This document shows, one piece after another, positions 1 to 64,000 of a DNA stretch of 64,000 nt. The stretch comes from Clostridia bacterium (GTDB lineage: Bacteria; Bacillota; Clostridia; Oscillospirales; CAG-272): positions 22,082 to 86,081 of the forward strand of contig CAAFYZ010000031.1 of NCBI GenBank assembly GCA_900767415.1, in the 5' to 3' direction. The notes under the pieces are model-generated. The model had not been told where the DNA came from. It saw only the letters and a list, made by a program, of their open reading frames with translations, and made no database searches. The position numbers were made by a program, and so were the translations under genes. Position 1 is the first letter of the stretch; each line of letters opens with the position of its first letter.

Positions 1-3000
1 ATTGCACCGACAGAGGCGAGATAACCGAAACCGGGTTGCTTCACGGTTTTGCTCGTTTTGAAGTCGAAGGAGGCGTTGTACGCAACGGGCGTATTGTCAT
101 TCAGAACGACCGCCTTGACATCGTCGATCGAGATCGTGACGTCTTTGTAAGTGCCGTCGGCATTCGAGAAACCACCGAACGCGGAGAAACGCAGATTCAG
201 TGGCGTGGTTGCCGATGTCGTCTGCATGGCTTCGGTCACGGCAAACTCAAAGGTGAAGGTTTTCCATTCCGCTGTCAGTGCCGCGTTGCCCGAGACACCG
301 GGGAATTTCGTAAAGTTGTAGTCGCCGCCATAAGCGGAAAGCCCGAGGTCGAGCGTGCCGTCGATCGTACTCTTCGCGCGGAAGGTGATCCGTACGGTCT
401 GCCCGACATAGGAGGCGTTTTTCCAGAGGGGATTGAGAAGAGATTCCAGCTGGACATTCTGACCGCTGTTGCCGGCGGTTCCGTTGTTTGCGGGGACGAG
501 TTGCAACTCGCCGTCCTTCCACTGCCAGACTTCACCGTTCTTGCAGGCGTAACCCGTACGATAGATCGACGGCTTTGCCGTAAAGTCATTTTCTCCGATT
601 GCGATATCCGGGGTCTTGTCGACGAGGGAGACGGTGACTTTGCTCGGGACTTCTTCGACACGGAGATCGTCGAGGGTGATGGTGGCATCCTTGTAAGTGC
701 CGTCAGCGTTCTTAAATCCTTCGAAGAAGCGGAGCGCAAGTCCGAGTTTTTGCGAAGACACGGTCTTGTCGGCGTTGTAAAGGGTGAACATGGATTCCGT
801 CGCCGTGAATTCCACGGTAAAGGTCTGTTCGGTCGTCGTCAGGTTAACCGGGACGTTGAAGTCGGGGAAGGGCTTCCATTTATAACCGGTGAAGTCGGCA
901 AGTTTTCCGTTCGCGTCATAAGCGTCGCCGTTGGTTGTCATACTGAGATCGAGTTTGCCTTCCAGCGTTGCGGACGCTTTGAAAGTGATACGATAGGTCT
1001 TGCCGATGTTGGCTTTGTCCGCCCAGATGCTGTCGAACACGCCGAGGAGTTTAACGTTTTGATTGCCGTTTCCTTTTGCCGGCACGGTGGGGTCGGTCGC
1101 CGCGTGATTGTTCGCGTCTGCCCACGAGCAGTGATTGGCAGTGAGAATGGAGAGAGCACCGTTTTGAATCTTAAAAATGTTGTCTCTCCAAGCGTTATCG
1201 GAGATTTTTGGGATAGAATATCCCGCAGTCCCCATGCTCGGTTTTTTCGTCTCGAAGTCGTAGGAGGAGATCTCCTTGATCTCGTTCGACCCGCTGACGA
1301 AGATCAGCGTGACCGAGGACGCACCCGCCGCTTTCATCGCCTTCGCATAGTCAGTAATGTTCAGCGAGAAGACACTTTCGCTTGCGGTGGAGGTAAAGGA
1401 GCCGAGCGGGGCATTCCCGAAGACGGCGGCGAGGTTGACGCCCGCACCGTAGAGGTCGTTCGCCGGGGCATTCGTCGGATTGATGCTCTCACGCGTCCAG
1501 GACTGACCCGATGCCGCGTCCGCGACACCGTAGACGAGAACCTTGCCGGGTCCTTTGGCACGGAAGACGAGACCTGCGGCGGTGTTCGCATAGTTTTCGA
1601 GAGAGAGCTTGACATAGGTCTTGACACTCACGGTGTCAAAGCCGCTCTCGCCGCCGCCGACACTCAGCGTGCCGTTGTCGGGAGTGACGGTGGGCTCTTT
1701 CGACGTGACGTAACTTGCCTCGACCGGCAGGGTATCCGAGGTGTTCTGCGGCAGAACCGACAGGGTCGGCGCACCGGCGAGGGCGACGTCGGTCTTCACT
1801 TCGGTAAAGGTGACGTCATCGACATACAGAGCCGCACTTCTCGAGCGGTTGACGTTGATCTTGCCCGCGGCTTCCGCTTCTTTGGTATTCTTGTAGTTCG
1901 TGTATTTGTCGTTCAGTCCCGCCGTACCCGCATAATTCGTTCCGCGGGAGGCACCGGCGACTGCCATACCGGAGGCGGCGACGGTGACGTAATCGTCGAG
2001 GACGGCGACGCTCTTGTTCTCCGCCGTGATGACGAACAGTGCTTTTCTCAGCGTCTCGGAGATGGCGACGTTTTCTTTCGTAATCGTCATGACGAGAGAA
2101 ACGGTGACCCATTCGTTCGCCTTGGTATAGAAGGAGAGGTCTTCGCCGTTGAAGTCGACGACCTGCAGGGGCGTGTTGATGCCGTCGCCCATGCGGACGG
2201 AGACGAGACGGGAGGTTTCGTCATAGATACGGAAGGAGATGACGAAGCGGCGTCCGATATCCTTCTCCGCGCTCAGCGTGCCGTCGGCACGGATGCCGTA
2301 GTTGACGGATGCGAAGTAGGAGAGGTTCCCGATCGCGTTGTTCGCGAGGTCGTTGTTTAAGTCGATGTACGAAGAAGAACGGACGAAGTAGTCGAGTTTA
2401 TAACTCGTGTTGGCAGAGCCGTCGGCATTCTTCGCTTCGTCCGAGAAGAATGCTCTCGTCGTGTTCGAGCACCAGAAGCCGGAGATGGAGGCGTTCTTGT
2501 CTTTGCCTTCCATATCGTAGCTATTCAGTACCTTTTGGGACGCGCCCGCGGTGCTGAGGCGGAAGACTGCCTTGCCTTTGCAGGATCTCATGTATTCCGT
2601 GACGTCGAAGCCGTAGGTGCCGGCACCCGTCACGAGGACTTCGCCGAGTTTTTCGCCGATGACGGATGCGGAGGGGTCTGCTTCGTTATAGGAGGTGACG
2701 GCGTGGATTTCGATCGTGTTGACCGCGTCGTTCGTCACGGTGAAGCGGAGGATCGTCTTGTGCGCCGCGTTGCGGTCGGCATCGCGGAAGACGACATACT
2801 GCATATTCCCGTCGGTCAGCGTCGAAGAGCCGGAGGAGGACTCCGCCGCCTCGGTCAGACCTGCCGCCGTGCGGAAGAGCATCGTCTTCGTCTCTTTCAG
2901 CGGCTTGCCGTTTTTCGCGAGAATGGTCGAGGGGACTTCGATACGGTAGTAGGTGCCGTCCTTGATATCATAAGGAAGGAATTTCCACTGCTGATCGCCG

Positions 3001-5048
3001 AAGATCGAGGACCATTCGCCCGTCAGCTCTTCGCCGGTCGCGGCGTCGGTGATGCGGATCTTCGAGATCTCGGAGAGATCGACGGGACCCGTGAACTGGA
3101 ATTTGATCGAAGAGGTCTCGGAGATTTCGTAAATGCGGTCGATCGGCACATCGGCGGCAATGCCGATTTCGTTCGCCGTGTCGACGTCGATGATCATACA
3201 TTCGGCGTTTCCGTCTTTCAGCCAGTAGTCACAGTAGCGGAGGAACGCCTCGTAGGTGTCGATTCCGTAATCCTTGTCGGGGCCGTGACCGAGGTCATGC
3301 CCCGCATTCGGGCAGACAAGACCGAGGAAGGGAACGTTCGTATTCCGGCACAGGTTCAGAATCTGACGGTAAAAGGTCCAATAGGAGCAGTCGGGATAAT
3401 TCTTCTGCGTCCCCATGCCGAAGACGGCGCAGTGATCTTCGGTGATCATCTCTGCCTTGCCGCCGCAGTTGGCGTACACGAGGTTCAGTCCCGAGGGGAT
3501 CTCGCTTCCGTCCCCATAGGTGAGGGCGGGCTGCGCTTCGGGCAGGCGGATCCGTGCGTCGGTCGTCGCACCGTTTTGGATAAAGGGATCGGTGTAGCCG
3601 TAGAAGGAGGGGTTGCCCATCGCCTCATAGCGGGTCTCGCCGAGGTGTCCTTCAAAGTGGCGGGCGTTCTCCTGCAGTTCGGGGTGCTTCGCACCGAGGC
3701 GGATGATCAGACCGCCCTTCGAGTTGCCGTAGGCGCCGATGCCGTTTTCTTTGACGGCGACCTTCAGCGTCTTGCCTTCCGCATCGGAGATACCGTCGAC
3801 GCCCATCTTACGGACGGTACGGATCAGGGCGGTGTCCGATTCGATACCGCAGTACATACCGAGCGAATAGGTCAGGGCGTCGCCCGAGACCACGTTCGGC
3901 ATTCCGCTGCCGTGGCTGTAATGGTCGTCGCGGTACATCGGGACGAGCGCGTAGTCGGCGACGATACCGATATAGCCGTTGAAGAGACAACCGGTCAGTT
4001 CGGGACGCGACTCGGAGGACCAGGTGGAGGCACGGGTGTAGGAAGAGGACATACACATCATGACGGGCAGCTCTTTCGTGTTGCCGGTCGGATAGATCAC
4101 GTCCATGCAAAGATCGAGGTCGATGAAGGAGCCGTCGGGCTTTCTGCAGTCGGTGACGGAGTCGACCTTCGTATTGCCGATGTAGGTGTAGGGATATGCC
4201 TTCTGCTGTTCGGCGGTGAGTTTGGCAAGTTCCGTCTGGGAGATGGAGCGGGTCTTGCTTTCGTCGGAGAACCAGACGGCATAGTCGGTGATCCCCGACT
4301 TGTCGTTGACGCTCTGTTTTTTCACCGCGTCGGTTTTGTCGAGGCGGGGCGTCCCGTCGTCGTTTACCCACTTGACGAGAGAGGCGCGGAAGATCGACTT
4401 GAACTCGTTGTTCCATACGGCGACGATCTCTTCGAGAAGTCCGGCGGTGCCGTGCTTGTCGTAAGAGAAGTAGGGGATATTGTAGGCGATGTCATAGCCG
4501 GCGGGGAGAACATAGCTGATCCCGGTCGAGAGGGTGGCACCCGTCAGTTTCCCGTCCGAATAGGTGCCGGCGGTGTAGGTCTTCGTACCGGCATAATTCT
4601 TGCCACCGAGGAGCTGGGCGCGGATGTCCTGCGTGCTCCAGTCGAGGGCGGTGCCGCACGCCTCTTTCGCGTTCTTGTAGTCAAGGACGAGGACGAAGAA
4701 GCCGCGGTCGAGCAGAGACTTCACGATCTCGGCGTCGGACGACTGACCGATCCGCTCGGTGTTCGTGTTCATGACATAGAGAACCGTGACGGAGCCGGGC
4801 TTCCCGACTTTGCTGACGGTATACTCTTTTGTACTGTCGTAGTAGGTATGTACGTTCAGCGAGAGTCCGACGTTGTTGTCGACGGTTGCGGTCGAAGCGT
4901 GCCGATAACTTTCGAGAGAGGCAAGCTCCGTCGGGGCTTCCGGTGTCTGTGCCGCCGAGACGAAGAGTGCGGCGGGCAACGCAAGGAACAGCATTGCCGA
5001 GCACAGAAGCAGGGAGAGGATGCGAGAGAATCGTTTCCTTGTTTTCAT
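1..5048 (-). CDS. Secreted multidomain alpha/beta-hydrolase-like protein (putative carbohydrate esterase) with repeated beta-sandwich/CBM-like modules; C-terminus runs off the left edge
   Basis: Absent from the ORF track because no stop lies inside the window. Reverse-strand ATG at 5048-5046 with AAGGAG at 5060-5055. None of the listed minus ORFs in 1-5048 shares this frame, consistent with one frame open to base 1. My translation gives MKTRKRFSRILSLLLCSAMLFLALPAALFVSAAQ (signal peptide), GAYGNSKGG (G-x-S-x-G nucleophile elbow) and NAGHDLGH, then two ~110-aa modules each ending NADGTYKD(A/V)TI..DD. Confidence 0.75.
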   Translation of the reverse strand, partial: MKTRKRFSRILSLLLCSAMLFLALPAALFVSAAQTPEAPTELASLESYRHASTATVDNNVGLSLNVHTYYDSTKEYTVSKVGKPGSVTVLYVMNTNTERIGQSSDAEIVKSLLDRGFFVLVLDYKNAKEACGTALDWSTQDIRAQLLGGKNYAGTKTYTAGTYSDGKLTGATLSTGISYVLPAGYDIAYNIPYFSYDKHGTAGLLEEIVAVWNNEFKSIFRASLVKWVNDDGTPRLDKTDAVKKQSVNDKSGITDYAVWFSDESKTRSISQTELAKLTAEQQKAYPYTYIGNTKVDSVTDCRKPDGSFIDLDLCMDVIYPTGNTKELPVMMCMSSSYTRASTWSSESRPELTGCLFNGYIGIVADYALVPMYRDDHYSHGSGMPNVVSGDALTYSLGMYCGIESDTALIRTVRKMGVDGISDAEGKTLKVAVKENGIGAYGNSKGGLIIRLGAKHPELQENARHFEGHLGETRYEAMGNPSFYGYTDPFIQNGATTDARIRLPEAQPALTYGDGSEIPSGLNLVYANCGGKAEMITEDHCAVFGMGTQKNYPDCSYWTFYRQILNLCRNTNVPFLGLVCPNAGHDLGHGPDKDYGIDTYEAFLRYCDYWLKDGNAECMIIDVDTANEIGIAADVPIDRIYEISETSSIKFQFTGPVDLSEISKIRITDAATGEELTGEWSSIFGDQQWKFLPYDIKDGTYYRIEVPSTILAKNGKPLKETKTMLFRTAAGLTEAAESSSGSSTLTDGNMQYVVFRDADRNAAHKTILRFTVTNDAVNTIEIHAVTSYNEADPSASVIGEKLGEVLVTGAGTYGFDVTEYMRSCKGKAVFRLSTAGASQKVLNSYDMEGKDKNASISGFWCSNTTRAFFSDEAKNADGSANTSYKLDYFVRSSSYIDLNNDLANNAIGNLSYFASVNYGIRADGTLSAEKDIGRRFVISFRIYDETSRLVSVRMGDGINTPLQVVDFNGEDLSFYTKANEWVTVSLVMTITKENVAISETLRKALFVITAENKSVAVLDDYVTVAASGMAVAGASRGTNYAGTAGLNDKYTNYKNTKEAEAAGKINVNRSRSAALYVDDVTFTEVKTDVALAGAPTLSVLPQNTSDTLPVEASYVTSKEPTVTPDNGTLSVGGGESGFDTVSVKTYVKLSLENYANTAAGLVFRAKGPGKVLVYGVADAASGQSWTRESINPTNAPANDLYGAGVNLAAVFGNAPLGSFTSTASESVFSLNITDYAKAMKAAGASSVTLIFVSGSNEIKEISSYDFETKKPSMGTAGYSIPKISDNAWRDNIFKIQNGALSILTANHCSWADANNHAATDPTVPAKGNGNQNVKLLGVFDSIWADKANIGKTYRITFKASATLEGKLDLSMTTNGDAYDANGKLADFTGYKWKPFPDFNVPVNLTTTEQTFTVEFTATESMFTLYNADKTVSSQKLGLALRFFEGFKNADGTYKDATITLDDLRVEEVPSKVTVSLVDKTPDIAIGENDFTAKPSIYRTGYACKNGEVWQWKDGELQLVPANNGTAGNSGQNVQLESLLNPLWKNASYVGQTVRITFRAKSTIDGTLDLGLSAYGGDYNFTKFPGVSGNAALTAEWKTFTFEFAVTEAMQTTSATTPLNLRFSAFGGFSNADGTYKDVTISIDDVKAVVLNDNTPVAYNASFDFKTSKTVKQPGFGYLASVGA

Positions 5049-5300
5049 GGGTTTCTCCTTAAAATAGTATTGGGGGTTCGGATAATGCGTGACGAAGAAT
5101 TGCGGGACTCCCCGCCCGCCCGCCTCTTTCTCCCGAAGAGGTGCGGCGTGAGACGGAGGATCCGCACGGAGAAGACAAAACGGCGGTGCCTTGAAAAAAG
5201 TTTTGCTTTTCTTCATTATATCAAAAGGAGAAAGAAAATAAAAAGTATAAAAATTCCATGTTTATTGTAAAATCGTTCCAACCTTGCCGAAAAGAAAAAT

Positions 5301-5337
5301 CCCGCCCTCCGACAGGCGTCGCCTGTCGGAGGGCGGG
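5301..5337 (-). terminator. Rho-independent terminator after the ABC transporter gene
   Basis: Perfect long inverted repeat CCCGCCCTCCGACAGGCG / CGCCTGTCGGAGGGCGGG, followed on the minus strand by ATTTTTCTTTT. Confidence 0.85.
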
Positions 5338-5359
5338 GGAGAACGATAAAAACTCGGAA

Positions 5360-8116
5360 TCATTCGGTTCTCAGCGCGACGACGGGATCCTTGCGCGCGG
5401 CGGAGGAGGCGGGGATCAGTCCCGAGATCAGCGTCAGGAGAATGCTGAGCAGCACGAGCAGTCCCGCCTGCCCGATCGGCAGAGCGGCGATGTTCGGGAT
5501 TCCGATCAGCGGGTAGAGGATCAGATTGACGACGGCGGAGACAAGATAGGTCACGAGAATGCCGAACAGTCCCGCGAGCGTACCGATGATAAAGGTCTCC
5601 GCGTTGAAGAGGTGGCTGACGTCCTTCTTCCGTCCGCCGAGGGAGCGGATGACGCCGATCTCCTTGATCCGTTCCACCACCGAGACATAGGTGATGATAC
5701 CGATCATGACCGTCGAGACGACGAGGGAGATGGAGGTGAAGGCGATCAGCGCGTAGGAGATGATGTCGATCATCGTGTTGATGATGTTGATGACGAGGGA
5801 GAGCGTGTCGGTGTAGGTGACGTTCGCACGGTCGTCTTTTGACAGCGTCGCACCGTTTACCGTGAGGTCGCCGGCATTGTTCCATGCGTCGAGATAGCCC
5901 GTGACGAGATCCTTCGATTCGAAGGAGACGGGATAGATCGAAATATCGTTGGCAAGCGAGACGCCGCCGAGACCCCGGAGGGAGAGATAGCGGAGATCGG
6001 AGAGTCCGCTCGCCCCGCCTGTCCCGCCCCCTCCGGGCGATGTCGAAGAGCCGGGGGTCATACTGCCGAAGGCGGACATCATGTTCTGCATGGAGAGGGA
6101 AGAGCCGACGTATCCCGTCGCCGTCTTCGTCTCACCGTTCCAGAGATATTCGTAGGTATAGGTGATACCGAAGGGGACGCCGTTCATCGAGCCGCTGGGA
6201 ATCGAGTCTTTTCCCGAGTCGCGCAGGGAGGTGACGATCTTGCTGTCCGCGTTTTCTTCGAGGATCGTGTCGGTCAGTGCCTTGGTATAATAGATGCCCG
6301 AGGAGAGAGAGCCGTAGGAGACGTTCTCCTTGCGGGTCAGGATCCCGACGACCTTCAGCGTCTTGCCCTGCCCTTCGTACCCCGTCGCGTCGTGACGGTA
6401 GGTAAAGCTACCCGGGAGGACGCCCTCACCGAAGATATCGTCGTTCGGATACCATGTGAAGGTCTTGCCGAGCAATTCGTCATAGGTAAAATACGAGCGG
6501 TAAAGTGCCTCGTCGTACGTGCCGTCGCCCGTCGCCTTGTTGATAATCTCAAGGAATTCGTCCTGGGCAAAGTAGCCGATTCTCGCGAGCAGAAGATCGG
6601 AGAGACGGTCGTTCTTGTCGAGGACGAGCATCACCTCGCCCGCCCCTTCCGCGATGTGTCCCGCGCGGATATCGTATTGCGACGCGATGTATTCTTCGTT
6701 GTCCGGCATCTGTTCAAAGGCGGGGACGATCGTGGTCGCGTAGGTCGCATATTTGGCAAAATCCGTCTCGGAAATAATCGACATGTAAATATTTGTTAGC
6801 GCAGAGACGGAAATCTTCTTGGTTTCGCCGCCTTTTCGTGCCGAAAACTCGGTATAGATATTGTTCGTTACATCGATACCGTAGTCGAGGAGCATGGCGG
6901 AATAATATTCTTTCGGCATTGCCTTGACATAGTTGACGTATGCCTCGGTAAGATCGTTTTCGATGACCATCGAGTCTATATTTTTCCCCGTCTTCGCAAG
7001 ATAGGCGACCAGAGAATTGATATAGACGCGGTTCGGGTGCTTGATGATCTCTTCCTTGTCCGAGCGATCCATCATGGAGGTCAGGGCGTTCAGGTCGTAG
7101 GTCTTCTCGGTGACGGTGATCGGGTTGCCCGAGAGCATATCGTCCTGCATGGAGGCGACGTACCCCTTGATTCCGGCGGAGAAGGCAAGCACCATCGCGA
7201 TACCGATGATACCGATCGACCCGGCGATCCCTACCATCGCGGTGCGTCCCCGCTTCGAGAAGAGGTTGCGCGCCGAGAGGCGGAAGGCGGTGAAAAAGGA
7301 CATTCTTGCCTTTTCCTTCGGCTTCTTTGTGCCCTCTTTTCCGAGGTCGGTCGGGGCGGCGTCTCTTTCTTTTTTCTCTTCTTCGCGCATTTCCGCTTCC
7401 TCTTCCGCGAAGGAGAAGGGGCGCGTGTCTTCGGTCACCCGACCGTCGAGCAGGCGGATGATACGGGTCGAATACCGGGCGGCAAGCTCGGGGTTGTGCG
7501 TTACCATAATGACGAGACGCTCTCCCGCGATCTCGCGGATCAGATCCATGATCTGTACGCTGGTCACGGTGTCGAGAGCACCCGTCGGCTCGTCCGCGAG
7601 CAGGATCTCCGGGTCGTTGACGAGGGCGCGCGCGATGGCGACTCTCTGGCACTGCCCGCCCGAGAGCTGATTCGGACGCTGATTGTATTTTCCTTTCAGA
7701 CCGACGCGGTCGAGCACCGCTTTTGCCCGTCTTGTGCGCTCTTCCTTGCCGATTCCGGCGATCGTCAGGGCAAGTTCTACATTGCCGAGGACCGTCTGAT
7801 GCGGAATGAGGTTATAACTCTGGAAGATAAAGCCGACTCTGTGGTTGCGATATACGTCCCAGTCGCGGTCCTTGAAGGCGTGCGTGCTTTTGCCGGCGAT
7901 CACGAGATCTCCCGAAGTATAATGATCAAGACCGCCGATGATATTGAGCAGGGTCGTCTTGCCGCACCCGGAGGGGCCGAGGATCGAGACGAATTCCCGC
8001 TTGCGGAAGGCGAGATCGATGCCGCGCAGGGCATGGACGGTCTCGGATGCCGTGGGATAATCCTTTGTGATATTCTTTAACTGCAACATATCGGAATCCT
8101 TTCTTTTTTCTGTCAT
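5360..8116 (-). CDS. Fused ABC transporter ATPase + FtsX-type permease (MacB-like)
   Basis: Walker A GPSGCGKTTLLN, signature LSGGQCQRVAIARAL and Walker B ILLADEPTGALD. A K/E-rich linker follows, then a large extracytoplasmic domain and C-terminal FtsX-like TM helices. The alternative start MLQLKNI at 8089 has the better AAAGGA spacing. Confidence 0.9.
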   Translation of the reverse strand: MTEKRKDSDMLQLKNITKDYPTASETVHALRGIDLAFRKREFVSILGPSGCGKTTLLNIIGGLDHYTSGDLVIAGKSTHAFKDRDWDVYRNHRVGFIFQSYNLIPHQTVLGNVELALTIAGIGKEERTRRAKAVLDRVGLKGKYNQRPNQLSGGQCQRVAIARALVNDPEILLADEPTGALDTVTSVQIMDLIREIAGERLVIMVTHNPELAARYSTRIIRLLDGRVTEDTRPFSFAEEEAEMREEEKKERDAAPTDLGKEGTKKPKEKARMSFFTAFRLSARNLFSKRGRTAMVGIAGSIGIIGIAMVLAFSAGIKGYVASMQDDMLSGNPITVTEKTYDLNALTSMMDRSDKEEIIKHPNRVYINSLVAYLAKTGKNIDSMVIENDLTEAYVNYVKAMPKEYYSAMLLDYGIDVTNNIYTEFSARKGGETKKISVSALTNIYMSIISETDFAKYATYATTIVPAFEQMPDNEEYIASQYDIRAGHIAEGAGEVMLVLDKNDRLSDLLLARIGYFAQDEFLEIINKATGDGTYDEALYRSYFTYDELLGKTFTWYPNDDIFGEGVLPGSFTYRHDATGYEGQGKTLKVVGILTRKENVSYGSLSSGIYYTKALTDTILEENADSKIVTSLRDSGKDSIPSGSMNGVPFGITYTYEYLWNGETKTATGYVGSSLSMQNMMSAFGSMTPGSSTSPGGGGTGGASGLSDLRYLSLRGLGGVSLANDISIYPVSFESKDLVTGYLDAWNNAGDLTVNGATLSKDDRANVTYTDTLSLVINIINTMIDIISYALIAFTSISLVVSTVMIGIITYVSVVERIKEIGVIRSLGGRKKDVSHLFNAETFIIGTLAGLFGILVTYLVSAVVNLILYPLIGIPNIAALPIGQAGLLVLLSILLTLISGLIPASSAARKDPVVALRTE

Positions 8117-8255
8117 GGTTCGGTTTCTATTATAGCTTTTTTCCCACTTACAAATATGTAGGATTCTAAAAGGAAAATAAAATTTTCTGAAAATTTTAAG
8201 AGTTTTAAGAAAAAGAAAGGTCGCCGCAACGCGACGACCTTGTGATACGGAAAAA

Positions 8256-10445
8256 TCAGGGGCGTTTGTCTTTTTTGTCTTTTCCGCCCGTGCGGTCGCC
8301 GTGGCACGCGCAACCGTCCTCTTTCCCGCACGACGCGCAGGAAGAACAGCCCGAGTGACAGCACCCGCGCCCCGAACGGTGAAGGATCACCGCGGCGATG
8401 ACCACCCACGCGAGCACGGCGAGCAGGAGCAGAAGATCCGCCACCGAAAAGACGGAGAACAGAGAAGCGATCCGATAGACGAGAAAGGACACGACCCATG
8501 CGATCGCACACTGACCGACGACGACGCCGAGAGCCGCGCGGCGGGTGCCGAGTTCGTTCTTTACGGCGGCGATCGCGGCGATGCAGGGGGTATAAATCAG
8601 AGTAAAGACGAGGAAGGAGACGGCGGACTCCGTCGTGAAGAGCGCGGCGACGCTGCCCGTGGTGAGCATACCGAGCGTGGAGACGACGGCTTCTTTCGCG
8701 GAGAATCCCGCGATCAGCGCGGTAACCGTCTCCCATCTGCCGAAGCCGAGGGGACGGAAGATCACGGCGAGCGCGCCGCCAATCTTCGCGAGAATGGAAT
8801 TTTCCGCGCTCTCTCCCACGGGATACAGCCCGAGGTCAAAGCTTGAGAGAAACCAGATGATCACCGAGGCGAGCAGAATGACGGTAAACGCCTTTTGCAG
8901 AAAGTCCTTCGCTTTTTCCCACATCAGAAGGAAGACGCTCTTCGCCGAGGGGAAGCGGTAGTTCGGCAGTTCCATGACGAAGGGGACGGGGTCTCCGCGG
9001 AAGAGGGTGCGTTTCAGTACCAGAGCCGAGAGAATCCCGACCAGCACGCCGAGCAGGTACAGTCCCGCCATGACGGCGACTTTCAGAAGGGGATTTTCAA
9101 AGAGGAAATTGACGAAGAAGAGGTAGATCGTCATCTTCGCCGAGCAGGACATAAAGGGCGTCAGAAGGACGGTCATGCGTCGGTCGCGCTCCGAAGAGAG
9201 CGTGCGCGTCGCCATGACGGCGGGCACCGTACAGCCGAAGCCGATCAGCATCGGGACAAAACTTCTGCCCGACAGTCCGATTTTTCGTAACGGCTTATCC
9301 ATCACGAAGGCGATGCGTGCCATATATCCCGTATCTTCGAGGATCGAGAGAAAGAAGAAGAGGACCACGATGTAGGGGACGAAGGAGACGACGCTTCCCA
9401 CCCCGCCGAAGATCCCGTCGACGATCAGACTGCGGATTACGGGGTTGACGTACGCATCGGCGAGTTTTGCGTCGACCGCTTCTCCGAGGGCACCGATCCC
9501 GAGTTCGAGAAGGTTGGAGAAGAAGTCGCCGAAGACGGCGAAGGTCAGGGTGAATACGGTCAGCATGATGAGAAGGAAGACGGGGATCGCGAATACCTTG
9601 TGCGTCAGCACGCTGTCGATTTTCAGACTGCGGCGCCGCTCGCGGCTCTCGCGGCATCGGACGACGGTCGCCGCGCAGACCCGCTCGATAAAGTCGTAGC
9701 GCATGGTCGCGAGGGCTTCGTGACGGTCGAGCCCTTCTTCCCGCTCCATTTCGATGACCGAGTGCTCGATCATCTCTTTTTCGTTTTCGTCGAGGGAGAG
9801 ACGCGCAACGATGTCGCGGTCTTCTTCGATCACCTTCGTCGCGGCAAAGCGTGCGGGCATTCCCGCCCGCGCCGCATGGTCTTCGATCAGGTGCGCCACC
9901 GCGTGGATACAGCGGTGGACGGGGCCCGAGGGACAGAAGTCGATGCGCTTCGGCTTCGTTCCGCTTTTGACGGCGGCGACTGCGCGTTCGATCAGCTCGT
10001 CCACGCCTTCGTTCTTCGCCGCGCTGATCGGCACGACGGGGATGCCGAGTTCTTCGGAGAGTTTTTCGATCTCGACGGTGCCGCCGTTCTCCCGCACCTC
10101 GTCCATCATGTTGAGAGCGAGGACGGTCGGCAGTCCGATCTCCAGAAGCTGGAGGGTCAGATAGAGATTCCTCTCCATGTTCGTCGCATCGACGATGTTG
10201 ATGATCCCGTCGGGGTGTCCCTTCAGGAGAAAGTCGCGCGTGACGATCTCTTCGTTCGTATACGGGCGCAGGGAATAGATCCCGGGCAGGTCGACGACCG
10301 AGGCGTCCGCGTGTCCGCGCACCGCACCGCTCTTTTCGTCTACGGTAACGCCGGGGAAGTTGCCGACGTGGCGGTTCGCCCCCGTCAGACGGTTGAAGAG
10401 CGTGGTCTTGCCGCAGTTCTGATTTCCGATCAGGGCAAAGATCAT
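8256..10445 (-). CDS. feoB: Ferrous iron transporter FeoB with fused C-terminal TM helix and Cys-rich tail
   Basis: G-domain MIFALIGNQNCGKTTLFNRLTG...DLPGIYSL followed by a polytopic membrane domain. The tail is ...LHRSGRGCCHSGCSSCASCGKEDGCACHG. There is a 4-nt overlap with feoA. Confidence 0.95.
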   Translation of the reverse strand: MIFALIGNQNCGKTTLFNRLTGANRHVGNFPGVTVDEKSGAVRGHADASVVDLPGIYSLRPYTNEEIVTRDFLLKGHPDGIINIVDATNMERNLYLTLQLLEIGLPTVLALNMMDEVRENGGTVEIEKLSEELGIPVVPISAAKNEGVDELIERAVAAVKSGTKPKRIDFCPSGPVHRCIHAVAHLIEDHAARAGMPARFAATKVIEEDRDIVARLSLDENEKEMIEHSVIEMEREEGLDRHEALATMRYDFIERVCAATVVRCRESRERRRSLKIDSVLTHKVFAIPVFLLIMLTVFTLTFAVFGDFFSNLLELGIGALGEAVDAKLADAYVNPVIRSLIVDGIFGGVGSVVSFVPYIVVLFFFLSILEDTGYMARIAFVMDKPLRKIGLSGRSFVPMLIGFGCTVPAVMATRTLSSERDRRMTVLLTPFMSCSAKMTIYLFFVNFLFENPLLKVAVMAGLYLLGVLVGILSALVLKRTLFRGDPVPFVMELPNYRFPSAKSVFLLMWEKAKDFLQKAFTVILLASVIIWFLSSFDLGLYPVGESAENSILAKIGGALAVIFRPLGFGRWETVTALIAGFSAKEAVVSTLGMLTTGSVAALFTTESAVSFLVFTLIYTPCIAAIAAVKNELGTRRAALGVVVGQCAIAWVVSFLVYRIASLFSVFSVADLLLLLAVLAWVVIAAVILHRSGRGCCHSGCSSCASCGKEDGCACHGDRTGGKDKKDKRP

Positions 10446-10684
10446 GCCGTCTCACCTCCCTCGTCGGGGCGGACCTCGATATTCGCCGCGTCCTCGCGGC
10501 GCAGGGTCAGTTCATAGTCGCGCAGATGGATCTCCATCGGGTCGCCGAGCGGGGCGATCTTCATCATTGTCACGCGGGTGCGCGGCAGGATTCCCATGTC
10601 GAGAAAGCGGAAACGCAACTCTCCTTCGCCGCCCACCCGGGTGATGACGGCGCTTTTCCCGACCGGCAGTTTATCAAGTGTCAT
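10442..10684 (-). CDS. feoA: FeoA family iron transport protein
   Basis: MTLDKLPVGKSAVITRVGGEGELRFRFLDMGILPRTRVTMMKIAPLGDPMEIHL is a typical FeoA SH3-like domain. I chose the internal ATG at 10684 (GGAG 6 nt upstream) over the track start at 10759. Confidence 0.85.
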   Translation of the reverse strand: MTLDKLPVGKSAVITRVGGEGELRFRFLDMGILPRTRVTMMKIAPLGDPMEIHLRDYELTLRREDAANIEVRPDEGGETA

Positions 10685-10779
10685 AAGTTTCTCCGTAAAT
10701 ACGGGAAGGCGGCTTTTGCGGCGCGCTCCCCGGTTTTTTGCCGCTGTGACAGTCGGCACATCGGTTTTCTACGAAAAAC

Positions 10780-10808
10780 AGTATAGCAAAACGCACTCTC
10801 CCTGTCAA
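10780..10808 (-). promoter_or_regulatory. Sigma-A-type promoter for feoAB
   Basis: On the minus strand: TTGACA (10808-10803), 17-nt spacer, TATACT (10785-10780). Confidence 0.6.
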
Positions 10809-11018
10809 GAGAAAAAGGCAAATTTTTCGTTTTCGCGGGGAGGGAAAAGCGAAAATATTCACGAAAAAAACGCCGCTTTTTTGTCCATATTCACAAGAGG
10901 AAAAATCTTCTGCCCGAAATTATCGGAAGGGAAGGTACAGAGGGTGAAAAAATGAACAAAAACACCCCTCGTTTTTCGTGCATTTGTAACAGACAGCGAA
11001 AAAATATTTTCGTAAAAA

Positions 11019-11067
11019 AATACTATATCTTGATATTTCCCCTTGACAAACTCACAATATGTGGTAT
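11019..11067 (+). promoter_or_regulatory. Candidate tandem NrdR boxes
   Basis: Two partial palindromes, ATACTATATCTTGATA (about 11020-11035) and TCACAATATGTGGTA (about 11052-11067), lie 32 bp apart. The second overlaps the spacer and -10 of the nrdD promoter. Each matches roughly 10-11 of 16 positions of the acaCwAtATaTwGtgt consensus as I recall it. Confidence 0.4.
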
Positions 11068-11070
11068 AAT
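11043..11070 (+). promoter_or_regulatory. Sigma-A-type promoter for nrdD
   Basis: TTGACA (11043-11048), 16-nt spacer, TGgTATAAT extended -10 (TATAAT at 11065-11070). Confidence 0.65.
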
Positions 11071-11175
11071 AGGGATAGTCGCCGCTCGGAGCGGAGACGG
11101 AAAAACACGAGGGAGCGCGAGGAAAAAAACACGCTCTTCCATTCTATTATATGCACGCTGACAGGAGAAAAGACG

Positions 11176-13350
11176 ATGAAACTCATCAAGAGAAACGGTT
11201 CGGAAGCCGTCTTTGACCGCGAGAAGATCGCGGCGGCGGTAACAAAAGCGAACGAGGCGGTCGAGGAGGCGGACAGACTCCCCGTCGAGACGGTCGAAGA
11301 GATCGCCCGCAATGTGGAGACGCAATGCAAAAAGATGAAGCGCTCCGTCCACGTCGAGGAGGTACAGGACCTTGTCGAACGGGAAATCATGAAAAAGGGT
11401 GCCTTCGCACTTGCCAAGGCCTATATCACCTACCGCTATAAGCGTGCGCTGGTTCGGAAAGCGAACACCACGGACGAAAAGATTCTCTCCTTGATCGAGT
11501 GCAACAACGAGGAAGTCAAGCAGGAGAATTCCAACAAGAATCCGACGGTCAACAGCGTACAGCGCGATTACATGGCGGGCGAGGTGTCCAAGGACATCAC
11601 GAACCGCCTTCTTCTTCCCACGGACATCGTCAAGGCGCATGAAGAAGGTCTGATTCACTTCCACGACGCGGATTATTTCGCGCAGCATATGCACAACTGC
11701 GACCTTGTCAATCTGGAGGATATGCTTCAGAACGGCACGGTGATTTCGGGCACCATGATCGAGAAGCCGCACAGCTTCTCCACCGCCTGCAACATCGCGA
11801 CGCAGATCATCGCGCAGGTCGCATCGAACCAGTACGGCGGGCAGTCGATCAGTCTGACGCACCTTGCCCCCTTCGTGCAGATCAGCCGCGAGAAGATTCA
11901 GACGAGAGTGCGCGCCGAGCTTGCCGAGGCGGGCGTCTCGGACGAGAAGATCATCGCGAAGATCACCGAAGAGCGTCTGCGTGAAGAGATCCGCCGCGGC
12001 GTACAGTGCATTCAGTACCAGGTCGTCACGCTTCTGACGACGAACGGACAGGCACCCTTCATCACCATCTTCATGTACCTCGGCGAGGCGAAGAGCGAGC
12101 AGGAGAAGGCAGACCTTGCCCTGATCATCGAAGAGACGCTCCTCCAGCGGTATCAGGGTGTCAAGAACGAGGCGGGTGTGTGGATCACCCCCGCGTTTCC
12201 GAAACTGATTTATGTGCTCGAAGAGCAGAACGTACACCCCGACTCGAAATATTACTATCTGACCCGCCTTGCCGCAAAATGCACGGCGAAGCGCATGGTC
12301 CCCGACTACATCTCCGAGAAGATCATGCTGCAGAACAAGATCGACAAAAACGGAGAAGGGCATTGCTATACCTGCATGGGTTGCCGCAGTTTCCTCACTC
12401 CCTACGTCGACGAGAACGGGAAGCCGAAGTATTACGGCAGATTCAATCAGGGCGTCGTCACGGTGAACCTTGTGGACATCGGACTGTCCGCAGGCGGAGA
12501 CATGGAGAAGTTCTGGCAGGTCTTCGACGAGCGCATGGAACTTTGCCACAGAGCCCTGCAGGCACGCCATGAGCGTCTCAGCGGCACGCTTTCGGACGCC
12601 GCGCCGATCCTTTGGCAGTACGGTGCTCTGACGAGACTGAAGAAGGGCGAGACGATCGACAAGTATCTGCACGGCGGCTATTCCACCCTGTCCCTCGGTT
12701 ACGCGGGACTCTGGGAGTGCGTTTATTCGCTGAATCACAAGAAGCTGACCGAGCCGGAGGGCGAGGCGCTCGGGCTTGAGATCATGAAAAAACTCAACGA
12801 GTATACCGCAAAGTGGAAAAAGGCGGAGAACATCGACTATTCGCTTTACGGCACACCGCTTGAGAGTACCACCTACAAGTTTGCGAAGTGTCTGCAAAAG
12901 CGGTTCGGCATCGTCGAGGGCGTGACCGATAAGAATTATATCACGAACTCTTATCACGTTCATGTCACCGAGCCGATCGACGCATTCGAGAAGTTGAAAC
13001 TGGAGGCAAAATTCCAGCTGCTCTCTCCCGGCGGCGCGATCTCCTACGTCGAGGTGCCGGATATGCAGAACAACATCGAGGCGGTTCTCGGTGTCATGCA
13101 GTTTATTTACGACCATATCATGTACGCCGAGCTGAACACCAAGAGCGATTATTGCCAGGTGTGCGGCTACGACGGAGAGATCTCGATCGAGACCGACGAG
13201 GACGGGAAGCTCGTTTGGGAATGCCCGAACTGCCACAACCGCGATCAGTCGAAGATGAACGTCGCGCGCCGTACCTGCGGTTATATCGGTACGCAGTACT
13301 GGAATCAGGGGCGCACGCAGGAGATCAAGGACCGGGTGCTTCACCTGTAA
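11176..13350 (+). CDS. nrdD: Anaerobic ribonucleoside-triphosphate reductase (class III)
   Basis: ATP-cone N-terminus MKLIKRNGSEAVFDREKI, C-terminal Zn ribbon CQVCGY...CPNCH and glycyl-radical motif RRTCGYIG. ATG at 11176 with AGGAGA at 11163-11168; the track start at 11059 is an upstream extension. Confidence 0.95.
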   Translation: MKLIKRNGSEAVFDREKIAAAVTKANEAVEEADRLPVETVEEIARNVETQCKKMKRSVHVEEVQDLVEREIMKKGAFALAKAYITYRYKRALVRKANTTDEKILSLIECNNEEVKQENSNKNPTVNSVQRDYMAGEVSKDITNRLLLPTDIVKAHEEGLIHFHDADYFAQHMHNCDLVNLEDMLQNGTVISGTMIEKPHSFSTACNIATQIIAQVASNQYGGQSISLTHLAPFVQISREKIQTRVRAELAEAGVSDEKIIAKITEERLREEIRRGVQCIQYQVVTLLTTNGQAPFITIFMYLGEAKSEQEKADLALIIEETLLQRYQGVKNEAGVWITPAFPKLIYVLEEQNVHPDSKYYYLTRLAAKCTAKRMVPDYISEKIMLQNKIDKNGEGHCYTCMGCRSFLTPYVDENGKPKYYGRFNQGVVTVNLVDIGLSAGGDMEKFWQVFDERMELCHRALQARHERLSGTLSDAAPILWQYGALTRLKKGETIDKYLHGGYSTLSLGYAGLWECVYSLNHKKLTEPEGEALGLEIMKKLNEYTAKWKKAENIDYSLYGTPLESTTYKFAKCLQKRFGIVEGVTDKNYITNSYHVHVTEPIDAFEKLKLEAKFQLLSPGGAISYVEVPDMQNNIEAVLGVMQFIYDHIMYAELNTKSDYCQVCGYDGEISIETDEDGKLVWECPNCHNRDQSKMNVARRTCGYIGTQYWNQGRTQEIKDRVLHL

Positions 13351-13355
13351 GCGAA

Positions 13356-13386
13356 AAGGGGTTGCCGCATCGGCAGCCCCTTTTTG
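13356..13386 (+). terminator. Rho-independent terminator of nrdD
   Basis: AAGGGGTTGCCG-CATC-GGCAGCCCCTT followed by TTTTTG. Confidence 0.8.
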
Positions 13387-13704
13387 CCCCCAAACTTCCG
13401 CCCGATACCTTCCGACACCGAGCATCAACGTTTCACTCAGCGAAATATTCGTAAAGTCCCGAGGAACGGGCGCGTATCATAAAGTCTCCTTGTATCTGTA
13501 CTCCGGTAAGCCGAAGGATCCGCAAAACTTTAAGAAGCACGGTGCCATACGGAAGGCCTCCCTTGTGTAAAGGGAGGTGTCACGGTAAAACCATGACGGA
13601 GGGATTGTAAACGCCCCATTACCGACACGCAAAAGTTCACTCACCAACGCTGCTTCCGCACCTAAAAAATTTATATGAAATACCAACCGAAAGGAGGACA
13701 GCAC

Positions 13705-14691
13705 ATGAAATTTTCGGGAATTTCCGTCCCGCACGGACTGTTTTTGGCACCGATGGCGGGATTTACCGACCACGCCATGCGCGTCGTATGTAAAAGACAC
13801 GGCGCAGAATATACCGTCACCGAGATGGTAAGCGCAAAAGCCGTCGTCTACGGAGACAAAAAGACCGCCGCCCTTGCGAAAATCGCCGAAGAAGAAATGC
13901 CCTGTGCCCTCCAGCTTTTCGGGAGCGAGCCGGACATTCTCGCCCGCGCGGCAGAGATCATGGCGAAGGGGATTCCGGGCGGTGTCCCCCCGATTGCGAT
14001 CGACGTCAATATGGGTTGTCCTGTCCCGAAAGTGTACGGGAACGGAGAGGGAAGTGCACTGATGCGCGACCCCGAAAAGATCCGTCGGATTCTCCTCGCC
14101 CTGCGCGGTGCGACCGACCTCCCCGTGACGGTCAAGCTCCGTGCGGGCATCGACCCTGCGCATAAAAACGCCGCGGAATGTGCCGTCGCCGCCGAAGAAG
14201 GGGGCGCCGCCCTGATTGCCGTGCACGGCAGAACGAGAAGCGAGTTCTACGGCGGACACGCCGACTGCGCCGTCATCGCCGAAGTCAAACGCGCCGTAAA
14301 GATTCCCGTGATTGCCAACGGAGACATCGCGACGGCGGCGGACGCGCTCTCCGTGCTCCGCGAGACGGGGGCGGACGGCGTGATGATCGGGCGGGGTGCC
14401 GTCGGCAATCCCTTTCTCTTCGCAGAGATCCGCGCCGCACTTGACGGGACGGCGTATCTTTCCCCGTCCAAAGAAGAGCGGGCAGAGACGGCGCTCGCCG
14501 AACTCTCTCTTTCCGTACGGGAAAAGGGCGAGAACTTCGCCGTCCGCGAAGCCCGCAAAAAACTCGCACAATATCTTCGCGGTTTTCGCGGGGCGGCGGC
14601 ACTGCGCGCCGAGATTCACCTTGCCGAAACCGAGGACGAGGTGCGTGCCGCCTTCCGAAAAGCCCTCGCGGCGGAAGAAAACAACGATTAA
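13705..14691 (+). CDS. tRNA-dihydrouridine synthase (Dus family)
   Basis: MKFSGISVPHGLFLAPMAGFTDHAMRVVCKRHGAEYTVTEMVSAKA is the typical Dus N-terminus with a TIM-barrel FMN fold. ATG at 13705 is preceded by AAAGGAGG. Confidence 0.9.
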   Translation: MKFSGISVPHGLFLAPMAGFTDHAMRVVCKRHGAEYTVTEMVSAKAVVYGDKKTAALAKIAEEEMPCALQLFGSEPDILARAAEIMAKGIPGGVPPIAIDVNMGCPVPKVYGNGEGSALMRDPEKIRRILLALRGATDLPVTVKLRAGIDPAHKNAAECAVAAEEGGAALIAVHGRTRSEFYGGHADCAVIAEVKRAVKIPVIANGDIATAADALSVLRETGADGVMIGRGAVGNPFLFAEIRAALDGTAYLSPSKEERAETALAELSLSVREKGENFAVREARKKLAQYLRGFRGAAALRAEIHLAETEDEVRAAFRKALAAEENND

Positions 14692-14694
14692 CCG

Positions 14695-14741
14695 AAAAAC
14701 CGACCGTTTTGCAAACAATGCTTTGCAAAACGGTCGGTTTT
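14695..14741. terminator. Bidirectional terminator between convergent dus and rluA-family genes
   Basis: AAAAACCGACCGTTTTGCAAA-CAATGC-TTTGCAAAACGGTCGGTTTT is a near-perfect ~18-bp stem with A/T runs on both sides. Confidence 0.85.
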
Positions 14742-15645
14742 ATTCGTATTCAGGGAATTCTGAACGGACAAAATCCGGTCGGTAAGAAAAGGACATCGCC
14801 TCTTTTGTCGTCGGGTGCAAAAATCCGAGATGCGCGGCGGCGAGGCGGTAGTGCGCCCCCTCTTTCGGCGTTCCGTAGAGAAAGTCGTCGTCGAGGGGCG
14901 CGCCGATGTGCGCCATGTGCACGCGGAGCTGGTGCGTGCGCCCGGTGAGCGGTGTGAGGGAGACGAGCGCGTTCCCCTCGCGGTTTTTTGCGAGGGTGGT
15001 ATAGAGCGTGCGCGCCGCCTTCCCGTCCTCTCTGACGACGCGGCGAAGAGAACTTTCGCACTCCCTCGCGATCGGGGCGTCGATTTCGCCTTCGGGCGGG
15101 AGGGGAGGACGGGAGGTGACGGCAAGGTACTTCTTTCGGATTTCCCCGCGTGCCATGGCTTCGGAAAGACGCTTCGCACAGAGTGCGTCCTTGGCGATCA
15201 GCACGAGCCCCTCGGTGTCTCGGTCGAGCCGCGTAATCGCACGAAAGACGAAAGGGTGCGGGACAAAATAGGCGGCGACCGCATTCGCGAGGGTGGGCAG
15301 GTGATTGCCGCGGGAGGGGTGCGTCGGCATGGCGGTCGGCTTTTTCACGACGAGAAGGTCGTCGTCTTCGTATACGAGGGAGAGCGGAAGGGGAATCGGT
15401 TCGATGTTTTCGCTTTTCCCTTCGGGAAGAACGATATGTAAGCGGTCGCCCGTGCGGAGGGCGGCGGTCGTAAAAACCGGGATTCCGTCCCGCATGATCC
15501 CGCCGTATTTTACCCGACGGACGAGAGAGGACGAAAAGCCGCGCCGTCTGAGAAAATCTCCGACCGACAGACCGTTTTCCCCGTCTTCGACGAGAAGATT
15601 CAGCGTTTCCGTAAGCACACCCCCTTTTGTCCGATCATACCACAT
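14740..15645 (-). CDS. RluA/RluD-family 23S rRNA/tRNA pseudouridine synthase with S4-like N-domain
   Basis: Motifs ITRLDRDTEGLVLIAK (catalytic Asp) and HQLRVHMAHIGAPLDDDFLYG. Confidence 0.9.
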   Translation of the reverse strand: MWYDRTKGGVLTETLNLLVEDGENGLSVGDFLRRRGFSSSLVRRVKYGGIMRDGIPVFTTAALRTGDRLHIVLPEGKSENIEPIPLPLSLVYEDDDLLVVKKPTAMPTHPSRGNHLPTLANAVAAYFVPHPFVFRAITRLDRDTEGLVLIAKDALCAKRLSEAMARGEIRKKYLAVTSRPPLPPEGEIDAPIARECESSLRRVVREDGKAARTLYTTLAKNREGNALVSLTPLTGRTHQLRVHMAHIGAPLDDDFLYGTPKEGAHYRLAAAHLGFLHPTTKEAMSFSYRPDFVRSEFPEYE

Positions 15646-15682
15646 TTTCTTTCGTCTGTCAACCGTCCTTTTTCTTTCCCCC

Positions 15683-15711
15683 TTGCAAAACGCGAAAAGC
15701 TATGATATAAT
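15683..15711 (+). promoter_or_regulatory. Sigma-A-type promoter for the FAD-oxidoreductase operon
   Basis: TTGCAA (15683-15688), 17-nt spacer, TATAAT (15706-15711) with TGA immediately upstream. Confidence 0.6.
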
Positions 15712-15780
15712 AGGGGGACAGAACCGGAAAATACACGGGAAAGGGAGGGATCCTCAAAAACGGTCCCAACGGAAACAACA

Positions 15781-17208
15781 ATGAAAGATGCAATCATCGT
15801 CGGCGCGGGTGTCGTCGGCGGATTGACGGCGAGGGAACTGACAAAACAGGGACTTTCGGTTACGATCCTTGAAAAAATGTCCGACGTCGCCATGGGAGCC
15901 ACAAGGGCGAACAGTGCGATCGTCCACGCCGGCTATGACGCAAAGGAAGGTTCGCTGAAAGCGAAACTCAACGTGCGCGGCTCGGAGATGATGGAGAAGA
16001 CGGCACAAGAGCTCGGCGTGAGATACCGTCGGTGCGGCTCTCTCGTCGTTGCCTTTGCCGAAGAAGAGAAGGACACGCTCCGTACATTGCTTGCACGCGG
16101 AGAAAAAAACGGGGTCAGGGGTCTGCGGATTCTTTCCCGTGACGAAGTGCTTGCCATGGAGCCGAATATAGGAGACGGCGTCATCGCCGCGCTCTATGCG
16201 CCGACGGGTGCGATTGTATGCCCGTACGAACTCTGCATTGCCGCCGTCGGATGCGCGATGGACAACGGCGCAGAACTTTTGCGTAATTTCGAGGTCACTG
16301 CCGTGGAGAAGATCCAAGACGGCTATCGACTGACTTCCGCCGCGGGCGAGAGCGTCGAGGGGCGGCTCGTCATCAACTGTGCGGGGGCGTATTCCGACGA
16401 GGTCGCGAAGATGGCGGGCGTCGGAACATTCACCGTCCGTCCGAGAAAGGGCGAATATCTTCTGCTTGACAGGGAGTGCGGGGATACCGTCGGCATGACG
16501 ATCTTCCGCTGTCCTTCCAAGATGGGCAAGGGGATTCTCGTGACCCCCACCGTGGACGGGAACCTTCTGCTCGGTCCCACCGCCGTGGATATCGGGGACA
16601 AGGAAGACACCGCGACGGGTGTCGACGGGCTTACCGCCGTGCGCCGTCTCGCCGCCGAACAGGTGCGCGGGATCGACTTTCGCAAGATCATCACCTCCTT
16701 CGCGGGGCTTCGCAGCGTCGGCTCGACGGGCGATTTTATCATCGATATGCCCCTCCCCGGCTTTGTCAACGTCGCCGCGATCGAGAGCCCGGGACTGACT
16801 TCCGCCCCCGCCATTGCCGAATACGTAACGGAACTTCTGAAAAAAGCGGGCGAGACGTTCTCCCCGAAGAAAGATTTCAATCCCCGCCGCGCCCCGGCAC
16901 ACGCCTTCCGCGATGCCACGGCACAGGAGAAGAACCGTATGATCGCCACCCGCCCCGATTATGCGCATATCGTCTGCCGTTGCGAGACGGTGAGCGAGGG
17001 GGAAATCGTCGACGCGATCCGCAGAAATCCCGGTGCCGTCGACGTCGACGGCGTCAAGCGGCGCACCCGTGCCACGATGGGACGCTGTCAGGGCGGTTTC
17101 TGCACCCCGTATATTGCCGGGATTCTCGCGCGGGAACTCGGGATTCCGTATGACGAAGTCACGAAATCGGGCGGCGACTCCCGCCTGAACGTCGGACGCA
17201 CCAAATAA
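15781..17208 (+). CDS. FAD-dependent oxidoreductase, GlpA/glycerol-3-phosphate dehydrogenase-like, with BFD-like [2Fe-2S] domain
   Basis: GxGxxG IIVGAGVVGGLTAREL and C-terminal CRCETVSEGEIVDAI...RATMGRCQGGFC. Confidence 0.88.
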   Translation: MKDAIIVGAGVVGGLTARELTKQGLSVTILEKMSDVAMGATRANSAIVHAGYDAKEGSLKAKLNVRGSEMMEKTAQELGVRYRRCGSLVVAFAEEEKDTLRTLLARGEKNGVRGLRILSRDEVLAMEPNIGDGVIAALYAPTGAIVCPYELCIAAVGCAMDNGAELLRNFEVTAVEKIQDGYRLTSAAGESVEGRLVINCAGAYSDEVAKMAGVGTFTVRPRKGEYLLLDRECGDTVGMTIFRCPSKMGKGILVTPTVDGNLLLGPTAVDIGDKEDTATGVDGLTAVRRLAAEQVRGIDFRKIITSFAGLRSVGSTGDFIIDMPLPGFVNVAAIESPGLTSAPAIAEYVTELLKKAGETFSPKKDFNPRRAPAHAFRDATAQEKNRMIATRPDYAHIVCRCETVSEGEIVDAIRRNPGAVDVDGVKRRTRATMGRCQGGFCTPYIAGILARELGIPYDEVTKSGGDSRLNVGRTK

Positions 17209-17234
17209 AACCCTCTCGGAAAGGAAGACAAAAG

Positions 17235-18509
17235 ATGAAAAAAGACCTTGTCATCATCGGCGGCGGTCCCGCCGGCATGGCGGCGGCGGTCGCGGCATAT
17301 CGCGCCGGTGTCCGCGATCTTCTGATTCTCGAAAGGGAAGAGACGCTCGGCGGCATTCTGACGCAGTGTATTCACAACGGGTTCGGACTTCACCGCTTCG
17401 GCGAAGAACTGACGGGACCCGAATACGCCGCCCGCTACGAAAAAGAAGTCGAAGAACTGAAAATTCCGTATGCCACCGATACGACCGTGATCTCGCTCTC
17501 TCCCGACAAGACCGTGACCGCCATGAACAGCACGCTCGGCGTCTTTACGGTGGAGGCGAAAGCGGTGATTCTGACGATGGGATGCAGAGAACGCCCGAAG
17601 GGCGCGCTGAACATTCCCGGCACCCGTCCCGCCGGCATCTACACCGCCGGCACGGCGCAGAAATTCGTCAACCGCAAGGGGTATCTCCCCGGGCGGGAGG
17701 TCGTGATTCTCGGTTCGGGCGACATCGGACTGATCATGGCGCGCCGTATGACGCTCGAAGGCGCGAAGGTAAAGGCGGTGTGCGAGCTTCTGCCGTACTC
17801 CGGCGGACTTGCTCGCAATATCGAGCAGTGCCTTCACGACTTCGGCATTCCCCTCCGTCTTTCCACGACCGTCGTGGAGATTCACGGTCGGGAGAGACTG
17901 GAGGGCGTGACGGTCGCATCCGTCGACGCCGATCGCCGTCCGATCGACGCCACGAGAGAATACATCCCCTGCGATACGCTCCTTCTGTCCTGCGGACTGA
18001 TCCCCGAGAACGAGCTGACGCGCGGTGCCGCCATCGCCATGGACCCCGTCACCGGCGGTGCCGTGGTGGACGAGAACCGCGAGACCGACCTTGACGGCGT
18101 GTTTGCCGCGGGGAACGTGCTGCACGTGCATGACCTTGTCGATTACGTCTCGGAAGAGGCGGAGATCGCGGGTCGCGCCGCCGCACGCTATCTCGAAGGG
18201 GAAAGACGGGCGGATACGCCGATCACCGTAAAGGCGGACGGCGGAGTGCGCTACACCGTCCCGCGAAAGATCGTCGGACGGGACGCCGTAAAGATCTTTT
18301 TCCGCGTCGGCGACGTGTATCGCGACAAGGAGATTCTCGTCCTGGACGGGGATCGTGTCCTCTTCTCGCGAAAAGCAAAAAAACTCGCCCCGGGTGAGAT
18401 GGAGACCGTTACGATCTCCAAAGACAAGATCGCTTCCGTGACGAGCGGCGAGATCCGCATCACGCTCCGCGACCTTGCCCCGGAGCAAAAAGCCAAAGAA
18501 AGTAAATAA
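17235..18509 (+). CDS. NAD(P)/FAD-dependent pyridine-nucleotide-disulfide-type oxidoreductase
   Basis: VIIGGGPAGMAAAVAAYRAG and a second Rossmann motif VVILGSGDIGLIMA. This is the usual partner of the preceding gene in Clostridia. Confidence 0.88.
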   Translation: MKKDLVIIGGGPAGMAAAVAAYRAGVRDLLILEREETLGGILTQCIHNGFGLHRFGEELTGPEYAARYEKEVEELKIPYATDTTVISLSPDKTVTAMNSTLGVFTVEAKAVILTMGCRERPKGALNIPGTRPAGIYTAGTAQKFVNRKGYLPGREVVILGSGDIGLIMARRMTLEGAKVKAVCELLPYSGGLARNIEQCLHDFGIPLRLSTTVVEIHGRERLEGVTVASVDADRRPIDATREYIPCDTLLLSCGLIPENELTRGAAIAMDPVTGGAVVDENRETDLDGVFAAGNVLHVHDLVDYVSEEAEIAGRAAARYLEGERRADTPITVKADGGVRYTVPRKIVGRDAVKIFFRVGDVYRDKEILVLDGDRVLFSRKAKKLAPGEMETVTISKDKIASVTSGEIRITLRDLAPEQKAKESK

Positions 18510-18525
18510 AAGTAGGGAAAACGGT

Positions 18526-18891
18526 ATGAAAGAACGGATTCTTACCTGTATTGTATGCCCCCGCGGTTGTGAAATCACCGTTTCACTCGGAGACGACGGC
18601 AGTGTCTTTGAGATTCGGGGGAACGCCTGCCCGCGCGGCAGTGTCTATGCCGAGCGGGAATGTACGCATCCCGAGCGCACCGTGACGACCACCGTCCGCT
18701 GTGCGGACGGCGGCGTCGCAAGCGTCAAGACGAGCACCCCGGTTCCGAAGGACAGCGTCTTTGCCGTGATGGAGGCGGTCGCCGCCGTGACGGCACCCGA
18801 CACGCTCTCGGTCGGAGACACGGTGATCGAAAACGTCGCGGGCACCGGGGCGGATCTTGTCGCGACGGAGAACCGCCGCCCCGCAAAATAA
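18526..18891 (+). CDS. DUF1667 domain protein (third member of the GlpA-like trio)
   Basis: MKERILTCIVCPRGCEITVSL...GNACPRG Cys motifs. ATG at 18526; the track start at 18475 overlaps the upstream gene. Confidence 0.85.
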   Translation: MKERILTCIVCPRGCEITVSLGDDGSVFEIRGNACPRGSVYAERECTHPERTVTTTVRCADGGVASVKTSTPVPKDSVFAVMEAVAAVTAPDTLSVGDTVIENVAGTGADLVATENRRPAK

Positions 18892-18904
18892 CGCCGCCGT
18901 CGGC

Positions 18905-19096
18905 TTATTTTTCCGGAGACGTCTCTCTTTTCTTCGTGCAACGGCAGATGAGCTGTTTTAACTTCTGCCTGCCGCACTCGAGCATATTCTTCGATGCGCC
19001 GACGAGACTTCCGATGCCGATGACGGTGAGAGTACCCGCCATCAGGCAGAGGATCGGATGCTTCTTCTTTTTACGCTCCGGTTTTGAAAAGAACAT
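18905..19096 (-). CDS. Small basic membrane protein (63 aa), unknown function
   Basis: Strong RBS GGAAAGGAGGAAAT immediately upstream of the ATG at 19096. One hydrophobic helix ILCLMAGTLTVIGIGSLVGA flanked by a K-rich N-terminus, with a C..C.C-containing C-terminus. Confidence 0.55.
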   Translation of the reverse strand: MFFSKPERKKKKHPILCLMAGTLTVIGIGSLVGASKNMLECGRQKLKQLICRCTKKRETSPEK

Positions 19097-19263
19097 ATTT
19101 CCTCCTTTCCGCGGTCTATGGGATCTTGTGCACCCGCTTTTACGGGTGTGCCGATCCGACCGGGATCAAAATTCCGGTCTTATCTTTCCCGCCGCGGCGC
19201 GGACTATACGAAAATCGAGAAATCGAAAAACAACCGAAACCATGATAAGAAAGGATAACCGCT

Positions 19264-20967
19264 TTGGTGACCGAAACGACACAGAACGAGTCGGCACGCC
19301 CCGATACGGACGCGCTGCTCAGAGAAATGTATGACGCGGAGCGTACAGACCGCCCGCGTGCCGTCCGTCTTGCAAAAGAACTCGCCTTACTCGGTGTCAC
19401 GGAGGGAGAGGTACGCTATGCGACCTACCTTGCCGCGGGCGAATATCTGCCGCCCGATCCCGAGGGAGCGAAACTCTATTTTTCCCGCGCCGCGGAAGAC
19501 GGCGATCTTTACGCTATGACCCGCTATGCACGCTACCTTGAAAAAGACGATCCCCTGACGGCGGATTATCTGACGCTCGCCGCCGCGGCACTCGGTTGCC
19601 GCGAGGCGGATTTCGGTGCGGGGGAGGCACTGAGCCGCCGTCCCGTCCTCGGCGAGCGGAGCGAGGAGGAGGCGAACGCATGGTTCGTCCTTGCCGCGGA
19701 AGAAGGGAACCGCGCCGCGCTCCTCACGATGATCGACCGTTGCCTTGACGGTCGCGGGATGCCCCCGTCCCCCGGATTTTCCAAATGGTTTTGCGAGATG
19801 CTCCCGCGCTTTTCGTCGGAACGGCTCCGCTACTTTTTCCGTCTGTTCCGCGTCAGTGCCGTGCCGTATCCGAAGACTGCACCCGATACGGACGCGCTTT
19901 TGCTCGCGCTTTACGGTATGAGCGACCGCTATCCCGCCGTCACGGACAAAATCGCCGTGCGCCTGATCCGCACGGGGCACAGCGTCTATACGCTTCGGCT
20001 CGCAGAGCGTTACCTTGCGCGCGGAGAGGCAGAACACGCGGAAGAACTTCTGCGCTCGGCGGCGGAAGAGGGAGATGCGAAGGCGGCGATCGCCCTCGGC
20101 GATCTCTACCTCTCGGGGAAACTCGGAGAGCGCGACGCCATCGGCGCACAGCGCGCGTTCAGCCGTGCGGCGGAAGCTGGCGATGCCGTCGGATACCGTA
20201 AACTCGGCGATCTCTATCTCGCGGGCGTCGGGGGAGAGAGAAATCTCCCGCTTGCCATTTTGTCCTACGATCGTGCCGCGTCGCACGGCGATGCGGAAGC
20301 CGCCGCGAAGGTCGCGAAGATCCGCACCGACAGAGAAGAGATGTGCGCCCGCGCGGAAGCGGTCATTTCTACGGCGCCGGAAGAGGCGTTCCGCCTTTTC
20401 ACCCTGTCCGATCTTCTCGGGTATCTCCCCGCGAAGACCCGCCTTGCCGAATGTTATCTGCGCGGGATCGGCACCGATCGCGATCGGAAAGAGGCGTTCC
20501 GCCGCTATCGCGAGGCGTATGAAGAGGGAGAAGAAGAGGCACTTCTTCCGCTCGCCCTCTGCTATGCGCGCGGGATTGGAACGGCGCGGGATTTTCACCG
20601 TGCCGAAGAGCTCTTCCTCACCGCAGAGCGCGGGGGAGACGTACGCGGCAGAGCGGTGATGCTCTCCCTGTATGAAGCGAAGAGAAAGAAACTTCTGCAC
20701 CGTCTCTACTCGGATATGATGCACCTCGTCTATCTCGGACGGTACGAAGATGCGGCGCACGTCGGCGAGAGTGCCGCCCGCCTCGGCGTGGCAAAGTGCG
20801 CGTATACGCTCGGTTGTCTGTATGAGTTCGGTGTCGGCGTCCCCTGTGACGGCGAGCGCGCGTATGCCTGTTACGAAAAAGCGCGTGAGCTCGGCTATAC
20901 CGACCCCCGCGCCGTCTATAAATCCAAGATTTTGAAATTCTTCTACGGGCAAAACAAAAAGAAATAA
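19264..20967 (+). CDS. Sel1-like repeat (SLR/TPR-like) protein, no signal peptide seen
   Basis: Many repeats of the form AAEEGDAKAAIALGDLYLSG.G..RD...A..WF.KAA. TTG start at 19264 lies 7 nt after AAAGGA; the exact start is uncertain. Confidence 0.85.
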   Translation: MVTETTQNESARPDTDALLREMYDAERTDRPRAVRLAKELALLGVTEGEVRYATYLAAGEYLPPDPEGAKLYFSRAAEDGDLYAMTRYARYLEKDDPLTADYLTLAAAALGCREADFGAGEALSRRPVLGERSEEEANAWFVLAAEEGNRAALLTMIDRCLDGRGMPPSPGFSKWFCEMLPRFSSERLRYFFRLFRVSAVPYPKTAPDTDALLLALYGMSDRYPAVTDKIAVRLIRTGHSVYTLRLAERYLARGEAEHAEELLRSAAEEGDAKAAIALGDLYLSGKLGERDAIGAQRAFSRAAEAGDAVGYRKLGDLYLAGVGGERNLPLAILSYDRAASHGDAEAAAKVAKIRTDREEMCARAEAVISTAPEEAFRLFTLSDLLGYLPAKTRLAECYLRGIGTDRDRKEAFRRYREAYEEGEEEALLPLALCYARGIGTARDFHRAEELFLTAERGGDVRGRAVMLSLYEAKRKKLLHRLYSDMMHLVYLGRYEDAAHVGESAARLGVAKCAYTLGCLYEFGVGVPCDGERAYACYEKARELGYTDPRAVYKSKILKFFYGQNKKK

Positions 20968-21003
20968 CCCATAGTATTTGCGAAAATGTAAATAATTGCA
21001 AAC

Positions 21004-21041
21004 AAAACCACCCTTTGCGTCCATGCGCAAAGGGTGGTTTT
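21004..21041. terminator. Bidirectional terminator between the Sel1 gene and the DUF1854 gene
   Basis: AAAACCACCCTTTGCG-TCCATG-CGCAAAGGGTGGTTTT. Confidence 0.85.
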
Positions 21042-21064
21042 GCCGTTTTTTACCTTTTTTGCCG

Positions 21065-21571
21065 TTACAGCTGCGAGATCATGCAGGAGCGGCTGTGTGC
21101 GTCGAGGTCGTGATAGTTTTCGATCAGATAGCGGTTGTCGTCCGCATCGCGCACGCGGACCGAGCCGTCCTTTTGGACGCGGATGTCGTGGTTCTGGTTG
21201 CGGATATCGAAAGAGCGCGGTCCGCGGTCGGTCTCTACCGTCCAGCGCAGAGTGCCGTACTTTTCGCTCGCGTGAACGATTCTTGTAATTCTCGGGACGA
21301 GGTAGTAGTCGGCAAGTCCCGCCTCCACGGCTTCCCGCGAGAGGGAGTCGAGATCGGCGAGGGCACGGATCAGGGCGCGCTCTGTGCCGTCTTCGTCAAG
21401 AAGTGTGATGTAGCCGTCGGTCTTGTGGACGGGGAAGAGATAGCGTGCTTCGAGACGGTCGAGCACCTCTCCTTCTCTCGTCAGAAGGCGCAACAGGTGA
21501 TTTTCCGACGGCACGAGCCGATCTTCGCCGCCGAGAAGACGGCGTTCTCCGTTTTGCAGAATGTCTTCCAT
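21065..21571 (-). CDS. DUF1854 domain protein (ABC-exporter-associated)
   Basis: The sequence MEDILQNGERRLLGGEDRLVPSENHL...YLFPVHKTDGYITLLDEDG...IRNQNHDIRV...RYLIENYHDLD matches my recollection of the DUF1854 family. Its start overlaps the stop of the upstream ABC gene (TGATG). Confidence 0.8.
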   Translation of the reverse strand: MEDILQNGERRLLGGEDRLVPSENHLLRLLTREGEVLDRLEARYLFPVHKTDGYITLLDEDGTERALIRALADLDSLSREAVEAGLADYYLVPRITRIVHASEKYGTLRWTVETDRGPRSFDIRNQNHDIRVQKDGSVRVRDADDNRYLIENYHDLDAHSRSCMISQL

Positions 21572-23883
21572 CAGAAACGCTCCTCCTCTTTCATTCGTTC
21601 GGCATCCTGTGCCATGGACTGAATCTTGACGAGCTTGTAATACTTTCCTTTTTTCTCCATCAGCTCTTCGGGCGAGCCGTTTTCGATGATCTTTCCGTTG
21701 TCCACGACGAGGATCCGCGTCGCGCGGCGCAGGGTGGAGAGGCGGTGTGCGATCATCAGCGTCGTCTTCCCGGCGATCAGTTTGTCGATCGCGTCCTGAA
21801 TCAGACGCTCGGTCTCCGAGTCGACCGCGGCGGTCGCCTCGTCGAAGATCAGGATCGACGGGTCGGTCAGAACGGCACGCGCAATGGAGATTCTCTGTTT
21901 TTCGCCGCCCGAGACACCGACGCCCCGTTCACCGAGCAGGGTATCGTAGGCGTCCGGCTGTTTTACGATAAAGCCGTGGGCGTTCGCCACGTCGGCGGCG
22001 TGAATGACTTCGTCGACGCTCGCCGAGGGTCTGCCGTAGGCGATGTTGTTGAAGATCGTGTCGCTGAACATCTGCGGTTCCTGCTGGACGTATCCGATCT
22101 TCGAGCGGTAGGCGGAGAGGTCGAAGTTTTTGATATTGTGTCCGTCGACGAGAATCTCGCCGGCGTAGCCGTCATAGAAACGCATCAGAAGGTTAATCAG
22201 CGTGGATTTTCCCGAGCCCGTCGTTCCGACGATACCGACGACCTCGCCCGGCTCAAGCGTGAAGGAGACGTCGTCGAGTACCTTCTTCGTGCGGTCGAAG
22301 GAGAAGGAAACGTGCAGAAATTCGATCTTTCCCCGCAGACGGTCGGGCACGACGTGGGACTCTGCCTGCGTCTCGGGTTCTGCCTCGAGAATGTCGAGGA
22401 TCTTTTCGGTCGAGGAGAGCGCGTTCTGGAAAGAGTCGGACAGGTTCGCGAAGAAGGAGACGGGGTTATAGAACATCGACGCATAGGAGATGAAGGAGAC
22501 GATAAGACCCGCGGAATATCCCGCGGCTCCGTTTATGACGCGGCTGCCGCCGATCCCCCAGATGATGAGAGAACCGCAGGTGACGCAGAAGGAGACGATC
22601 TGCGGGAAGGCGGTCGCGATCTTGCCGAGTTTCAGGTCGATGTTCAGCCAGTCGTTGTTCTTTTCTTCAAATTTCTCTGCCGCCCGCTCTTCTCCCGTGA
22701 AGGACTTTACCACCTTGATGCAGGGGATCGTGTCCGCGAGATTCGCGAAGACGGAGGACCATCTGCGCCAGATCCTGCGGTAGTAGGGACGCAGTTTCTT
22801 CGAGAAGTAACGCGTCAGAAGGACGATCAGCGGAATCGGCAGAAGGGAGAGCAGGGTGAGCGAGGGGTTCATCGCCAGCATGATGCAGATGATGCCGATC
22901 ATCTGGAAAAAGTGAACGACCGCCTCCTGCGTGATACGGAGCATGAACTGTTGCAGAGTGCCGGAATCCGACGCGATGCGGTTGATGACCGAGCCGGTCG
23001 AGGTCTTGTCATAGAAGCGCATCGGCAGATGCTGTGCCTTACGGTAAATATCCGAGCGGAGCGCGGCGACCGCACGGTCGCCGATCGAACGCATGAGAAA
23101 AGAACGCAGGATTCCCACCGTATACTGTAAAAGATAGGTAAAGAAGAGACAGCAGATCATCGTCGCGAGGACGCGCCCCGGATCCCCGCCGCCGAACGAG
23201 GCGATCCAGAGAAGCAGTCGGTTCCCCGAAGAGTTGCCCGCGGGAGGGAAGACGTTATCGACGATAAATCCCGTGATTGCGGGCGGGACGAGTGCCATCA
23301 CCGTCGTGAAGAGGGAGAGAAAAATGCAGAAGATAATCATGCCGCGCTGGGGCTTGATGTATTCTGCGAGTTTTTTTACGATACGCATCTTGGAGCGGCA
23401 CATGATGCACTCCGCACCGGGGTGGAGCAGGGTGCGTCCGCATTTCGGACAGACGCTGAGCGCCCGCTCGAAGACGACCTCCATCGCGGCACATTCTTCG
23501 TTCAGATTCGCACCGTCCCTGATATGTTCGATAAAAAGAGCCGCCGCATCACACAGTGCCGCCACCGCGTAGGTGTAACGGAAGAAGATCTCCCGCTTTC
23601 CGTCGGGGAACACGGCGGAGAGCGTCGCGTTTCCGTACATACGCTTGGAGCGCACGTCGGACATATCGCGATAAAAAAGACGGCGCGCATCTCCCTCTTT
23701 GTCACAGGCGACAAGGAATTCTTTGGTGAAGATCAGGGCGGTCTCACCGTATCTTCCGTTTTTTCTCAGGTCGCCGACAATGACGAAAAGGATCTGTACG
23801 CCGTCTTTGCGTAAAGAATCGATTTCCGGTTTTATGTGGTCGGGAAGCGGTTTGTTCTTCGTAAAATCCGAATAACTTTCCAT
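21571..23883 (-). CDS. ABC exporter (fused TMD-NBD, MsbA-like) with ~170-aa N-terminal cytosolic extension containing a zinc ribbon
   Basis: Walker A GTTGSGKSTL, signature VSGGEKQRISIARA and Walker B ILIFDEATAAVD. The N-terminus carries CPKCGRTLLHPGAECIMC. Confidence 0.9.
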   Translation of the reverse strand: MESYSDFTKNKPLPDHIKPEIDSLRKDGVQILFVIVGDLRKNGRYGETALIFTKEFLVACDKEGDARRLFYRDMSDVRSKRMYGNATLSAVFPDGKREIFFRYTYAVAALCDAAALFIEHIRDGANLNEECAAMEVVFERALSVCPKCGRTLLHPGAECIMCRSKMRIVKKLAEYIKPQRGMIIFCIFLSLFTTVMALVPPAITGFIVDNVFPPAGNSSGNRLLLWIASFGGGDPGRVLATMICCLFFTYLLQYTVGILRSFLMRSIGDRAVAALRSDIYRKAQHLPMRFYDKTSTGSVINRIASDSGTLQQFMLRITQEAVVHFFQMIGIICIMLAMNPSLTLLSLLPIPLIVLLTRYFSKKLRPYYRRIWRRWSSVFANLADTIPCIKVVKSFTGEERAAEKFEEKNNDWLNIDLKLGKIATAFPQIVSFCVTCGSLIIWGIGGSRVINGAAGYSAGLIVSFISYASMFYNPVSFFANLSDSFQNALSSTEKILDILEAEPETQAESHVVPDRLRGKIEFLHVSFSFDRTKKVLDDVSFTLEPGEVVGIVGTTGSGKSTLINLLMRFYDGYAGEILVDGHNIKNFDLSAYRSKIGYVQQEPQMFSDTIFNNIAYGRPSASVDEVIHAADVANAHGFIVKQPDAYDTLLGERGVGVSGGEKQRISIARAVLTDPSILIFDEATAAVDSETERLIQDAIDKLIAGKTTLMIAHRLSTLRRATRILVVDNGKIIENGSPEELMEKKGKYYKLVKIQSMAQDAERMKEEERF

Positions 23884-23951
23884 GACTTTCTCTCACTTTG
23901 CGCCGCCTGTTTTTCGGGGCAAAATCCCCGTGAAGTTCGGACGGTATTGCT

Positions 23952-23980
23952 ATGATAGCAGACCCTACCGGAAAAAGCAA
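23952..23980 (-). promoter_or_regulatory. Sigma-A-type promoter for the ABC exporter/DUF1854 operon
   Basis: On the minus strand: TTGCTT (23980-23975), 17-nt spacer, TATCAT (23957-23952). Confidence 0.5.
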
Positions 23981-24065
23981 CCCCTTTTTCAAAAACGGTC
24001 AAAAAGATGAAAGCAATAAAGAGAAAGCAGAATAAAATAATCAATTCCGTACAACTTTGGCGGTT

Positions 24066-24626
24066 TTACAGAAAAAGCGGACGTCTCTGTCTTCCTGCCA
24101 TCGCGTCGACGAGTGCGGCGGGGATCTCCAGAAAGTCGGCGACGAGGGAATGGGGCTTGTTTTCGGGGTCGTCCTGCCGCATCGGGACGAAGTAGATCTG
24201 TTTATGCAAAAGCAGTGTCGCGATGTTTTGCAGATTCTGCGAGAGCGCGTCGTTGGAGGCGAGGGCGATGAGCGTCGGGCGATCGCGGCGCAGGTGGGCT
24301 TTCGTTGCCATGGTTACCGAGGTGTCGGTGATACCGGCGGCGATTTTTGCCAGCGTATTCCCGGTGCAGGGGGCAATGATCAGAGCGTCGAGGGGGTGCG
24401 CCGGACCGAGCGGCTCGGCGTCCGTGATGGTGTGGATCACCTGCCGCCCCGTAATCCGTTCGATCCTGTCGACGAGGTCTTTCGCTTTCTGAAAGCGGGT
24501 GTCGAGTGCGTACACGTGCTCGCTGACGATCGGCTGGATTTCGTATCCCTCTTCCCGAAGGAGGGAAAGCGCGTCGAGCGAACGCGCAATCGTGCAAAAA
24601 GAGCCGCACAGGGCATATCCTATCAT
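24066..24626 (-). CDS. spoVFB: Dipicolinate synthase subunit B
   Basis: MIGYALCGSFCTIARSLDAL...IIAPCTGNTLAKIAAGITDT is a flavoprotein-like fold. I used the internal ATG at 24626; the 331-aa track ORF is an Arg-rich extension that overlaps spoVFA. Confidence 0.9.
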   Translation of the reverse strand: MIGYALCGSFCTIARSLDALSLLREEGYEIQPIVSEHVYALDTRFQKAKDLVDRIERITGRQVIHTITDAEPLGPAHPLDALIIAPCTGNTLAKIAAGITDTSVTMATKAHLRRDRPTLIALASNDALSQNLQNIATLLLHKQIYFVPMRQDDPENKPHSLVADFLEIPAALVDAMAGRQRRPLFL

Positions 24627-25420
24627 TTGGATTCGGTTCCTTTCTTTGTCGGGGTTCCGAGCAGCATACGGAAGACGGCGTCGGCGTAGGCGATCCCCGC
24701 ACTCTCGGGATACATACGCCCGGGCAGGGAGGGCAGGCGCTCGACGGGGAGCGAGGCGGGCAGATTGTCGCCGGAGGCGACTTCGAGGATCCGCGGCGGC
24801 GGATCGGGGAGATCTTCGGCACGTACGAGCAGAGCGGGTGCCGTGTTCACAAGGACGGAGAGCCCCGAAAAATCCGTCTTTTCGTCCCTGCCGTAGCAGA
24901 CACGGACGGCGGGGACGCCGTATTTTCCGAGTTCGCGACAGACGGTCTCCTTCCCGGAATAGACGCGCACGTCCGCGCCGAGGAAGAGGAGCATCCGCAA
25001 AAGCTCCCGCCCGATTCTGCCGTAGCCGACGATTCCCACCGTGAGGTCGGCGGGCGCGCACGGCGAGGTGTTCAGAAGATAGCCGAGCACACCGAGTGCG
25101 CTGAGCGCGGCGTTCTCCCGCCCGAACTCTTCGTCGCGGGACACATCGGCGATCAGTCCGCCGCGCTCTCTGATCCCGAGGCGGAACGCATCGGGCAGTC
25201 CGTAGCCGACGGTCAGCGTCCCGGGGGCGGCGAGCGGGAGCAGGTCGGAAAGAGGGATGTTCGTCCCGTTGACGGTTTTTTCATCCTTGCTCGACGGGAT
25301 CGGAAGAAGGAGAATGCGCGAGAGATCCGGCACGGGGTCCGTCATGCGTTCAAGACGCTCTTCGATGCGGTATCGGCATACGGAGACTCTTTTATCGTTT
25401 CCGTAGGTAAGAATATTCAT
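24623..25420 (-). CDS. spoVFA: Dipicolinate synthase subunit A
   Basis: Rossmann motif VGIVGYGRIGRELLRML and a DpaA-like N-terminus. 4-nt overlap with spoVFB. Confidence 0.9.
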   Translation of the reverse strand: MNILTYGNDKRVSVCRYRIEERLERMTDPVPDLSRILLLPIPSSKDEKTVNGTNIPLSDLLPLAAPGTLTVGYGLPDAFRLGIRERGGLIADVSRDEEFGRENAALSALGVLGYLLNTSPCAPADLTVGIVGYGRIGRELLRMLLFLGADVRVYSGKETVCRELGKYGVPAVRVCYGRDEKTDFSGLSVLVNTAPALLVRAEDLPDPPPRILEVASGDNLPASLPVERLPSLPGRMYPESAGIAYADAVFRMLLGTPTKKGTESK

Positions 25421-25760
25421 TGATTTCGTTCTCCGGACGGTTTTCGTGAGAGTCGTTCTCTCACACTTTCAGTGTATGCAGAAGGCGCACCCGTTGCCCG
25501 CCTTTTTTCGGGCGGCGTGCCGATCTTCCACACCTTTTATCCCCCGGGCGGCGTCTTCCTTATCTTTTCAAACGCGCGGACTTTTTATTTTTCGGAATAA
25601 ACCACAGATATGACAACAATTCTATACATTGTAATAGGTTGTGAGCGGTAAACCGACGGAAAAAGCAAAAAGACGGGTGGCACCTCGCACACGCCGAAGC
25701 CGCGCTTTTTCGGGGCGCCAAAAAGCACGGTAAAAAGAAATTTCCGAAAATTGCGTGAAG

Positions 25761-25814
25761 ATGTTGACAAATCAACATTTATGTGCTACAATGCTGATGT
25801 TGACAAATCAACAT
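25761..25814 (+). promoter_or_regulatory. Promoter of the marR-like operon bracketed by two identical 18-bp palindromes (candidate MarR operators)
   Basis: ATGTTGACAAATCAACAT occurs at 25761-25778 and again at 25797-25814. Each is a 7-4-7 perfect inverted repeat. The -35 TTGACA (25764-25769) lies inside copy 1, followed by a 17-nt spacer and -10 TACAAT (25787-25792). Copy 2 covers the expected transcription start. Confidence 0.65.
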
Positions 25815-25830
25815 CTTGTGAGGAAACGAC

Positions 25831-26322
25831 ATGATTCAAAGGTTTGAAAGATTCTTCGGCTCTCTGATGGAGCTGAACCGCGCGGTGCAGAAGATACGGG
25901 AGACGGAGATGCGCCGCCTCGGACTGCGTTCGAGCCACGCGCTCTGTCTCTATTATCTCGGTGAGCACGGGGAAGGGCTGACCCAGCCGATGCTCTGCAC
26001 CCTGTGCAGAGAGGACAAAGCCGCCGTCTCCCGCTCTCTCTCCGATCTTTCCGAGTGCGGACTGGCGGTGTGCGAATATCCCGAGGGGAAGCGTGCCTAC
26101 CGTTCCGTCTGGCGTCTGACCGAAGAGGGGACGCACACCGCCGCCCGTCTGAACCGCAGAATCCGCCACGCCTTCCGCGTCGGCGGAAAGACGGTGAGCG
26201 AGGCGCAGGAAGCCGCGTTTTACGAGGCACTCGACCTCATTCTCGGGAATCTGTCCGAGTATGCCGAGCGCGCGGAGCAATCTCTTGTCGGGCAGACGTC
26301 CGAGTGCGGGAAAACCCTTTGA
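25831..26322 (+). CDS. MarR family transcriptional regulator
   Basis: Winged-helix pattern LGLRSSHALCLYYLGEHGEGLTQPMLCTLCREDKAAVSRSLSDLSECGL. Confidence 0.88.
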   Translation: MIQRFERFFGSLMELNRAVQKIRETEMRRLGLRSSHALCLYYLGEHGEGLTQPMLCTLCREDKAAVSRSLSDLSECGLAVCEYPEGKRAYRSVWRLTEEGTHTAARLNRRIRHAFRVGGKTVSEAQEAAFYEALDLILGNLSEYAERAEQSLVGQTSECGKTL

Positions 26323-26356
26323 ACCCGTGTCCTTTGAAAGAAGAAAGGAATACCGA

Positions 26357-28045
26357 ATGAAAGCAAATGTAAAAAAATACCCTTACGGGTACCCTATGTG
26401 CGCCGATATGCCCGACGTCTATGATATGCCGACGTTTATCCGCACGTTTGTCGGAAGATACGAAGAGGCGACGGCGGTCTCCTATCGTAAAAATCCCACC
26501 GACCGCGACGCCGTGAGCGTCTCCTACCGCGCCTTCGGCGAGGATATCGCCGCCCTTGCCCGCGCGCTGTATGCCCGCGGGATGCACGGTGCGCACTGCG
26601 CCGTCGTCGGCGGTGCGTCCTATGAGTGGGAAGCCCTCTTTTTCGCAATCCAGAGCATCGGTGCCGTCATGGTTCCCCTGGATCGGGAATGGGGAGCGGA
26701 AGAGGTCAATGCGGCAATCGCCACGGCGGAATGTACCTATCTCTTTTATGACGGGGAACTGGAAGAAAAATTCAGGGATACCCCCTGCGAAAAATTCCGC
26801 ATGAAGTGCGAAGGCGAGGGGAGCGTCCTTTCCTTGATCGCCGAAGGACAAAAGGACGGAAGAAGTCTTGACTTCCCGTACGAGCCGGACTCTTTTGCCA
26901 TGTCGCTGCTCGCGTTTACCTCCGGCACGACGGGGAAGGGAAAGGGCGTCATGCTCTCGCAGGGGGGCATGATCACGGATGCGATCGCCGGTCGCCGTCT
27001 GATTCACGCACAGGGGAAGACGATCATGACCCTCCCGCCGCACCATACGTACGGAATGACGATCGCTTTTCTCGCTACCTTCGCGAGCGGTATGAACGTC
27101 TATATGTCCTCGGGACTGCGCTACATCAGCAAAGAAATGCAGACGGAACGCCCCGATCTTCTGATTCTCGTCCCGCTGTATGTCGAGTCCTTTTATGCCA
27201 AGATCCGCGCCACCGTGGAGAGAAAGAAGCTCGGCGGGGTCGTCCGTCGCGCACGCCGCCTCTCTTCCTGCCTTCGGAAGTGCGGGGTCGACCTGCGTGC
27301 TTTCTTCTTCCGCAAGATCCTCTCCGCCTTCGGCGGCAATCTCCGCTATATTATCTGCGGCGGTGCACCGCTCCGTCCGGAACTTGTGCGGGCATTTGAG
27401 GATTTCGGCGTGACAATCATCAACGGCTACGGGATTACCGAGTGTTCTCCCCTCGTCGCCTGCAACCGCGATCGCCTCGCGTCGGCAGATACGGTGGGAT
27501 TTCCTCTTCCGTGCCTTGAGGTGCGGGTCGCCGATCCCGATGCGGAAGGGAACGGCGAGGTCTGCGTCAAGGGAGAGAACGTGATGTTCGGCTATTATCA
27601 CGATGCCGCGGCGACCGCCGCCGCCTTTGACGAGGACGGCTATTTCCGTACCGGAGACATCGGACGCTTTGACCCGATGGGGCGGCTGATCCTTTCGGGA
27701 AGATCGAAAAATCTCATCATTCTCCCGAACGGCAAGAACGTCTATCCCGAAGAGATCGAGACCGCGCTCGGCGCCGCGGACGGCGTCGCGGAAGTCGTCG
27801 TCTATGAAGGAATCGGGAAGGACGACCCCACCCGCCACGCCATCGTTGCGGAGATCTACCCGACCGAGGACTTCCTCACTCTCTCCGACGAGGAACTGAA
27901 CAAACGCTTCCATCGGGTGATCGAACGCTATAACCGCACCGCCGTCTCCTATCGGAAGATCGACCTTCTCCGCGTCCGCCGCACGGAATTCCCGAAGAAC
28001 ACCCTGCGTAAAATCCAGCGGTTTAAGATCGATACAAGCATATAA
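26357..28045 (+). CDS. AMP-dependent synthetase/ligase (long-chain acyl-CoA synthetase-like)
   Basis: AMP-binding motif LAFTSGTTGKGKGVMLS, then ...GYGITECSP... and ...TGDIGRFD...GRSKNLI. ATG at 26357 follows GAAAGGAA. Confidence 0.9.
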   Translation: MKANVKKYPYGYPMCADMPDVYDMPTFIRTFVGRYEEATAVSYRKNPTDRDAVSVSYRAFGEDIAALARALYARGMHGAHCAVVGGASYEWEALFFAIQSIGAVMVPLDREWGAEEVNAAIATAECTYLFYDGELEEKFRDTPCEKFRMKCEGEGSVLSLIAEGQKDGRSLDFPYEPDSFAMSLLAFTSGTTGKGKGVMLSQGGMITDAIAGRRLIHAQGKTIMTLPPHHTYGMTIAFLATFASGMNVYMSSGLRYISKEMQTERPDLLILVPLYVESFYAKIRATVERKKLGGVVRRARRLSSCLRKCGVDLRAFFFRKILSAFGGNLRYIICGGAPLRPELVRAFEDFGVTIINGYGITECSPLVACNRDRLASADTVGFPLPCLEVRVADPDAEGNGEVCVKGENVMFGYYHDAAATAAAFDEDGYFRTGDIGRFDPMGRLILSGRSKNLIILPNGKNVYPEEIETALGAADGVAEVVVYEGIGKDDPTRHAIVAEIYPTEDFLTLSDEELNKRFHRVIERYNRTAVSYRKIDLLRVRRTEFPKNTLRKIQRFKIDTSI

Positions 28046-28063
28046 TGTAAACCTTAATATGCA

Positions 28064-28108
28064 AAATCCGTCCTGTTCTTCAGAAAAAAGAAGAGCGGGA
28101 CGGATTTT
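28064..28108 (+). terminator. Rho-independent terminator after the acyl-CoA ligase gene
   Basis: AAATCCGTCCTGTTCTTC-AGAAAAAA-GAAGAGCGGGACGGATTTT. Confidence 0.8.
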
Positions 28109-28320
28109 CGCCTTCTCACGGGCAGTGCCTGCGCCTGCCGTAAAAACCCTTTCACCCGAGAAAATTCATTCCCGCCTCCCTATCGTGCATCATGAAAAGA
28201 AGAGGTGGGGAAAAGGTTCTCTCCTTCCCGCAGGCGGCGCACGCATCGTGCAAAGCGTTTTTGTAAATCCGCCATAAAAAAAGAAAAATCCTCAAAACAA
28301 GAAAAAAATCAAAAAACCTC

Positions 28321-28349
28321 TTGCTTTTTTTGAAAAAGTATGATATACT
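28321..28349 (+). promoter_or_regulatory. Sigma-A-type promoter for tRNA-Val
   Basis: TTGCTT (28321-28326), 17-nt spacer, TGaTATACT (TATACT at 28344-28349). Confidence 0.55.
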
Positions 28350-28366
28350 ATCAACGTTCCGCAAAC

Positions 28367-28443
28367 GGAGGTGTAGCTCAGTTGGTTAGAGCGTTTGCTT
28401 GACATGCAAGAGGTCATAGGTTCGAGCCCTACCATCTCCACCA
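28367..28443 (+). tRNA. tRNA-Val (anticodon GAC)
   Basis: Hand-folded cloverleaf. Acceptor stem GGAGGTG/CATCTCC with one G-U pair; D arm GCTC-AGTTGGTTA-GAGC; anticodon arm TTTGC-TTGACAT-GCAAG; T arm with TTCGAGC loop; encoded CCA. Confidence 0.88.
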
Positions 28444-28476
28444 AAACGGTCTGTAAGTTTTTGCAGACCGTTTTTT
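28444..28476 (+). terminator. Terminator after tRNA-Val
   Basis: AAAACGGTCTG-TAAGTTTTTG-CAGACCGTTTTTT. Confidence 0.8.
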
Positions 28477-28614
28477 GTTTGCGAAAGGAGCCGACGATAC
28501 CGTGCGACAAAAGGTGTCCTGCGTCTTTGCGGCTCGGCGGATTTTTTGCAGGGTACTTTTTGTCGCGGGCATAATGCACAAATGTCTTCGTGTTTTCTTG
28601 TCCAATCTGCGCTC

Positions 28615-28643
28615 TTGTTTTGCGCCTGCGGATATGCTACAAT
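28615..28643 (+). promoter_or_regulatory. Sigma-A-type promoter for the CE4-like gene
   Basis: TTGTTT (28615-28620), 17-nt spacer, TGcTACAAT (TACAAT at 28638-28643). Confidence 0.5.
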
Positions 28644-28720
28644 ATAGATAAAGCAAAATGCTTTTCTTCATTTTCATCAGAAAGGAAACTTCCGCGTGTG
28701 CGGAAGGTATGGTGTTTTTT

Positions 28721-31700
28721 ATGAATCGGAAGCGTCTTTGTTCCGTCCTTCTTTCCGTCGCTCTTCTGCTCCCCTGCGTCCCCGCCATCGCATCGGAACA
28801 GCCGACGACGGGAAAAGTCCTTCCCGCGGAGATTGCTCCTGCCCCGGACGGCGCGCGTGCCATTCTCTCCATGACCTTTGACGACGGAGACTACGACACC
28901 GCCGTGTGGCTTGACAGCGAGTTTGAAAAGTACGGACTCGCCGGCTCCTGTATGCTGATTGTCGGAAAAAATATTGCCGATACCTACGATCCGACAAACA
29001 CAAGGTATCTCCGATGGAAAGAGCTGTTCGCCAAAGGACATCTTGAGCCGCAGTCCCATACCATGACCCACGACCCCATTCCTTCGGAAAGTTGGGCGAC
29101 GGGGAACAACGAAAAGCACATTTATAATAATACACAGGCGAAATATAAGTATGAGCTGATCGACTCCCGCGACCTTCTCCGCCGGTATTTCCCGGAGCAG
29201 GACATTCTGACCCTCGCCACCTCCAACAACACCCTGTCCACTTGGACGTTTGCCACCGAAGCGGACGGGACGTTGAAAAAGGATGCCGACGGCAATTATA
29301 TCAAATTGCAGGACGGCGGTGCCACCGCCGTCGCGCGCGGGGCATACTATGCCGTCCGACAGGGGGCACGCGGTCTGCAATCCCTCTCGCCCGATACCGC
29401 CTCCGACGACGCCGGTTCGTGGCGCAGTCTGTATATGCACCGCTTTTCGGATGCCGACATTGAAAAAGGCAAGGCGTGGATCGATGACGCCGTGACAAAG
29501 GGCGGCTGGCTCATCACGCTCTCTCACGGCATCACCGCCACCTCCGGCGACTACAAAATGGCGGATGCGGACGCGTTCTTTGTCCATGCGGCAAGGTACG
29601 TTGCCTCCGGCGAACTCTGGTGCGCCACCTTCTCCGAGGCGACCCGCTATGTGCGCGAGCGGCAGAATTCCACCGTCCGCGCCGTTGCCACCGAGAGCGG
29701 ATTCCGCGTCGGTGTCACGCTCGCCGCGATGACCGAGGACGGTCTGCCTCTGCCGGCAGACGTGTTCAATTACCCCCTGACGGTCAACGTCGAGGTTCCG
29801 GGCGACGTCCGTGCCGCGTCCTATGTCGAAGGGGGCGTGACCCGCTACACCGATGCCTTCACCTCAGACGGCAAGAACTATGTCGCCGTCCGTGTGGTAC
29901 CCGGGACGGAGGTGGAGGTCACCTCCATGAGGACGATCCGCACCGCCTCTCTGAACCCTGCCGCCGCCGTGACCGTTGTCAGCGACGGGGCGACCGTGAC
30001 GGATTCTCTGACGGTCAGTGCCGGGAACGTCTATACCGCGGGAAAAGCACGGAAAGTCTATCTGAAACTCTCCCTTTCCGACCTTACCGAAGGCGGGCGC
30101 GTCTTCCTGCCTCTCAGCGTTACCGCCGCTGCCAAAGGCACGGTGTACGTATGGGGCAGTGACGATGCCGCGTGGGATCCCGCGGCGACCGACCCCGCCG
30201 CCTATCCCGCCAATGCGATATTGCAATACGGTGTCAACCCCTCTGCCGTCTTTGGCGGCAAAGCACTCGCCGAGGTTTCGGTGGACGGGGCGGGGGAATA
30301 TCCCGTGGAGATCACGGACTTCGTGAACGCTCTGCGCGCCGACGGTAAGACGGAGGCGACCGTGATTCTCACCACCGATACCGAGGGCGGCAGGTGCGAG
30401 ATCCCCCTTGCTTTCGACCGTCTGACCCGTATGCCCGCATATTCTTACACGCAGAACTTCGAGAAGAACGACTGCGGCTTGGTACAGGCGGGCGTCGAGA
30501 CGGGCGATCTGCAGACCGTGGACGACACCGACAACCGCACGGAAGGCGGCAGCCGCGCGCTCCATATGCTCACCGGTGCAACCTATCAGCGTATGTTCCT
30601 GCCCTTCATTCTCAACCGCGAAAATACCGTCACCGACGCCGACATCGGCAACGCTTACACCCTCACTATGTGGTATAAGGTCAGTCGGGCGGGCACTTTC
30701 CGTATCGGTATGGCGGACGGTAAAGGACGTGGCACCGCCTGCGACCAGCCGAAGGACGTCACCGTGAGTGCGGAGCAGGTGGGCACATGGCAAAAGCTGA
30801 CCTATTCTTTTACCGTGACCGAGACGATGCAGACCGGTCACAAGAATGCTCCCTATTCGTATCTTATCATCTTTGCGAACGGATGCGGACAGAAGAAAAC
30901 CGATCGCGTCGATCTCTGGTTTGACGATCTGCACGTCGAGCGCACCGACAGCGTCGGAACGGTTCTGATTCCTACGGTGCAGACCGCCGTCGGCGCAGAC
31001 AGCACCCACGCGCTCTCCGTGGTCGCCGACGCTACGGTGAAAACGGCGGGCATCCGTAAGGCATACGCCGCCTTCCGTCTCCCCGCAGGCACCCGCAGCG
31101 GCACCCTGACTTTAAGACTTCCCGCCGCCGACGGACACATCGCTCTCTATGCCGTGCCCGCGGGCTTGCCCGATGCTCCCGATTATGACAACGTACCTGC
31201 CGCCTCCGTCGGAGAGGTCCCCGATCTTTCTGCCGTCTTTGGCGGTAAGGCACTGTGGGAGGGGGTCGCCGACGGCACGGAGATCTCCCTTGCTTTGCCG
31301 CTCAATCTGCTTTCGGCATCGGAAGACCTGACCCTGATTCTTACGAGTACCGACGCTACGGGCGCGACTTTTTCCGCTCCTGCGATGAGCGTTTCCTATG
31401 CAACAAACGAAAAAGAACATACCGTCACGATCCGAAACGGCACCGTCACGACCCGCATGAGCGGTTTTGACATTACACTTCCCACGATAGCATCGGCGTA
31501 TTTCGATACGGAGGGGAACCTGTATGCCGCCGGCGATGTTCTGTCCCCGACGGGAGATCTCACACTGACCGCTCTGCGCTACGAACAGCGCACCGGTGCG
31601 GCACTCTCCCTGAGCGGTGACGTGCGCCTGCGCTATGAGGCGGTTGCCGACGCGGCGACGGCGGCTTATATGGCGTCGCTCCCCGAGGGGACGCGCTGTG

Positions 31701-32035
31701 AGGTGACGGGTTCGGACGGACAACGTGCACTCATCGGTACATCCGCGGGCGACGGCGTATACACTTACGAATTTGCGGCGGATCGCGACGGCGACTATAC
31801 GATGACTTCCGCACTGGTCTTTACGCAGAACGGCAGGACCTTTACCGTTGCCGCAAAACATAATAAAAAAGGGCATCGACGTACGCTTTTGCAGGTTGCG
31901 GATGCCGCGTATACGGACAGACGGACACAGAAGTCGGCGGACTATCCTTACCTGACCGCAGACGGAGATTACAGCCCTTACGGCGGAAAAGACCTTGCCC
32001 GCCTTGCCGAATACCGCAGGGACACGAAAGATTGA
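28721..32035 (+). CDS. Secreted polysaccharide deacetylase (CE4/NodB-like) with long beta-rich C-terminal modules
   Basis: Signal peptide [26 protein letters not shown], and NodB motifs MTFDDGDYD and PQSHTMTHD. The start could be 28709 or 28721; the track start at 28658 is less likely. Confidence 0.85.
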
Positions 32036-32048
32036 GAGGAAAACCGAA

Positions 32049-32393
32049 ATGAAAGCCATGATAAAACATCTTCTTCCGCTCCTTATCGTCTGCCTTCTTT
32101 GCGGTGCGATTCTCGTCTCCTGCGGACCGGAACCCGCACCGACCCCGGGCGGAAATCCGGGAACCGAAGAACCCGCGCCGACCCCGGGCGGAAATCCGGG
32201 GACCGAAGAACCCGCACCGAATCCGGGTGGAAATCCGGGGACCGAAGAGCCCGCGCCGACTCCGGGCGGAAATCCGGGGACCGAAGAACCCGCGCCGACC
32301 CCGGGCGGAAATCCCGGAACCGAAGAACCGGATCCTGCACCGGAACAGCCGGACGATTCCTTCTCCGGCAAAGACTTTACGAAATACTATTGA
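32049..32393 (+). CDS. Small lipoprotein with five tandem 13-aa Pro/Gly/Thr/Glu repeats
   Basis: [26 protein letters not shown] carries the lipobox LVSC. It is followed by ([13 protein letters not shown])x5 and the tail [16 protein letters not shown] at 32049 follows GAGAGGAAAA. Confidence 0.8.
32130..32324 (+). repeat. 5 x 39-bp in-frame tandem repeat
   Basis: Units begin at 32130, 32169, 32208, 32247 and 32286. They differ only at a few mostly synonymous positions plus one T-to-N codon change in unit 3. Confidence 0.9.
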
Positions 32394-32421
32394 TTTTGTA
32401 AAGATAACTTGTCATATACAC

Positions 32422-32472
32422 AAAAACTTTGCGGGTTCGCACGGATTCATGCCGAACCCGCAAAGTTTTTTT
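32422..32472. terminator. Bidirectional terminator
   Basis: AAAAACTTTGCGGGTTCG-CACGGATTCATGC-CGAACCCGCAAAGTTTTTTT. Confidence 0.8.
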
Positions 32473-32624
32473 CGTTTTTTTTTCGCTCGGAATTTTGGAG
32501 ACTTCAAAGCGAAAGCACCACGCTTTTTCGGACTTCGCCGCGGAAAACGAAAGGACTGTCGGAGACGGACGGATAACCGACCGCAGCGACAGCCCTTTTT
32601 TTATTTTTAACGGGAAAAATCGGT

Positions 32625-35513
32625 TTACAGTTCGAGCCGCACGGGGAGTTCGTCGCCGCAGGCATCGAGCGCGTCTTTTTCACCGACGACGCAGAGTGCG
32701 GCGTGCTCCGCCGCCTTTTCGATCCGGTCGGCGAGAGCGAGAAGATCTTCCTTCGTCGTTCTTATCGTCTCTTTGCGCAGACGGACGATATCCTCGTAGG
32801 TGATCCCCTGACGGTAGTTCACCGAGGCGAGAAGTCCCTTCATGCTCGGGGAGAGAAGCGGCTCGGAAGCCGCGACGGCACCGATGATATATTTTGTCAG
32901 GTCGGTCGTCTCCGCGGCAAAGGTACGGAGAAACTCCGGGCACTTACGATAGCAGGCAAGACTGCGCGCCGCGTCCGGGTCGCGGTAGGAATAGCAGAAA
33001 AACGTTCCGTTCCGCCGCGCGCCGAAACCCGCACCGTAGGCACCGCCCTGTACACGCACGGCGTTCCAGAGGTATTCGAGCGACAGGATTTTCTGTGCGA
33101 CGCTTATTGCACCCGTCGGGGGAAGATTGTCTTTTCCCACCAGCACGGCGAAAGAAATCTGCGCCGGGATCACGATGCCTTCTCCCGCCGTGTCGAGGAG
33201 CGGGCAGGTGGCGGAGGCGGGCGGGGTGACGCCGTCGGACTTCAAAGAGGCGAGAAGAGATGCAAGGAAGTCGGTCTCCCGCTTTCCCGTCAGACTGACG
33301 GTGAGACGCTCTTTGGTGAAGATTTTCCCGGCAAGAGCGGCGAGTGCCTCTGCCGTCTCTTTGCCCGTATTTTCAAAGGTTCTGTCTTTTTCTTTGAGGA
33401 AACGGTAGGACTCATACCCGCTGAACAGCTCTTCGATCGCGGCGGCGGCAGAGCAGTGCGCCTCGGCACGCTTGATCGCCGCGGCGTGTCCCGAGGCGAC
33501 GAAGAATTCTTCGCTCTCGAGGTTTATCTGGCGGAGAATGTGTCCGATCGCTTCGGTATCGGAAAAATCGGTACGATAGAGAATTTCATCGAGAATCTCC
33601 GTGATTTTCCCGCGGTTTTCTTCCAGGGCACTGACCCCGACGCAAAAGTCCGCGTACGTCTCGCCCGCGGGGCGTCTTCGCTCGCCCGAGCTGACGGAGA
33701 AGTTCACCGTGCCGAGCCACGTCTTGACCTCGTCCTGCAGGGCGAGCGCATCGTAATGCTCGGTGTCGAGCTGACCGAGTACCGAGACGAGCAGGGGAAG
33801 GGTGAGGAGTTCTTCCCGCGAGAGATCGTTTACCGAAAAGAGAAGATCGAGATAGACGATCCCGTCGGTGTTGACGTTGTGATAGAGGAGGGGCGTGTCG
33901 CCGATCTTTGCGGCTTCATTCGGGAGTTTTTCGGGTTTGTCGGAGATGTCCGAGATCGAAAGGGCGGGGAGCGTCGCCCGCGCCTCTTCGCTGTCCTCGG
34001 TCTCCTGCCAGGTGCGCAGTTCCTTGCTCTCGCGGATAATTTTCGCGAGCTCGTCCTTGCCGAGCGACGCCTTAAGGTTTGCCATGCGGGCTTTTTCCGC
34101 CGCCGCACGCTCTTCTCCGAGCGTCTGCGACGGGAGCATGATCAGGGTCGCGCGGTGCGGGTTTTCGAGGAACACGTCACGGAGTACACGCTCGAAATAT
34201 CCGTTCTCCGCCTCGCGACGGAGCGTTGCCATCGTCTCGCCGAAGGAGAGGTTCTGCGCAGGGTCTCCGTCGTAGAGCCATGTTTCGAGCGAGGAGATCG
34301 CGTAGGCGAGTCCGCGGGGCGTCGTGCCGTAATCCCGCTCTTTGAGACGGAATTCGAGACTGTTCAGCGAGGCGGTCAACCGCTTTTTATCAAGTCCCGC
34401 CGCCGCTTCGGTAAAGACGCGGTTTACCGTCTCGAGGAGTACCGGGATTTTTTCTTCCTCGGTGTTCCGCAGCTCCAGCGTGACGATGGACTGACGGATC
34501 CCGTCATAGGGACAGAGTTCGACGTCTTCGCACAGCCCCGCAGAGAGGAGTGCTTTTTTCAGAGGTGCCTCGTTTGTCCCGACCAGAAGATCGAAGAGGA
34601 CGCGGAGGGCGATCTGCTTTGCCTGTTCGTCATAGCGGAACCCGCCGTATCCGAGCGCGACGCGCACCTTCCCCTTCGTCTCTTCGGCAGGGGAGATCTC
34701 GTAGTATTTTTTCACCGGTGCGGGGGCGACGGGGGATTGCTCGGGGATCGGGGCGTCGATCTCTGCCTTTTCGTAAGGGGAGAGGAAAGAGTCGAGAAGG
34801 GGGAGCACCTCGTCGAGATTTACCGACCCGTCAAGGAAAATACGCGCGTTGGAGGGGTGATAATACTTCCCGTGGAAGTAAAGAAATTTTTCGTACGTGA
34901 GCGTCGTGACAGCACCCGGCTCGCCGCCCGAATCCTTGCCGTAGCAGAGATCGGGGAACATTAACTTCGTCATCTCCTCCGAGATCACCTCGTCGACCGA
35001 GGAATAAGCACCCTTCATCTCGTTGAGAACGACGCCGACGCACTTCATCTCCTCCTCTTCGGAGAAGAGCTCATAGTGCCAGCCCTCCTGACGGAAAATG
35101 CGCGGGTCATGCAGAATCATCGGATGCAGTACCGCGTCCATATAGACGTTGATTAAGTTCAGATAATCCTTGTCGTTTCGGCTGGAGATCGGGTACATCG
35201 TCTTGTCGGGAAAGGTCATAGCGTTAAGAAATGTTTGCATTGAGCCCTTTAACAAGTCGACAAACGGTTCTTTTACCGGGAATTTATCCGATCCGCAGAG
35301 CACGGAATGTTCGATAATATGGAAGACGCCCGTATCGTCTTCCGGAATGGTTTTGAACGTGACGGCGAAGGTTTTGTTCTCGTCTTCACGCTCGAGAAAA
35401 ACCAGTTCCGCTCCGTTTTTTTCATAGACCATGCGCCACAGGACGGCGCCGATCTCGGGAAGTTCCTGCCGCCGCGTAACGCGGAAGCCGAAAAGAAGTT
35501 CTCCGACTTTCAT
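32625..35513 (-). CDS. M16C-family (insulinase/PreP-like) zinc metallopeptidase
   Basis: Inverted zincin motif HIIEH in FHIIEHSVLCGSDKFP. The 962-aa length and architecture are typical of PreP-like M16C enzymes. Confidence 0.92.
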   Translation of the reverse strand: MKVGELLFGFRVTRRQELPEIGAVLWRMVYEKNGAELVFLEREDENKTFAVTFKTIPEDDTGVFHIIEHSVLCGSDKFPVKEPFVDLLKGSMQTFLNAMTFPDKTMYPISSRNDKDYLNLINVYMDAVLHPMILHDPRIFRQEGWHYELFSEEEEMKCVGVVLNEMKGAYSSVDEVISEEMTKLMFPDLCYGKDSGGEPGAVTTLTYEKFLYFHGKYYHPSNARIFLDGSVNLDEVLPLLDSFLSPYEKAEIDAPIPEQSPVAPAPVKKYYEISPAEETKGKVRVALGYGGFRYDEQAKQIALRVLFDLLVGTNEAPLKKALLSAGLCEDVELCPYDGIRQSIVTLELRNTEEEKIPVLLETVNRVFTEAAAGLDKKRLTASLNSLEFRLKERDYGTTPRGLAYAISSLETWLYDGDPAQNLSFGETMATLRREAENGYFERVLRDVFLENPHRATLIMLPSQTLGEERAAAEKARMANLKASLGKDELAKIIRESKELRTWQETEDSEEARATLPALSISDISDKPEKLPNEAAKIGDTPLLYHNVNTDGIVYLDLLFSVNDLSREELLTLPLLVSVLGQLDTEHYDALALQDEVKTWLGTVNFSVSSGERRRPAGETYADFCVGVSALEENRGKITEILDEILYRTDFSDTEAIGHILRQINLESEEFFVASGHAAAIKRAEAHCSAAAAIEELFSGYESYRFLKEKDRTFENTGKETAEALAALAGKIFTKERLTVSLTGKRETDFLASLLASLKSDGVTPPASATCPLLDTAGEGIVIPAQISFAVLVGKDNLPPTGAISVAQKILSLEYLWNAVRVQGGAYGAGFGARRNGTFFCYSYRDPDAARSLACYRKCPEFLRTFAAETTDLTKYIIGAVAASEPLLSPSMKGLLASVNYRQGITYEDIVRLRKETIRTTKEDLLALADRIEKAAEHAALCVVGEKDALDACGDELPVRLEL

Positions 35514-35615
35514 CTTGTTTTCTCCTTATTTTACAGTAACTGTGGTATCAATGATTTCAGTATACCATACCGAAAAATAAAAGTCAATCAAACGCCGCTT
35601 TTTTCTTTTTCCCTC

Positions 35616-35644
35616 TTGACAATTCTCTCAGCGTGTGATATGAT
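35616..35644 (+). promoter_or_regulatory. Sigma-A-type promoter for the SPFH gene
   Basis: TTGACA (35616-35621), 17-nt spacer, TATGAT (35639-35644). Confidence 0.6.
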
Positions 35645-35676
35645 TATGATATCAAATCAATATAACGGAGGTTTTC

Positions 35677-36681
35677 ATGATGAAAGAAACGGTACTCGAA
35701 GGTAAGAAGAACGGCATGACAGTCCTTGTCTTCACGTTTTTCGGTCTGCTCGCCGCGATCGCCATTACGGTCGTCGGGGGGATCACGGACATTCCCGCGG
35801 TGATTGCAATCGGCGTCGTATGGCTCTCGCTCGGCTGGATCCCTTTTGTCGGGCTGAAGGTTCTGAAGCCGCAGGAGGCACTCGTCCTCACTCTCTTCGG
35901 CAAGTATATCGGTACGCTGAAAGGCGAGGGATTCTATTTTGTCAATCCTTTTGCCGTCGCGGTGAACCCCGCCGCCGCCACGAAACTGAATCAGAGCGGC
36001 GATGTCAAAAGCCAGATGCACCTTTCCACAGGGGATAAAGAAGGTGCCGTGACGCTGGAGCTTCCCACGAAGAAGATGTCCTTAAAAATGATGACCCTGA
36101 ACAACAACCGTCAGAAGATCAACGACTGCCTCGGCAACCCCGTGGAGATCGGGATCGCCGTCATCTGGCGCATCGTCGATACGGCAAAGGCGGCGTTCAA
36201 CGTCGATAACTACAAGGAATTCCTCTCTCTGCAATGCGACAGTGCCCTGCGCAATATCGTCCGCATCTACCCCTACGACGTCGCACCGAACGTCGATACG
36301 ACGGGTGACGGCATCGCCGACGAGGGGAGTCTGCGCGGTTCGAGCGAGGTCGTCGCCGAGAGAATCCGCGCGGAAATTCAGACGAAGGTAGAATCGGCGG
36401 GGCTTGAGATTGTCGAGGCGCGCATCACCTATCTTGCCTACGCGCCCGAGATCGCCGCCGTCATGCTGCAAAGACAGCAGGCATCCGCCATCATTGACGC
36501 GAGAAAGATGATCGTCGACGGCGCGGTCGGCATGGTGGAGATGGCACTGGAACGTCTGAGCGCGAACGGGACGATCGTCCTTGACGAAGAGAGAAAAGCG
36601 GCAATGGTATCCAACCTTCTTGTCGTCCTTTGCGGCAATCGCGACGCACAGCCGGTCGTAAATTCGGGAAGTCTCTATTGA
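35677..36681 (+). CDS. SPFH/Band-7 domain membrane protein
   Basis: Two N-terminal TM helices followed by [30 protein letters not shown]...[28 protein letters not shown]. Confidence 0.9.
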
Positions 36682-36682
36682 C

Positions 36683-36853
36683 ATGGCGGAAGAGAAAAAG
36701 CAGGTTCCTCTCCGCCTCTCGAAACCCCTCTATGACGCCCTCGCCGCATGGGCGTCGGATGAATTCCGCTCGGTCAACGGACAGATCGAATATCTTCTGA
36801 CCGAATGTGTCCGTCGCCGCGCCGGGCAGGGAAAAGGAAAAGAAAAAGAGTAA
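36683..36853 (+). CDS. Small ribbon-helix-helix (Arc/CopG-like) protein, 56 aa
   Basis: Below the ORF-track size cut-off. The ATG lies 1 nt after the SPFH stop. [56 protein letters not shown] shows a beta-strand/helix/helix pattern. Confidence 0.7.
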
Positions 36854-36860
36854 AAAAAGG

Positions 36861-36900
36861 AAGATCGGGTACCATAGAAGGCGGTATCCGATCTTTTTTT
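36861..36900 (+). terminator. Terminator after the SPFH-RHH pair
   Basis: AAGATCGGGTACC-ATAGAAGGC-GGTATCCGATCTT followed by TTTTTT. Confidence 0.75.
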
Positions 36901-36951
36901 CGCTCTTTGCCTTCCGGGAAAATAAAAATATCGGGAATTTTGAAAAAGTAC

Positions 36952-36998
36952 TTGACAAACAGATTTAGAATGAGTATAATATTTATAGAATCATTCTA
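36952..36998 (+). promoter_or_regulatory. Promoter plus Fur/PerR-type box upstream of the Fur-family gene
   Basis: TTGACA (36952-36957), 17-nt spacer, TATAAT (36975-36980). A perfect 6-1-6 palindrome TAGAAT-C-ATTCTA lies at 36986-36998, just downstream of the -10. A weaker TTAGAATGAGTATAA overlaps the -10. Confidence 0.6.
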
Positions 36999-37010
36999 AA
37001 AGGAAACGAT

Positions 37011-37388
37011 ATGACGAAACAAAGGCAGGCAGTTGCCGGAGTTCTTTACGATGCGGGCGGACATCTTTCGGCGGAGGACGTGTTCCGCCTTGCGAAAGAG
37101 CGACTCCCGTCGATCTCCCGCGCAACGGTGTATAACAATCTTCATGCGATGGAAGAAGAGAAGAGCATCCGCCGCATTACCGTGGACGGCGCGGATCTTT
37201 ATGACAGGGCATACGCCCCGCACCCGCACCTCATCTGCGACAGGTGCGGCAGGGTAGAGGATCTTCCGCTCCCGTGGTTAGACGATCGGCTGACCGAGGC
37301 GCTCGGTGAACGACCGACGTCTTACGAATTCAAGATCGGCTATATTTGCCCGTCTTGTCACGAAAAAGAACAAAAAAGCAAACAATAA
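37011..37388 (+). CDS. Fur family transcriptional regulator (PerR-like by context)
   Basis: The DNA-binding helix ATVYNNLHAMEE and two CxxC pairs (CDRCGRV, CPSCH) are present. The gene lies immediately upstream of rubrerythrin. Confidence 0.85.
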   Translation: MTKQRQAVAGVLYDAGGHLSAEDVFRLAKERLPSISRATVYNNLHAMEEEKSIRRITVDGADLYDRAYAPHPHLICDRCGRVEDLPLPWLDDRLTEALGERPTSYEFKIGYICPSCHEKEQKSKQ

Positions 37389-37415
37389 TTTACATTTATT
37401 TAAGGAGAAACAAAA

Positions 37416-37949
37416 ATGGAACTCAAAGGAACCAAAACCGAAAAGAATCTGATGACCGCCTTCGCCGGTGAATCCCAGGCGAGAAACAAGTATACCTACT
37501 TCGCCTCCGTCGCGAAGAAGGAAGGGTATGAGCAGATCGCGGAGATCTTTCTGAAGACCGCAGAGAACGAAAAAGAGCACGCGAAGATGTGGTTCAAAGA
37601 ACTCGGCGGGCTCGGCACCACGGCAGAGAACCTTGCCGCCGCGGCAGCCGGCGAAAACTATGAGTGGACCGATATGTATGAGCAGTTCGCAAAAGAGGCG
37701 GAGGAAGAAGGATTCCCCGCACTCGCCTACCGCTTCCGCGCCGTCGGTGCCATCGAGAAGGCGCACGAGGAGAGATACCGCGCTCTGCTTTCCAACGTGG
37801 AGATGCAGAAAGTCTTTGAGAAGGGTGAGATGACCATGTGGGAGTGCCGCAACTGCGGACACCTCGTCATGGGGGTAAAAGCACCGGCGGTCTGCCCCGT
37901 CTGCGCACATCCGCAGAGCTTCTTTGAAGTAAGAAAAGAAAACTATTGA
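37416..37949 (+). CDS. rbr: Rubrerythrin
   Basis: Diiron four-helix motifs ([17 protein letters not shown]) and a C-terminal rubredoxin-like CRNCGH...CPVCAH. Confidence 0.92.
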
Positions 37950-37965
37950 GTTTTCGGCAATATCG

Positions 37966-37997
37966 AAAAAAAGAGGTCGCTTTGACCTCTTTTTTTC
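37966..37997 (+). terminator. Terminator after rbr
   Basis: AAAAAAGAGGTC-GCTTT-GACCTCTTTTTTT. Confidence 0.85.
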
Positions 37998-38139
37998 ATC
38001 TCCGAAGGCAGGCAAAGACGCGAAAAAAAGCGGATTCTCAACGGTTGTTGATCTTCTGTTGAAGAAAAATTGCAGTTTTTCGTCTATAATACAGAATGCA
38101 AAATGTCGTTTCGACACATTTCGCAAAAGGGGGAGAAAA

Positions 38140-38652
38140 ATGGTAGGGTGTATTCTGTATATCGCCGCGATCGAGCTGCTCGCCTTCCCGCTCGGGAGGT
38201 TGGTGCCGAAATCGTGGTTTTTGCCCGACCGCTTTCCCTTTCGCACCTATGCCGCGGAGGAAGGGCTGTACACCCGTCTGAAAGTGCGCCGCTGGCAGAA
38301 AAAACTGCCCGATATGAGTCGCATCTTCCCGACGCTCATGCCGCCGAAGAATCTGACGGGAGACTTCGCCGACCGATTGCCGCTGATGATAGCGGAGACC
38401 TGCGTCGCGGAACTGACGCACGCGCTCCTCGCTCTCGCGGGATTTTTCTGTCTCGCACTTTGGCAGGGGGCGGGCGGCCTTCTGTTTTCTCTCGGCTGCC
38501 TTGCGGCGAACCTGCCGTACGTTGTGATTCAGCGGTACAACCGCCCGCGTCTTATGCGCCTTCTTTCCACGATGCCAAAGAGGGAAAAAACGACCGAAAA
38601 TAAAACGACGGCAGAAAAGAATCTGCGTCTGAATCCGGAGGAAAATCAGTGA
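38140..38652 (+). CDS. CrtO-like (glycosyl-4,4'-diaponeurosporenoate acyltransferase family) membrane protein
   Basis: LKVRRWQKKLPDMS, ETCVAELTHALL and the C-terminal VVIQRYNRPRLMRLL resemble the motifs I recall from S. aureus CrtO. ATG at 38140 follows AAGGGGGAG. Confidence 0.7.
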   Translation: MVGCILYIAAIELLAFPLGRLVPKSWFLPDRFPFRTYAAEEGLYTRLKVRRWQKKLPDMSRIFPTLMPPKNLTGDFADRLPLMIAETCVAELTHALLALAGFFCLALWQGAGGLLFSLGCLAANLPYVVIQRYNRPRLMRLLSTMPKREKTTENKTTAEKNLRLNPEENQ

Positions 38653-39530
38653 ATATGTACAGAATTCTTTACAATCCGCAAGCAGGAAACGGGAAAGGAA
38701 GGGAAGAGACGGAAAAACTGGTCGCGAGAATGGTCGGAGAAAAGACCGAGCTTATCGACATGACGACGCTCGGAAGTTACGCGGACTTCTTTGCCGCGTG
38801 CGCACCCGACGACAGGATTCTGATTACCGGCGGGGACGGGACGCTGAACCGCTTTCTCAACGATACGGCAGGGCTGACGTATCGGAATCCGATTTATTAT
38901 TACCCCGTCGGGAGCGGCAACGATTTTTGGCGCGACATCGCCGCGCCGGGGACGGATACGCCCCTTTGCATCGACCGCTATCTCGTCAATCTTCCGACGG
39001 TGGAGGTAAACGGGAAGATCTACCGCGTTCTGAACGGGGTCGGCTACGGGATCGACGGATACTGCTGTGAGGTGGGCGACCGCCTGCGTGCCTCGTCGGA
39101 CAAACCCGTGAATTACGCCGCCATCGCCATCAAGGGACTTCTCTTCCATTTTCACCCCGTCAATGCAAAAATCACGGTGGACGGCGTCGAGCACGAATTT
39201 TGCAAGGTGTGGCTTGCTCCGACGATGAACGGACATTATTACGGCGGCGGCATGATGCCGACCCCGGCGCAGGATCGTCTCGGAGAAGAGCATACGATTT
39301 CCACCATGGTCATGCACGGAACGGGAAAACTCCGCACCCTCGTTATTTTCCCTTCGCTTTTCAAGGGCGAACACATCCGGCATAAAAACGCGGTGGAAGT
39401 CATGACGGGCAAGGACATCACCGTTTCCTTCGACCGTCCGACGGCGTTGCAGATCGACGGCGAGACGATTCTCGGCGTTACGAGCTGCCGTATCCGCGCC
39501 GCGGCGAAAGTTCCGTCGTCCGTCCTTTGA
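38649..39530 (+). CDS. Diacylglycerol-kinase-family lipid kinase (DagK/YegS-like)
   Basis: ILYNPQAGNGKG...ILITGGDGTLNRFLN. The GTG start at 38649 lies 7 nt after GGAGG and overlaps the upstream stop (GTGA). Confidence 0.88.
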   Translation: MNMYRILYNPQAGNGKGREETEKLVARMVGEKTELIDMTTLGSYADFFAACAPDDRILITGGDGTLNRFLNDTAGLTYRNPIYYYPVGSGNDFWRDIAAPGTDTPLCIDRYLVNLPTVEVNGKIYRVLNGVGYGIDGYCCEVGDRLRASSDKPVNYAAIAIKGLLFHFHPVNAKITVDGVEHEFCKVWLAPTMNGHYYGGGMMPTPAQDRLGEEHTISTMVMHGTGKLRTLVIFPSLFKGEHIRHKNAVEVMTGKDITVSFDRPTALQIDGETILGVTSCRIRAAAKVPSSVL

Positions 39531-39771
39531 TTTTTTATCGTCGCATACGCATCGGTTTTTCGCAGAGCGGAGGGGCGGAAGAGCCGATGCTTTTTTCAAA
39601 AGAGCGGCACGACGGCGACAAAAAAACGAAAAATAGTAAATAATAGTTTTCATAATGTGCGCTTTTTACGAAAAACGAGAGAAAACCGCCGATAAAACGT
39701 GCACGCATTTTCATTCGGTCTTTGCCATAAAATCTCTGCGCGTGCTTTACAGGAAATTTTTCCTTCTCCCC

Positions 39772-39800
39772 TTGATTTTTGACAAAAAATCCGCTATAAT
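39772..39800 (+). promoter_or_regulatory. Sigma-A-type promoter for the guaA-like gene
   Basis: TTGATT (39772-39777), 17-nt spacer, TATAAT (39795-39800). Confidence 0.55.
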
Positions 39801-39840
39801 AAAAAAGTAAAACACAAAATACAGGAAAGCAGGGAAAACG

Positions 39841-40821
39841 ATGGAAAACAATACTCGTCCCGCCGATATGGCGAGAATCAACACGAAAGAACTTGCCGAG
39901 GCATTTATCGAAGAACAGATCCGCGCCATTCGCGAGCAGGTAAAAGACGGGAAGGTCCTTCTCGCTCTTTCGGGCGGTGTGGACTCTTCGGTCGTCGCCG
40001 CACTCCTTGTCCGCGCGATCGGGAAGAATCTCATCTGCGTACACGTCAATCACGGACTCCTCCGCAAGGGAGAGCCGGAGCAGGTTATTGAGGTCTTCCG
40101 TCATCAGATGGACGCGAACCTCGTCTACGTCGATGCCACCGACCGCTTCCTCGATAAGCTCGCCGGCGTTACCGATCCCGAAGAAAAGCGTAAGATCATC
40201 GGCAAGGAATTTATCGAAGTCTTCGCCGAAGAGGCGAAGAAGCAGAACGGCATCCGCTTCCTCGCACAGGGCACCATCTATCCCGACATTCTCGAGAGCC
40301 ACGGGGTCAAAGCACATCACAACGTCGGCGGCTTGCCGAAAGAGCTGAACTTCGAGCTGGTCGAGCCGGTAAAACTCCTTTATAAAGATGAAGTCCGCAT
40401 GGTCGGACACACCCTCGGTCTTCCCGATACGATGGTTTACCGTCAGCCGTTCCCGGGTCCCGGGCTCGGTGTCCGTTGCACCGGTGCGATCACCCGCGAC
40501 CGTCTGGAAGTCGTCCGCGAGTCGGACGCCATCCTGCGGGAAGAGTTCGCCGCCGCGGGACTTGCCGGAAAGGTATGGCAGTACTTCACCGTCGTTCCCG
40601 ATTTCCGCTCCACGGGGATCAAGGACGGCAAGCGCACGTGGGAACTTCCCGTCGTGATCCGTGCCGTCAACTCGGTCGATGCCACGAGTGCCACGATCGA
40701 GGAGATTCCCTACGCTCTTCTGCATCGCATCACCGACCGTATTCTTTCGGAGGTGAAAGGGGTCAATCGCGTTCTCTACGACCTCTCGCCGAAACCCGTT
40801 GCCACCATTGAGTGGGAATGA
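39841..40821 (+). CDS. guaA: GMP synthase ATP-pyrophosphatase/dimerisation part only (no glutamine amidotransferase domain)
   Basis: PP-loop LALSGGVDSSV, ...GTIYPDILES..., and the canonical C-terminal KPVATIEWE. The protein is 326 aa and begins at the usual GATase/PPase boundary. Confidence 0.9.
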   Translation: MENNTRPADMARINTKELAEAFIEEQIRAIREQVKDGKVLLALSGGVDSSVVAALLVRAIGKNLICVHVNHGLLRKGEPEQVIEVFRHQMDANLVYVDATDRFLDKLAGVTDPEEKRKIIGKEFIEVFAEEAKKQNGIRFLAQGTIYPDILESHGVKAHHNVGGLPKELNFELVEPVKLLYKDEVRMVGHTLGLPDTMVYRQPFPGPGLGVRCTGAITRDRLEVVRESDAILREEFAAAGLAGKVWQYFTVVPDFRSTGIKDGKRTWELPVVIRAVNSVDATSATIEEIPYALLHRITDRILSEVKGVNRVLYDLSPKPVATIEWE

Positions 40822-40828
40822 TGTACCG

Positions 40829-40857
40829 AAAAGGTGCCGCGCCGCGGCACCTTTTTC
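40829..40857 (+). terminator. Terminator after guaA
   Basis: AAAAGGTGCCGC-GCC-GCGGCACCTTTTTCTT. Confidence 0.85.
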
Positions 40858-41495
40858 TTATCTTTTTCCGCGCGGCGCGCCTTTTTTGAAGACGCGGTTT
40901 TTTTCGGGGCGGACGGCAGAGTATATATTTATATATGTAGAACTTTTCCGCTCTCCCGACGCATTTTTGCATCGGGAAAAGGTGGTTTTTGTGCTGTGCC
41001 TTTGCCGCAGGAGGGCGCGCTTTTTCTTTTTTCTTTTGTATCTCTGTAAAATATAATTTTATCCGACAGAAGCCAAAAAGAAGGAAGAGATGCGATAATC
41101 CCTTCGTTTCGATTTGCCGCGGGAAAGCGAAAAGTTCCTTTTTTAGAATAAGGAAAAAAACAAAAAAAGACAAACGAAGAAAAAAGGTGCAACTTTTTGT
41201 AAATTTTTTGCATTTTTCGCATATTTATGCAAAAATTTCGAAATGCTTTCGTCGATTTGCCATACCTTTCGGCAAAGGGAAGGGCAGATTGCTTTTTTCC
41301 CGAAAACGGCGGGGAAACGGCGCGTTTTCCTCGTGCGCGGCGTATTATTTATATATATTAAGGCGGTTTGCCCCGTTTTCCGACGGGAAACAAGGGTATA
41401 ACTGTTTGTCATACCCGTATCTCGAAATTGGCAAATATGTAAAAATCGGTCGGAAATCGCGCCCGAAAAACAGAAAAATATGTAAAGTATGACAA

Positions 41496-41524
41496 TTGAC
41501 AAGAAAATGTTAGAGTGTTATAAT
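41496..41524 (+). promoter_or_regulatory. Strong sigma-A-type promoter for the giant LRR gene
   Basis: Consensus TTGACA (41496-41501), 17-nt spacer, consensus TATAAT (41519-41524). This leaves a ~260-nt leader before the ATG at 41786. Confidence 0.7.
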
Positions 41525-41785
41525 TATTGCTATAAATGAAAGAGCGGCACGAAGCGGCGGCAAAGAGAGGGCACTCCTCCCCCGGGGATTCTATACATTT
41601 CCCGGGCAGGACGGGGTGCCTGTCGATTTGCCGAGAAAACTTGCCCTCCGGAGGAACGGTGCCCGAAAAAAGTATAGGTTTTCCGACCGCGCCGTTTGAT
41701 CAGCGATTCCACACTCCGTGCAATCCTTCCACCCACCTTTCGTTTTGACCCTGCAATGCCCGAAATTTTTTAGGAGGAAAAGACC

Positions 41786-44700
41786 ATGAGAAAGAAATCA
41801 CTCGGCATCGTTCTTGCGGCGCTCGCACTGATCTGCGCGCTCCTTCTGTCTCTCGCCGGTTGCGGCGACGACAACAAGAATCCGACACCGGACGATCCCA
41901 CCCCGACCCCGTCAGGAGAAGAAGCGGGCGTCTATTACTTCGACGCCGGCGACAGCGGAGAATATCTGCTTACTCTCGGCGGCAACCGACAGTACACTCT
42001 GGCGGTGAAGTCCGACGCGGAGAGCGGCTCCTACACCCTTTCCGACGGCACTCTCACCCTGACGGCAGGGAGCACGACCCGCACGGCGACGCTCGACGGG
42101 AACGTAATTACCCTGACCTATAACGACGCACAGCTGCGCCTTCTGAAGAAGATTTTCTATACCGTGACTTACCATACCGACGGCGGCAGTGCCGTCGCGT
42201 CGGCGTCCGTGCTGAACGGCAAGACGCTGAAGACGCCCGCCGACCCCGCGAAGGACGGCTTTGTCTTCCTCGGCTGGTACACCGACAGCACGCTGAAAAC
42301 GCCCTTTGCTTTCGGCAGTGCGGCAGTCACCGGCGATATGACGCTCTATGCCCGCTTCGCGCCGAAATCGGCGGATGCGAAGGAATATACCGTGCATTAT
42401 GACCTCGGCTACGACGGCGCGACCCTTGCCGATGCGGCAACGGTCGGAGGAAAACTCTATGATGCCGCGACGCCCGCAAGAGACGGCTATACCTTCGTCG
42501 GCTGGTGGCTGAGCGATACGGCAAGCGGACAGAAACTGACGAGCCGCTTCGTCGGTGCGGAAGAAAAAGACGCCACCGTCTTCACCGAAGATACCACCCT
42601 CTATGCCGTATGGCAGAAGGCAGACGCCGCGACCGCGACGCCCGCCGTCAGCGTGAACGGCAAGAACGCGAGCTGGGATTCCGTCGGTGCCGCCGCATAC
42701 CTTGTCACCGTTACCGCGCCCGACGGCACCGTGATCGTGAACGCACAGCGTACGACCGGTACGACCTTCGCCCTGAACCTTCCCGAAGCGGGAGAGTATA
42801 AGATCGAAGTCGTCGCCGTCAACGCCGGCGGTACCGCGATCTCCGACGTCGCGACCCGCTACTATACGCACCTTGCCCTTGCCCGTGTCGGAGACTTCTT
42901 CGTGACGGATTCTTCCGTTCTCGTCTTCCGCGGTGCGGACGGCGCGGAGCATTATTACATCACCGTCGACTGCGGCAACCCCGCGCATACTCATGCCGCT
43001 TTCGATAACGGTACCTCCCTTTGCTACAACTTCTCGGGTTGCGAGATGAAGCGGGGCGGCATCACCTTCACCGTCACCGCGACGGCAAAGGGGCGTGCCT
43101 CCTCCACCGCGACCTTCGCCTACGAGAGACATCTCGACGCCGTGACGAACCTTACGGTAAACGGCGGTGTCCTCTCGTGGGACGCCGTGACTGGTGCGAC
43201 CTATTATCTTGTGAAAATCGGCGACACCGCGACTCTCACCGTCCGCGGGACGGAGCTCTCGCTTCTCTCTCTCGTCGGCGGAGATTACACCGTCTCCGTG
43301 ACCCCCGTTACCTCGGGGTACAATTCTCCCGATGCCGCGACGCTCACCTTTACCAAGGCGACGCCCGCCGTGCCGAAGACCCTTCGTCTTGTCGGTACCC
43401 TCCTTTCGTGGGACGCCGTGACCGGTGCGACCTCGTATGAGGTGAAGTTCGCCGGCGTGACGCTGACCGTTCCGGAAGGGGCGACCTCGGTCGACCTTGC
43501 CGGTGCCGACATCGGATTTGCCGAGGGCGCGGACTATGCCCTCGCGCTGAAAGTCGTCTCCGACGGCGGCAGTGCGGAGAAGTCGGTTACCGTCCGTTAT
43601 CACGAGATGGCCGACGACCTCACCTATGCGGTAGGCAAGCTCACATGGACTCCCGTGCTCGGCGCGGAGACCTACGAAGTACAGGTCGGCGACGGCGAGA
43701 TCCTCACCGTGTCGGACGGCTCTGCGCTTTGCAACCTCGACACCCTTGAAAAAGCAGGGGAGAACACCCTGCGCGTCCGCTTCAAGAGCGGCACCTTCAC
43801 CTCCGAGTGGAAAGAGATCACCGTTACCGCTTACGCCGTCACGCTTGACAGCCGCGGCGGCACCGCAACCGAAACCCTTTATAAGGCGGTCGGTGACCCG
43901 ATGACCCTCCCCGCTCCTGCGAAGGACGGCTATCTCTTCTCCGCATGGTACAATGTGCCGGGCGGCGCGGAGAGCAACGGCAAAAAGTATGCCGATCCGT
44001 ATTTCGCCTCTTCGGGCGAGATCGTCCTCTACGCATACTACACGCCGAAATCCTATACGCTTCATCTCTCCAAGGGAGACGATTCCGATACCACGGCGAC
44101 CGTATATTACGGCAAGAATTATCAGCTGGAAGTTCCCGCGACGGCTTCCGCGACGACCTCCTTCGGCGGCTGGTACAGCGCACCGAACGGCACGGGTATC
44201 GCGTTCACCGATCCCGAGGGCAACTCCCTCTCTCCGTGGGAATACCTTGACGACGACGTTACCCTTTACGCATTCTGGGTCGACAATGTTCTCGCCTTTG
44301 AAAAGATCGGCAGCGGCTATGCCGTCTCCGCCGGACCGAGAATCGACCTTGTCACTTCCGTGACCGTCCCCGCAACCTATCGCGGCGCACCGGTGCTGAC
44401 CGTTGTCAGCGGCGCGTTCGCAAACTGTGACACGATCACCGAGATCCGCCTTCCCGATACCCTGACCGATATTGCCGAAGGTGCCTTCGACGGCTGTGAG
44501 AAACTCGCGGCTCTGTCGGTATACTCCACAGGCGCCGCCTCGTCGAGATATTCGGCGGTGAACGGTGTCCTCTTCGACAGCGGTACGAGCGATGCGAGAC
44601 ACGCTCCCCGTCCCGTGCTGATGCCTGCCGCCATGGGCGGTGTCTACACCGTACCTGCCGGCACCGACGTGATTCCGCGCCGTGCCTTCGCGGGCAGCAA

Positions 44701-47700
44701 ACTGACGAAGATCATCATTCCCACGAGCGTCAGAGAGATTGAAGCGGAAGCGTTTGCGGAATGCAAACTTTTGAACTCCGTCGTCTTCGAGAACGCAGGC
44801 GCCACCTCCGGAGCACCCGCTCTGACGATCGGCGAGCGCGTCTTCTTGAACTGCGACGAGCTTACCTCCATCGTCCTTCCCGCACGACTCGGCAGCATTG
44901 CCCTGGCAAGATATACGATCGTGGAGGGGAACTTCCTCGAAGAAGGCACCCCGAACGCCTTTGAAAAGTGCGACTTCTTTGCCGAAGTCTCGGTGGCAAA
45001 AGGACACAATGCGAAATTCACCTCCGAGGACGGTGTCCTCTTCGGTGATTACGGTACGACCCTTCTGTATTATCCCTGTGCCAAAGCGGCAGAGAATTAT
45101 ACGATTCCCGACGGCGTGGTGAAGATCGCCGAGACCGCATTCAGCGGTTGCGGTTCTCTGAAGGGCGCTCTTACGATCCCGGGTCGCGTCGGTGAGATCG
45201 GCATCGCCGCCTTCAAAGGCGCGAGCGGCATCTCCTCCCTGACCTTCGGCGGCGGACTGACCGCGACCGATGTCACGATCGCCGACTACGCCTTTGACGG
45301 ACATCGGATTATGACCCTCACCTTTGAAGAGGGAAGCATGGTCCGCACGATCGGTGCGTATGCCTTCCGCTTCGGCGGCAGTTACTCCCAGCAGAAAGAG
45401 GAGAAGGTCATCACCCTGCCCGCTTCTCTGAATACCGTCGGCGACGGTGCGTTTGCCGGCTACGGTAAACTTTCCGTTACCTTCGCGGCAGGCGACAATA
45501 CGCTCTCCTGCGGCAACAATGTCTTCTCGGACTGCGAGATCGGTACGCTCTCCCTTCCAAAGAACATGACCGCACTCCCGAACTTCTTCTTCGGTCTCTC
45601 CGTCGAGAACATCGTCGTGGATCCCGCGAACCCCGTGTTCCTGTCGGATAACGGCGTTCTCTACACCAAGAACGGGGAAGGAAAGGCGGACGTCCTCGTC
45701 CTCTATCCCGCGTCGAAGAGCGACGCATCCTTTGAGATCCCGAACACCGTTACCGCGATCGCGAGCGGTGCCTTCCTGGGGGCGCAGTTCTCCTCCGTGA
45801 CGATCCCCTCGTCGGTGACCTCCATCGGTGAGCAGGCGTTCTACTATACGCCGAACCTTACGTCGGTGACGATTCCCGCGTCCGTCACGGACATCGGTGA
45901 AAAAGCGTTCGCCGCTTACAGCCGGTATACCAAACTGACGACCGTTACCTTTGAGGACGGCGATGCGGTGCTGACCATCGGCGCACACGCCTTCGACAAT
46001 CAGAAGAAACTGACCGCGATCATCCTTCCCGCAAGAGCGAAGACGATCGGCGACTACGCCTTCTACAACACGCAGGGCGTTACCACCTTGACTCTCGGCG
46101 GTGTCGAGACGATCGGCGCACATGCCTTCGATTCCTGCTACTATGCCGGTGAGGTGACCTTCCCCGCAACGCTGAAGTCGATCGGTGAAAAAGCGTTCTA
46201 TTGCGGTAGCAAATGGGGAGGCGGTTCCTACTCCAAGATTACGGCATATCGCTTTGCCGAGGGGTCGCAACTCGAGTTCATCGGCGCGAATGCTTTTGAA
46301 AACGGTATCTTCGAGGCATTCACGATCCCCGCATCGGTGAAGACGGTATCCGACGGTGCCTTCTACAATGCGAAGAATCTGGCAACGCTCACCTTTGAAG
46401 ACGGCGATACACCGCTCGTCTTCGGTGCGACGGACGAAGACTCTTTTACAGGCGTTCTTTACGGCACCGCAGTCACCGGACTTTCCTTCCCGTCCCGCCT
46501 TGTCGAGATCGGTCGGGGTGCCTGCGCGTATTCCAAGGTTGCCACCGTCACCTTCGGTGAAAACAGCAAGCTGACTACCATCGGCGCAAGTGCCTTCATG
46601 AGCGCGAAGATTAAGAATGTGACGATCCCCGCCTCGGTGAAGAACACGACGGTGATCGGTATCGGCAACGACGCTTTCAGCGGTTGCCCGCTGGAATCCG
46701 TCACCTTCGCTCCCGGCACGGAACCCCTGACCATCGGTGAAGACGCTTTCTCCGCCTACGGTGTGGAGAACGAAAAGGCGATGACCTCCGTCACGCTCCC
46801 CGCAAGACTCGCGCCCTTCACCGCCGCCGACGGCACGGTGATTCCCGCGCTTGCAAACGGCAGAGACGTCTTCAACTGGCAGCTCGCTTCCTTTACGGTA
46901 GAGAGCGGCAGTACGGTGTACGCCGCCGTTGACGGTGTCCTCTACAATGCCGATAAGACCGAGCTCTTCTTCTGCCCGAGAGCAAAGGAAGGTGCCGTGA
47001 CCATTCCCGCGACGGTCAAGAAGATTGACGCACAGGCATTCTACTCGTGCCAGAGCATCGCATCCGTCACCTTCGCCGACGGTAGCGCCTGCAAGGAGAT
47101 CGGCGATCAGGCATTCTACTGGTGTAAAACCATCACGACCCTCGTGATTCCCGACAGCGTTGCGAAGATCGGAAAAGAGGCGTTCGTCAACTGCCAGGGA
47201 CTGGAATCCCTGACTCTTCCCGCCGCGATGACGTCCTTCGATAAGGACATGATCAAAAACTGCGTCAAACTGACGAACCTTGAGATCGGCGGCAGTGCCA
47301 ACTATCAGATCGTGGGCGGCGTACTGTTCACCGCGGACGGCAAGACGATGATCTTCTATCTCCCCACGCTGACCGCCACGACCTATACGGTTCCCGAAGG
47401 GGTTGAGACCATCGGGGAGCAGGCATTCAACTCGAACACCTCGCTGACCTCCGTCTCGCTTCCCTCGACGCTGAGAGAAATCGGAAAATCGGCATTCAGC
47501 GGTTGCAATGCACTGACCGAAGTGACCTTCGCACCCGGTACGGCACCGCTTGTCATCGGTTACAACTCCTTTGCATACACCAAGATTCCGTCCTTCACGG
47601 TTCCCGCTCGGACGGTATCGATCGAAGGGGCTGCCTTCAACGGCGCCGCCCTTACCGAACTGCACTTCGAGCAGGGAAGCAAACTGGGGTATATCGGCGA

Positions 47701-49765
47701 CTCGGCATTTTCCGGTACGAAGATTGCCTCCCTCGAACTTCCCGCCGCTCTCCGCGAGATCGGCGACAGCGCATTCGCAAGATGCGCGGCTCTGACCTCC
47801 GTCACGATTTCCGACGGCATTGTCAGAATCGGCGAGTCTCTTTTCGCGAGCTGCACGGCACTTGAGAGCGTCACGCTTCCTTCGTCGCTGACCGCACTCG
47901 GCAACTTCGCGTTCAAAGAATGTACGGCTCTCCGCCACGTCACCTTCGGCCCCGACATTAAGATTACGGTATTGCACGTCGGCACCTTCGCGGGTTGTAC
48001 GGCACTGGAAAGTATCGAGATCCCCGCAAGCATGCTTGAGATTCCCGATGCGGACAAAGATATTCCGTCCTATGACAGAAATAAAGGTCTCTTTGAGGGG
48101 TGTACCTCTCTCCGCCTTGTTACCTTCGCGAAGGGAAGCAAGTGCACGAAGATCGGTGCCTATGCCTTCAAAGGTACGGCAATCGAGTCCTTCACGATTC
48201 CCGAGAGCGTCAGCACGATCGGCGAGTATGCCTTTGGCGAGACGCGTCTTGTGAACATCACTCTGCCGAACACCGTGACCTCTCTCGGCTCGGGCGCTTT
48301 TGAAAGGTGCGAATCTCTGACAGGCGTTACCCTCGGGAACGGCATCCGTTCTCTCCCCTACAATGCGTTCAGCAACTGCCCGGCACTTCGTGAGATCACT
48401 CTGCCCGCGTCGGTGACGACGGTGGACAGCGGCGCGTTCTACAACGACGACGACCTGACGATCAAACTTGCACCCGACAGCAGAATGAACCTTCTGAAGG
48501 GAATTCTCTACGACGCGAACTGGAACATCTGCATCTTCCCGGCGACCGTGACGGAATATGAGATTCCGGAGAAGCTGACCAAGCTTCCCGACGATTTCTT
48601 CGATTCTTACGGCGGCATCGCACAGCAACTGCGGAAGATCACGGTCGCGGAAGGGAATACCTCCTACGTATCGGAGGGCGGTGTCCTCTATACGGCGGAT
48701 AAGTCGAAGGTCCTCTTCATCAACGACACGGTAACGACTTTTGAGCTGACGGCGAAACTTCTCGAAAACAATGCCGAAGATCTCTTCGCCGCTCTGAATG
48801 CGGCACCCGCACTCACCACCGTGACGGTGGCATCCGACGTGACAGGATATCAGAGCGTCGGCGGCGTCCTCTACACGGCGGACTGGGAGATGGCGGTAGT
48901 CCCCTCGGCGATGACCGAGTTCGTGATTCCGAAACAGCTTCCGGAGATTGGATACGACGCTTTCCGCGACAACACTTCTCTGATTACCGTCAGTTGCGAG
49001 GCGCGCGGAGAGAGCGATCCCGAACTTGAGATTGCAAGCGGTGCGTTCTCCGGTGCGACAAGTCTGAAGACCGTCACCCTTCCCGGGAAAGTCACCTATA
49101 TCAGCTCCTCCGCTTTCTACGGGTGCAGTGCTCTGACGACGCTGAATCTGCCGTATCTGACGGCAGACGACAGTCTTGATCTCGAGTACGACATTCTCGA
49201 AAAGTTCTCCAACTGCGAAGCACTGGAAGCCGTGAATGTCGCCGAGAGCGCGGCATACAAGTCGATCGACGGTGTCGTCTTCCGGTATGACGAGTATGAA
49301 GGAGCATGGCTCATGCTCTTCTGCCCGCCGGCGAAGAAGACCTTCACGATCCCCGCGACGCTGGAAGTCCTTCCGTCCCTTTCCGGTTGCGCGTTTACGA
49401 CCGTAACCTTTGAAAAGAACGAAGACGGCAGTGAGAAGACGGGTGCCGCCACCCTCGAGATCGAAGGAATGGCGTTCTCCGAAATGACGAGTCTTACGAC
49501 ACTGGAACTTCCCTCGCGTCTTTCCTCGATCGGCGACTATGCCTTCTCGGGCTGTACGGCACTTTCGTCCTTCACGATCCCCGCGACGCTGACATACGTC
49601 GGCTCGGGTGCGTTCGAGAACTGGACGGCAGAGCAGACGATCACGGTGGATATGACCCGGGCGGAAGTCGAAGCCGAGATGGCGAAGACCGACGGAACGG
49701 GCATCTTCGCGTCCGACTGGCTGGACAGCTGTGCGGCAACCGTCAAATACAAAACGGCGGAATAA
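41786..49765 (+). CDS. Giant (2659 aa) surface lipoprotein: Listeria/Bacteroides-type repeats, Ig/FN3-like modules and a very long BspA-type leucine-rich-repeat array
   Basis: AGGAGG RBS. Signal and lipobox: MRKKSLGIVLAALALICALLLSLAGC. Flg_new-like units (YTVTYHTDGGSAV...DGFVFLGWYTDSTL...TLYARF). Repeated ...SWDAVTGA.YY.V... modules. Dozens of LRR_5-type units of the form IP.SV..IG..AF..C..L.S(V/I)T. Confidence 0.92.
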   Translation: MRKKSLGIVLAALALICALLLSLAGCGDDNKNPTPDDPTPTPSGEEAGVYYFDAGDSGEYLLTLGGNRQYTLAVKSDAESGSYTLSDGTLTLTAGSTTRTATLDGNVITLTYNDAQLRLLKKIFYTVTYHTDGGSAVASASVLNGKTLKTPADPAKDGFVFLGWYTDSTLKTPFAFGSAAVTGDMTLYARFAPKSADAKEYTVHYDLGYDGATLADAATVGGKLYDAATPARDGYTFVGWWLSDTASGQKLTSRFVGAEEKDATVFTEDTTLYAVWQKADAATATPAVSVNGKNASWDSVGAAAYLVTVTAPDGTVIVNAQRTTGTTFALNLPEAGEYKIEVVAVNAGGTAISDVATRYYTHLALARVGDFFVTDSSVLVFRGADGAEHYYITVDCGNPAHTHAAFDNGTSLCYNFSGCEMKRGGITFTVTATAKGRASSTATFAYERHLDAVTNLTVNGGVLSWDAVTGATYYLVKIGDTATLTVRGTELSLLSLVGGDYTVSVTPVTSGYNSPDAATLTFTKATPAVPKTLRLVGTLLSWDAVTGATSYEVKFAGVTLTVPEGATSVDLAGADIGFAEGADYALALKVVSDGGSAEKSVTVRYHEMADDLTYAVGKLTWTPVLGAETYEVQVGDGEILTVSDGSALCNLDTLEKAGENTLRVRFKSGTFTSEWKEITVTAYAVTLDSRGGTATETLYKAVGDPMTLPAPAKDGYLFSAWYNVPGGAESNGKKYADPYFASSGEIVLYAYYTPKSYTLHLSKGDDSDTTATVYYGKNYQLEVPATASATTSFGGWYSAPNGTGIAFTDPEGNSLSPWEYLDDDVTLYAFWVDNVLAFEKIGSGYAVSAGPRIDLVTSVTVPATYRGAPVLTVVSGAFANCDTITEIRLPDTLTDIAEGAFDGCEKLAALSVYSTGAASSRYSAVNGVLFDSGTSDARHAPRPVLMPAAMGGVYTVPAGTDVIPRRAFAGSKLTKIIIPTSVREIEAEAFAECKLLNSVVFENAGATSGAPALTIGERVFLNCDELTSIVLPARLGSIALARYTIVEGNFLEEGTPNAFEKCDFFAEVSVAKGHNAKFTSEDGVLFGDYGTTLLYYPCAKAAENYTIPDGVVKIAETAFSGCGSLKGALTIPGRVGEIGIAAFKGASGISSLTFGGGLTATDVTIADYAFDGHRIMTLTFEEGSMVRTIGAYAFRFGGSYSQQKEEKVITLPASLNTVGDGAFAGYGKLSVTFAAGDNTLSCGNNVFSDCEIGTLSLPKNMTALPNFFFGLSVENIVVDPANPVFLSDNGVLYTKNGEGKADVLVLYPASKSDASFEIPNTVTAIASGAFLGAQFSSVTIPSSVTSIGEQAFYYTPNLTSVTIPASVTDIGEKAFAAYSRYTKLTTVTFEDGDAVLTIGAHAFDNQKKLTAIILPARAKTIGDYAFYNTQGVTTLTLGGVETIGAHAFDSCYYAGEVTFPATLKSIGEKAFYCGSKWGGGSYSKITAYRFAEGSQLEFIGANAFENGIFEAFTIPASVKTVSDGAFYNAKNLATLTFEDGDTPLVFGATDEDSFTGVLYGTAVTGLSFPSRLVEIGRGACAYSKVATVTFGENSKLTTIGASAFMSAKIKNVTIPASVKNTTVIGIGNDAFSGCPLESVTFAPGTEPLTIGEDAFSAYGVENEKAMTSVTLPARLAPFTAADGTVIPALANGRDVFNWQLASFTVESGSTVYAAVDGVLYNADKTELFFCPRAKEGAVTIPATVKKIDAQAFYSCQSIASVTFADGSACKEIGDQAFYWCKTITTLVIPDSVAKIGKEAFVNCQGLESLTLPAAMTSFDKDMIKNCVKLTNLEIGGSANYQIVGGVLFTADGKTMIFYLPTLTATTYTVPEGVETIGEQAFNSNTSLTSVSLPSTLREIGKSAFSGCNALTEVTFAPGTAPLVIGYNSFAYTKIPSFTVPARTVSIEGAAFNGAALTELHFEQGSKLGYIGDSAFSGTKIASLELPAALREIGDSAFARCAALTSVTISDGIVRIGESLFASCTALESVTLPSSLTALGNFAFKECTALRHVTFGPDIKITVLHVGTFAGCTALESIEIPASMLEIPDADKDIPSYDRNKGLFEGCTSLRLVTFAKGSKCTKIGAYAFKGTAIESFTIPESVSTIGEYAFGETRLVNITLPNTVTSLGSGAFERCESLTGVTLGNGIRSLPYNAFSNCPALREITLPASVTTVDSGAFYNDDDLTIKLAPDSRMNLLKGILYDANWNICIFPATVTEYEIPEKLTKLPDDFFDSYGGIAQQLRKITVAEGNTSYVSEGGVLYTADKSKVLFINDTVTTFELTAKLLENNAEDLFAALNAAPALTTVTVASDVTGYQSVGGVLYTADWEMAVVPSAMTEFVIPKQLPEIGYDAFRDNTSLITVSCEARGESDPELEIASGAFSGATSLKTVTLPGKVTYISSSAFYGCSALTTLNLPYLTADDSLDLEYDILEKFSNCEALEAVNVAESAAYKSIDGVVFRYDEYEGAWLMLFCPPAKKTFTIPATLEVLPSLSGCAFTTVTFEKNEDGSEKTGAATLEIEGMAFSEMTSLTTLELPSRLSSIGDYAFSGCTALSSFTIPATLTYVGSGAFENWTAEQTITVDMTRAEVEAEMAKTDGTGIFASDWLDSCAATVKYKTAE

Positions 49766-49813
49766 GTAAACTTTTCTTCACCGACCTGAAAACTTTATGA
49801 GAAAGACGAAAAA

Positions 49814-49848
49814 AGCATTCGTCGGGCGTCCTATGCCCGACGAATGCT
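49814..49848 (+). terminator. Strong stem-loop after the giant gene (probable terminator, weak U-tract)
   Basis: Perfect 14-bp stem AGCATTCGTCGGGC-GTCCTAT-GCCCGACGAATGCT, followed by CCTTGCTGTTTT. Confidence 0.6.
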
Positions 49849-49941
49849 CCTTGCTGTTTTAAGGGGAGTATGTGAATTCTGTAGGCATATCCCGAAAATT
49901 CCCCTGCAACGGAAAAAATACGGATTCTCCCGCTTTTCCTG

Positions 49942-49991
49942 CGAAAACACGGGGAATTCCGAACCCTGTATAAGCCGCTTTCAGCGGCAGA
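49942..49991 (+). repeat. Copy A of a duplicated 50-nt leader element
   Basis: CGAAAACACGGGGAATTCCGA-(11 nt)-GCCGCTTTCAGCGGCAGA. The 21-nt and 18-nt blocks are identical to copy B, which lies 158 bp downstream. Confidence 0.85.
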
Positions 49992-50064
49992 TTCAAATAG
50001 GAGGCGCGTGAAATTTTTACGCTTGGTATGACAGAGCGTTTTCGTATTTCACGCATGAATTCCC

Positions 50065-50097
50065 CCGAAAACGGGACCCTCCCCGTTTCGGTTTTCT
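50065..50097 (+). terminator. Attenuator-like hairpin with U-tract between the two element copies
   Basis: CCGAAAACGGG-ACCCTC-CCCGTTTCGG followed by TTTTCT. It lies inside the leader of the MoxR operon. Confidence 0.4.
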
Positions 50098-50099
50098 CA

Positions 50100-50149
50100 C
50101 GAAAACACGGGGAATTCCGATACTGATATGCGCCGCTTTCAGCGGCAGA
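50100..50149 (+). repeat. Copy B of the duplicated 50-nt leader element, ending 2 nt before the RBS of the first operon gene
   Basis: CGAAAACACGGGGAATTCCGA-(11 nt)-GCCGCTTTCAGCGGCAGA, followed by ACGGAGGTTATT-ATG (50162). Confidence 0.85.
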
Positions 50150-50161
50150 ACGGAGGTTATT

Positions 50162-51292
50162 ATGCAACAAACATGGATCAAAGATTATAAAAAGCGGCTG
50201 GTGCGTGAAAAAATCGTTACCTCTGCGGCATTCGGTCTGACGATCGGTGCGGGAGCGGAATTTCTCGCGGCACTTCTTTGCTATCTCTTTGATTTTAAGG
50301 GACTTTGGCTCCCCCTCACGGTCGGCGGCGGTGTGTTCCTTATCGCGTCGGTGCTCCTCTACTTCTTCAAATTCCGTCCGTCGGAAAAAGATGTGGTGCG
50401 CCGCATGGATACGATGGGACTGGACGAGCGCGCGGTGACTATGTATGAGCTGAAAGAAGAGGATTCCTTCATTGCGAGACGGCAGAGAGAAGATGCCGTC
50501 GAGAAGGTCTCTTCGGTCAGTCGGGACAAGGTCCGTTCCTCCTTCCCCCTCTTTGCACTGAAAACGTGGGCAGTGGTTCTGCTCTTTACCGTTCTTCTCT
50601 CCTGTGCCGGAATGACGACGGTCGCCGCACTGGCAAGTGCCGGTGTGATCCCGTCGCCCGAAATTCTGCCGAATAAGGATCGCGAGAAATTCTGCATTGT
50701 CTCCTACCTCACCGAAGGGGAAGGGGATATTCAGGGAGAGCCGGAGCAGACGGTCGAGACGGGCGCGGACGCGACGACTGTCGTGGCGGTTGCCGATGAC
50801 GGCTGGATGTTCTCAAAGTGGAGCGACGGAGTCAAAGACCCCGCCAGAACGGACAGAAAGATTCTGGAAGACTTTTCCGTCACGGCGATTTTCGAGGAGA
50901 TCCCCGAGACGAGTGAAGATGCGGACAAAGAGCAGGGGAGCAACTCCGAAGAAGGCGATGCCGACAAGAACGCTCCCCTCGACCCGGACAGCGAGAGTTC
51001 CAGCCCCGCAGGCGGCGGCGACGGCGACGGCGGAGAAGGGAACGGAGAAGGCAATAAAGGCGACGGCAGTGGCAGCGGCAGCGGCGGTCAGGAAGGCGAC
51101 GGTAAGGGCAACGGCAAAGGCGAAGGCGCAGGCGGCGGTTGGTCGGACGGCAACCAGATCATCGACGGCAAGACCGATTACCGCGATGTCCGCGACATCT
51201 ATTACGATCAGGCAATGGAAATTATCCGCAACGGCGGTGAACTTCCCGACTATCTGCGCGAGTTCATCGAGCAGTATTACGGAAGCATCTGA
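50162..51292 (+). CDS. Three-TM membrane protein with a Listeria/Bacteroides-type repeat domain, an acidic Gly-rich linker and a conserved-looking C-terminal segment
   Basis: TM helices at about aa 18-43, 48-69 and 135-162. Next comes CIVSYLTEGEGDIQGEPEQTVETGADATTVVAVADDGWMFSKWSDGVKDPARTDRKILEDFSVTAIF, then D/E/G/S/N low complexity, then IIDGKTDYRDVRDIYYDQAMEIIRNGGELPDYLREFIEQYYGSI. Confidence 0.85.
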   Translation: MQQTWIKDYKKRLVREKIVTSAAFGLTIGAGAEFLAALLCYLFDFKGLWLPLTVGGGVFLIASVLLYFFKFRPSEKDVVRRMDTMGLDERAVTMYELKEEDSFIARRQREDAVEKVSSVSRDKVRSSFPLFALKTWAVVLLFTVLLSCAGMTTVAALASAGVIPSPEILPNKDREKFCIVSYLTEGEGDIQGEPEQTVETGADATTVVAVADDGWMFSKWSDGVKDPARTDRKILEDFSVTAIFEEIPETSEDADKEQGSNSEEGDADKNAPLDPDSESSSPAGGGDGDGGEGNGEGNKGDGSGSGSGGQEGDGKGNGKGEGAGGGWSDGNQIIDGKTDYRDVRDIYYDQAMEIIRNGGELPDYLREFIEQYYGSI

Positions 51293-51327
51293 CCACGGAA
51301 TTCAATAACGAAAAGGAAGACAAAACC

Positions 51328-52392
51328 ATGATAACAGAAGAAAATATCCGCGAATTCAGCGAAAAGTGCGACAATATCTTTACACAGCTCCGCCGCGATG
51401 TCATCGGTCAGACCGAGGTCGTGGAGGGCACCGTCATTGCTATGATCGCGGGCGGCAACGTTCTGCTTGAGGGCGTTCCCGGCGTCGGCAAGACCCGTCT
51501 TGTGCGCAGTCTCGGGCGCGTCTTTGATATGCCGTTCTCGAGAATCCAGTTCACCCCCGACCTGATGCCCGCCGACGTTACCGGTACGAACATCATCGTC
51601 AAGGGCGAGGACGGCAACTCCACGTTCCAGTTCCAGCCCGGTCCCATCTTCAGTAACATCGTGCTCGCCGACGAGATCAACCGTGCGACGCCGAAGACGC
51701 AGTCCGCATTGCTGGAAGCGATGCAGGAGCATACCGTTACCGTCATGGGTGTCTCCCGGAAAATGAAAGAACCCTTCTTCGTCCTCGCGACGCAGAACCC
51801 CGTCGAGCAGGACGGTACCTACCCTCTGCCCGAGGCGCAGATGGACCGCTTTATGTTCAACCTCATCGTTCCGAACCCGGGACTTGACGAGCTCATGGAG
51901 ATCGTCAACATGACGCAGAAGACCATGGCAGAGGTTGCCGAGCCGGTCTGCAGCGGCGAGGAACTTCTGAAGATGCGCGAGACCGCAAACGGCGTTCCCG
52001 TCGCAGACGATGTCATGCGTTATGCGATGACCCTCTGCTCCGCGACCCATGCGTCGGCAGACGAGGCGAGCGGTGCGGCGAAGAAGTATATCCGCCTCGG
52101 CGCCAGCCCCCGTGCCGGACAGGCACTCATCTCCGCCGCGAAGGTTATGGCACTGATGAAGGGAAGATACAACGTCGCATACAGCGACATCAACGCGCTG
52201 GCAAAACCCGTACTCCGCCACCGTATGAAGCTCAACTTCGAGGCGATCGCAGACAGAGTCGCTCCCGACACCATCGTGGATATGATTATCGAAGAGGTCG
52301 GTGAACGCTTCGGCATCAACCCGAAGAAAGAAGCCGCGAAGACCGAAGGCGCGGAAGAAAAGAAAAAAGGACTCTTCGCGAAAAAAGCATGA
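51328..52392 (+). CDS. MoxR-family AAA+ ATPase
   Basis: Walker A EGVPGVGKTRL and Walker B/sensor IVLADEINRATPKTQSALLEAMQE. The YPLPEAQMDRF motif is typical of the MoxR/AAA_3 family. Confidence 0.95.
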   Translation: MITEENIREFSEKCDNIFTQLRRDVIGQTEVVEGTVIAMIAGGNVLLEGVPGVGKTRLVRSLGRVFDMPFSRIQFTPDLMPADVTGTNIIVKGEDGNSTFQFQPGPIFSNIVLADEINRATPKTQSALLEAMQEHTVTVMGVSRKMKEPFFVLATQNPVEQDGTYPLPEAQMDRFMFNLIVPNPGLDELMEIVNMTQKTMAEVAEPVCSGEELLKMRETANGVPVADDVMRYAMTLCSATHASADEASGAAKKYIRLGASPRAGQALISAAKVMALMKGRYNVAYSDINALAKPVLRHRMKLNFEAIADRVAPDTIVDMIIEEVGERFGINPKKEAAKTEGAEEKKKGLFAKKA

Positions 52393-52436
52393 CTCCGAGG
52401 CCGCTCGGTCGAACAAAACAAAAGTAGGTTATCAGA

Positions 52437-53333
52437 ATGAAAGTCTCTTATCTGAACGACGCGTTTTTCAGCCGTCTCGAGACCTGCGCGCTTCATCTGC
52501 GCGCGGATCTTTCGGGATTCTTCGGCGGAAAGCACCTCGTCAAGACATACGGTCAGACCGTCGAATTCGCCGATTACCGAGAGTATATGCTCGGCGACGA
52601 TATCCGACGGATCGACTGGAATCTATACAGCCGTTTTGAAAAATACTTTCTGAAGCTCTTTACCGATGAGCGGCAGATGCACACGCAGATCTTCCTCGAC
52701 TGCTCCGGCTCGATGGGGAAGGTCAACCCGGGGAAAGGCGCTTATGCCATCGCGGCGGCGGCGGCACTCGGCTTCCTCTCGGTGCACAATACCGACAAAG
52801 TCTCTTTCAAACTCATGCGCGGGAATCGTGCGGAAGATCCGTACGGCACGCTCGTGGGGAAAAAGGCATTTTTCCGCGCCGTCGCGTCGCTCGAAGAGAC
52901 CGAATTCGAGGGCGAGTGCGACATCGCCGCGGCGGTGACGGGGTGCGAGTGCGGGACGCGGGACGGTCTTTCGATCATTATCTCGGATTTTATGACCGAT
53001 TCCGACTGGCGCAAGGCGGTGGATTATCTCCGCTATAAAAACCGGCAGGTGCTCCTTCTTCAGGTTCTGACACCCGAAGAACTCGATCCCGCATACAGCG
53101 GAAACGTCAACCTCGTGGACGCCGAGGCGTCCGATCTCTTCGACGATCGGAATATGCGTCTGAAAATCAATGCCGGCATGCTGAACGCATATGATGAAGC
53201 CATGCGGGATTTCCTCCTCGGGATCCGTACGTTCTGTTCGTCGCGCGACGCCGGCTTCATCACGGTAAACAGCAAAGAGCCGATTGAGCGCGTTCTCTTC
53301 GGTGAACTGCTGAAAGTAGGTATAATGAAATGA
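52437..53333 (+). CDS. DUF58 (VWA-like) protein, the usual MoxR partner
   Basis: VEFADYREYMLGDDIRRIDWNLYSRFEKYFLKLFTDERQ...FLDCSGSMG is the DUF58 signature. Confidence 0.92.
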   Translation: MKVSYLNDAFFSRLETCALHLRADLSGFFGGKHLVKTYGQTVEFADYREYMLGDDIRRIDWNLYSRFEKYFLKLFTDERQMHTQIFLDCSGSMGKVNPGKGAYAIAAAAALGFLSVHNTDKVSFKLMRGNRAEDPYGTLVGKKAFFRAVASLEETEFEGECDIAAAVTGCECGTRDGLSIIISDFMTDSDWRKAVDYLRYKNRQVLLLQVLTPEELDPAYSGNVNLVDAEASDLFDDRNMRLKINAGMLNAYDEAMRDFLLGIRTFCSSRDAGFITVNSKEPIERVLFGELLKVGIMK

Positions 53334-55264
53334 ATCTTGTTGCTCCTTTGGGTCTATTGGCTCTGGTAGGTACGCTCGTCCTCGTGCTGATCTACCTGAT
53401 CAAGCCCAACTATCAGCAAAAATTCGTTTCCAGTACGTATATCTGGAAACTCAGTCTGAAATATAAGAAGAAACGCGTTCCCGTCAGCCCGCTTCGGAAC
53501 GTTCTGATCTTCCTTTGCCAGCTCTTCGCGCTCGCGGCGTTCGGACTCCTCGTCGCGACCCCGGTGATCCGGCAAATGACGACCACACCGAAGAACGAAA
53601 AGATCGCCGTGATCGACGCATCGGCAAGTATGCTCGTGAAGACGACGGACGGCTCCCGCTTTGAACGGGCGGTGGCGGAGGTGGCGACTCTCGCAGAGGC
53701 GACCCTCGCGGAAGAGGGGGGCGCGCTCAGCGTCATCGTCGCGGATTCCGAGGCGTACGTCCTCGTTTCCCGTGCCACGAGCGAGAATCTCACCGAACTG
53801 AAAACGAAGCTCGCGTCCTTAACCGAAGACGAGTTGAAATGCGGTTTCGGTTCTGCCGATCTGAACGGTGCGGCGTCGCTCGCCGAGGATATTCTGAAAC
53901 AGAATTCCGAGTCGCAGGTACTCCTGTATACGGCGACCGACTATATCGACAAAGGTGATTTCACCGTCGTGAACGTCGCGTCGGAGGACGACTTCAACGT
54001 TGCGGTTCTCGGCTGTCAGCCGACCCTCTCGGAGACAAACGCCTATTCCTTCACGGTCGACGTCGGCTGTTACGGTAGGACGAAGCCGGTGGAGGTCACC
54101 TGCGAGATCTACGGCGTCAACAAAAAGCGGGATAAAGACGGTGCCGTCACCGATCCCGGGAAAAGTCTGATTGCGAAGAAGACCGAATATTTCAGCGATC
54201 TCTCTCCGACGAAAACGATGATCTTCTCGGTGGAGGATTTCCCCGACGCAAACGGCGAGCCGATCCTCTCGTATGAGTATATGTATGTGCACCTGGACGA
54301 GGCGGACGGTTTTGAGAAGGACAACTCCTACAACGTCTACGGAGGAGAGAAGACCACGCTCAGAATCCAGTACGCAAGCTCCCAGCCGAACAACTTCTTC
54401 TCCGGTATCCTGCGCACCCTGCGGCAGTCGAAGAAGGGAAGTTTCAATATCGAAATTCAGGAGGTTGCGCCGGCGGCGGCAAAGACCGAAGGGTTCGACC
54501 TCTATATATACGAACATAAAATGCCCGAGGAGATGCCGACCGACGGTGTCGTCATGCTGGTCGATCCCGACAAGGCACCCGAGGGGAGCGGACTTCGCTT
54601 CGGCAATCTCGTCTCGGTGAACAGCTCGTCCACTCTGGCGTCCGGTACTTCGCACCCCCTGACCTCGGGGGTGAACCCCGACCGTATCACGGTTGCCGAA
54701 TACCGGAAGGTCCTCTCGTCCGACGGCTACGAAGAACTCCTCTACTATCACGGCGACCCCGTGATGCTTTCCAAAAAAGATGACGGCAAGAAGGTCATCG
54801 TCCTCGCCCTGAACCTCAACAAGTCGAGTCTCGGCGTCGTCGTGGACTTCCCGGTGCTTCTTTATAACATTTTTGAATATTATCTTCCTGCCACGCTGAC
54901 ACGGAACGAGTGCGAGGTCGGCGGGACGGTCCTCTTAAATCCCCGCGGCACGGACGCGACGTTCGACGGTCCGGGATATGCGAAGCTCCCTCTTTCGGAG
55001 CTCCCCGCGAGCTACCGACTCACGTTGCCCGGTGATTACACCGTTACGCAGACCGACATGAGAGGGAACACCGAGATCGATCAGATCTTCGTCCATGTTC
55101 CCGCCTCCGAAAGCGATATTACAAAGCAGGTGGACAGTCTCCCGGGACTGCATACGGAGACGACCATGGTAGAGTCGGATATCGACCTGCTCTTCTGGAT
55201 CGCTCTGTTCGCGCTCGCCTGCCTGTTCCTTGAATGGTGGCTCCATTCGCGCGAGAGAAACTGA
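53330..55264 (+). CDS. BatA_N-type double-TM protein with a VWA domain and C-terminal TM anchor
   Basis: MNLVAPLGLLALVGTLVLVLIYLIKP...second TM..., MIDAS-like VIDASASM, and a C-terminal LLFWIALFALACLFLEWWL. ATGA overlap with DUF58. Confidence 0.88.
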   Translation: MNLVAPLGLLALVGTLVLVLIYLIKPNYQQKFVSSTYIWKLSLKYKKKRVPVSPLRNVLIFLCQLFALAAFGLLVATPVIRQMTTTPKNEKIAVIDASASMLVKTTDGSRFERAVAEVATLAEATLAEEGGALSVIVADSEAYVLVSRATSENLTELKTKLASLTEDELKCGFGSADLNGAASLAEDILKQNSESQVLLYTATDYIDKGDFTVVNVASEDDFNVAVLGCQPTLSETNAYSFTVDVGCYGRTKPVEVTCEIYGVNKKRDKDGAVTDPGKSLIAKKTEYFSDLSPTKTMIFSVEDFPDANGEPILSYEYMYVHLDEADGFEKDNSYNVYGGEKTTLRIQYASSQPNNFFSGILRTLRQSKKGSFNIEIQEVAPAAAKTEGFDLYIYEHKMPEEMPTDGVVMLVDPDKAPEGSGLRFGNLVSVNSSSTLASGTSHPLTSGVNPDRITVAEYRKVLSSDGYEELLYYHGDPVMLSKKDDGKKVIVLALNLNKSSLGVVVDFPVLLYNIFEYYLPATLTRNECEVGGTVLLNPRGTDATFDGPGYAKLPLSELPASYRLTLPGDYTVTQTDMRGNTEIDQIFVHVPASESDITKQVDSLPGLHTETTMVESDIDLLFWIALFALACLFLEWWLHSRERN

Positions 55265-55279
55265 GAAAGGAGAAACAAC

Positions 55280-58060
55280 ATGATATCGAATTTCCGTATT
55301 GAATTTTCCCGTCCGTGGTTTCTTCTTCTTTTGATCCCGGCGCTGTTCGTTACCCTGTTCCCCTATTTCCGTCTGGCGAAAAAATTCCGCCGAAACCGCA
55401 ACCGCGTGATCTCCACCGTGACACACGCCGTTGCCATGACCCTCTGTATCACGCTGATCGCGGGCATTACCTTCTCTTACGACGTGCCGAACCGCGAGAA
55501 CGAACTTCTCGTCCTCGTCGACCTCTCGGACAGCAGTAAAGAGAAGGAGGAGGCGAAGGGTGAGTTTCTTCAGTCGGTCGTGAACGCCTGCGACAAAAAC
55601 ACGAAGGTCGGCATCGTTTCTTTCGGTACCGACACGGTGTACGCAGCCCCCCTTTCGTACGACTCCCGCGAGGTGTACCGTCAGTATCTTGCGGCAAAAC
55701 GCCCGGATACGAGTGCGACGGACATCGCCTCGGCGATTGATTTTGCCTCTTCGCAGTTTGAAAATCCGAAGTCGGCGAAGATCCTGCTTCTCTCCGACGG
55801 CATCGAGACGGACGGCACCGCGCTGTCCGCCGTGAAGATCGCCGCCGCGAAGGGCATCAAGGTCGACGTCGCACAGTTTTCCAAAGAACAACACAGCGAA
55901 ATGCAAATCATAGGTGTCAAAATGCCCGAAGATAAGGTCATCGTCGGTCAGGAAGTAAAGATTACTCTGACGGTCGAGACCAATCTGAAGGAAGAGACCG
56001 AAGTGCAGGTTTCGCTGAGTGACAAGGGCTTTTCGAGCGGTTCTGTCCGCGTCAAACTGAAAGGCGGCGTGGAGAGTTTTGAAGTTGCACACACCTTCCA
56101 GTCCGCCGGTATGCACGATATGATTTTCTCGCTCGATCCGATCGGCGATGTCGATACCGTCGGCGAGAACAACGTCTATCATTCCTACTTCAACATCCCC
56201 GTCTTCGACAACGTTCTGATTCTCGAGAACGTTCCGGGAGAGGCGGACACCCTTGCCGCTCTGCTCGGAGAGGATCGCGGCAACGTCAAGGTCGTGAACA
56301 TCCATTCCGAGTCGGAACTCGTTCCGAAGAGCGCGAGAGAACTTTCGGCGTACGAAGAGGTCGTGCTCGTCAATATGGCGAACTCGGATCTCACGGGCAT
56401 CGATATGCCTCCGAACTTTGTGGAAGCCCTCTACGATTACGTTTACCACCTCGGCGGCGGACTTTTCACCGTCGGCGGTAAGAACGACCTCGGACCCGAC
56501 GGTCTGACGCAGATTCCGCACGCATACAACCGCGCGGACATCGCCGACTCTCTCTTTTCTCAGATGCTCCCCGTCGATGTGATCGACTACACCCCGCCCA
56601 CCGCCGTGATGATCGTCGTCGACGCCTCCGGCTCCATGAGTGAGGGAAGATACGAGGCGGCTCTGCGGGCGGCACGCGAGATTGCCGGTGCTCTGACGGC
56701 GCGCGACTATTGCGGCGTCATGACGTTCAGCGATACCACCAAGGAAGAGATCGACGTCATCCCCGTTGCCCAGCGGGAGAGGATCTATCAGACCATCGAC
56801 GCGCTGAAACAGGTCGGCGGAGGCGGCGGAACCGTCTTCCGCGGTGCCATCAACGCGGCGGGCGGCGCGCTTGCGCCCCTTCCGGTCGAGCGGCGGCACA
56901 TCGTCTTAATCACCGACGGTAATCCTTCCGACCATCTGGAAGAAGAGTCGGCGAGCGACGAGAACGCGTTCGGCAAATACATCGACTACAACTATAATAT
57001 CAGAAACATCACCATGTCGGTTTTCACCGTCGGAAGAACTTCGAGTCTCGAAGCGATGCAGAAGACGGCGGAGCGCGGACACGGAACGCTCTATGACGTT
57101 CCGCTCGGTGAGCTCGACAAGATCACGACCTACGCGAGACAGGATCTCGCCGCGGCGCAGATCGCCGAACTGAACGAAGGGCTGAAAGCCACGCCGAAGA
57201 TCAAGGATCAGACTTCCGTCCTCGTCGGCATCGACTCCACGATGAAGATTCCGTATCTTTCGGGTTACTACGGCACGAAGCTGAAAGAGGGAGCCAAAGC
57301 CCCGCTCTTTTACGAGTATGTGCCGATCTATGCCGAATGGAATTTCGGCGCCGGCAGAGTCGGCAGTTTCCTCTCGGATCTCGGCGGCGCGTGGTCGCAG
57401 GAGTTCGTCACGGACGAGGTCGGTATCCGACTGATCAAGAACATTTCGGAGAGTCTTGCACCTTCTGAAGAGATTGAGCCGGATCGGCTGCAGATCACCG
57501 TCAAAGAGGAAAAAGACAATTATACCTACCGTCTGAATGTCTATACCTCTCTCGGAGAGGGAGAGAAGATCGTCCTGAAAGTAAAGCCGGAGTCGGCCGC
57601 CGCCGCCGCCGCATACTTTGACGGTGTCCCGGTGACACCGCTCGGCGACAACGTCGGCTTTACCTTCCGTCTCACCGTCGGCGGCGTATACCGCGTCACG
57701 GTGGAAAAGCAGGATGCCGAAGGCAATGTGACGGCGTCCCGCTCCCTTCTCGAAACCTTCTCGTATTCGGAAGAATATCTTGAATTTCTGCCGGAAGAGC
57801 AGGGGACGAAGTTCCTTGCCTCCCTTGCCGAAGACGGGAACGGAGAAGTGCAGACCGACCCCGTCGGCGTGTATGCCGGATTCGCGAAGGTATATGCGGT
57901 CGTGACCGACCCCCGCCTTGTCTTCCTGATTCTCGCCATTCTCTGCGTTCTGGCAGACGTCGCGGTGCGGAAGTTCAAGTTCAAGTGGATTCACGAGATC
58001 GTAAGAGACAGAAAACGCGAAAAAGAAATGACCAAAGAAAACGGGACAACCGAGAATTGA
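55280..58060 (+). CDS. BatA_N-type membrane protein with two VWA domains flanking a GATase1-like (DUF1355-like) domain, and a C-terminal TM anchor
   Basis: FSRPWFLLLLIPALFV, MIDAS 1 LVLVDLSDSS, a central VLILENVPGE...LGGGLFTVGG, MIDAS 2 IVVDASGSMSEG, and C-terminal LVFLILAILCVLADVAV. Confidence 0.9.
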   Translation: MISNFRIEFSRPWFLLLLIPALFVTLFPYFRLAKKFRRNRNRVISTVTHAVAMTLCITLIAGITFSYDVPNRENELLVLVDLSDSSKEKEEAKGEFLQSVVNACDKNTKVGIVSFGTDTVYAAPLSYDSREVYRQYLAAKRPDTSATDIASAIDFASSQFENPKSAKILLLSDGIETDGTALSAVKIAAAKGIKVDVAQFSKEQHSEMQIIGVKMPEDKVIVGQEVKITLTVETNLKEETEVQVSLSDKGFSSGSVRVKLKGGVESFEVAHTFQSAGMHDMIFSLDPIGDVDTVGENNVYHSYFNIPVFDNVLILENVPGEADTLAALLGEDRGNVKVVNIHSESELVPKSARELSAYEEVVLVNMANSDLTGIDMPPNFVEALYDYVYHLGGGLFTVGGKNDLGPDGLTQIPHAYNRADIADSLFSQMLPVDVIDYTPPTAVMIVVDASGSMSEGRYEAALRAAREIAGALTARDYCGVMTFSDTTKEEIDVIPVAQRERIYQTIDALKQVGGGGGTVFRGAINAAGGALAPLPVERRHIVLITDGNPSDHLEEESASDENAFGKYIDYNYNIRNITMSVFTVGRTSSLEAMQKTAERGHGTLYDVPLGELDKITTYARQDLAAAQIAELNEGLKATPKIKDQTSVLVGIDSTMKIPYLSGYYGTKLKEGAKAPLFYEYVPIYAEWNFGAGRVGSFLSDLGGAWSQEFVTDEVGIRLIKNISESLAPSEEIEPDRLQITVKEEKDNYTYRLNVYTSLGEGEKIVLKVKPESAAAAAAYFDGVPVTPLGDNVGFTFRLTVGGVYRVTVEKQDAEGNVTASRSLLETFSYSEEYLEFLPEEQGTKFLASLAEDGNGEVQTDPVGVYAGFAKVYAVVTDPRLVFLILAILCVLADVAVRKFKFKWIHEIVRDRKREKEMTKENGTTEN

Positions 58061-58083
58061 CCCGGAAAGGAAGGAAATAACCT

Positions 58084-60918
58084 ATGAAACGCATATCGTG
58101 CCTGCTGCTTCTGTGTCTCACCGTAGGCATGCTTTTCCTCCTTGCGGGTTGCGGCGGCGAGTCGCTCGCGACGCCGAAGGGCGTCGCGGTCGACGGGGTA
58201 AAGCTCACGCTCGACTGGCGGGCGGTGAAGAATGCCGCATATTACACCGTGGAGATTACTTCCGCGGAAGGGACGGAGGAAAAAGACTCCGGAAAAAATA
58301 CCTATTCTCTCGAGCACCTCAAAGAAGGCGACTACACCCTGCGGGTGAAGGCGATCGTCAGCGGTGCCGACGAAGAACATAAAAATTCCGCATGGTCGGA
58401 ATCCGTCTCCTTTACCAGAGAGCACGAGACGGGAATGACCTTCGCTCTGATCGACGGCGGAAAGGCGTTCGCAGTCAGCGGACTCGGTACGGCGGAAGGG
58501 GAGATTACCGTCCCCGACACCTACCGCGGACTTCCCGTGACGGCGGTTGCCGACAGGGCATTCTATAATAAGAGCGCTCTGACGCGCGTTACCCTCGGAG
58601 ACAACATCACCTCCATCGGCAAACAGGCGTTTGCCAACTGCTCCTACCTTGTCGGCGTCAATCTGCCGAAGAACCTTACCGTGATCGGCACGCAGGCGTT
58701 CCAGAGCTGTCGCGTTCTGGAGTCGGCGGTCGACATCCCGGGGAAAGTGACCGAGATCGGCGCGCAGGCGTTTGAATACTGTCGCAAGATCCCCTCGGTT
58801 ACCTTCGGCGACGGCGTTGCCGTGATCGGAGAGGGCGCGTTCGGCGGGTGCGAAGCCCTGACGACCCTCACCCTTCCCGATACCGTGAAGAGCATCGGGG
58901 AAAGTTCCTTCTCCCGCTGTACCTCCCTGCGGAGCGTCACGGTCGGAGACGGGATCTCTCTTCTTCCGAAAGACGCTTTCCGTTCCTCCGACGCACTGGT
59001 TGCCGTAACGCTCGGCACCTCGGTGAGCGAGATCGGAGCGTATGCGTTTGCCGACTGCGCCGCACTCGCCGAGATCTCCCTGCCCGACAGCGTGAAGACG
59101 ATCGGGTCGTATGCGTTCTCGGGCTGTGCGGCACTGACGGGATTTGCCCGTGTCGGTACCTCTCTTTCCTCCATCGGGCGCGATGCGTTCAAGGACAGCG
59201 GATTCTTCGCCGATGCGTCGGCGGACGCCGTGTATGTCGGCGCGTGGTTCGTCGGTTGTAAGAGCGGAGATATGCAGAAGAATTCCGTGAAGGACGGTAC
59301 GGTCGGCATTGCCGATTACGCGCTTGCCGGGTGTGAAAAATTCGGCGACGCGCTGATTCTTCCGGACAGCGTGAAATACATCGGAGAAGGTGCCTTCTCC
59401 TCTTCTAAAAAACTCAACGTTGCCGTCATCGGTAGCGGTGCCGTAACGCTCGGTGCGCGTGCGTTCGAAGACTGCACGGCACTGACGCGCGTTATTCTCG
59501 GTTCGTACCGCACGGGCGATTCCGCCGGGATCGACAAGAGCAGTCTCGTATCCGTCGGCGATTATGCCTTCCGCAAGTGTGCGAACCTCGCGTCCGTCGA
59601 GATTCCGCAGACGGTGGAGAGAATCGGCGTCTTCGCCTTCCACGATACCAAGATGTACACCTCGGCAGACCGTGATGTCTACGCGGGAAAATGGTATGTC
59701 GAATGCAAGACGGAATACGCCTACGGGACGGTTGCCGTCGCCGAAGGGACGGTCGGTATCGCCGATTACGCCTTCTACCGTTGCAAGTCGATCACCTCGG
59801 TGAAGATCCCCGACAGCGTGAAGACGATCGGGCGCGCCGCGTTCTATCAGTGCTATACACTCTCCCGTGTGACGCTCCCCGCGACGCTCTCCGAGATCAA
59901 GGACTATACCTTCTATCTTTGCGAAGAGCTGATCCTCCCCGAACTTCCTCTGACGCTCACCCGCATCGGACGCAGTGCTTTCTATAAATGTCAGCTGACG
60001 GTGTCGAACGCCCCCGAGGGAGAGAGACGCCTCATCATTCCCGACGGCGTGACCGAGATCGGTGATTACGCATTCTATTACTGTACCTTTACTTACGATG
60101 ACCGCACGACCGGGGAAAAGGTCCCGGGCGGCATCACCTCTCTGGTTCTCGGCGACGGCGTCATCCGCGTCGGTGCACAGGCATTTGCCGGGATCGGGAC
60201 GCTGAAGAGCGTGACCTTCGGTGCTTCGGTGCAGACCGTGGAAGAAAAGGCGTTCTATAAATGCACGTCGCTTCGGACGCTCGAAATGAACGAAGGACTC
60301 CGCATCGTCGGTACCCGTGCCTTCGCCCGTTGCGAGGCACTGGAGAGCATCGCTCTCCCCGCCACCCTGACCGATGTCGGCCCGTATGCCTTCTATCGTT
60401 GCAAGGGCGTGAAGAGCATTTCCCTCGGCGGTACCGTCCGCGTCGGCGACTCGGCGTTCCTCGGACTTTCCGCAGTGACGGAACTGAAGATTCCCGCCAC
60501 GCTGAACACGATCGGAAAACAGGCGTTCCGCGGCATGACTTCGCTGAAATACGTTTATTTGCCAACAACAGTTGACAATATCGGCGCACACGCCTTCTAC
60601 GGTTGTGCGAATCTTACGCTTTATGTTGCGGCAGAGGCAGATCCCGCGGGATATGACGCCCGCTGGAACTCTTCCTATCGTCCCGTCGTATATTCCACCG
60701 AGGTGGACGACGCCGGCAACGTCCGCTCCTTCGTTACGGCGGAGGGCGGTGTTACCAACCTGAACGGTGCGACCGCCTTCTCCGCTCCCGAGCGGGAAGG
60801 GTGTGCCTTCGTAGGATTTTCGGCAGGACCGTACGGCGCGCCGGAATACACCGTCGCGACGCTTGCCGAGGTTCCTGCCGGCACCCGCCTCTATGTCGTT
60901 TATACGCAGGAAAACTAA
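58084..60918 (+). CDS. BspA-type LRR lipoprotein (944 aa), paralogous in architecture to the 2659-aa protein
   Basis: MKRISCLLLLCLTVGMLFLLAGC with lipobox LAGC. It has one ...DWRAVKNAAYYTVEI... module, a long LRR_5-type array (PD.V..IG..AF..C..L) and a C-terminal Flg_new-like FSAPEREGCAFVGFS...TRLYVVY. Confidence 0.9.
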   Translation: MKRISCLLLLCLTVGMLFLLAGCGGESLATPKGVAVDGVKLTLDWRAVKNAAYYTVEITSAEGTEEKDSGKNTYSLEHLKEGDYTLRVKAIVSGADEEHKNSAWSESVSFTREHETGMTFALIDGGKAFAVSGLGTAEGEITVPDTYRGLPVTAVADRAFYNKSALTRVTLGDNITSIGKQAFANCSYLVGVNLPKNLTVIGTQAFQSCRVLESAVDIPGKVTEIGAQAFEYCRKIPSVTFGDGVAVIGEGAFGGCEALTTLTLPDTVKSIGESSFSRCTSLRSVTVGDGISLLPKDAFRSSDALVAVTLGTSVSEIGAYAFADCAALAEISLPDSVKTIGSYAFSGCAALTGFARVGTSLSSIGRDAFKDSGFFADASADAVYVGAWFVGCKSGDMQKNSVKDGTVGIADYALAGCEKFGDALILPDSVKYIGEGAFSSSKKLNVAVIGSGAVTLGARAFEDCTALTRVILGSYRTGDSAGIDKSSLVSVGDYAFRKCANLASVEIPQTVERIGVFAFHDTKMYTSADRDVYAGKWYVECKTEYAYGTVAVAEGTVGIADYAFYRCKSITSVKIPDSVKTIGRAAFYQCYTLSRVTLPATLSEIKDYTFYLCEELILPELPLTLTRIGRSAFYKCQLTVSNAPEGERRLIIPDGVTEIGDYAFYYCTFTYDDRTTGEKVPGGITSLVLGDGVIRVGAQAFAGIGTLKSVTFGASVQTVEEKAFYKCTSLRTLEMNEGLRIVGTRAFARCEALESIALPATLTDVGPYAFYRCKGVKSISLGGTVRVGDSAFLGLSAVTELKIPATLNTIGKQAFRGMTSLKYVYLPTTVDNIGAHAFYGCANLTLYVAAEADPAGYDARWNSSYRPVVYSTEVDDAGNVRSFVTAEGGVTNLNGATAFSAPEREGCAFVGFSAGPYGAPEYTVATLAEVPAGTRLYVVYTQEN

Positions 60919-60994
60919 GAAAATCAACAGGGATCGGACCGCTACGATCCGATTCTCCGAAATTTATTCTTTCCATAAAAGAAAGGAATCCCGT

Positions 60995-63900
60995 ATGATG
61001 AAAAAACTCACCGCCCTTGCGGCAACCCTCCTTCTGACCCTCGGCGTGCTTCTTCTTTGCACCTCCTGCGGGTCGGTGAAGGACCTTTCCGTGGATAAGG
61101 AGCATTTGCCGCAGACCGTATTCGTCGAGGGAAGCGACCTCGATCTGTCGGCGGGACAGCTCTTTGCCGACGATAAGACGGTTTCTTTTTCTGATCCCGA
61201 CGTTTCGGTGACCGGATATGACAAGAATACCGCCGGAAAGCAGACTCTGACCATCTCTTATAAGGGGAAGGAAACGACGCTTGACGTTACCGTGGTACCC
61301 CGTTTTGAGACGGCGGAGAAGTATCTCTATTTTGTCGGTGAGACCATCGACGCGATCGGCGTCCGCCTGCGCGTGACGCGGGACGACGGAACGAACTTTT
61401 CGGTTGCCGTCGGGGACGAGGGCGTTACCGTTACCGGCTTTACCACCGAGCAGGCAAACGACAATCTGATGCTGAACATCACCTGCCGCAAGGACAGCAC
61501 GGAGTATACCGGCAAGTTTTCGGTTATCGTCGCGGATCCCGCCGTCACGTTCAAAAAGCCGAGAAAGACCGCCTACGGCAGTCATGAATCCACGCTCGAC
61601 GTGACCGGTGCCACCCTCACGCTGAAGAACGCAGACGGCAAGACCACCCGGTATATTTCGTCGGATGCGATGACCTTCGAAGGGTACGATCCCGCCGCCG
61701 CGACGGCAGCGAACCCCACGGCGACCGAGACGGTAAGAGTCATGTGGCACGGGCGCGAGATGGCGACCTTCGACGTTACCGTCACATACAGCGACGTCTC
61801 CCGCGTCAAGGATGCGGCGAAGACCCTTTCCGCGATCGACTGGTCGCATTATGAGGCCCCCGAAGAGGGAACGGGAAAAATGTACCTTCCGGCGAGCGTT
61901 ACCGACGAAGACGGAAAACTCGCGATGAGTGCCCTCGAACTTTACTATTCGCTGAAAGTCAAAGACGCGGATTACGTTCTCCCCGCAGAACTGGATTCCA
62001 TTGCGCGTCTTGCGATGATCTACGGGTATAACGAGTTTTACGCCGCCATCAAGCGTGCGTACGGCGACGTCTTCACGCTGGCACTCGAGAACGGAGCGGT
62101 CTACCTCACATACACCTGCACGACCATCGACAGCGCCCGCGCGGGACTTGCAAAACTCACGGCGGCGGAAGACGAGGATACCAAACTGATTTTCCGCTAC
62201 GGCAATCTTCTCAAAAACGAGAAACTGACCGAAAAATGCGGTGAGACGATCATTTATAACGGTGCCGAAGTCGGAGGACAGAAGGTCGATCTTGCCGTCG
62301 GACACATGATGACCGTCATCTACGACTCTTCCTTCTTCCTGAAAATCGAAAACGTGCTCGCCAAGATGATCGAGATCCCCGCGCTTCTCACGGTTCCCGC
62401 CGATTGGACGGCAGACAACCTTGCGGGCTATGCGGAGGCGATCGACGCGGTCTATAAGAAATTCGTCGAGATCAGTCAAAGCGATGCGACCGACGGCGGC
62501 ATCTACGAGATCGTCAACAGTTGGCGCGAAGGAAAAGACATCTTCGAGATTCTCTACCGCTATTACTACGGCGTCGGCAAGAGCACCGACAGCGACGCTG
62601 CCATGGCGGCTCTGAAAAAAATGAATACGATGATCGACCTGTATCTTCCGGGTCCGCTGGAAGAGCTTCGGTTCACGGTGCTTGCCGCCTCCCTTGTCCA
62701 GAAATATATGGAATCGGCGGCACAGCAGGCGCAGTACGGCGAGTTCCCCTCTCTGATGGAGAGCACGATCTTCTTCTCCTACTATCAGAACATGGCGGAG
62801 CAGATCAAGACGTTGCTGGAAGGCAAAGACGAGATGTATCTCTTCCTCTATCAGGAAGTGTTCGCCGCATCGGTTCTCTCTCTTCAGGTCGGCTCTTACG
62901 GTTATTATACCCTGCAGGGCACGTCCGCGTTCGATCAGAATTGTCTCGCGATTCTGAAAGAGTATCTTTCCGTCTGGGATGTCTATACCGACAACCCCGC
63001 GTATGCCGACAGTGCCGAGTTTTCGACCCGAGTGGACGCGATGTTCCGTGCCTTTGTCGCCCTGCGTCCGAATCAGCAGAAAAACGTTCTTGCGACCATC
63101 AACTATCTCTACGGTTCTCTTGATTTCATGGCACTCTTCCCGTCGGAAGAGGGACTGTATTCTCAGTTTGCGTCCTTCATTTACGCGAACTATGTCAGCG
63201 CCCTCGGCATCGATCTGACGAAAGACGAAAATCCCGCCTACGACCTCTTCTGCGACCTGATGGGCGCGCTCGAGTGCTATGCGAACGGATTTTACAGCAA
63301 CTTCGGCGCATTTATGAGTGACGCCGCCACCGTCTTTGCGGGACTTCCCGCAGAGCAGCAGACGCTCTTTGAAGAAAAACTCGGATTCCTCTATACCGAC
63401 CTGAAGGGCAAATTCGCGAACTTTACGAAGAAGACCGAAGGCGAAGGGGAAGACGCGAAGACCGTCTATGAGTTCAACGCCGTGACCCTGAGCGAGGAAT
63501 GGCAGAAAGTGTTCGACGCCATGACAGGCGAGTTTAGCCGTCTCACGATCGCGGAATCTTATATCGACGGTATCGTGGCACAGCTGACCGGAAAATCGAC
63601 GCCGATGTATCTTGCGTACATCGCCTCCTTTGAGAGAATCCGCGTATGGGAAGACAAGATCCTTAACGAAGGCGACGAGCAGGTTCTCTTCTATTATTAC
63701 AATCAGGTAACGAAAGACGGCGACTTCCCCTATTACAAGTCGGTTTACGATGCGAGAGGCAATTACGAGAGATATCTCTTCATGCTCGGCGTAGAGAAGA
63801 CGACGTATGAGTCCTACACCGACCTTCGCACCTTCCTCCGCGACTATGCCGATTACTTCTGGACGGTCGGGCAGTACATGGGTCTGATGGATCCTCTTGC

Positions 63901-64000
63901 CTCCACCTCTCCCTTCGATATGAAGGCAGCGTCGCTGAAAGCCATGTTTGCCGCTTTCCGCGCACTCTCTGCCGAAGAAAAGTATGCAATGCTCGGCATC
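60995..64000 (+). CDS. Large lipoprotein with N-terminal Ig-like domains and a long helical-looking uncharacterised region; runs off the right edge
   Basis: Missing from the ORF track because it has no stop in the window. ATG at 60995 follows GAAAGGAA. MMKKLTALAATLLLTLGVLLLCTSCGS is a signal peptide with a Cys. Big-like segments (GKQTLTISYKGKETTLDVTV) are followed by an aromatic/Ala/Leu-rich sequence. No listed plus ORF shares this frame after 60995. Confidence 0.8.
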   Translation, partial: MMKKLTALAATLLLTLGVLLLCTSCGSVKDLSVDKEHLPQTVFVEGSDLDLSAGQLFADDKTVSFSDPDVSVTGYDKNTAGKQTLTISYKGKETTLDVTVVPRFETAEKYLYFVGETIDAIGVRLRVTRDDGTNFSVAVGDEGVTVTGFTTEQANDNLMLNITCRKDSTEYTGKFSVIVADPAVTFKKPRKTAYGSHESTLDVTGATLTLKNADGKTTRYISSDAMTFEGYDPAAATAANPTATETVRVMWHGREMATFDVTVTYSDVSRVKDAAKTLSAIDWSHYEAPEEGTGKMYLPASVTDEDGKLAMSALELYYSLKVKDADYVLPAELDSIARLAMIYGYNEFYAAIKRAYGDVFTLALENGAVYLTYTCTTIDSARAGLAKLTAAEDEDTKLIFRYGNLLKNEKLTEKCGETIIYNGAEVGGQKVDLAVGHMMTVIYDSSFFLKIENVLAKMIEIPALLTVPADWTADNLAGYAEAIDAVYKKFVEISQSDATDGGIYEIVNSWREGKDIFEILYRYYYGVGKSTDSDAAMAALKKMNTMIDLYLPGPLEELRFTVLAASLVQKYMESAAQQAQYGEFPSLMESTIFFSYYQNMAEQIKTLLEGKDEMYLFLYQEVFAASVLSLQVGSYGYYTLQGTSAFDQNCLAILKEYLSVWDVYTDNPAYADSAEFSTRVDAMFRAFVALRPNQQKNVLATINYLYGSLDFMALFPSEEGLYSQFASFIYANYVSALGIDLTKDENPAYDLFCDLMGALECYANGFYSNFGAFMSDAATVFAGLPAEQQTLFEEKLGFLYTDLKGKFANFTKKTEGEGEDAKTVYEFNAVTLSEEWQKVFDAMTGEFSRLTIAESYIDGIVAQLTGKSTPMYLAYIASFERIRVWEDKILNEGDEQVLFYYYNQVTKDGDFPYYKSVYDARGNYERYLFMLGVEKTTYESYTDLRTFLRDYADYFWTVGQYMGLMDPLASTSPFDMKAASLKAMFAAFRALSAEEKYAMLGI

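Follow-up and report, generated by a model that had tools for sequence, protein, structure and literature searches.

Bat operons, found in Bacteroides, Leptospira and Borrelia, carry genes for the accessory proteins BatC (TPR), BatD and BatE (SH3). The molecular target of the Bat proteins is unknown, and their aerotolerance or stress phenotype is disputed (PMC3557215). The PFNA cluster of Bifidobacterium also contains a MoxR gene and consists of pkb2, fn3, aaa-atp/MoxR, duf58 and tgm (PMC8430577). We analyzed a 64,000-nucleotide stretch of a Clostridia bacterium genome (the window), in which genes for MoxR, DUF58 and VWA proteins are followed by genes for large lipoproteins.

From position 50162 to the window end, the ORF list contains seven tightly packed genes on one strand (g1 to g7; Table), with intergenic gaps of 35, 44, -4, 15, 23 and 76 nt. 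No terminator-like sites were detected on the + strand within these six gaps. The ORFs, the spacings and the absence of an internal terminator given in a preliminary description of this DNA were borne out by the ORF and terminator scan. Its domain list agreed with Pfam overall, with the exception of a BatA_N domain in g5, and its hydrophobic segments were confirmed. Lipoboxes were found in g0, g6 and g7, and the signal peptides are of the usual Sec type for lipoproteins and carry no twin arginines.

Table. Features of the gene block and its upstream region in the window
Feature	Coordinates	Strand	Evidence
g0: 2659-aa lipoprotein; Flg_new, fn3-like, 14 LRR_5 stretches	41786..49765	+	Pfam; lipobox LSLAGC
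Intrinsic terminator hairpin 3' of g0, 14-bp perfect arms	49814..49848	+	
Structured leader 5' of g1	49855..50161	+	61-nt direct repeat, two copies; RNA fold
g1: 376-aa 3-TM membrane protein, Flg_new_2	50162..51292	+	Pfam; hydrophobic segments
g2: MoxR-proper AAA+ ATPase, cytoplasmic	51328..52392	+	AAA_3 and AAA_lid_2
g3: DUF58 protein, cytoplasmic	52437..53333	+	Pfam DUF58; DxSxS motif
g4: 644-aa BatA-like protein	53330..55264	+	VWA_2; BatA_N below cut-off
g5: 926-aa VWA membrane protein	55280..58060	+	Two VWA domains and GATase1_like
g6: 944-aa LRR_5 lipoprotein	58084..60918	+	Pfam LRR_5; lipobox
g7: ~1110-aa lipoprotein, cut by window end	60995..64000	+	Pfam Big_3; lipobox

The MoxR protein g2 matched AAA_3 (206 bits) and AAA_lid_2 in Pfam, and 59 orthologues share its Walker A (GVPGVGKT) and Walker B (LADEINRA) motifs without variation. 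Mean identity of the g2 orthologues to the window protein is 77%; the gene is missing from 5 of 64 loci. The DUF58 gene (105 bits in Pfam; DxSxS motif conserved) lies directly 3' of moxR, with a gap of 44 nt here and a median of -1 nt over 61 loci. Its stop overlaps the start of g4 by 4 nt in the window, and the two genes abut or overlap in 66/66 loci (median gap -4). In the membrane protein g1, present in 59/59 loci, a conserved cytoplasmic loop separates a TM hairpin from a third TM; an external Flg_new_2 domain comes next, and an acidic, Gly-rich linker connects it to a C-terminal segment that is again conserved. Present in 73/73 loci, g4 starts with a TM hairpin and continues outside the membrane with a VWA_2 domain and about 400 aa of unassigned ectodomain, up to a C-terminal TM. 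Its BatA_N match (23.8 bits) falls just below the Pfam cut-off of 25.9, and its orthologues carry recorded BatA matches.

The order of elements in g5, from N to C terminus, is a TM hairpin, VWA1, an Ig-like sandwich, a GATase1-like domain (29.5 bits), VWA2, beta-sandwiches, a TM and a cytoplasmic tail whose motif AVRKFKFKWxHE is invariant or nearly so. Pfam identified both VWA domains and did not detect BatA_N; the two-TM N-terminus is nevertheless like that of g4. The MIDAS residues of both VWA domains are conserved, with S83 and T147 at least 90% and the others invariant. VWA1 resembles BatB 3ibs (E = 3.8e-6) and 4jdu (E = 7.9e-5) in sequence, and in fold with TMt values of 0.70-0.71. Fold matches of the g5 model were to ANTXR2, CaV alpha2delta and pilus adhesins, all extracellular ligand-binding VWA proteins, and to BatB. 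The positive-inside rule and an AF2 model with an N-terminal strand, together with the intact MIDAS motifs, predict that the VWA domains lie outside the membrane. This agrees with the outward-facing VWA/MIDAS domains proposed earlier and with the BatA-like protein BB0173, whose VWA domain is periplasmic by experiment (PMC5700661).

The lipoprotein g6 has a Fn3-like N-terminal domain, LRR_5 repeats (449 bits in 7 stretches, Pfam) and a Flg_new-like C-terminal domain. Its orthologues in the 80 surveyed loci are conserved in length (~900-1000 aa), and 77 of 79 have a lipobox. Mean identity is 42% for g6 and 44-45% for g4 and g5; g6 evolves no faster than its membrane neighbors. The product of the last gene, g7, combines three Big_3 domains of the Ig-like type with an all-alpha domain of ~840 aa that had no fold match in the PDB. 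It is dispensable, being present in 52/74 loci.

Upstream, g0 matched LRR_5 (749 bits, 14 stretches) and Flg_new in Pfam. The 396 nt between g0 and g1 contain a strong terminator with a 14-bp hairpin, so g0 is probably its own transcription unit, separate from g1 onward. A g0-like LRR gene lies 5' of g1 in 57/58 loci, at a median distance of 188 nt. The earlier placement of g0 beside the module in the same orientation holds as a conserved neighborhood, but with the terminator intervening the two are probably not one transcription unit. The leader 5' of g1 has an RNA fold z of -4.3 and contains a 61-nt direct repeat (49931-49991 and 50089-50149). It matched no family in Rfam, and the repeat motif was not found at the other surveyed loci.

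We surveyed 80 species-representative genomes, picked only by similarity to the 926-aa g5 (79-39% identity). A g6 orthologue lies directly 3' of g5 in 80/80 loci, a count that does not represent phylogenetically independent events because all of the loci come from related lineages. The g5-g6 gap has a median of 21 nt; overlaps occur in 20 of 79 gene pairs, and 11 of these are of 4 nt. Such stop/start overlaps and tight packing suggest translational coupling. Beyond the 80, g6 also follows g5 in loci L081, L085, L086, L087 and L091, so that the same LRR lipoprotein gene is 3' of g5 in 85/85 informative related loci; the last four of these keep the linkage at 32-36% identity and a GC content of 24-54%. 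The first gene outside the block belongs to many unrelated families, the largest accounting for 7/73, and LRR-like genes make up 10/169 flank genes. Against this base rate, the g5-g6 linkage (80/80 species loci) is far above chance. The adjacency is not peculiar to this genome, and the description of the LRR genes as hard-wired to the MoxR/DUF58/VWA module stands.

More distant members (31-36% identity, GC 24-56%) retain the chassis with either an LRR_5 or a CotH-domain lipoprotein. In the CotH-type clusters, the g1-like gene (5' of MoxR), MoxR, DUF58, the BatA-like gene and g5 are kept, and CotH lipoproteins replace the LRR proteins. A fixed chassis with exchangeable lipoproteins is what a dedicated partnership predicts. 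The proposed BspA-type LRR partner is present in 80/80 surveyed loci, but the partner class is not fixed, and a related branch has CotH lipoproteins. Some second copies without MoxR and/or DUF58 keep g0, g1, g4, g5 and g6; in three cases a complete copy was also found in the same genome. The sampled species, a broad related group, share one gene order with differing flanks and one or two copies per genome, which is more typical of a resident chromosomal block than of a mobile island. Distance matrices of g1, g4, g5 and g6 are correlated with each other (r = 0.80-0.90) more strongly than with those of g2 and g3 (0.54-0.71), and once g2 and g3 are controlled for, the partial correlations still reach 0.62-0.80. 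This co-variation may simply reflect faster evolution of extracytoplasmic proteins relative to MoxR and DUF58.

Our best explanation, to which we give about even probability, is that g0-g7 form one conserved cell-envelope apparatus in gut Clostridia of the Christensenellales/Pumilibacteraceae type. Its membrane part would comprise three polytopic proteins, g1, g4 and g5, exposing MIDAS-bearing VWA domains and a Flg_new_2 domain at the external side of the cytoplasmic membrane. In that position, these domains could associate in a metal-dependent manner with the tethered lipoproteins (g6 and g0 of the LRR_5 type, in many cases also g7), which the membrane part would hold, assemble or switch. A MoxR hexamer with DUF58 as adaptor would act on g1, g4 and g5 at their cytoplasmic loops and tails, which are short and highly conserved. 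It would drive assembly or a change of conformation across the membrane, much as integrins are activated from the inside out. We infer that the VWA domains physically bind or capture the lipoproteins, with MoxR and DUF58 supplying power from inside, and that energy or information would flow in this direction. The LRR proteins may then be clients that the VWA domains capture or fold.

Several observations speak against a single apparatus. There is the terminator of g0, together with the large g0-g1 gap in most loci (median 188 nt), and g7 can be absent (present in 52/74 loci). A cytoplasmic ATPase would have to reach the ectodomains via tails of 6 to 30 residues. Leptospira with all bat genes deleted has no phenotype (PMC3557215).

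The genes could instead share an operon and do separate jobs, with the Bat-like module serving a general envelope or stress function, as suggested for Bat and MoxR loci elsewhere, and the LRR adhesins using its promoter; co-regulation without contact would then preserve the linkage. Bat-type modules occur without LRR neighbors in many phyla (PMC3557215, PMC5700661), LRR_5 genes are frequent in these genomes (10/169 flank genes), and g7 and g0 vary in presence or size. We consider this unlikely, as co-regulation alone rarely preserves gene order and overlaps from 79% to 32% identity while the flanks change. Moreover, MoxR-less second copies retain g1, g4 and g5 with their own g0 and g6, and the LRR partner is swapped for a class of CotH lipoproteins rather than lost. 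It seems more doubtful still that the LRR lipoproteins act as receptors at the surface for a host, partner-microbe, phage or epibiont ligand, with the VWA proteins and MoxR/DUF58 relaying the signal inward in a manner resembling the Esr pathway, one of the MoxR-vWA systems with surface sensors that have been described as sensing conflict or threat. Recognition is a classic role of LRR domains, g1 and g5 have conserved cytoplasmic segments, g2 has a secondary match to bpMoxR (39 bits), and in Actinomycetota a MoxR-vWA pair acts downstream of filamentous sensors on the cell surface (bioRxiv 10.64898/2026.09.08.750141). However, g2 is far closer to AAA_3 (206 bits), domain searches of the block found no kinase, FHA, transcription factor or effector, and PADLOC gave no significant match, with two weak g2 matches only. 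Nor is g6 hypervariable (42% against 44-45% mean identity for g4/g5), and the constant gene order fits a resident block better than a mobile island.

MoxR and DUF58 might also act before export, keeping the huge lipoprotein precursors export-competent, with the VWA proteins providing places to dock at the membrane. At 944 to 2659 aa, the partners are unusually large for secreted proteins, MoxR proteins have chaperone activity, and there is a precedent in Mycobacterium, where MoxR1 assists RipA secretion. This is the least probable of the explanations, and a decidedly unlikely one: some complete-looking clusters lack MoxR and DUF58, the Sec-type signals are ordinary and without twin arginines, and the conserved external MIDAS sites would be left without a role.

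Comparison with described systems placed the block outside several of them. Known anti-phage defense was rejected, since the only PADLOC matches were of g2 (DolB, 22.7 bits; REase_II, 16.6 bits) and the other six proteins had none. The block resembles PFNA in having MoxR-proper and DUF58 beside a large surface protein, which in PFNA is an Ig-like/FN3 protein proposed to be an adhesin or to bind ligands, and in its gut commensal hosts (PMC8430577). PFNA differs in having a Ser/Thr kinase and a transglutaminase-like membrane protein and no VWA membrane proteins; its surface protein is of the FN3 type, whereas that of the block is an LRR_5 lipoprotein. Pfam found no kinase, phosphatase, FHA or transglutaminase domains in the block, and PFNA membership was rejected for want of the kinase and transglutaminase, although MoxR and DUF58 are present. 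Esr of Actinomycetota likewise ties a MoxR-vWA pair genetically to cell-surface repeat proteins, but its vWA is a signaling partner in the cytoplasm, its sensors have beta-propellers and its outputs are kinase/FHA or effectors, none of which are in the block. Membership in the MoxR-vWA-beta-propeller/Esr group was rejected on these absences and on the bpMoxR score (39 against 206 bits for AAA_3).

Like the BspA-type proteins (Tannerella BspA, Treponema LrrA, HupY/LrrG), g6 and g0 are dominated by LRR_5 and are, as predicted from their lipoboxes, lipid-anchored surface proteins; profile searches gave sub-threshold matches to the HupY/LrrG adhesin model. They differ in that the orthologues of g6 are a group of conserved length whose gene has a fixed place in an operon beside a MoxR/VWA module. 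Literature searches found no report of BspA-type proteins in a MoxR/VWA operon; the earlier remark that no such coupling was known is qualified by PFNA, a loose precedent with different membrane partners (PMC8430577).

The closest likeness is to Bat. The block has an AAA_3-type MoxR, then DUF58 and two membrane-anchored VWA proteins; g4 has a probable BatA-type N-terminal double-TM region (BatA_N match below the Pfam cut-off), VWA1 of g5 resembles BatB (g5 without a Pfam BatA_N match), and the VWA domains are predicted to be extracytoplasmic, as in BB0173 (PMC5700661). It differs in lacking BatC, BatD and BatE, with lipoprotein genes in their place (domain searches found no TPR or SH3 families in the eight proteins g0-g7). 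Its VWA proteins exceed those of Bat two- to threefold in size and carry a C-terminal TM and added Ig-like, GATase1-like and second VWA domains. The gene for a dedicated 3-TM Flg_new_2 protein lies 5' of MoxR, there are two or three attached large lipoproteins (LRR_5, often Big_3/all-alpha), and the host is a Gram-positive-lineage Clostridium. The genes g1-g7 are a well-conserved variant of the Bat-type MoxR system, and this chaperone-type ATPase module gains candidate partners that are now open to testing.

We confirmed seven same-strand ORFs (g1 to g7) at 50162-64000, separated by gaps of 35, 44, -4, 15, 23 and 76 nt, and none of the six intergenic gaps contained a plus-strand terminator-like site. 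Both points agree with the preliminary description. Its assignment of a BatA_N region to g5 has been dropped, as none was detected there by Pfam. The upstream gene for a large LRR lipoprotein, g0, is probably transcribed separately from g1-g7 because it is followed by a hairpin terminator. The remainder of the window is ordinary chromosome, including genes for FeoB, NrdD, Dus, ABC transporters and a PreP-like peptidase, along with three big ORFs that have no Pfam family at E ≤ 1e-4. Long ORFs (up to 2238 aa) run antisense to g0, g2, g5 and g6. They arise as a side effect of GC-rich coding sequence and mislead length-based gene calling in many related loci.

The spacer between g0 and g1 (396 nt) contains a direct repeat in two copies that are 82% identical and 158 nt apart, each ending in a GCCGC-TTTCA-GCGGC hairpin followed by GGAGG. 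The repeat motif was absent from all 92 other loci. The leader RNA has an unusually good fold (z = -4.3). A riboswitch or other known RNA was rejected for this leader, as no Rfam family matched at gathering score.

Features of the window and of related loci from other genomes (L numbers), with the coordinates of each
Feature	Coordinates	Strand	Length	Description
g0	41786-49765		2659 aa	Lipoprotein (signal peptide LSLAGC); Pfam LRR_5 and Flg_new
g1 to g7	50162-64000	+		Gene block
g1		+	376 aa	Three-TM protein; Pfam Flg_new_2
g2		+	354 aa	MoxR-proper ATPase; Pfam AAA_3 (206 bits) and AAA_lid_2
g3		+	298 aa	Pfam DUF58
g4		+	644 aa	Pfam VWA_2; BatA N-terminal region at 23.8 bits (cut-off 25.9)
g5		+	926 aa	Pfam GATase1_like region between two VWA domains
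g6		+	944 aa	Lipoprotein (LLAGC); Pfam LRR_5, seven stretches, 449 bits
g7		+	>1000 aa	Lipoprotein (LCTSC), cut by window end; Pfam Big_3
Terminator 3' of g0	49814-49848			Perfect 14-bp hairpin
Leader RNA	49855-50161
Direct repeat, copy 1	49931-49991		61 nt
Direct repeat, copy 2	50089-50149		61 nt	Abuts g1 start
ORF without Pfam family	36-2360	+	774 aa
ORF without Pfam family	2535-5270	+	911 aa
ORF without Pfam family	28658-32035	+	1125 aa
ORF antisense to g0	41912-48628	-
ORF antisense to g2	51277-52416	-
ORF antisense to g5	54935-56899	-
ORF antisense to g6	57991-60927	-
L019, g1	3475-5984			Duplicated in tandem
L021, g5	12769-14406		545 aa	Partial duplicate between g5 and g6
L041, g5	3972-6671			In two ORFs
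L082, CotH gene	12622-18032			Downstream of g5
L090, CotH gene	12738-14690			Downstream of g5
L088, CotH gene	1945-3960			Just upstream
L089, CotH gene	605-2158			Just upstream
L090, g1 homologue	4609-6027
L092, g1 homologue	4642-6273

We aligned relatives of g5, the double-VWA membrane protein, and fetched their loci from one genome per species. This gave 315 loci, and we retained the 80 best together with their 10-kb flanks. Loci were selected by g5 alone and annotated by phmmer with the eight window proteins as queries (homology-anchored); gene starts were refined for g6 and g7 only. The proposal that LRR lipoproteins are hard-wired to the MoxR/VWA module was borne out: a g6-type LRR gene was directly 3' of g5 in 80 of 80 informative species loci, the best-matching of the 315, although these come from related lineages and the counts are not independent events. 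Among informative loci, g4 was found in 73 of 73, g1 in 59 of 59 and a g0-like LRR gene upstream in 57 of 58. MoxR (59 of 64), DUF58 (62 of 67) and g7 (52 of 74) were also recovered. Where complete, the g6-type product was ~900-1000 aa, and a lipobox was present in 77 of 79 g6 orthologues.

The genes are tightly packed, with frequent stop/start overlap. Median gaps from g1 to g6 were, in order, 47, -1, -4, 14 and 21 nt, and the median between g0 and g1 was 188 nt. At the g5-g6 junction the genes overlapped in 20 of 79 loci, by 4 nt in 11. A separate annotation of locus L081 from precomputed Pfam matches gave the same gene order. The first gene past the block belonged to many unrelated families (the largest in 7 of 73), and LRR-like genes were just 10 of 169 in the flanks. 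The g5-g6 linkage is therefore not general synteny. The block was also present in two cultured mouse-gut isolates, Pumilibacter intestinalis and Anaerocaecibacter muris.

Several loci had local rearrangements (table); the split g5 of L041 is probably a frameshift or an assembly error. An extra gene family after the block, which may be an additional optional component, occurred in eight loci. It is the first gene 3' of g7 in L001, L006, L054, L056 and L062, and is also found in L004, L052 and L074. Its products are mostly ~1150-1200 aa (714-727 aa in L052 and L074), and the corresponding position lies past the window end.

An exhaustive search at E ≤ 1e-30 identified 847 clusters (50% identity) of g5 relatives, and we examined nine of the most distant full-length relatives (31-36% identity; organism GC 24-56%). 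An LRR_5 lipoprotein was encoded directly 3' of g5 in L085 and L087 (33% identity to g5 each), L086 (36%) and L091 (32%), and these proteins are relatives of g6 (phmmer 338-526, or LRR_5 annotation). In L082 (31%) and L090 (35%), this place is occupied by a gene for a CotH-domain lipoprotein. CotH genes were also found in L088 and L089 (32% each), where the contig is cut after g5 or shortly after it, respectively. The L084 contig (31%) was too short to show neighbours, and in L092 (31%) the gene after g5 is cut by the contig end and could not be assigned to a class. Every cluster of the CotH type retains a homologue of g1 (E = 1e-16 to 1e-19), MoxR, DUF58, a BatA-like protein and g5, and the gene after g5 in informative loci encoded an LRR_5 lipoprotein in 85 and a CotH lipoprotein in 2. 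Thus, among informative loci, the chassis does not vary, and its partner is in every case a large lipoprotein from one of two classes. Some of the CotH-domain lipoproteins in these four loci also carry Flg_new. L082 has two more lipoproteins, unassigned to family (451 and 758 aa), 3' of its CotH gene.

Five genomes each contain two loci (L005/L057, L009/L053, L033/L047, L045/L051 and L052/L061). Both MoxR and DUF58 are missing from L010, L045, L058 and L063, MoxR is missing from L061, and DUF58 is missing from L009, L027 and L056. These reduced clusters keep g0, g1, g4, g5 and g6, and some also keep g7; in the four clusters missing both genes, at least 2150 aa of g0 are in view before the locus edge. 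A complete copy is present elsewhere in the same genome for L045, L061 and L009. This pattern suggests that one ATPase pair can serve more than one cluster, whereas the lipoproteins stay with their own set of membrane proteins.

Among g1, g4, g5 and g6, pairwise-distance matrices were correlated with each other (r = 0.80-0.90), compared to 0.54-0.71 against MoxR or DUF58, and partial correlations controlling for MoxR and DUF58 were 0.62-0.80. This co-variation lends weak support to a g1/g4/g5/g6 partnership, since lower correlations are trivially expected for proteins that evolve slowly. Mean identity to the window protein was 42% for g6 versus 44-45% for g4 and g5. As conserved as these membrane proteins, g6 does not resemble an adhesin or sensor under diversification.

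The preliminary description had placed the VWA domains outside the cell, and this orientation still appears likely. In both g4 and g5, two hydrophobic helices at the N-terminus flank a short Lys/Arg-rich loop and are followed by a long hydrophilic body, a single C-terminal helix and then a basic tail. The positive-inside rule would place the loop and tail in the cytoplasm and the VWA-containing body outside. In the AF2 model of g5 (pLDDT 85.9), residues 3-9, before TM1, form a beta-strand, a feature compatible with an N-terminus that lies on the same side as the ectodomain. This strand, together with the experimentally determined periplasmic location of the VWA domain of the BatA-like protein BB0173 (PMC5700661), supports outward-facing VWA domains in g4 and g5. 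MoxR and DUF58 lack any hydrophobic segment and are cytoplasmic proteins.

Motif conservation was scored across 59-78 orthologues. The Walker A and B motifs of MoxR were invariant, and the DxSxS motif of DUF58 was conserved. In VWA1 of g5, the MIDAS residues D81, S85 and D173 were invariant and S83 and T147 were at least 90% conserved; in VWA2 all five (D448, S450, S452, T518, D546) were invariant. The MIDAS of g4 was conserved in part only. Outside of domains, conservation in g1 and g5 is highest in cytoplasmic segments, namely a loop of g1 (D83..GL.ER..T..E) and the tail of g5 (AVRKFKFKWxHE). The fold of g5 resembles extracellular ligand-binding VWA domains (ANTXR2/CMG2, CaV alpha2delta, ITIH1 and pilus adhesins), and also BatB 3ibs and 4jdu (TM-scores of 0.70-0.71 on target). 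Recent paralogy of g4 and g5 was rejected, as BLASTP found no significant similarity beyond the MIDAS strand.

The 251 homologues of g1 are all hypothetical proteins with Flg_new_2 alone, and gave no name for it. Matches of g1 homologues to MgtE (E ~0.03, at the TM hairpin) and DUF4175 (E 0.001-0.003) were below the Pfam threshold and are probably noise, although the latter could be a lead to small membrane proteins of other MoxR loci. One MAG record labels a g1 homologue 'magnesium transporter' (homologues P0386, and those in L090 and L092). Full-length g7 orthologues are ~1110 aa (1111 aa for P0121). In the AF2 model of g7 (pLDDT 87.4), three Ig-like domains precede an all-alpha domain of ~840 residues (pLDDT ~90), for which Foldseek gave no PDB match and neither Pfam nor NCBIfam has a family. 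Foldseek PDB matches were to the Ig-like part only (S-layer and Ig-repeat proteins; TM-scores <0.1 on query). An enzymatic role for g7 was set aside: there was no NCBIfam or PDB sequence match beyond Big_3.

We propose that g0-g7 encode a single envelope apparatus, an explanation that, taken whole, we regard as evenly balanced. In it, g1, g4 and g5 would carry MIDAS/VWA and Flg_new_2 modules on the outer side of the membrane; g6 and g0, optionally with g7, would be their co-evolving lipoprotein partners; and MoxR and DUF58, working from the cytoplasmic side, would act on the conserved loops and tails. The likelier part of this explanation is that the genes are functionally coupled. Capture of lipoproteins by the VWA domains is the less likely part; we infer both binding through the MIDAS sites and the direction of action. 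The block and its lipoproteins could instead be co-regulated, with no contact between them. This seems unlikely, given that stop/start overlaps persist, gene sets are paralogue-specific and the partner has been replaced.

Outside-in sensing, modelled on MoxR-vWA surface-sensor pathways, is somewhat less probable still, as the block has no output domain and g6 is conserved. We give least weight to chaperoning in the cytoplasm before export: clusters without MoxR exist, and the external MIDAS sites would be left without a role. A broader proposal, which we hold only tentatively, is that this block reveals the proteins with which Bat/MRP-type MoxR systems work, a long-sought set of partners. The VWA proteins would be adaptors, with external MIDAS sites serving to dock lipoproteins that are encoded in cis. 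A modular chassis (the g1-like protein, MoxR, DUF58 and two VWA proteins) would be fitted with lineage-specific cargo, LRR_5 proteins in most lineages and CotH kinase-like proteins in a related branch.

Loci of the MoxR-proper/DUF58/VWA ('Bat') type occur widely among bacterial phyla, and to our knowledge neither their substrate nor their mechanism has been identified in more than two decades. In the gut Clostridia loci surveyed, the module is fixed to a particular set of lipoprotein genes. Concrete candidate partners can be named from this fixed set, from the exchange of partner class and from the ATPase-less copies with their own lipoproteins, and the partner question is therefore now testable by pull-downs, complex prediction and genetics. 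The block represents ~22 kb of conserved, unannotated surface biology in abundant, poorly known gut bacteria. If the broader proposal is true, it would be a previously unrecognised ATP-linked system that assembles or switches surface lipoproteins in monoderm bacteria.

A defence system was rejected, with no meaningful PADLOC match, as was gliding machinery, since g6 scored 115 bits against Gli349 (cut-off 1750), a similarity at the level of repeats only. Full-text literature searches found no paper joining MoxR and DUF58 with leucine-rich repeats, none joining MoxR with BspA, and nothing relevant for MoxR with CotH. The general idea is not without precedent, since in the PFNA cluster of Bifidobacterium (pkb2, fn3, MoxR, duf58, tgm; PMC8430577) MoxR and DUF58 are likewise tied to a surface adhesin-like protein. 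That cluster has a kinase and a transglutaminase-like protein where the block has VWA membrane proteins. The closest family is the Bat-type MoxR operon, which shares a core of AAA_3 MoxR, DUF58 and membrane VWA proteins similar to BatA and BatB. In contrast to that operon, the block has no BatC, BatD or BatE accessory genes and its VWA proteins are much larger. We have filed the block as a variant of the Bat-type operon, outside canonical operon membership.
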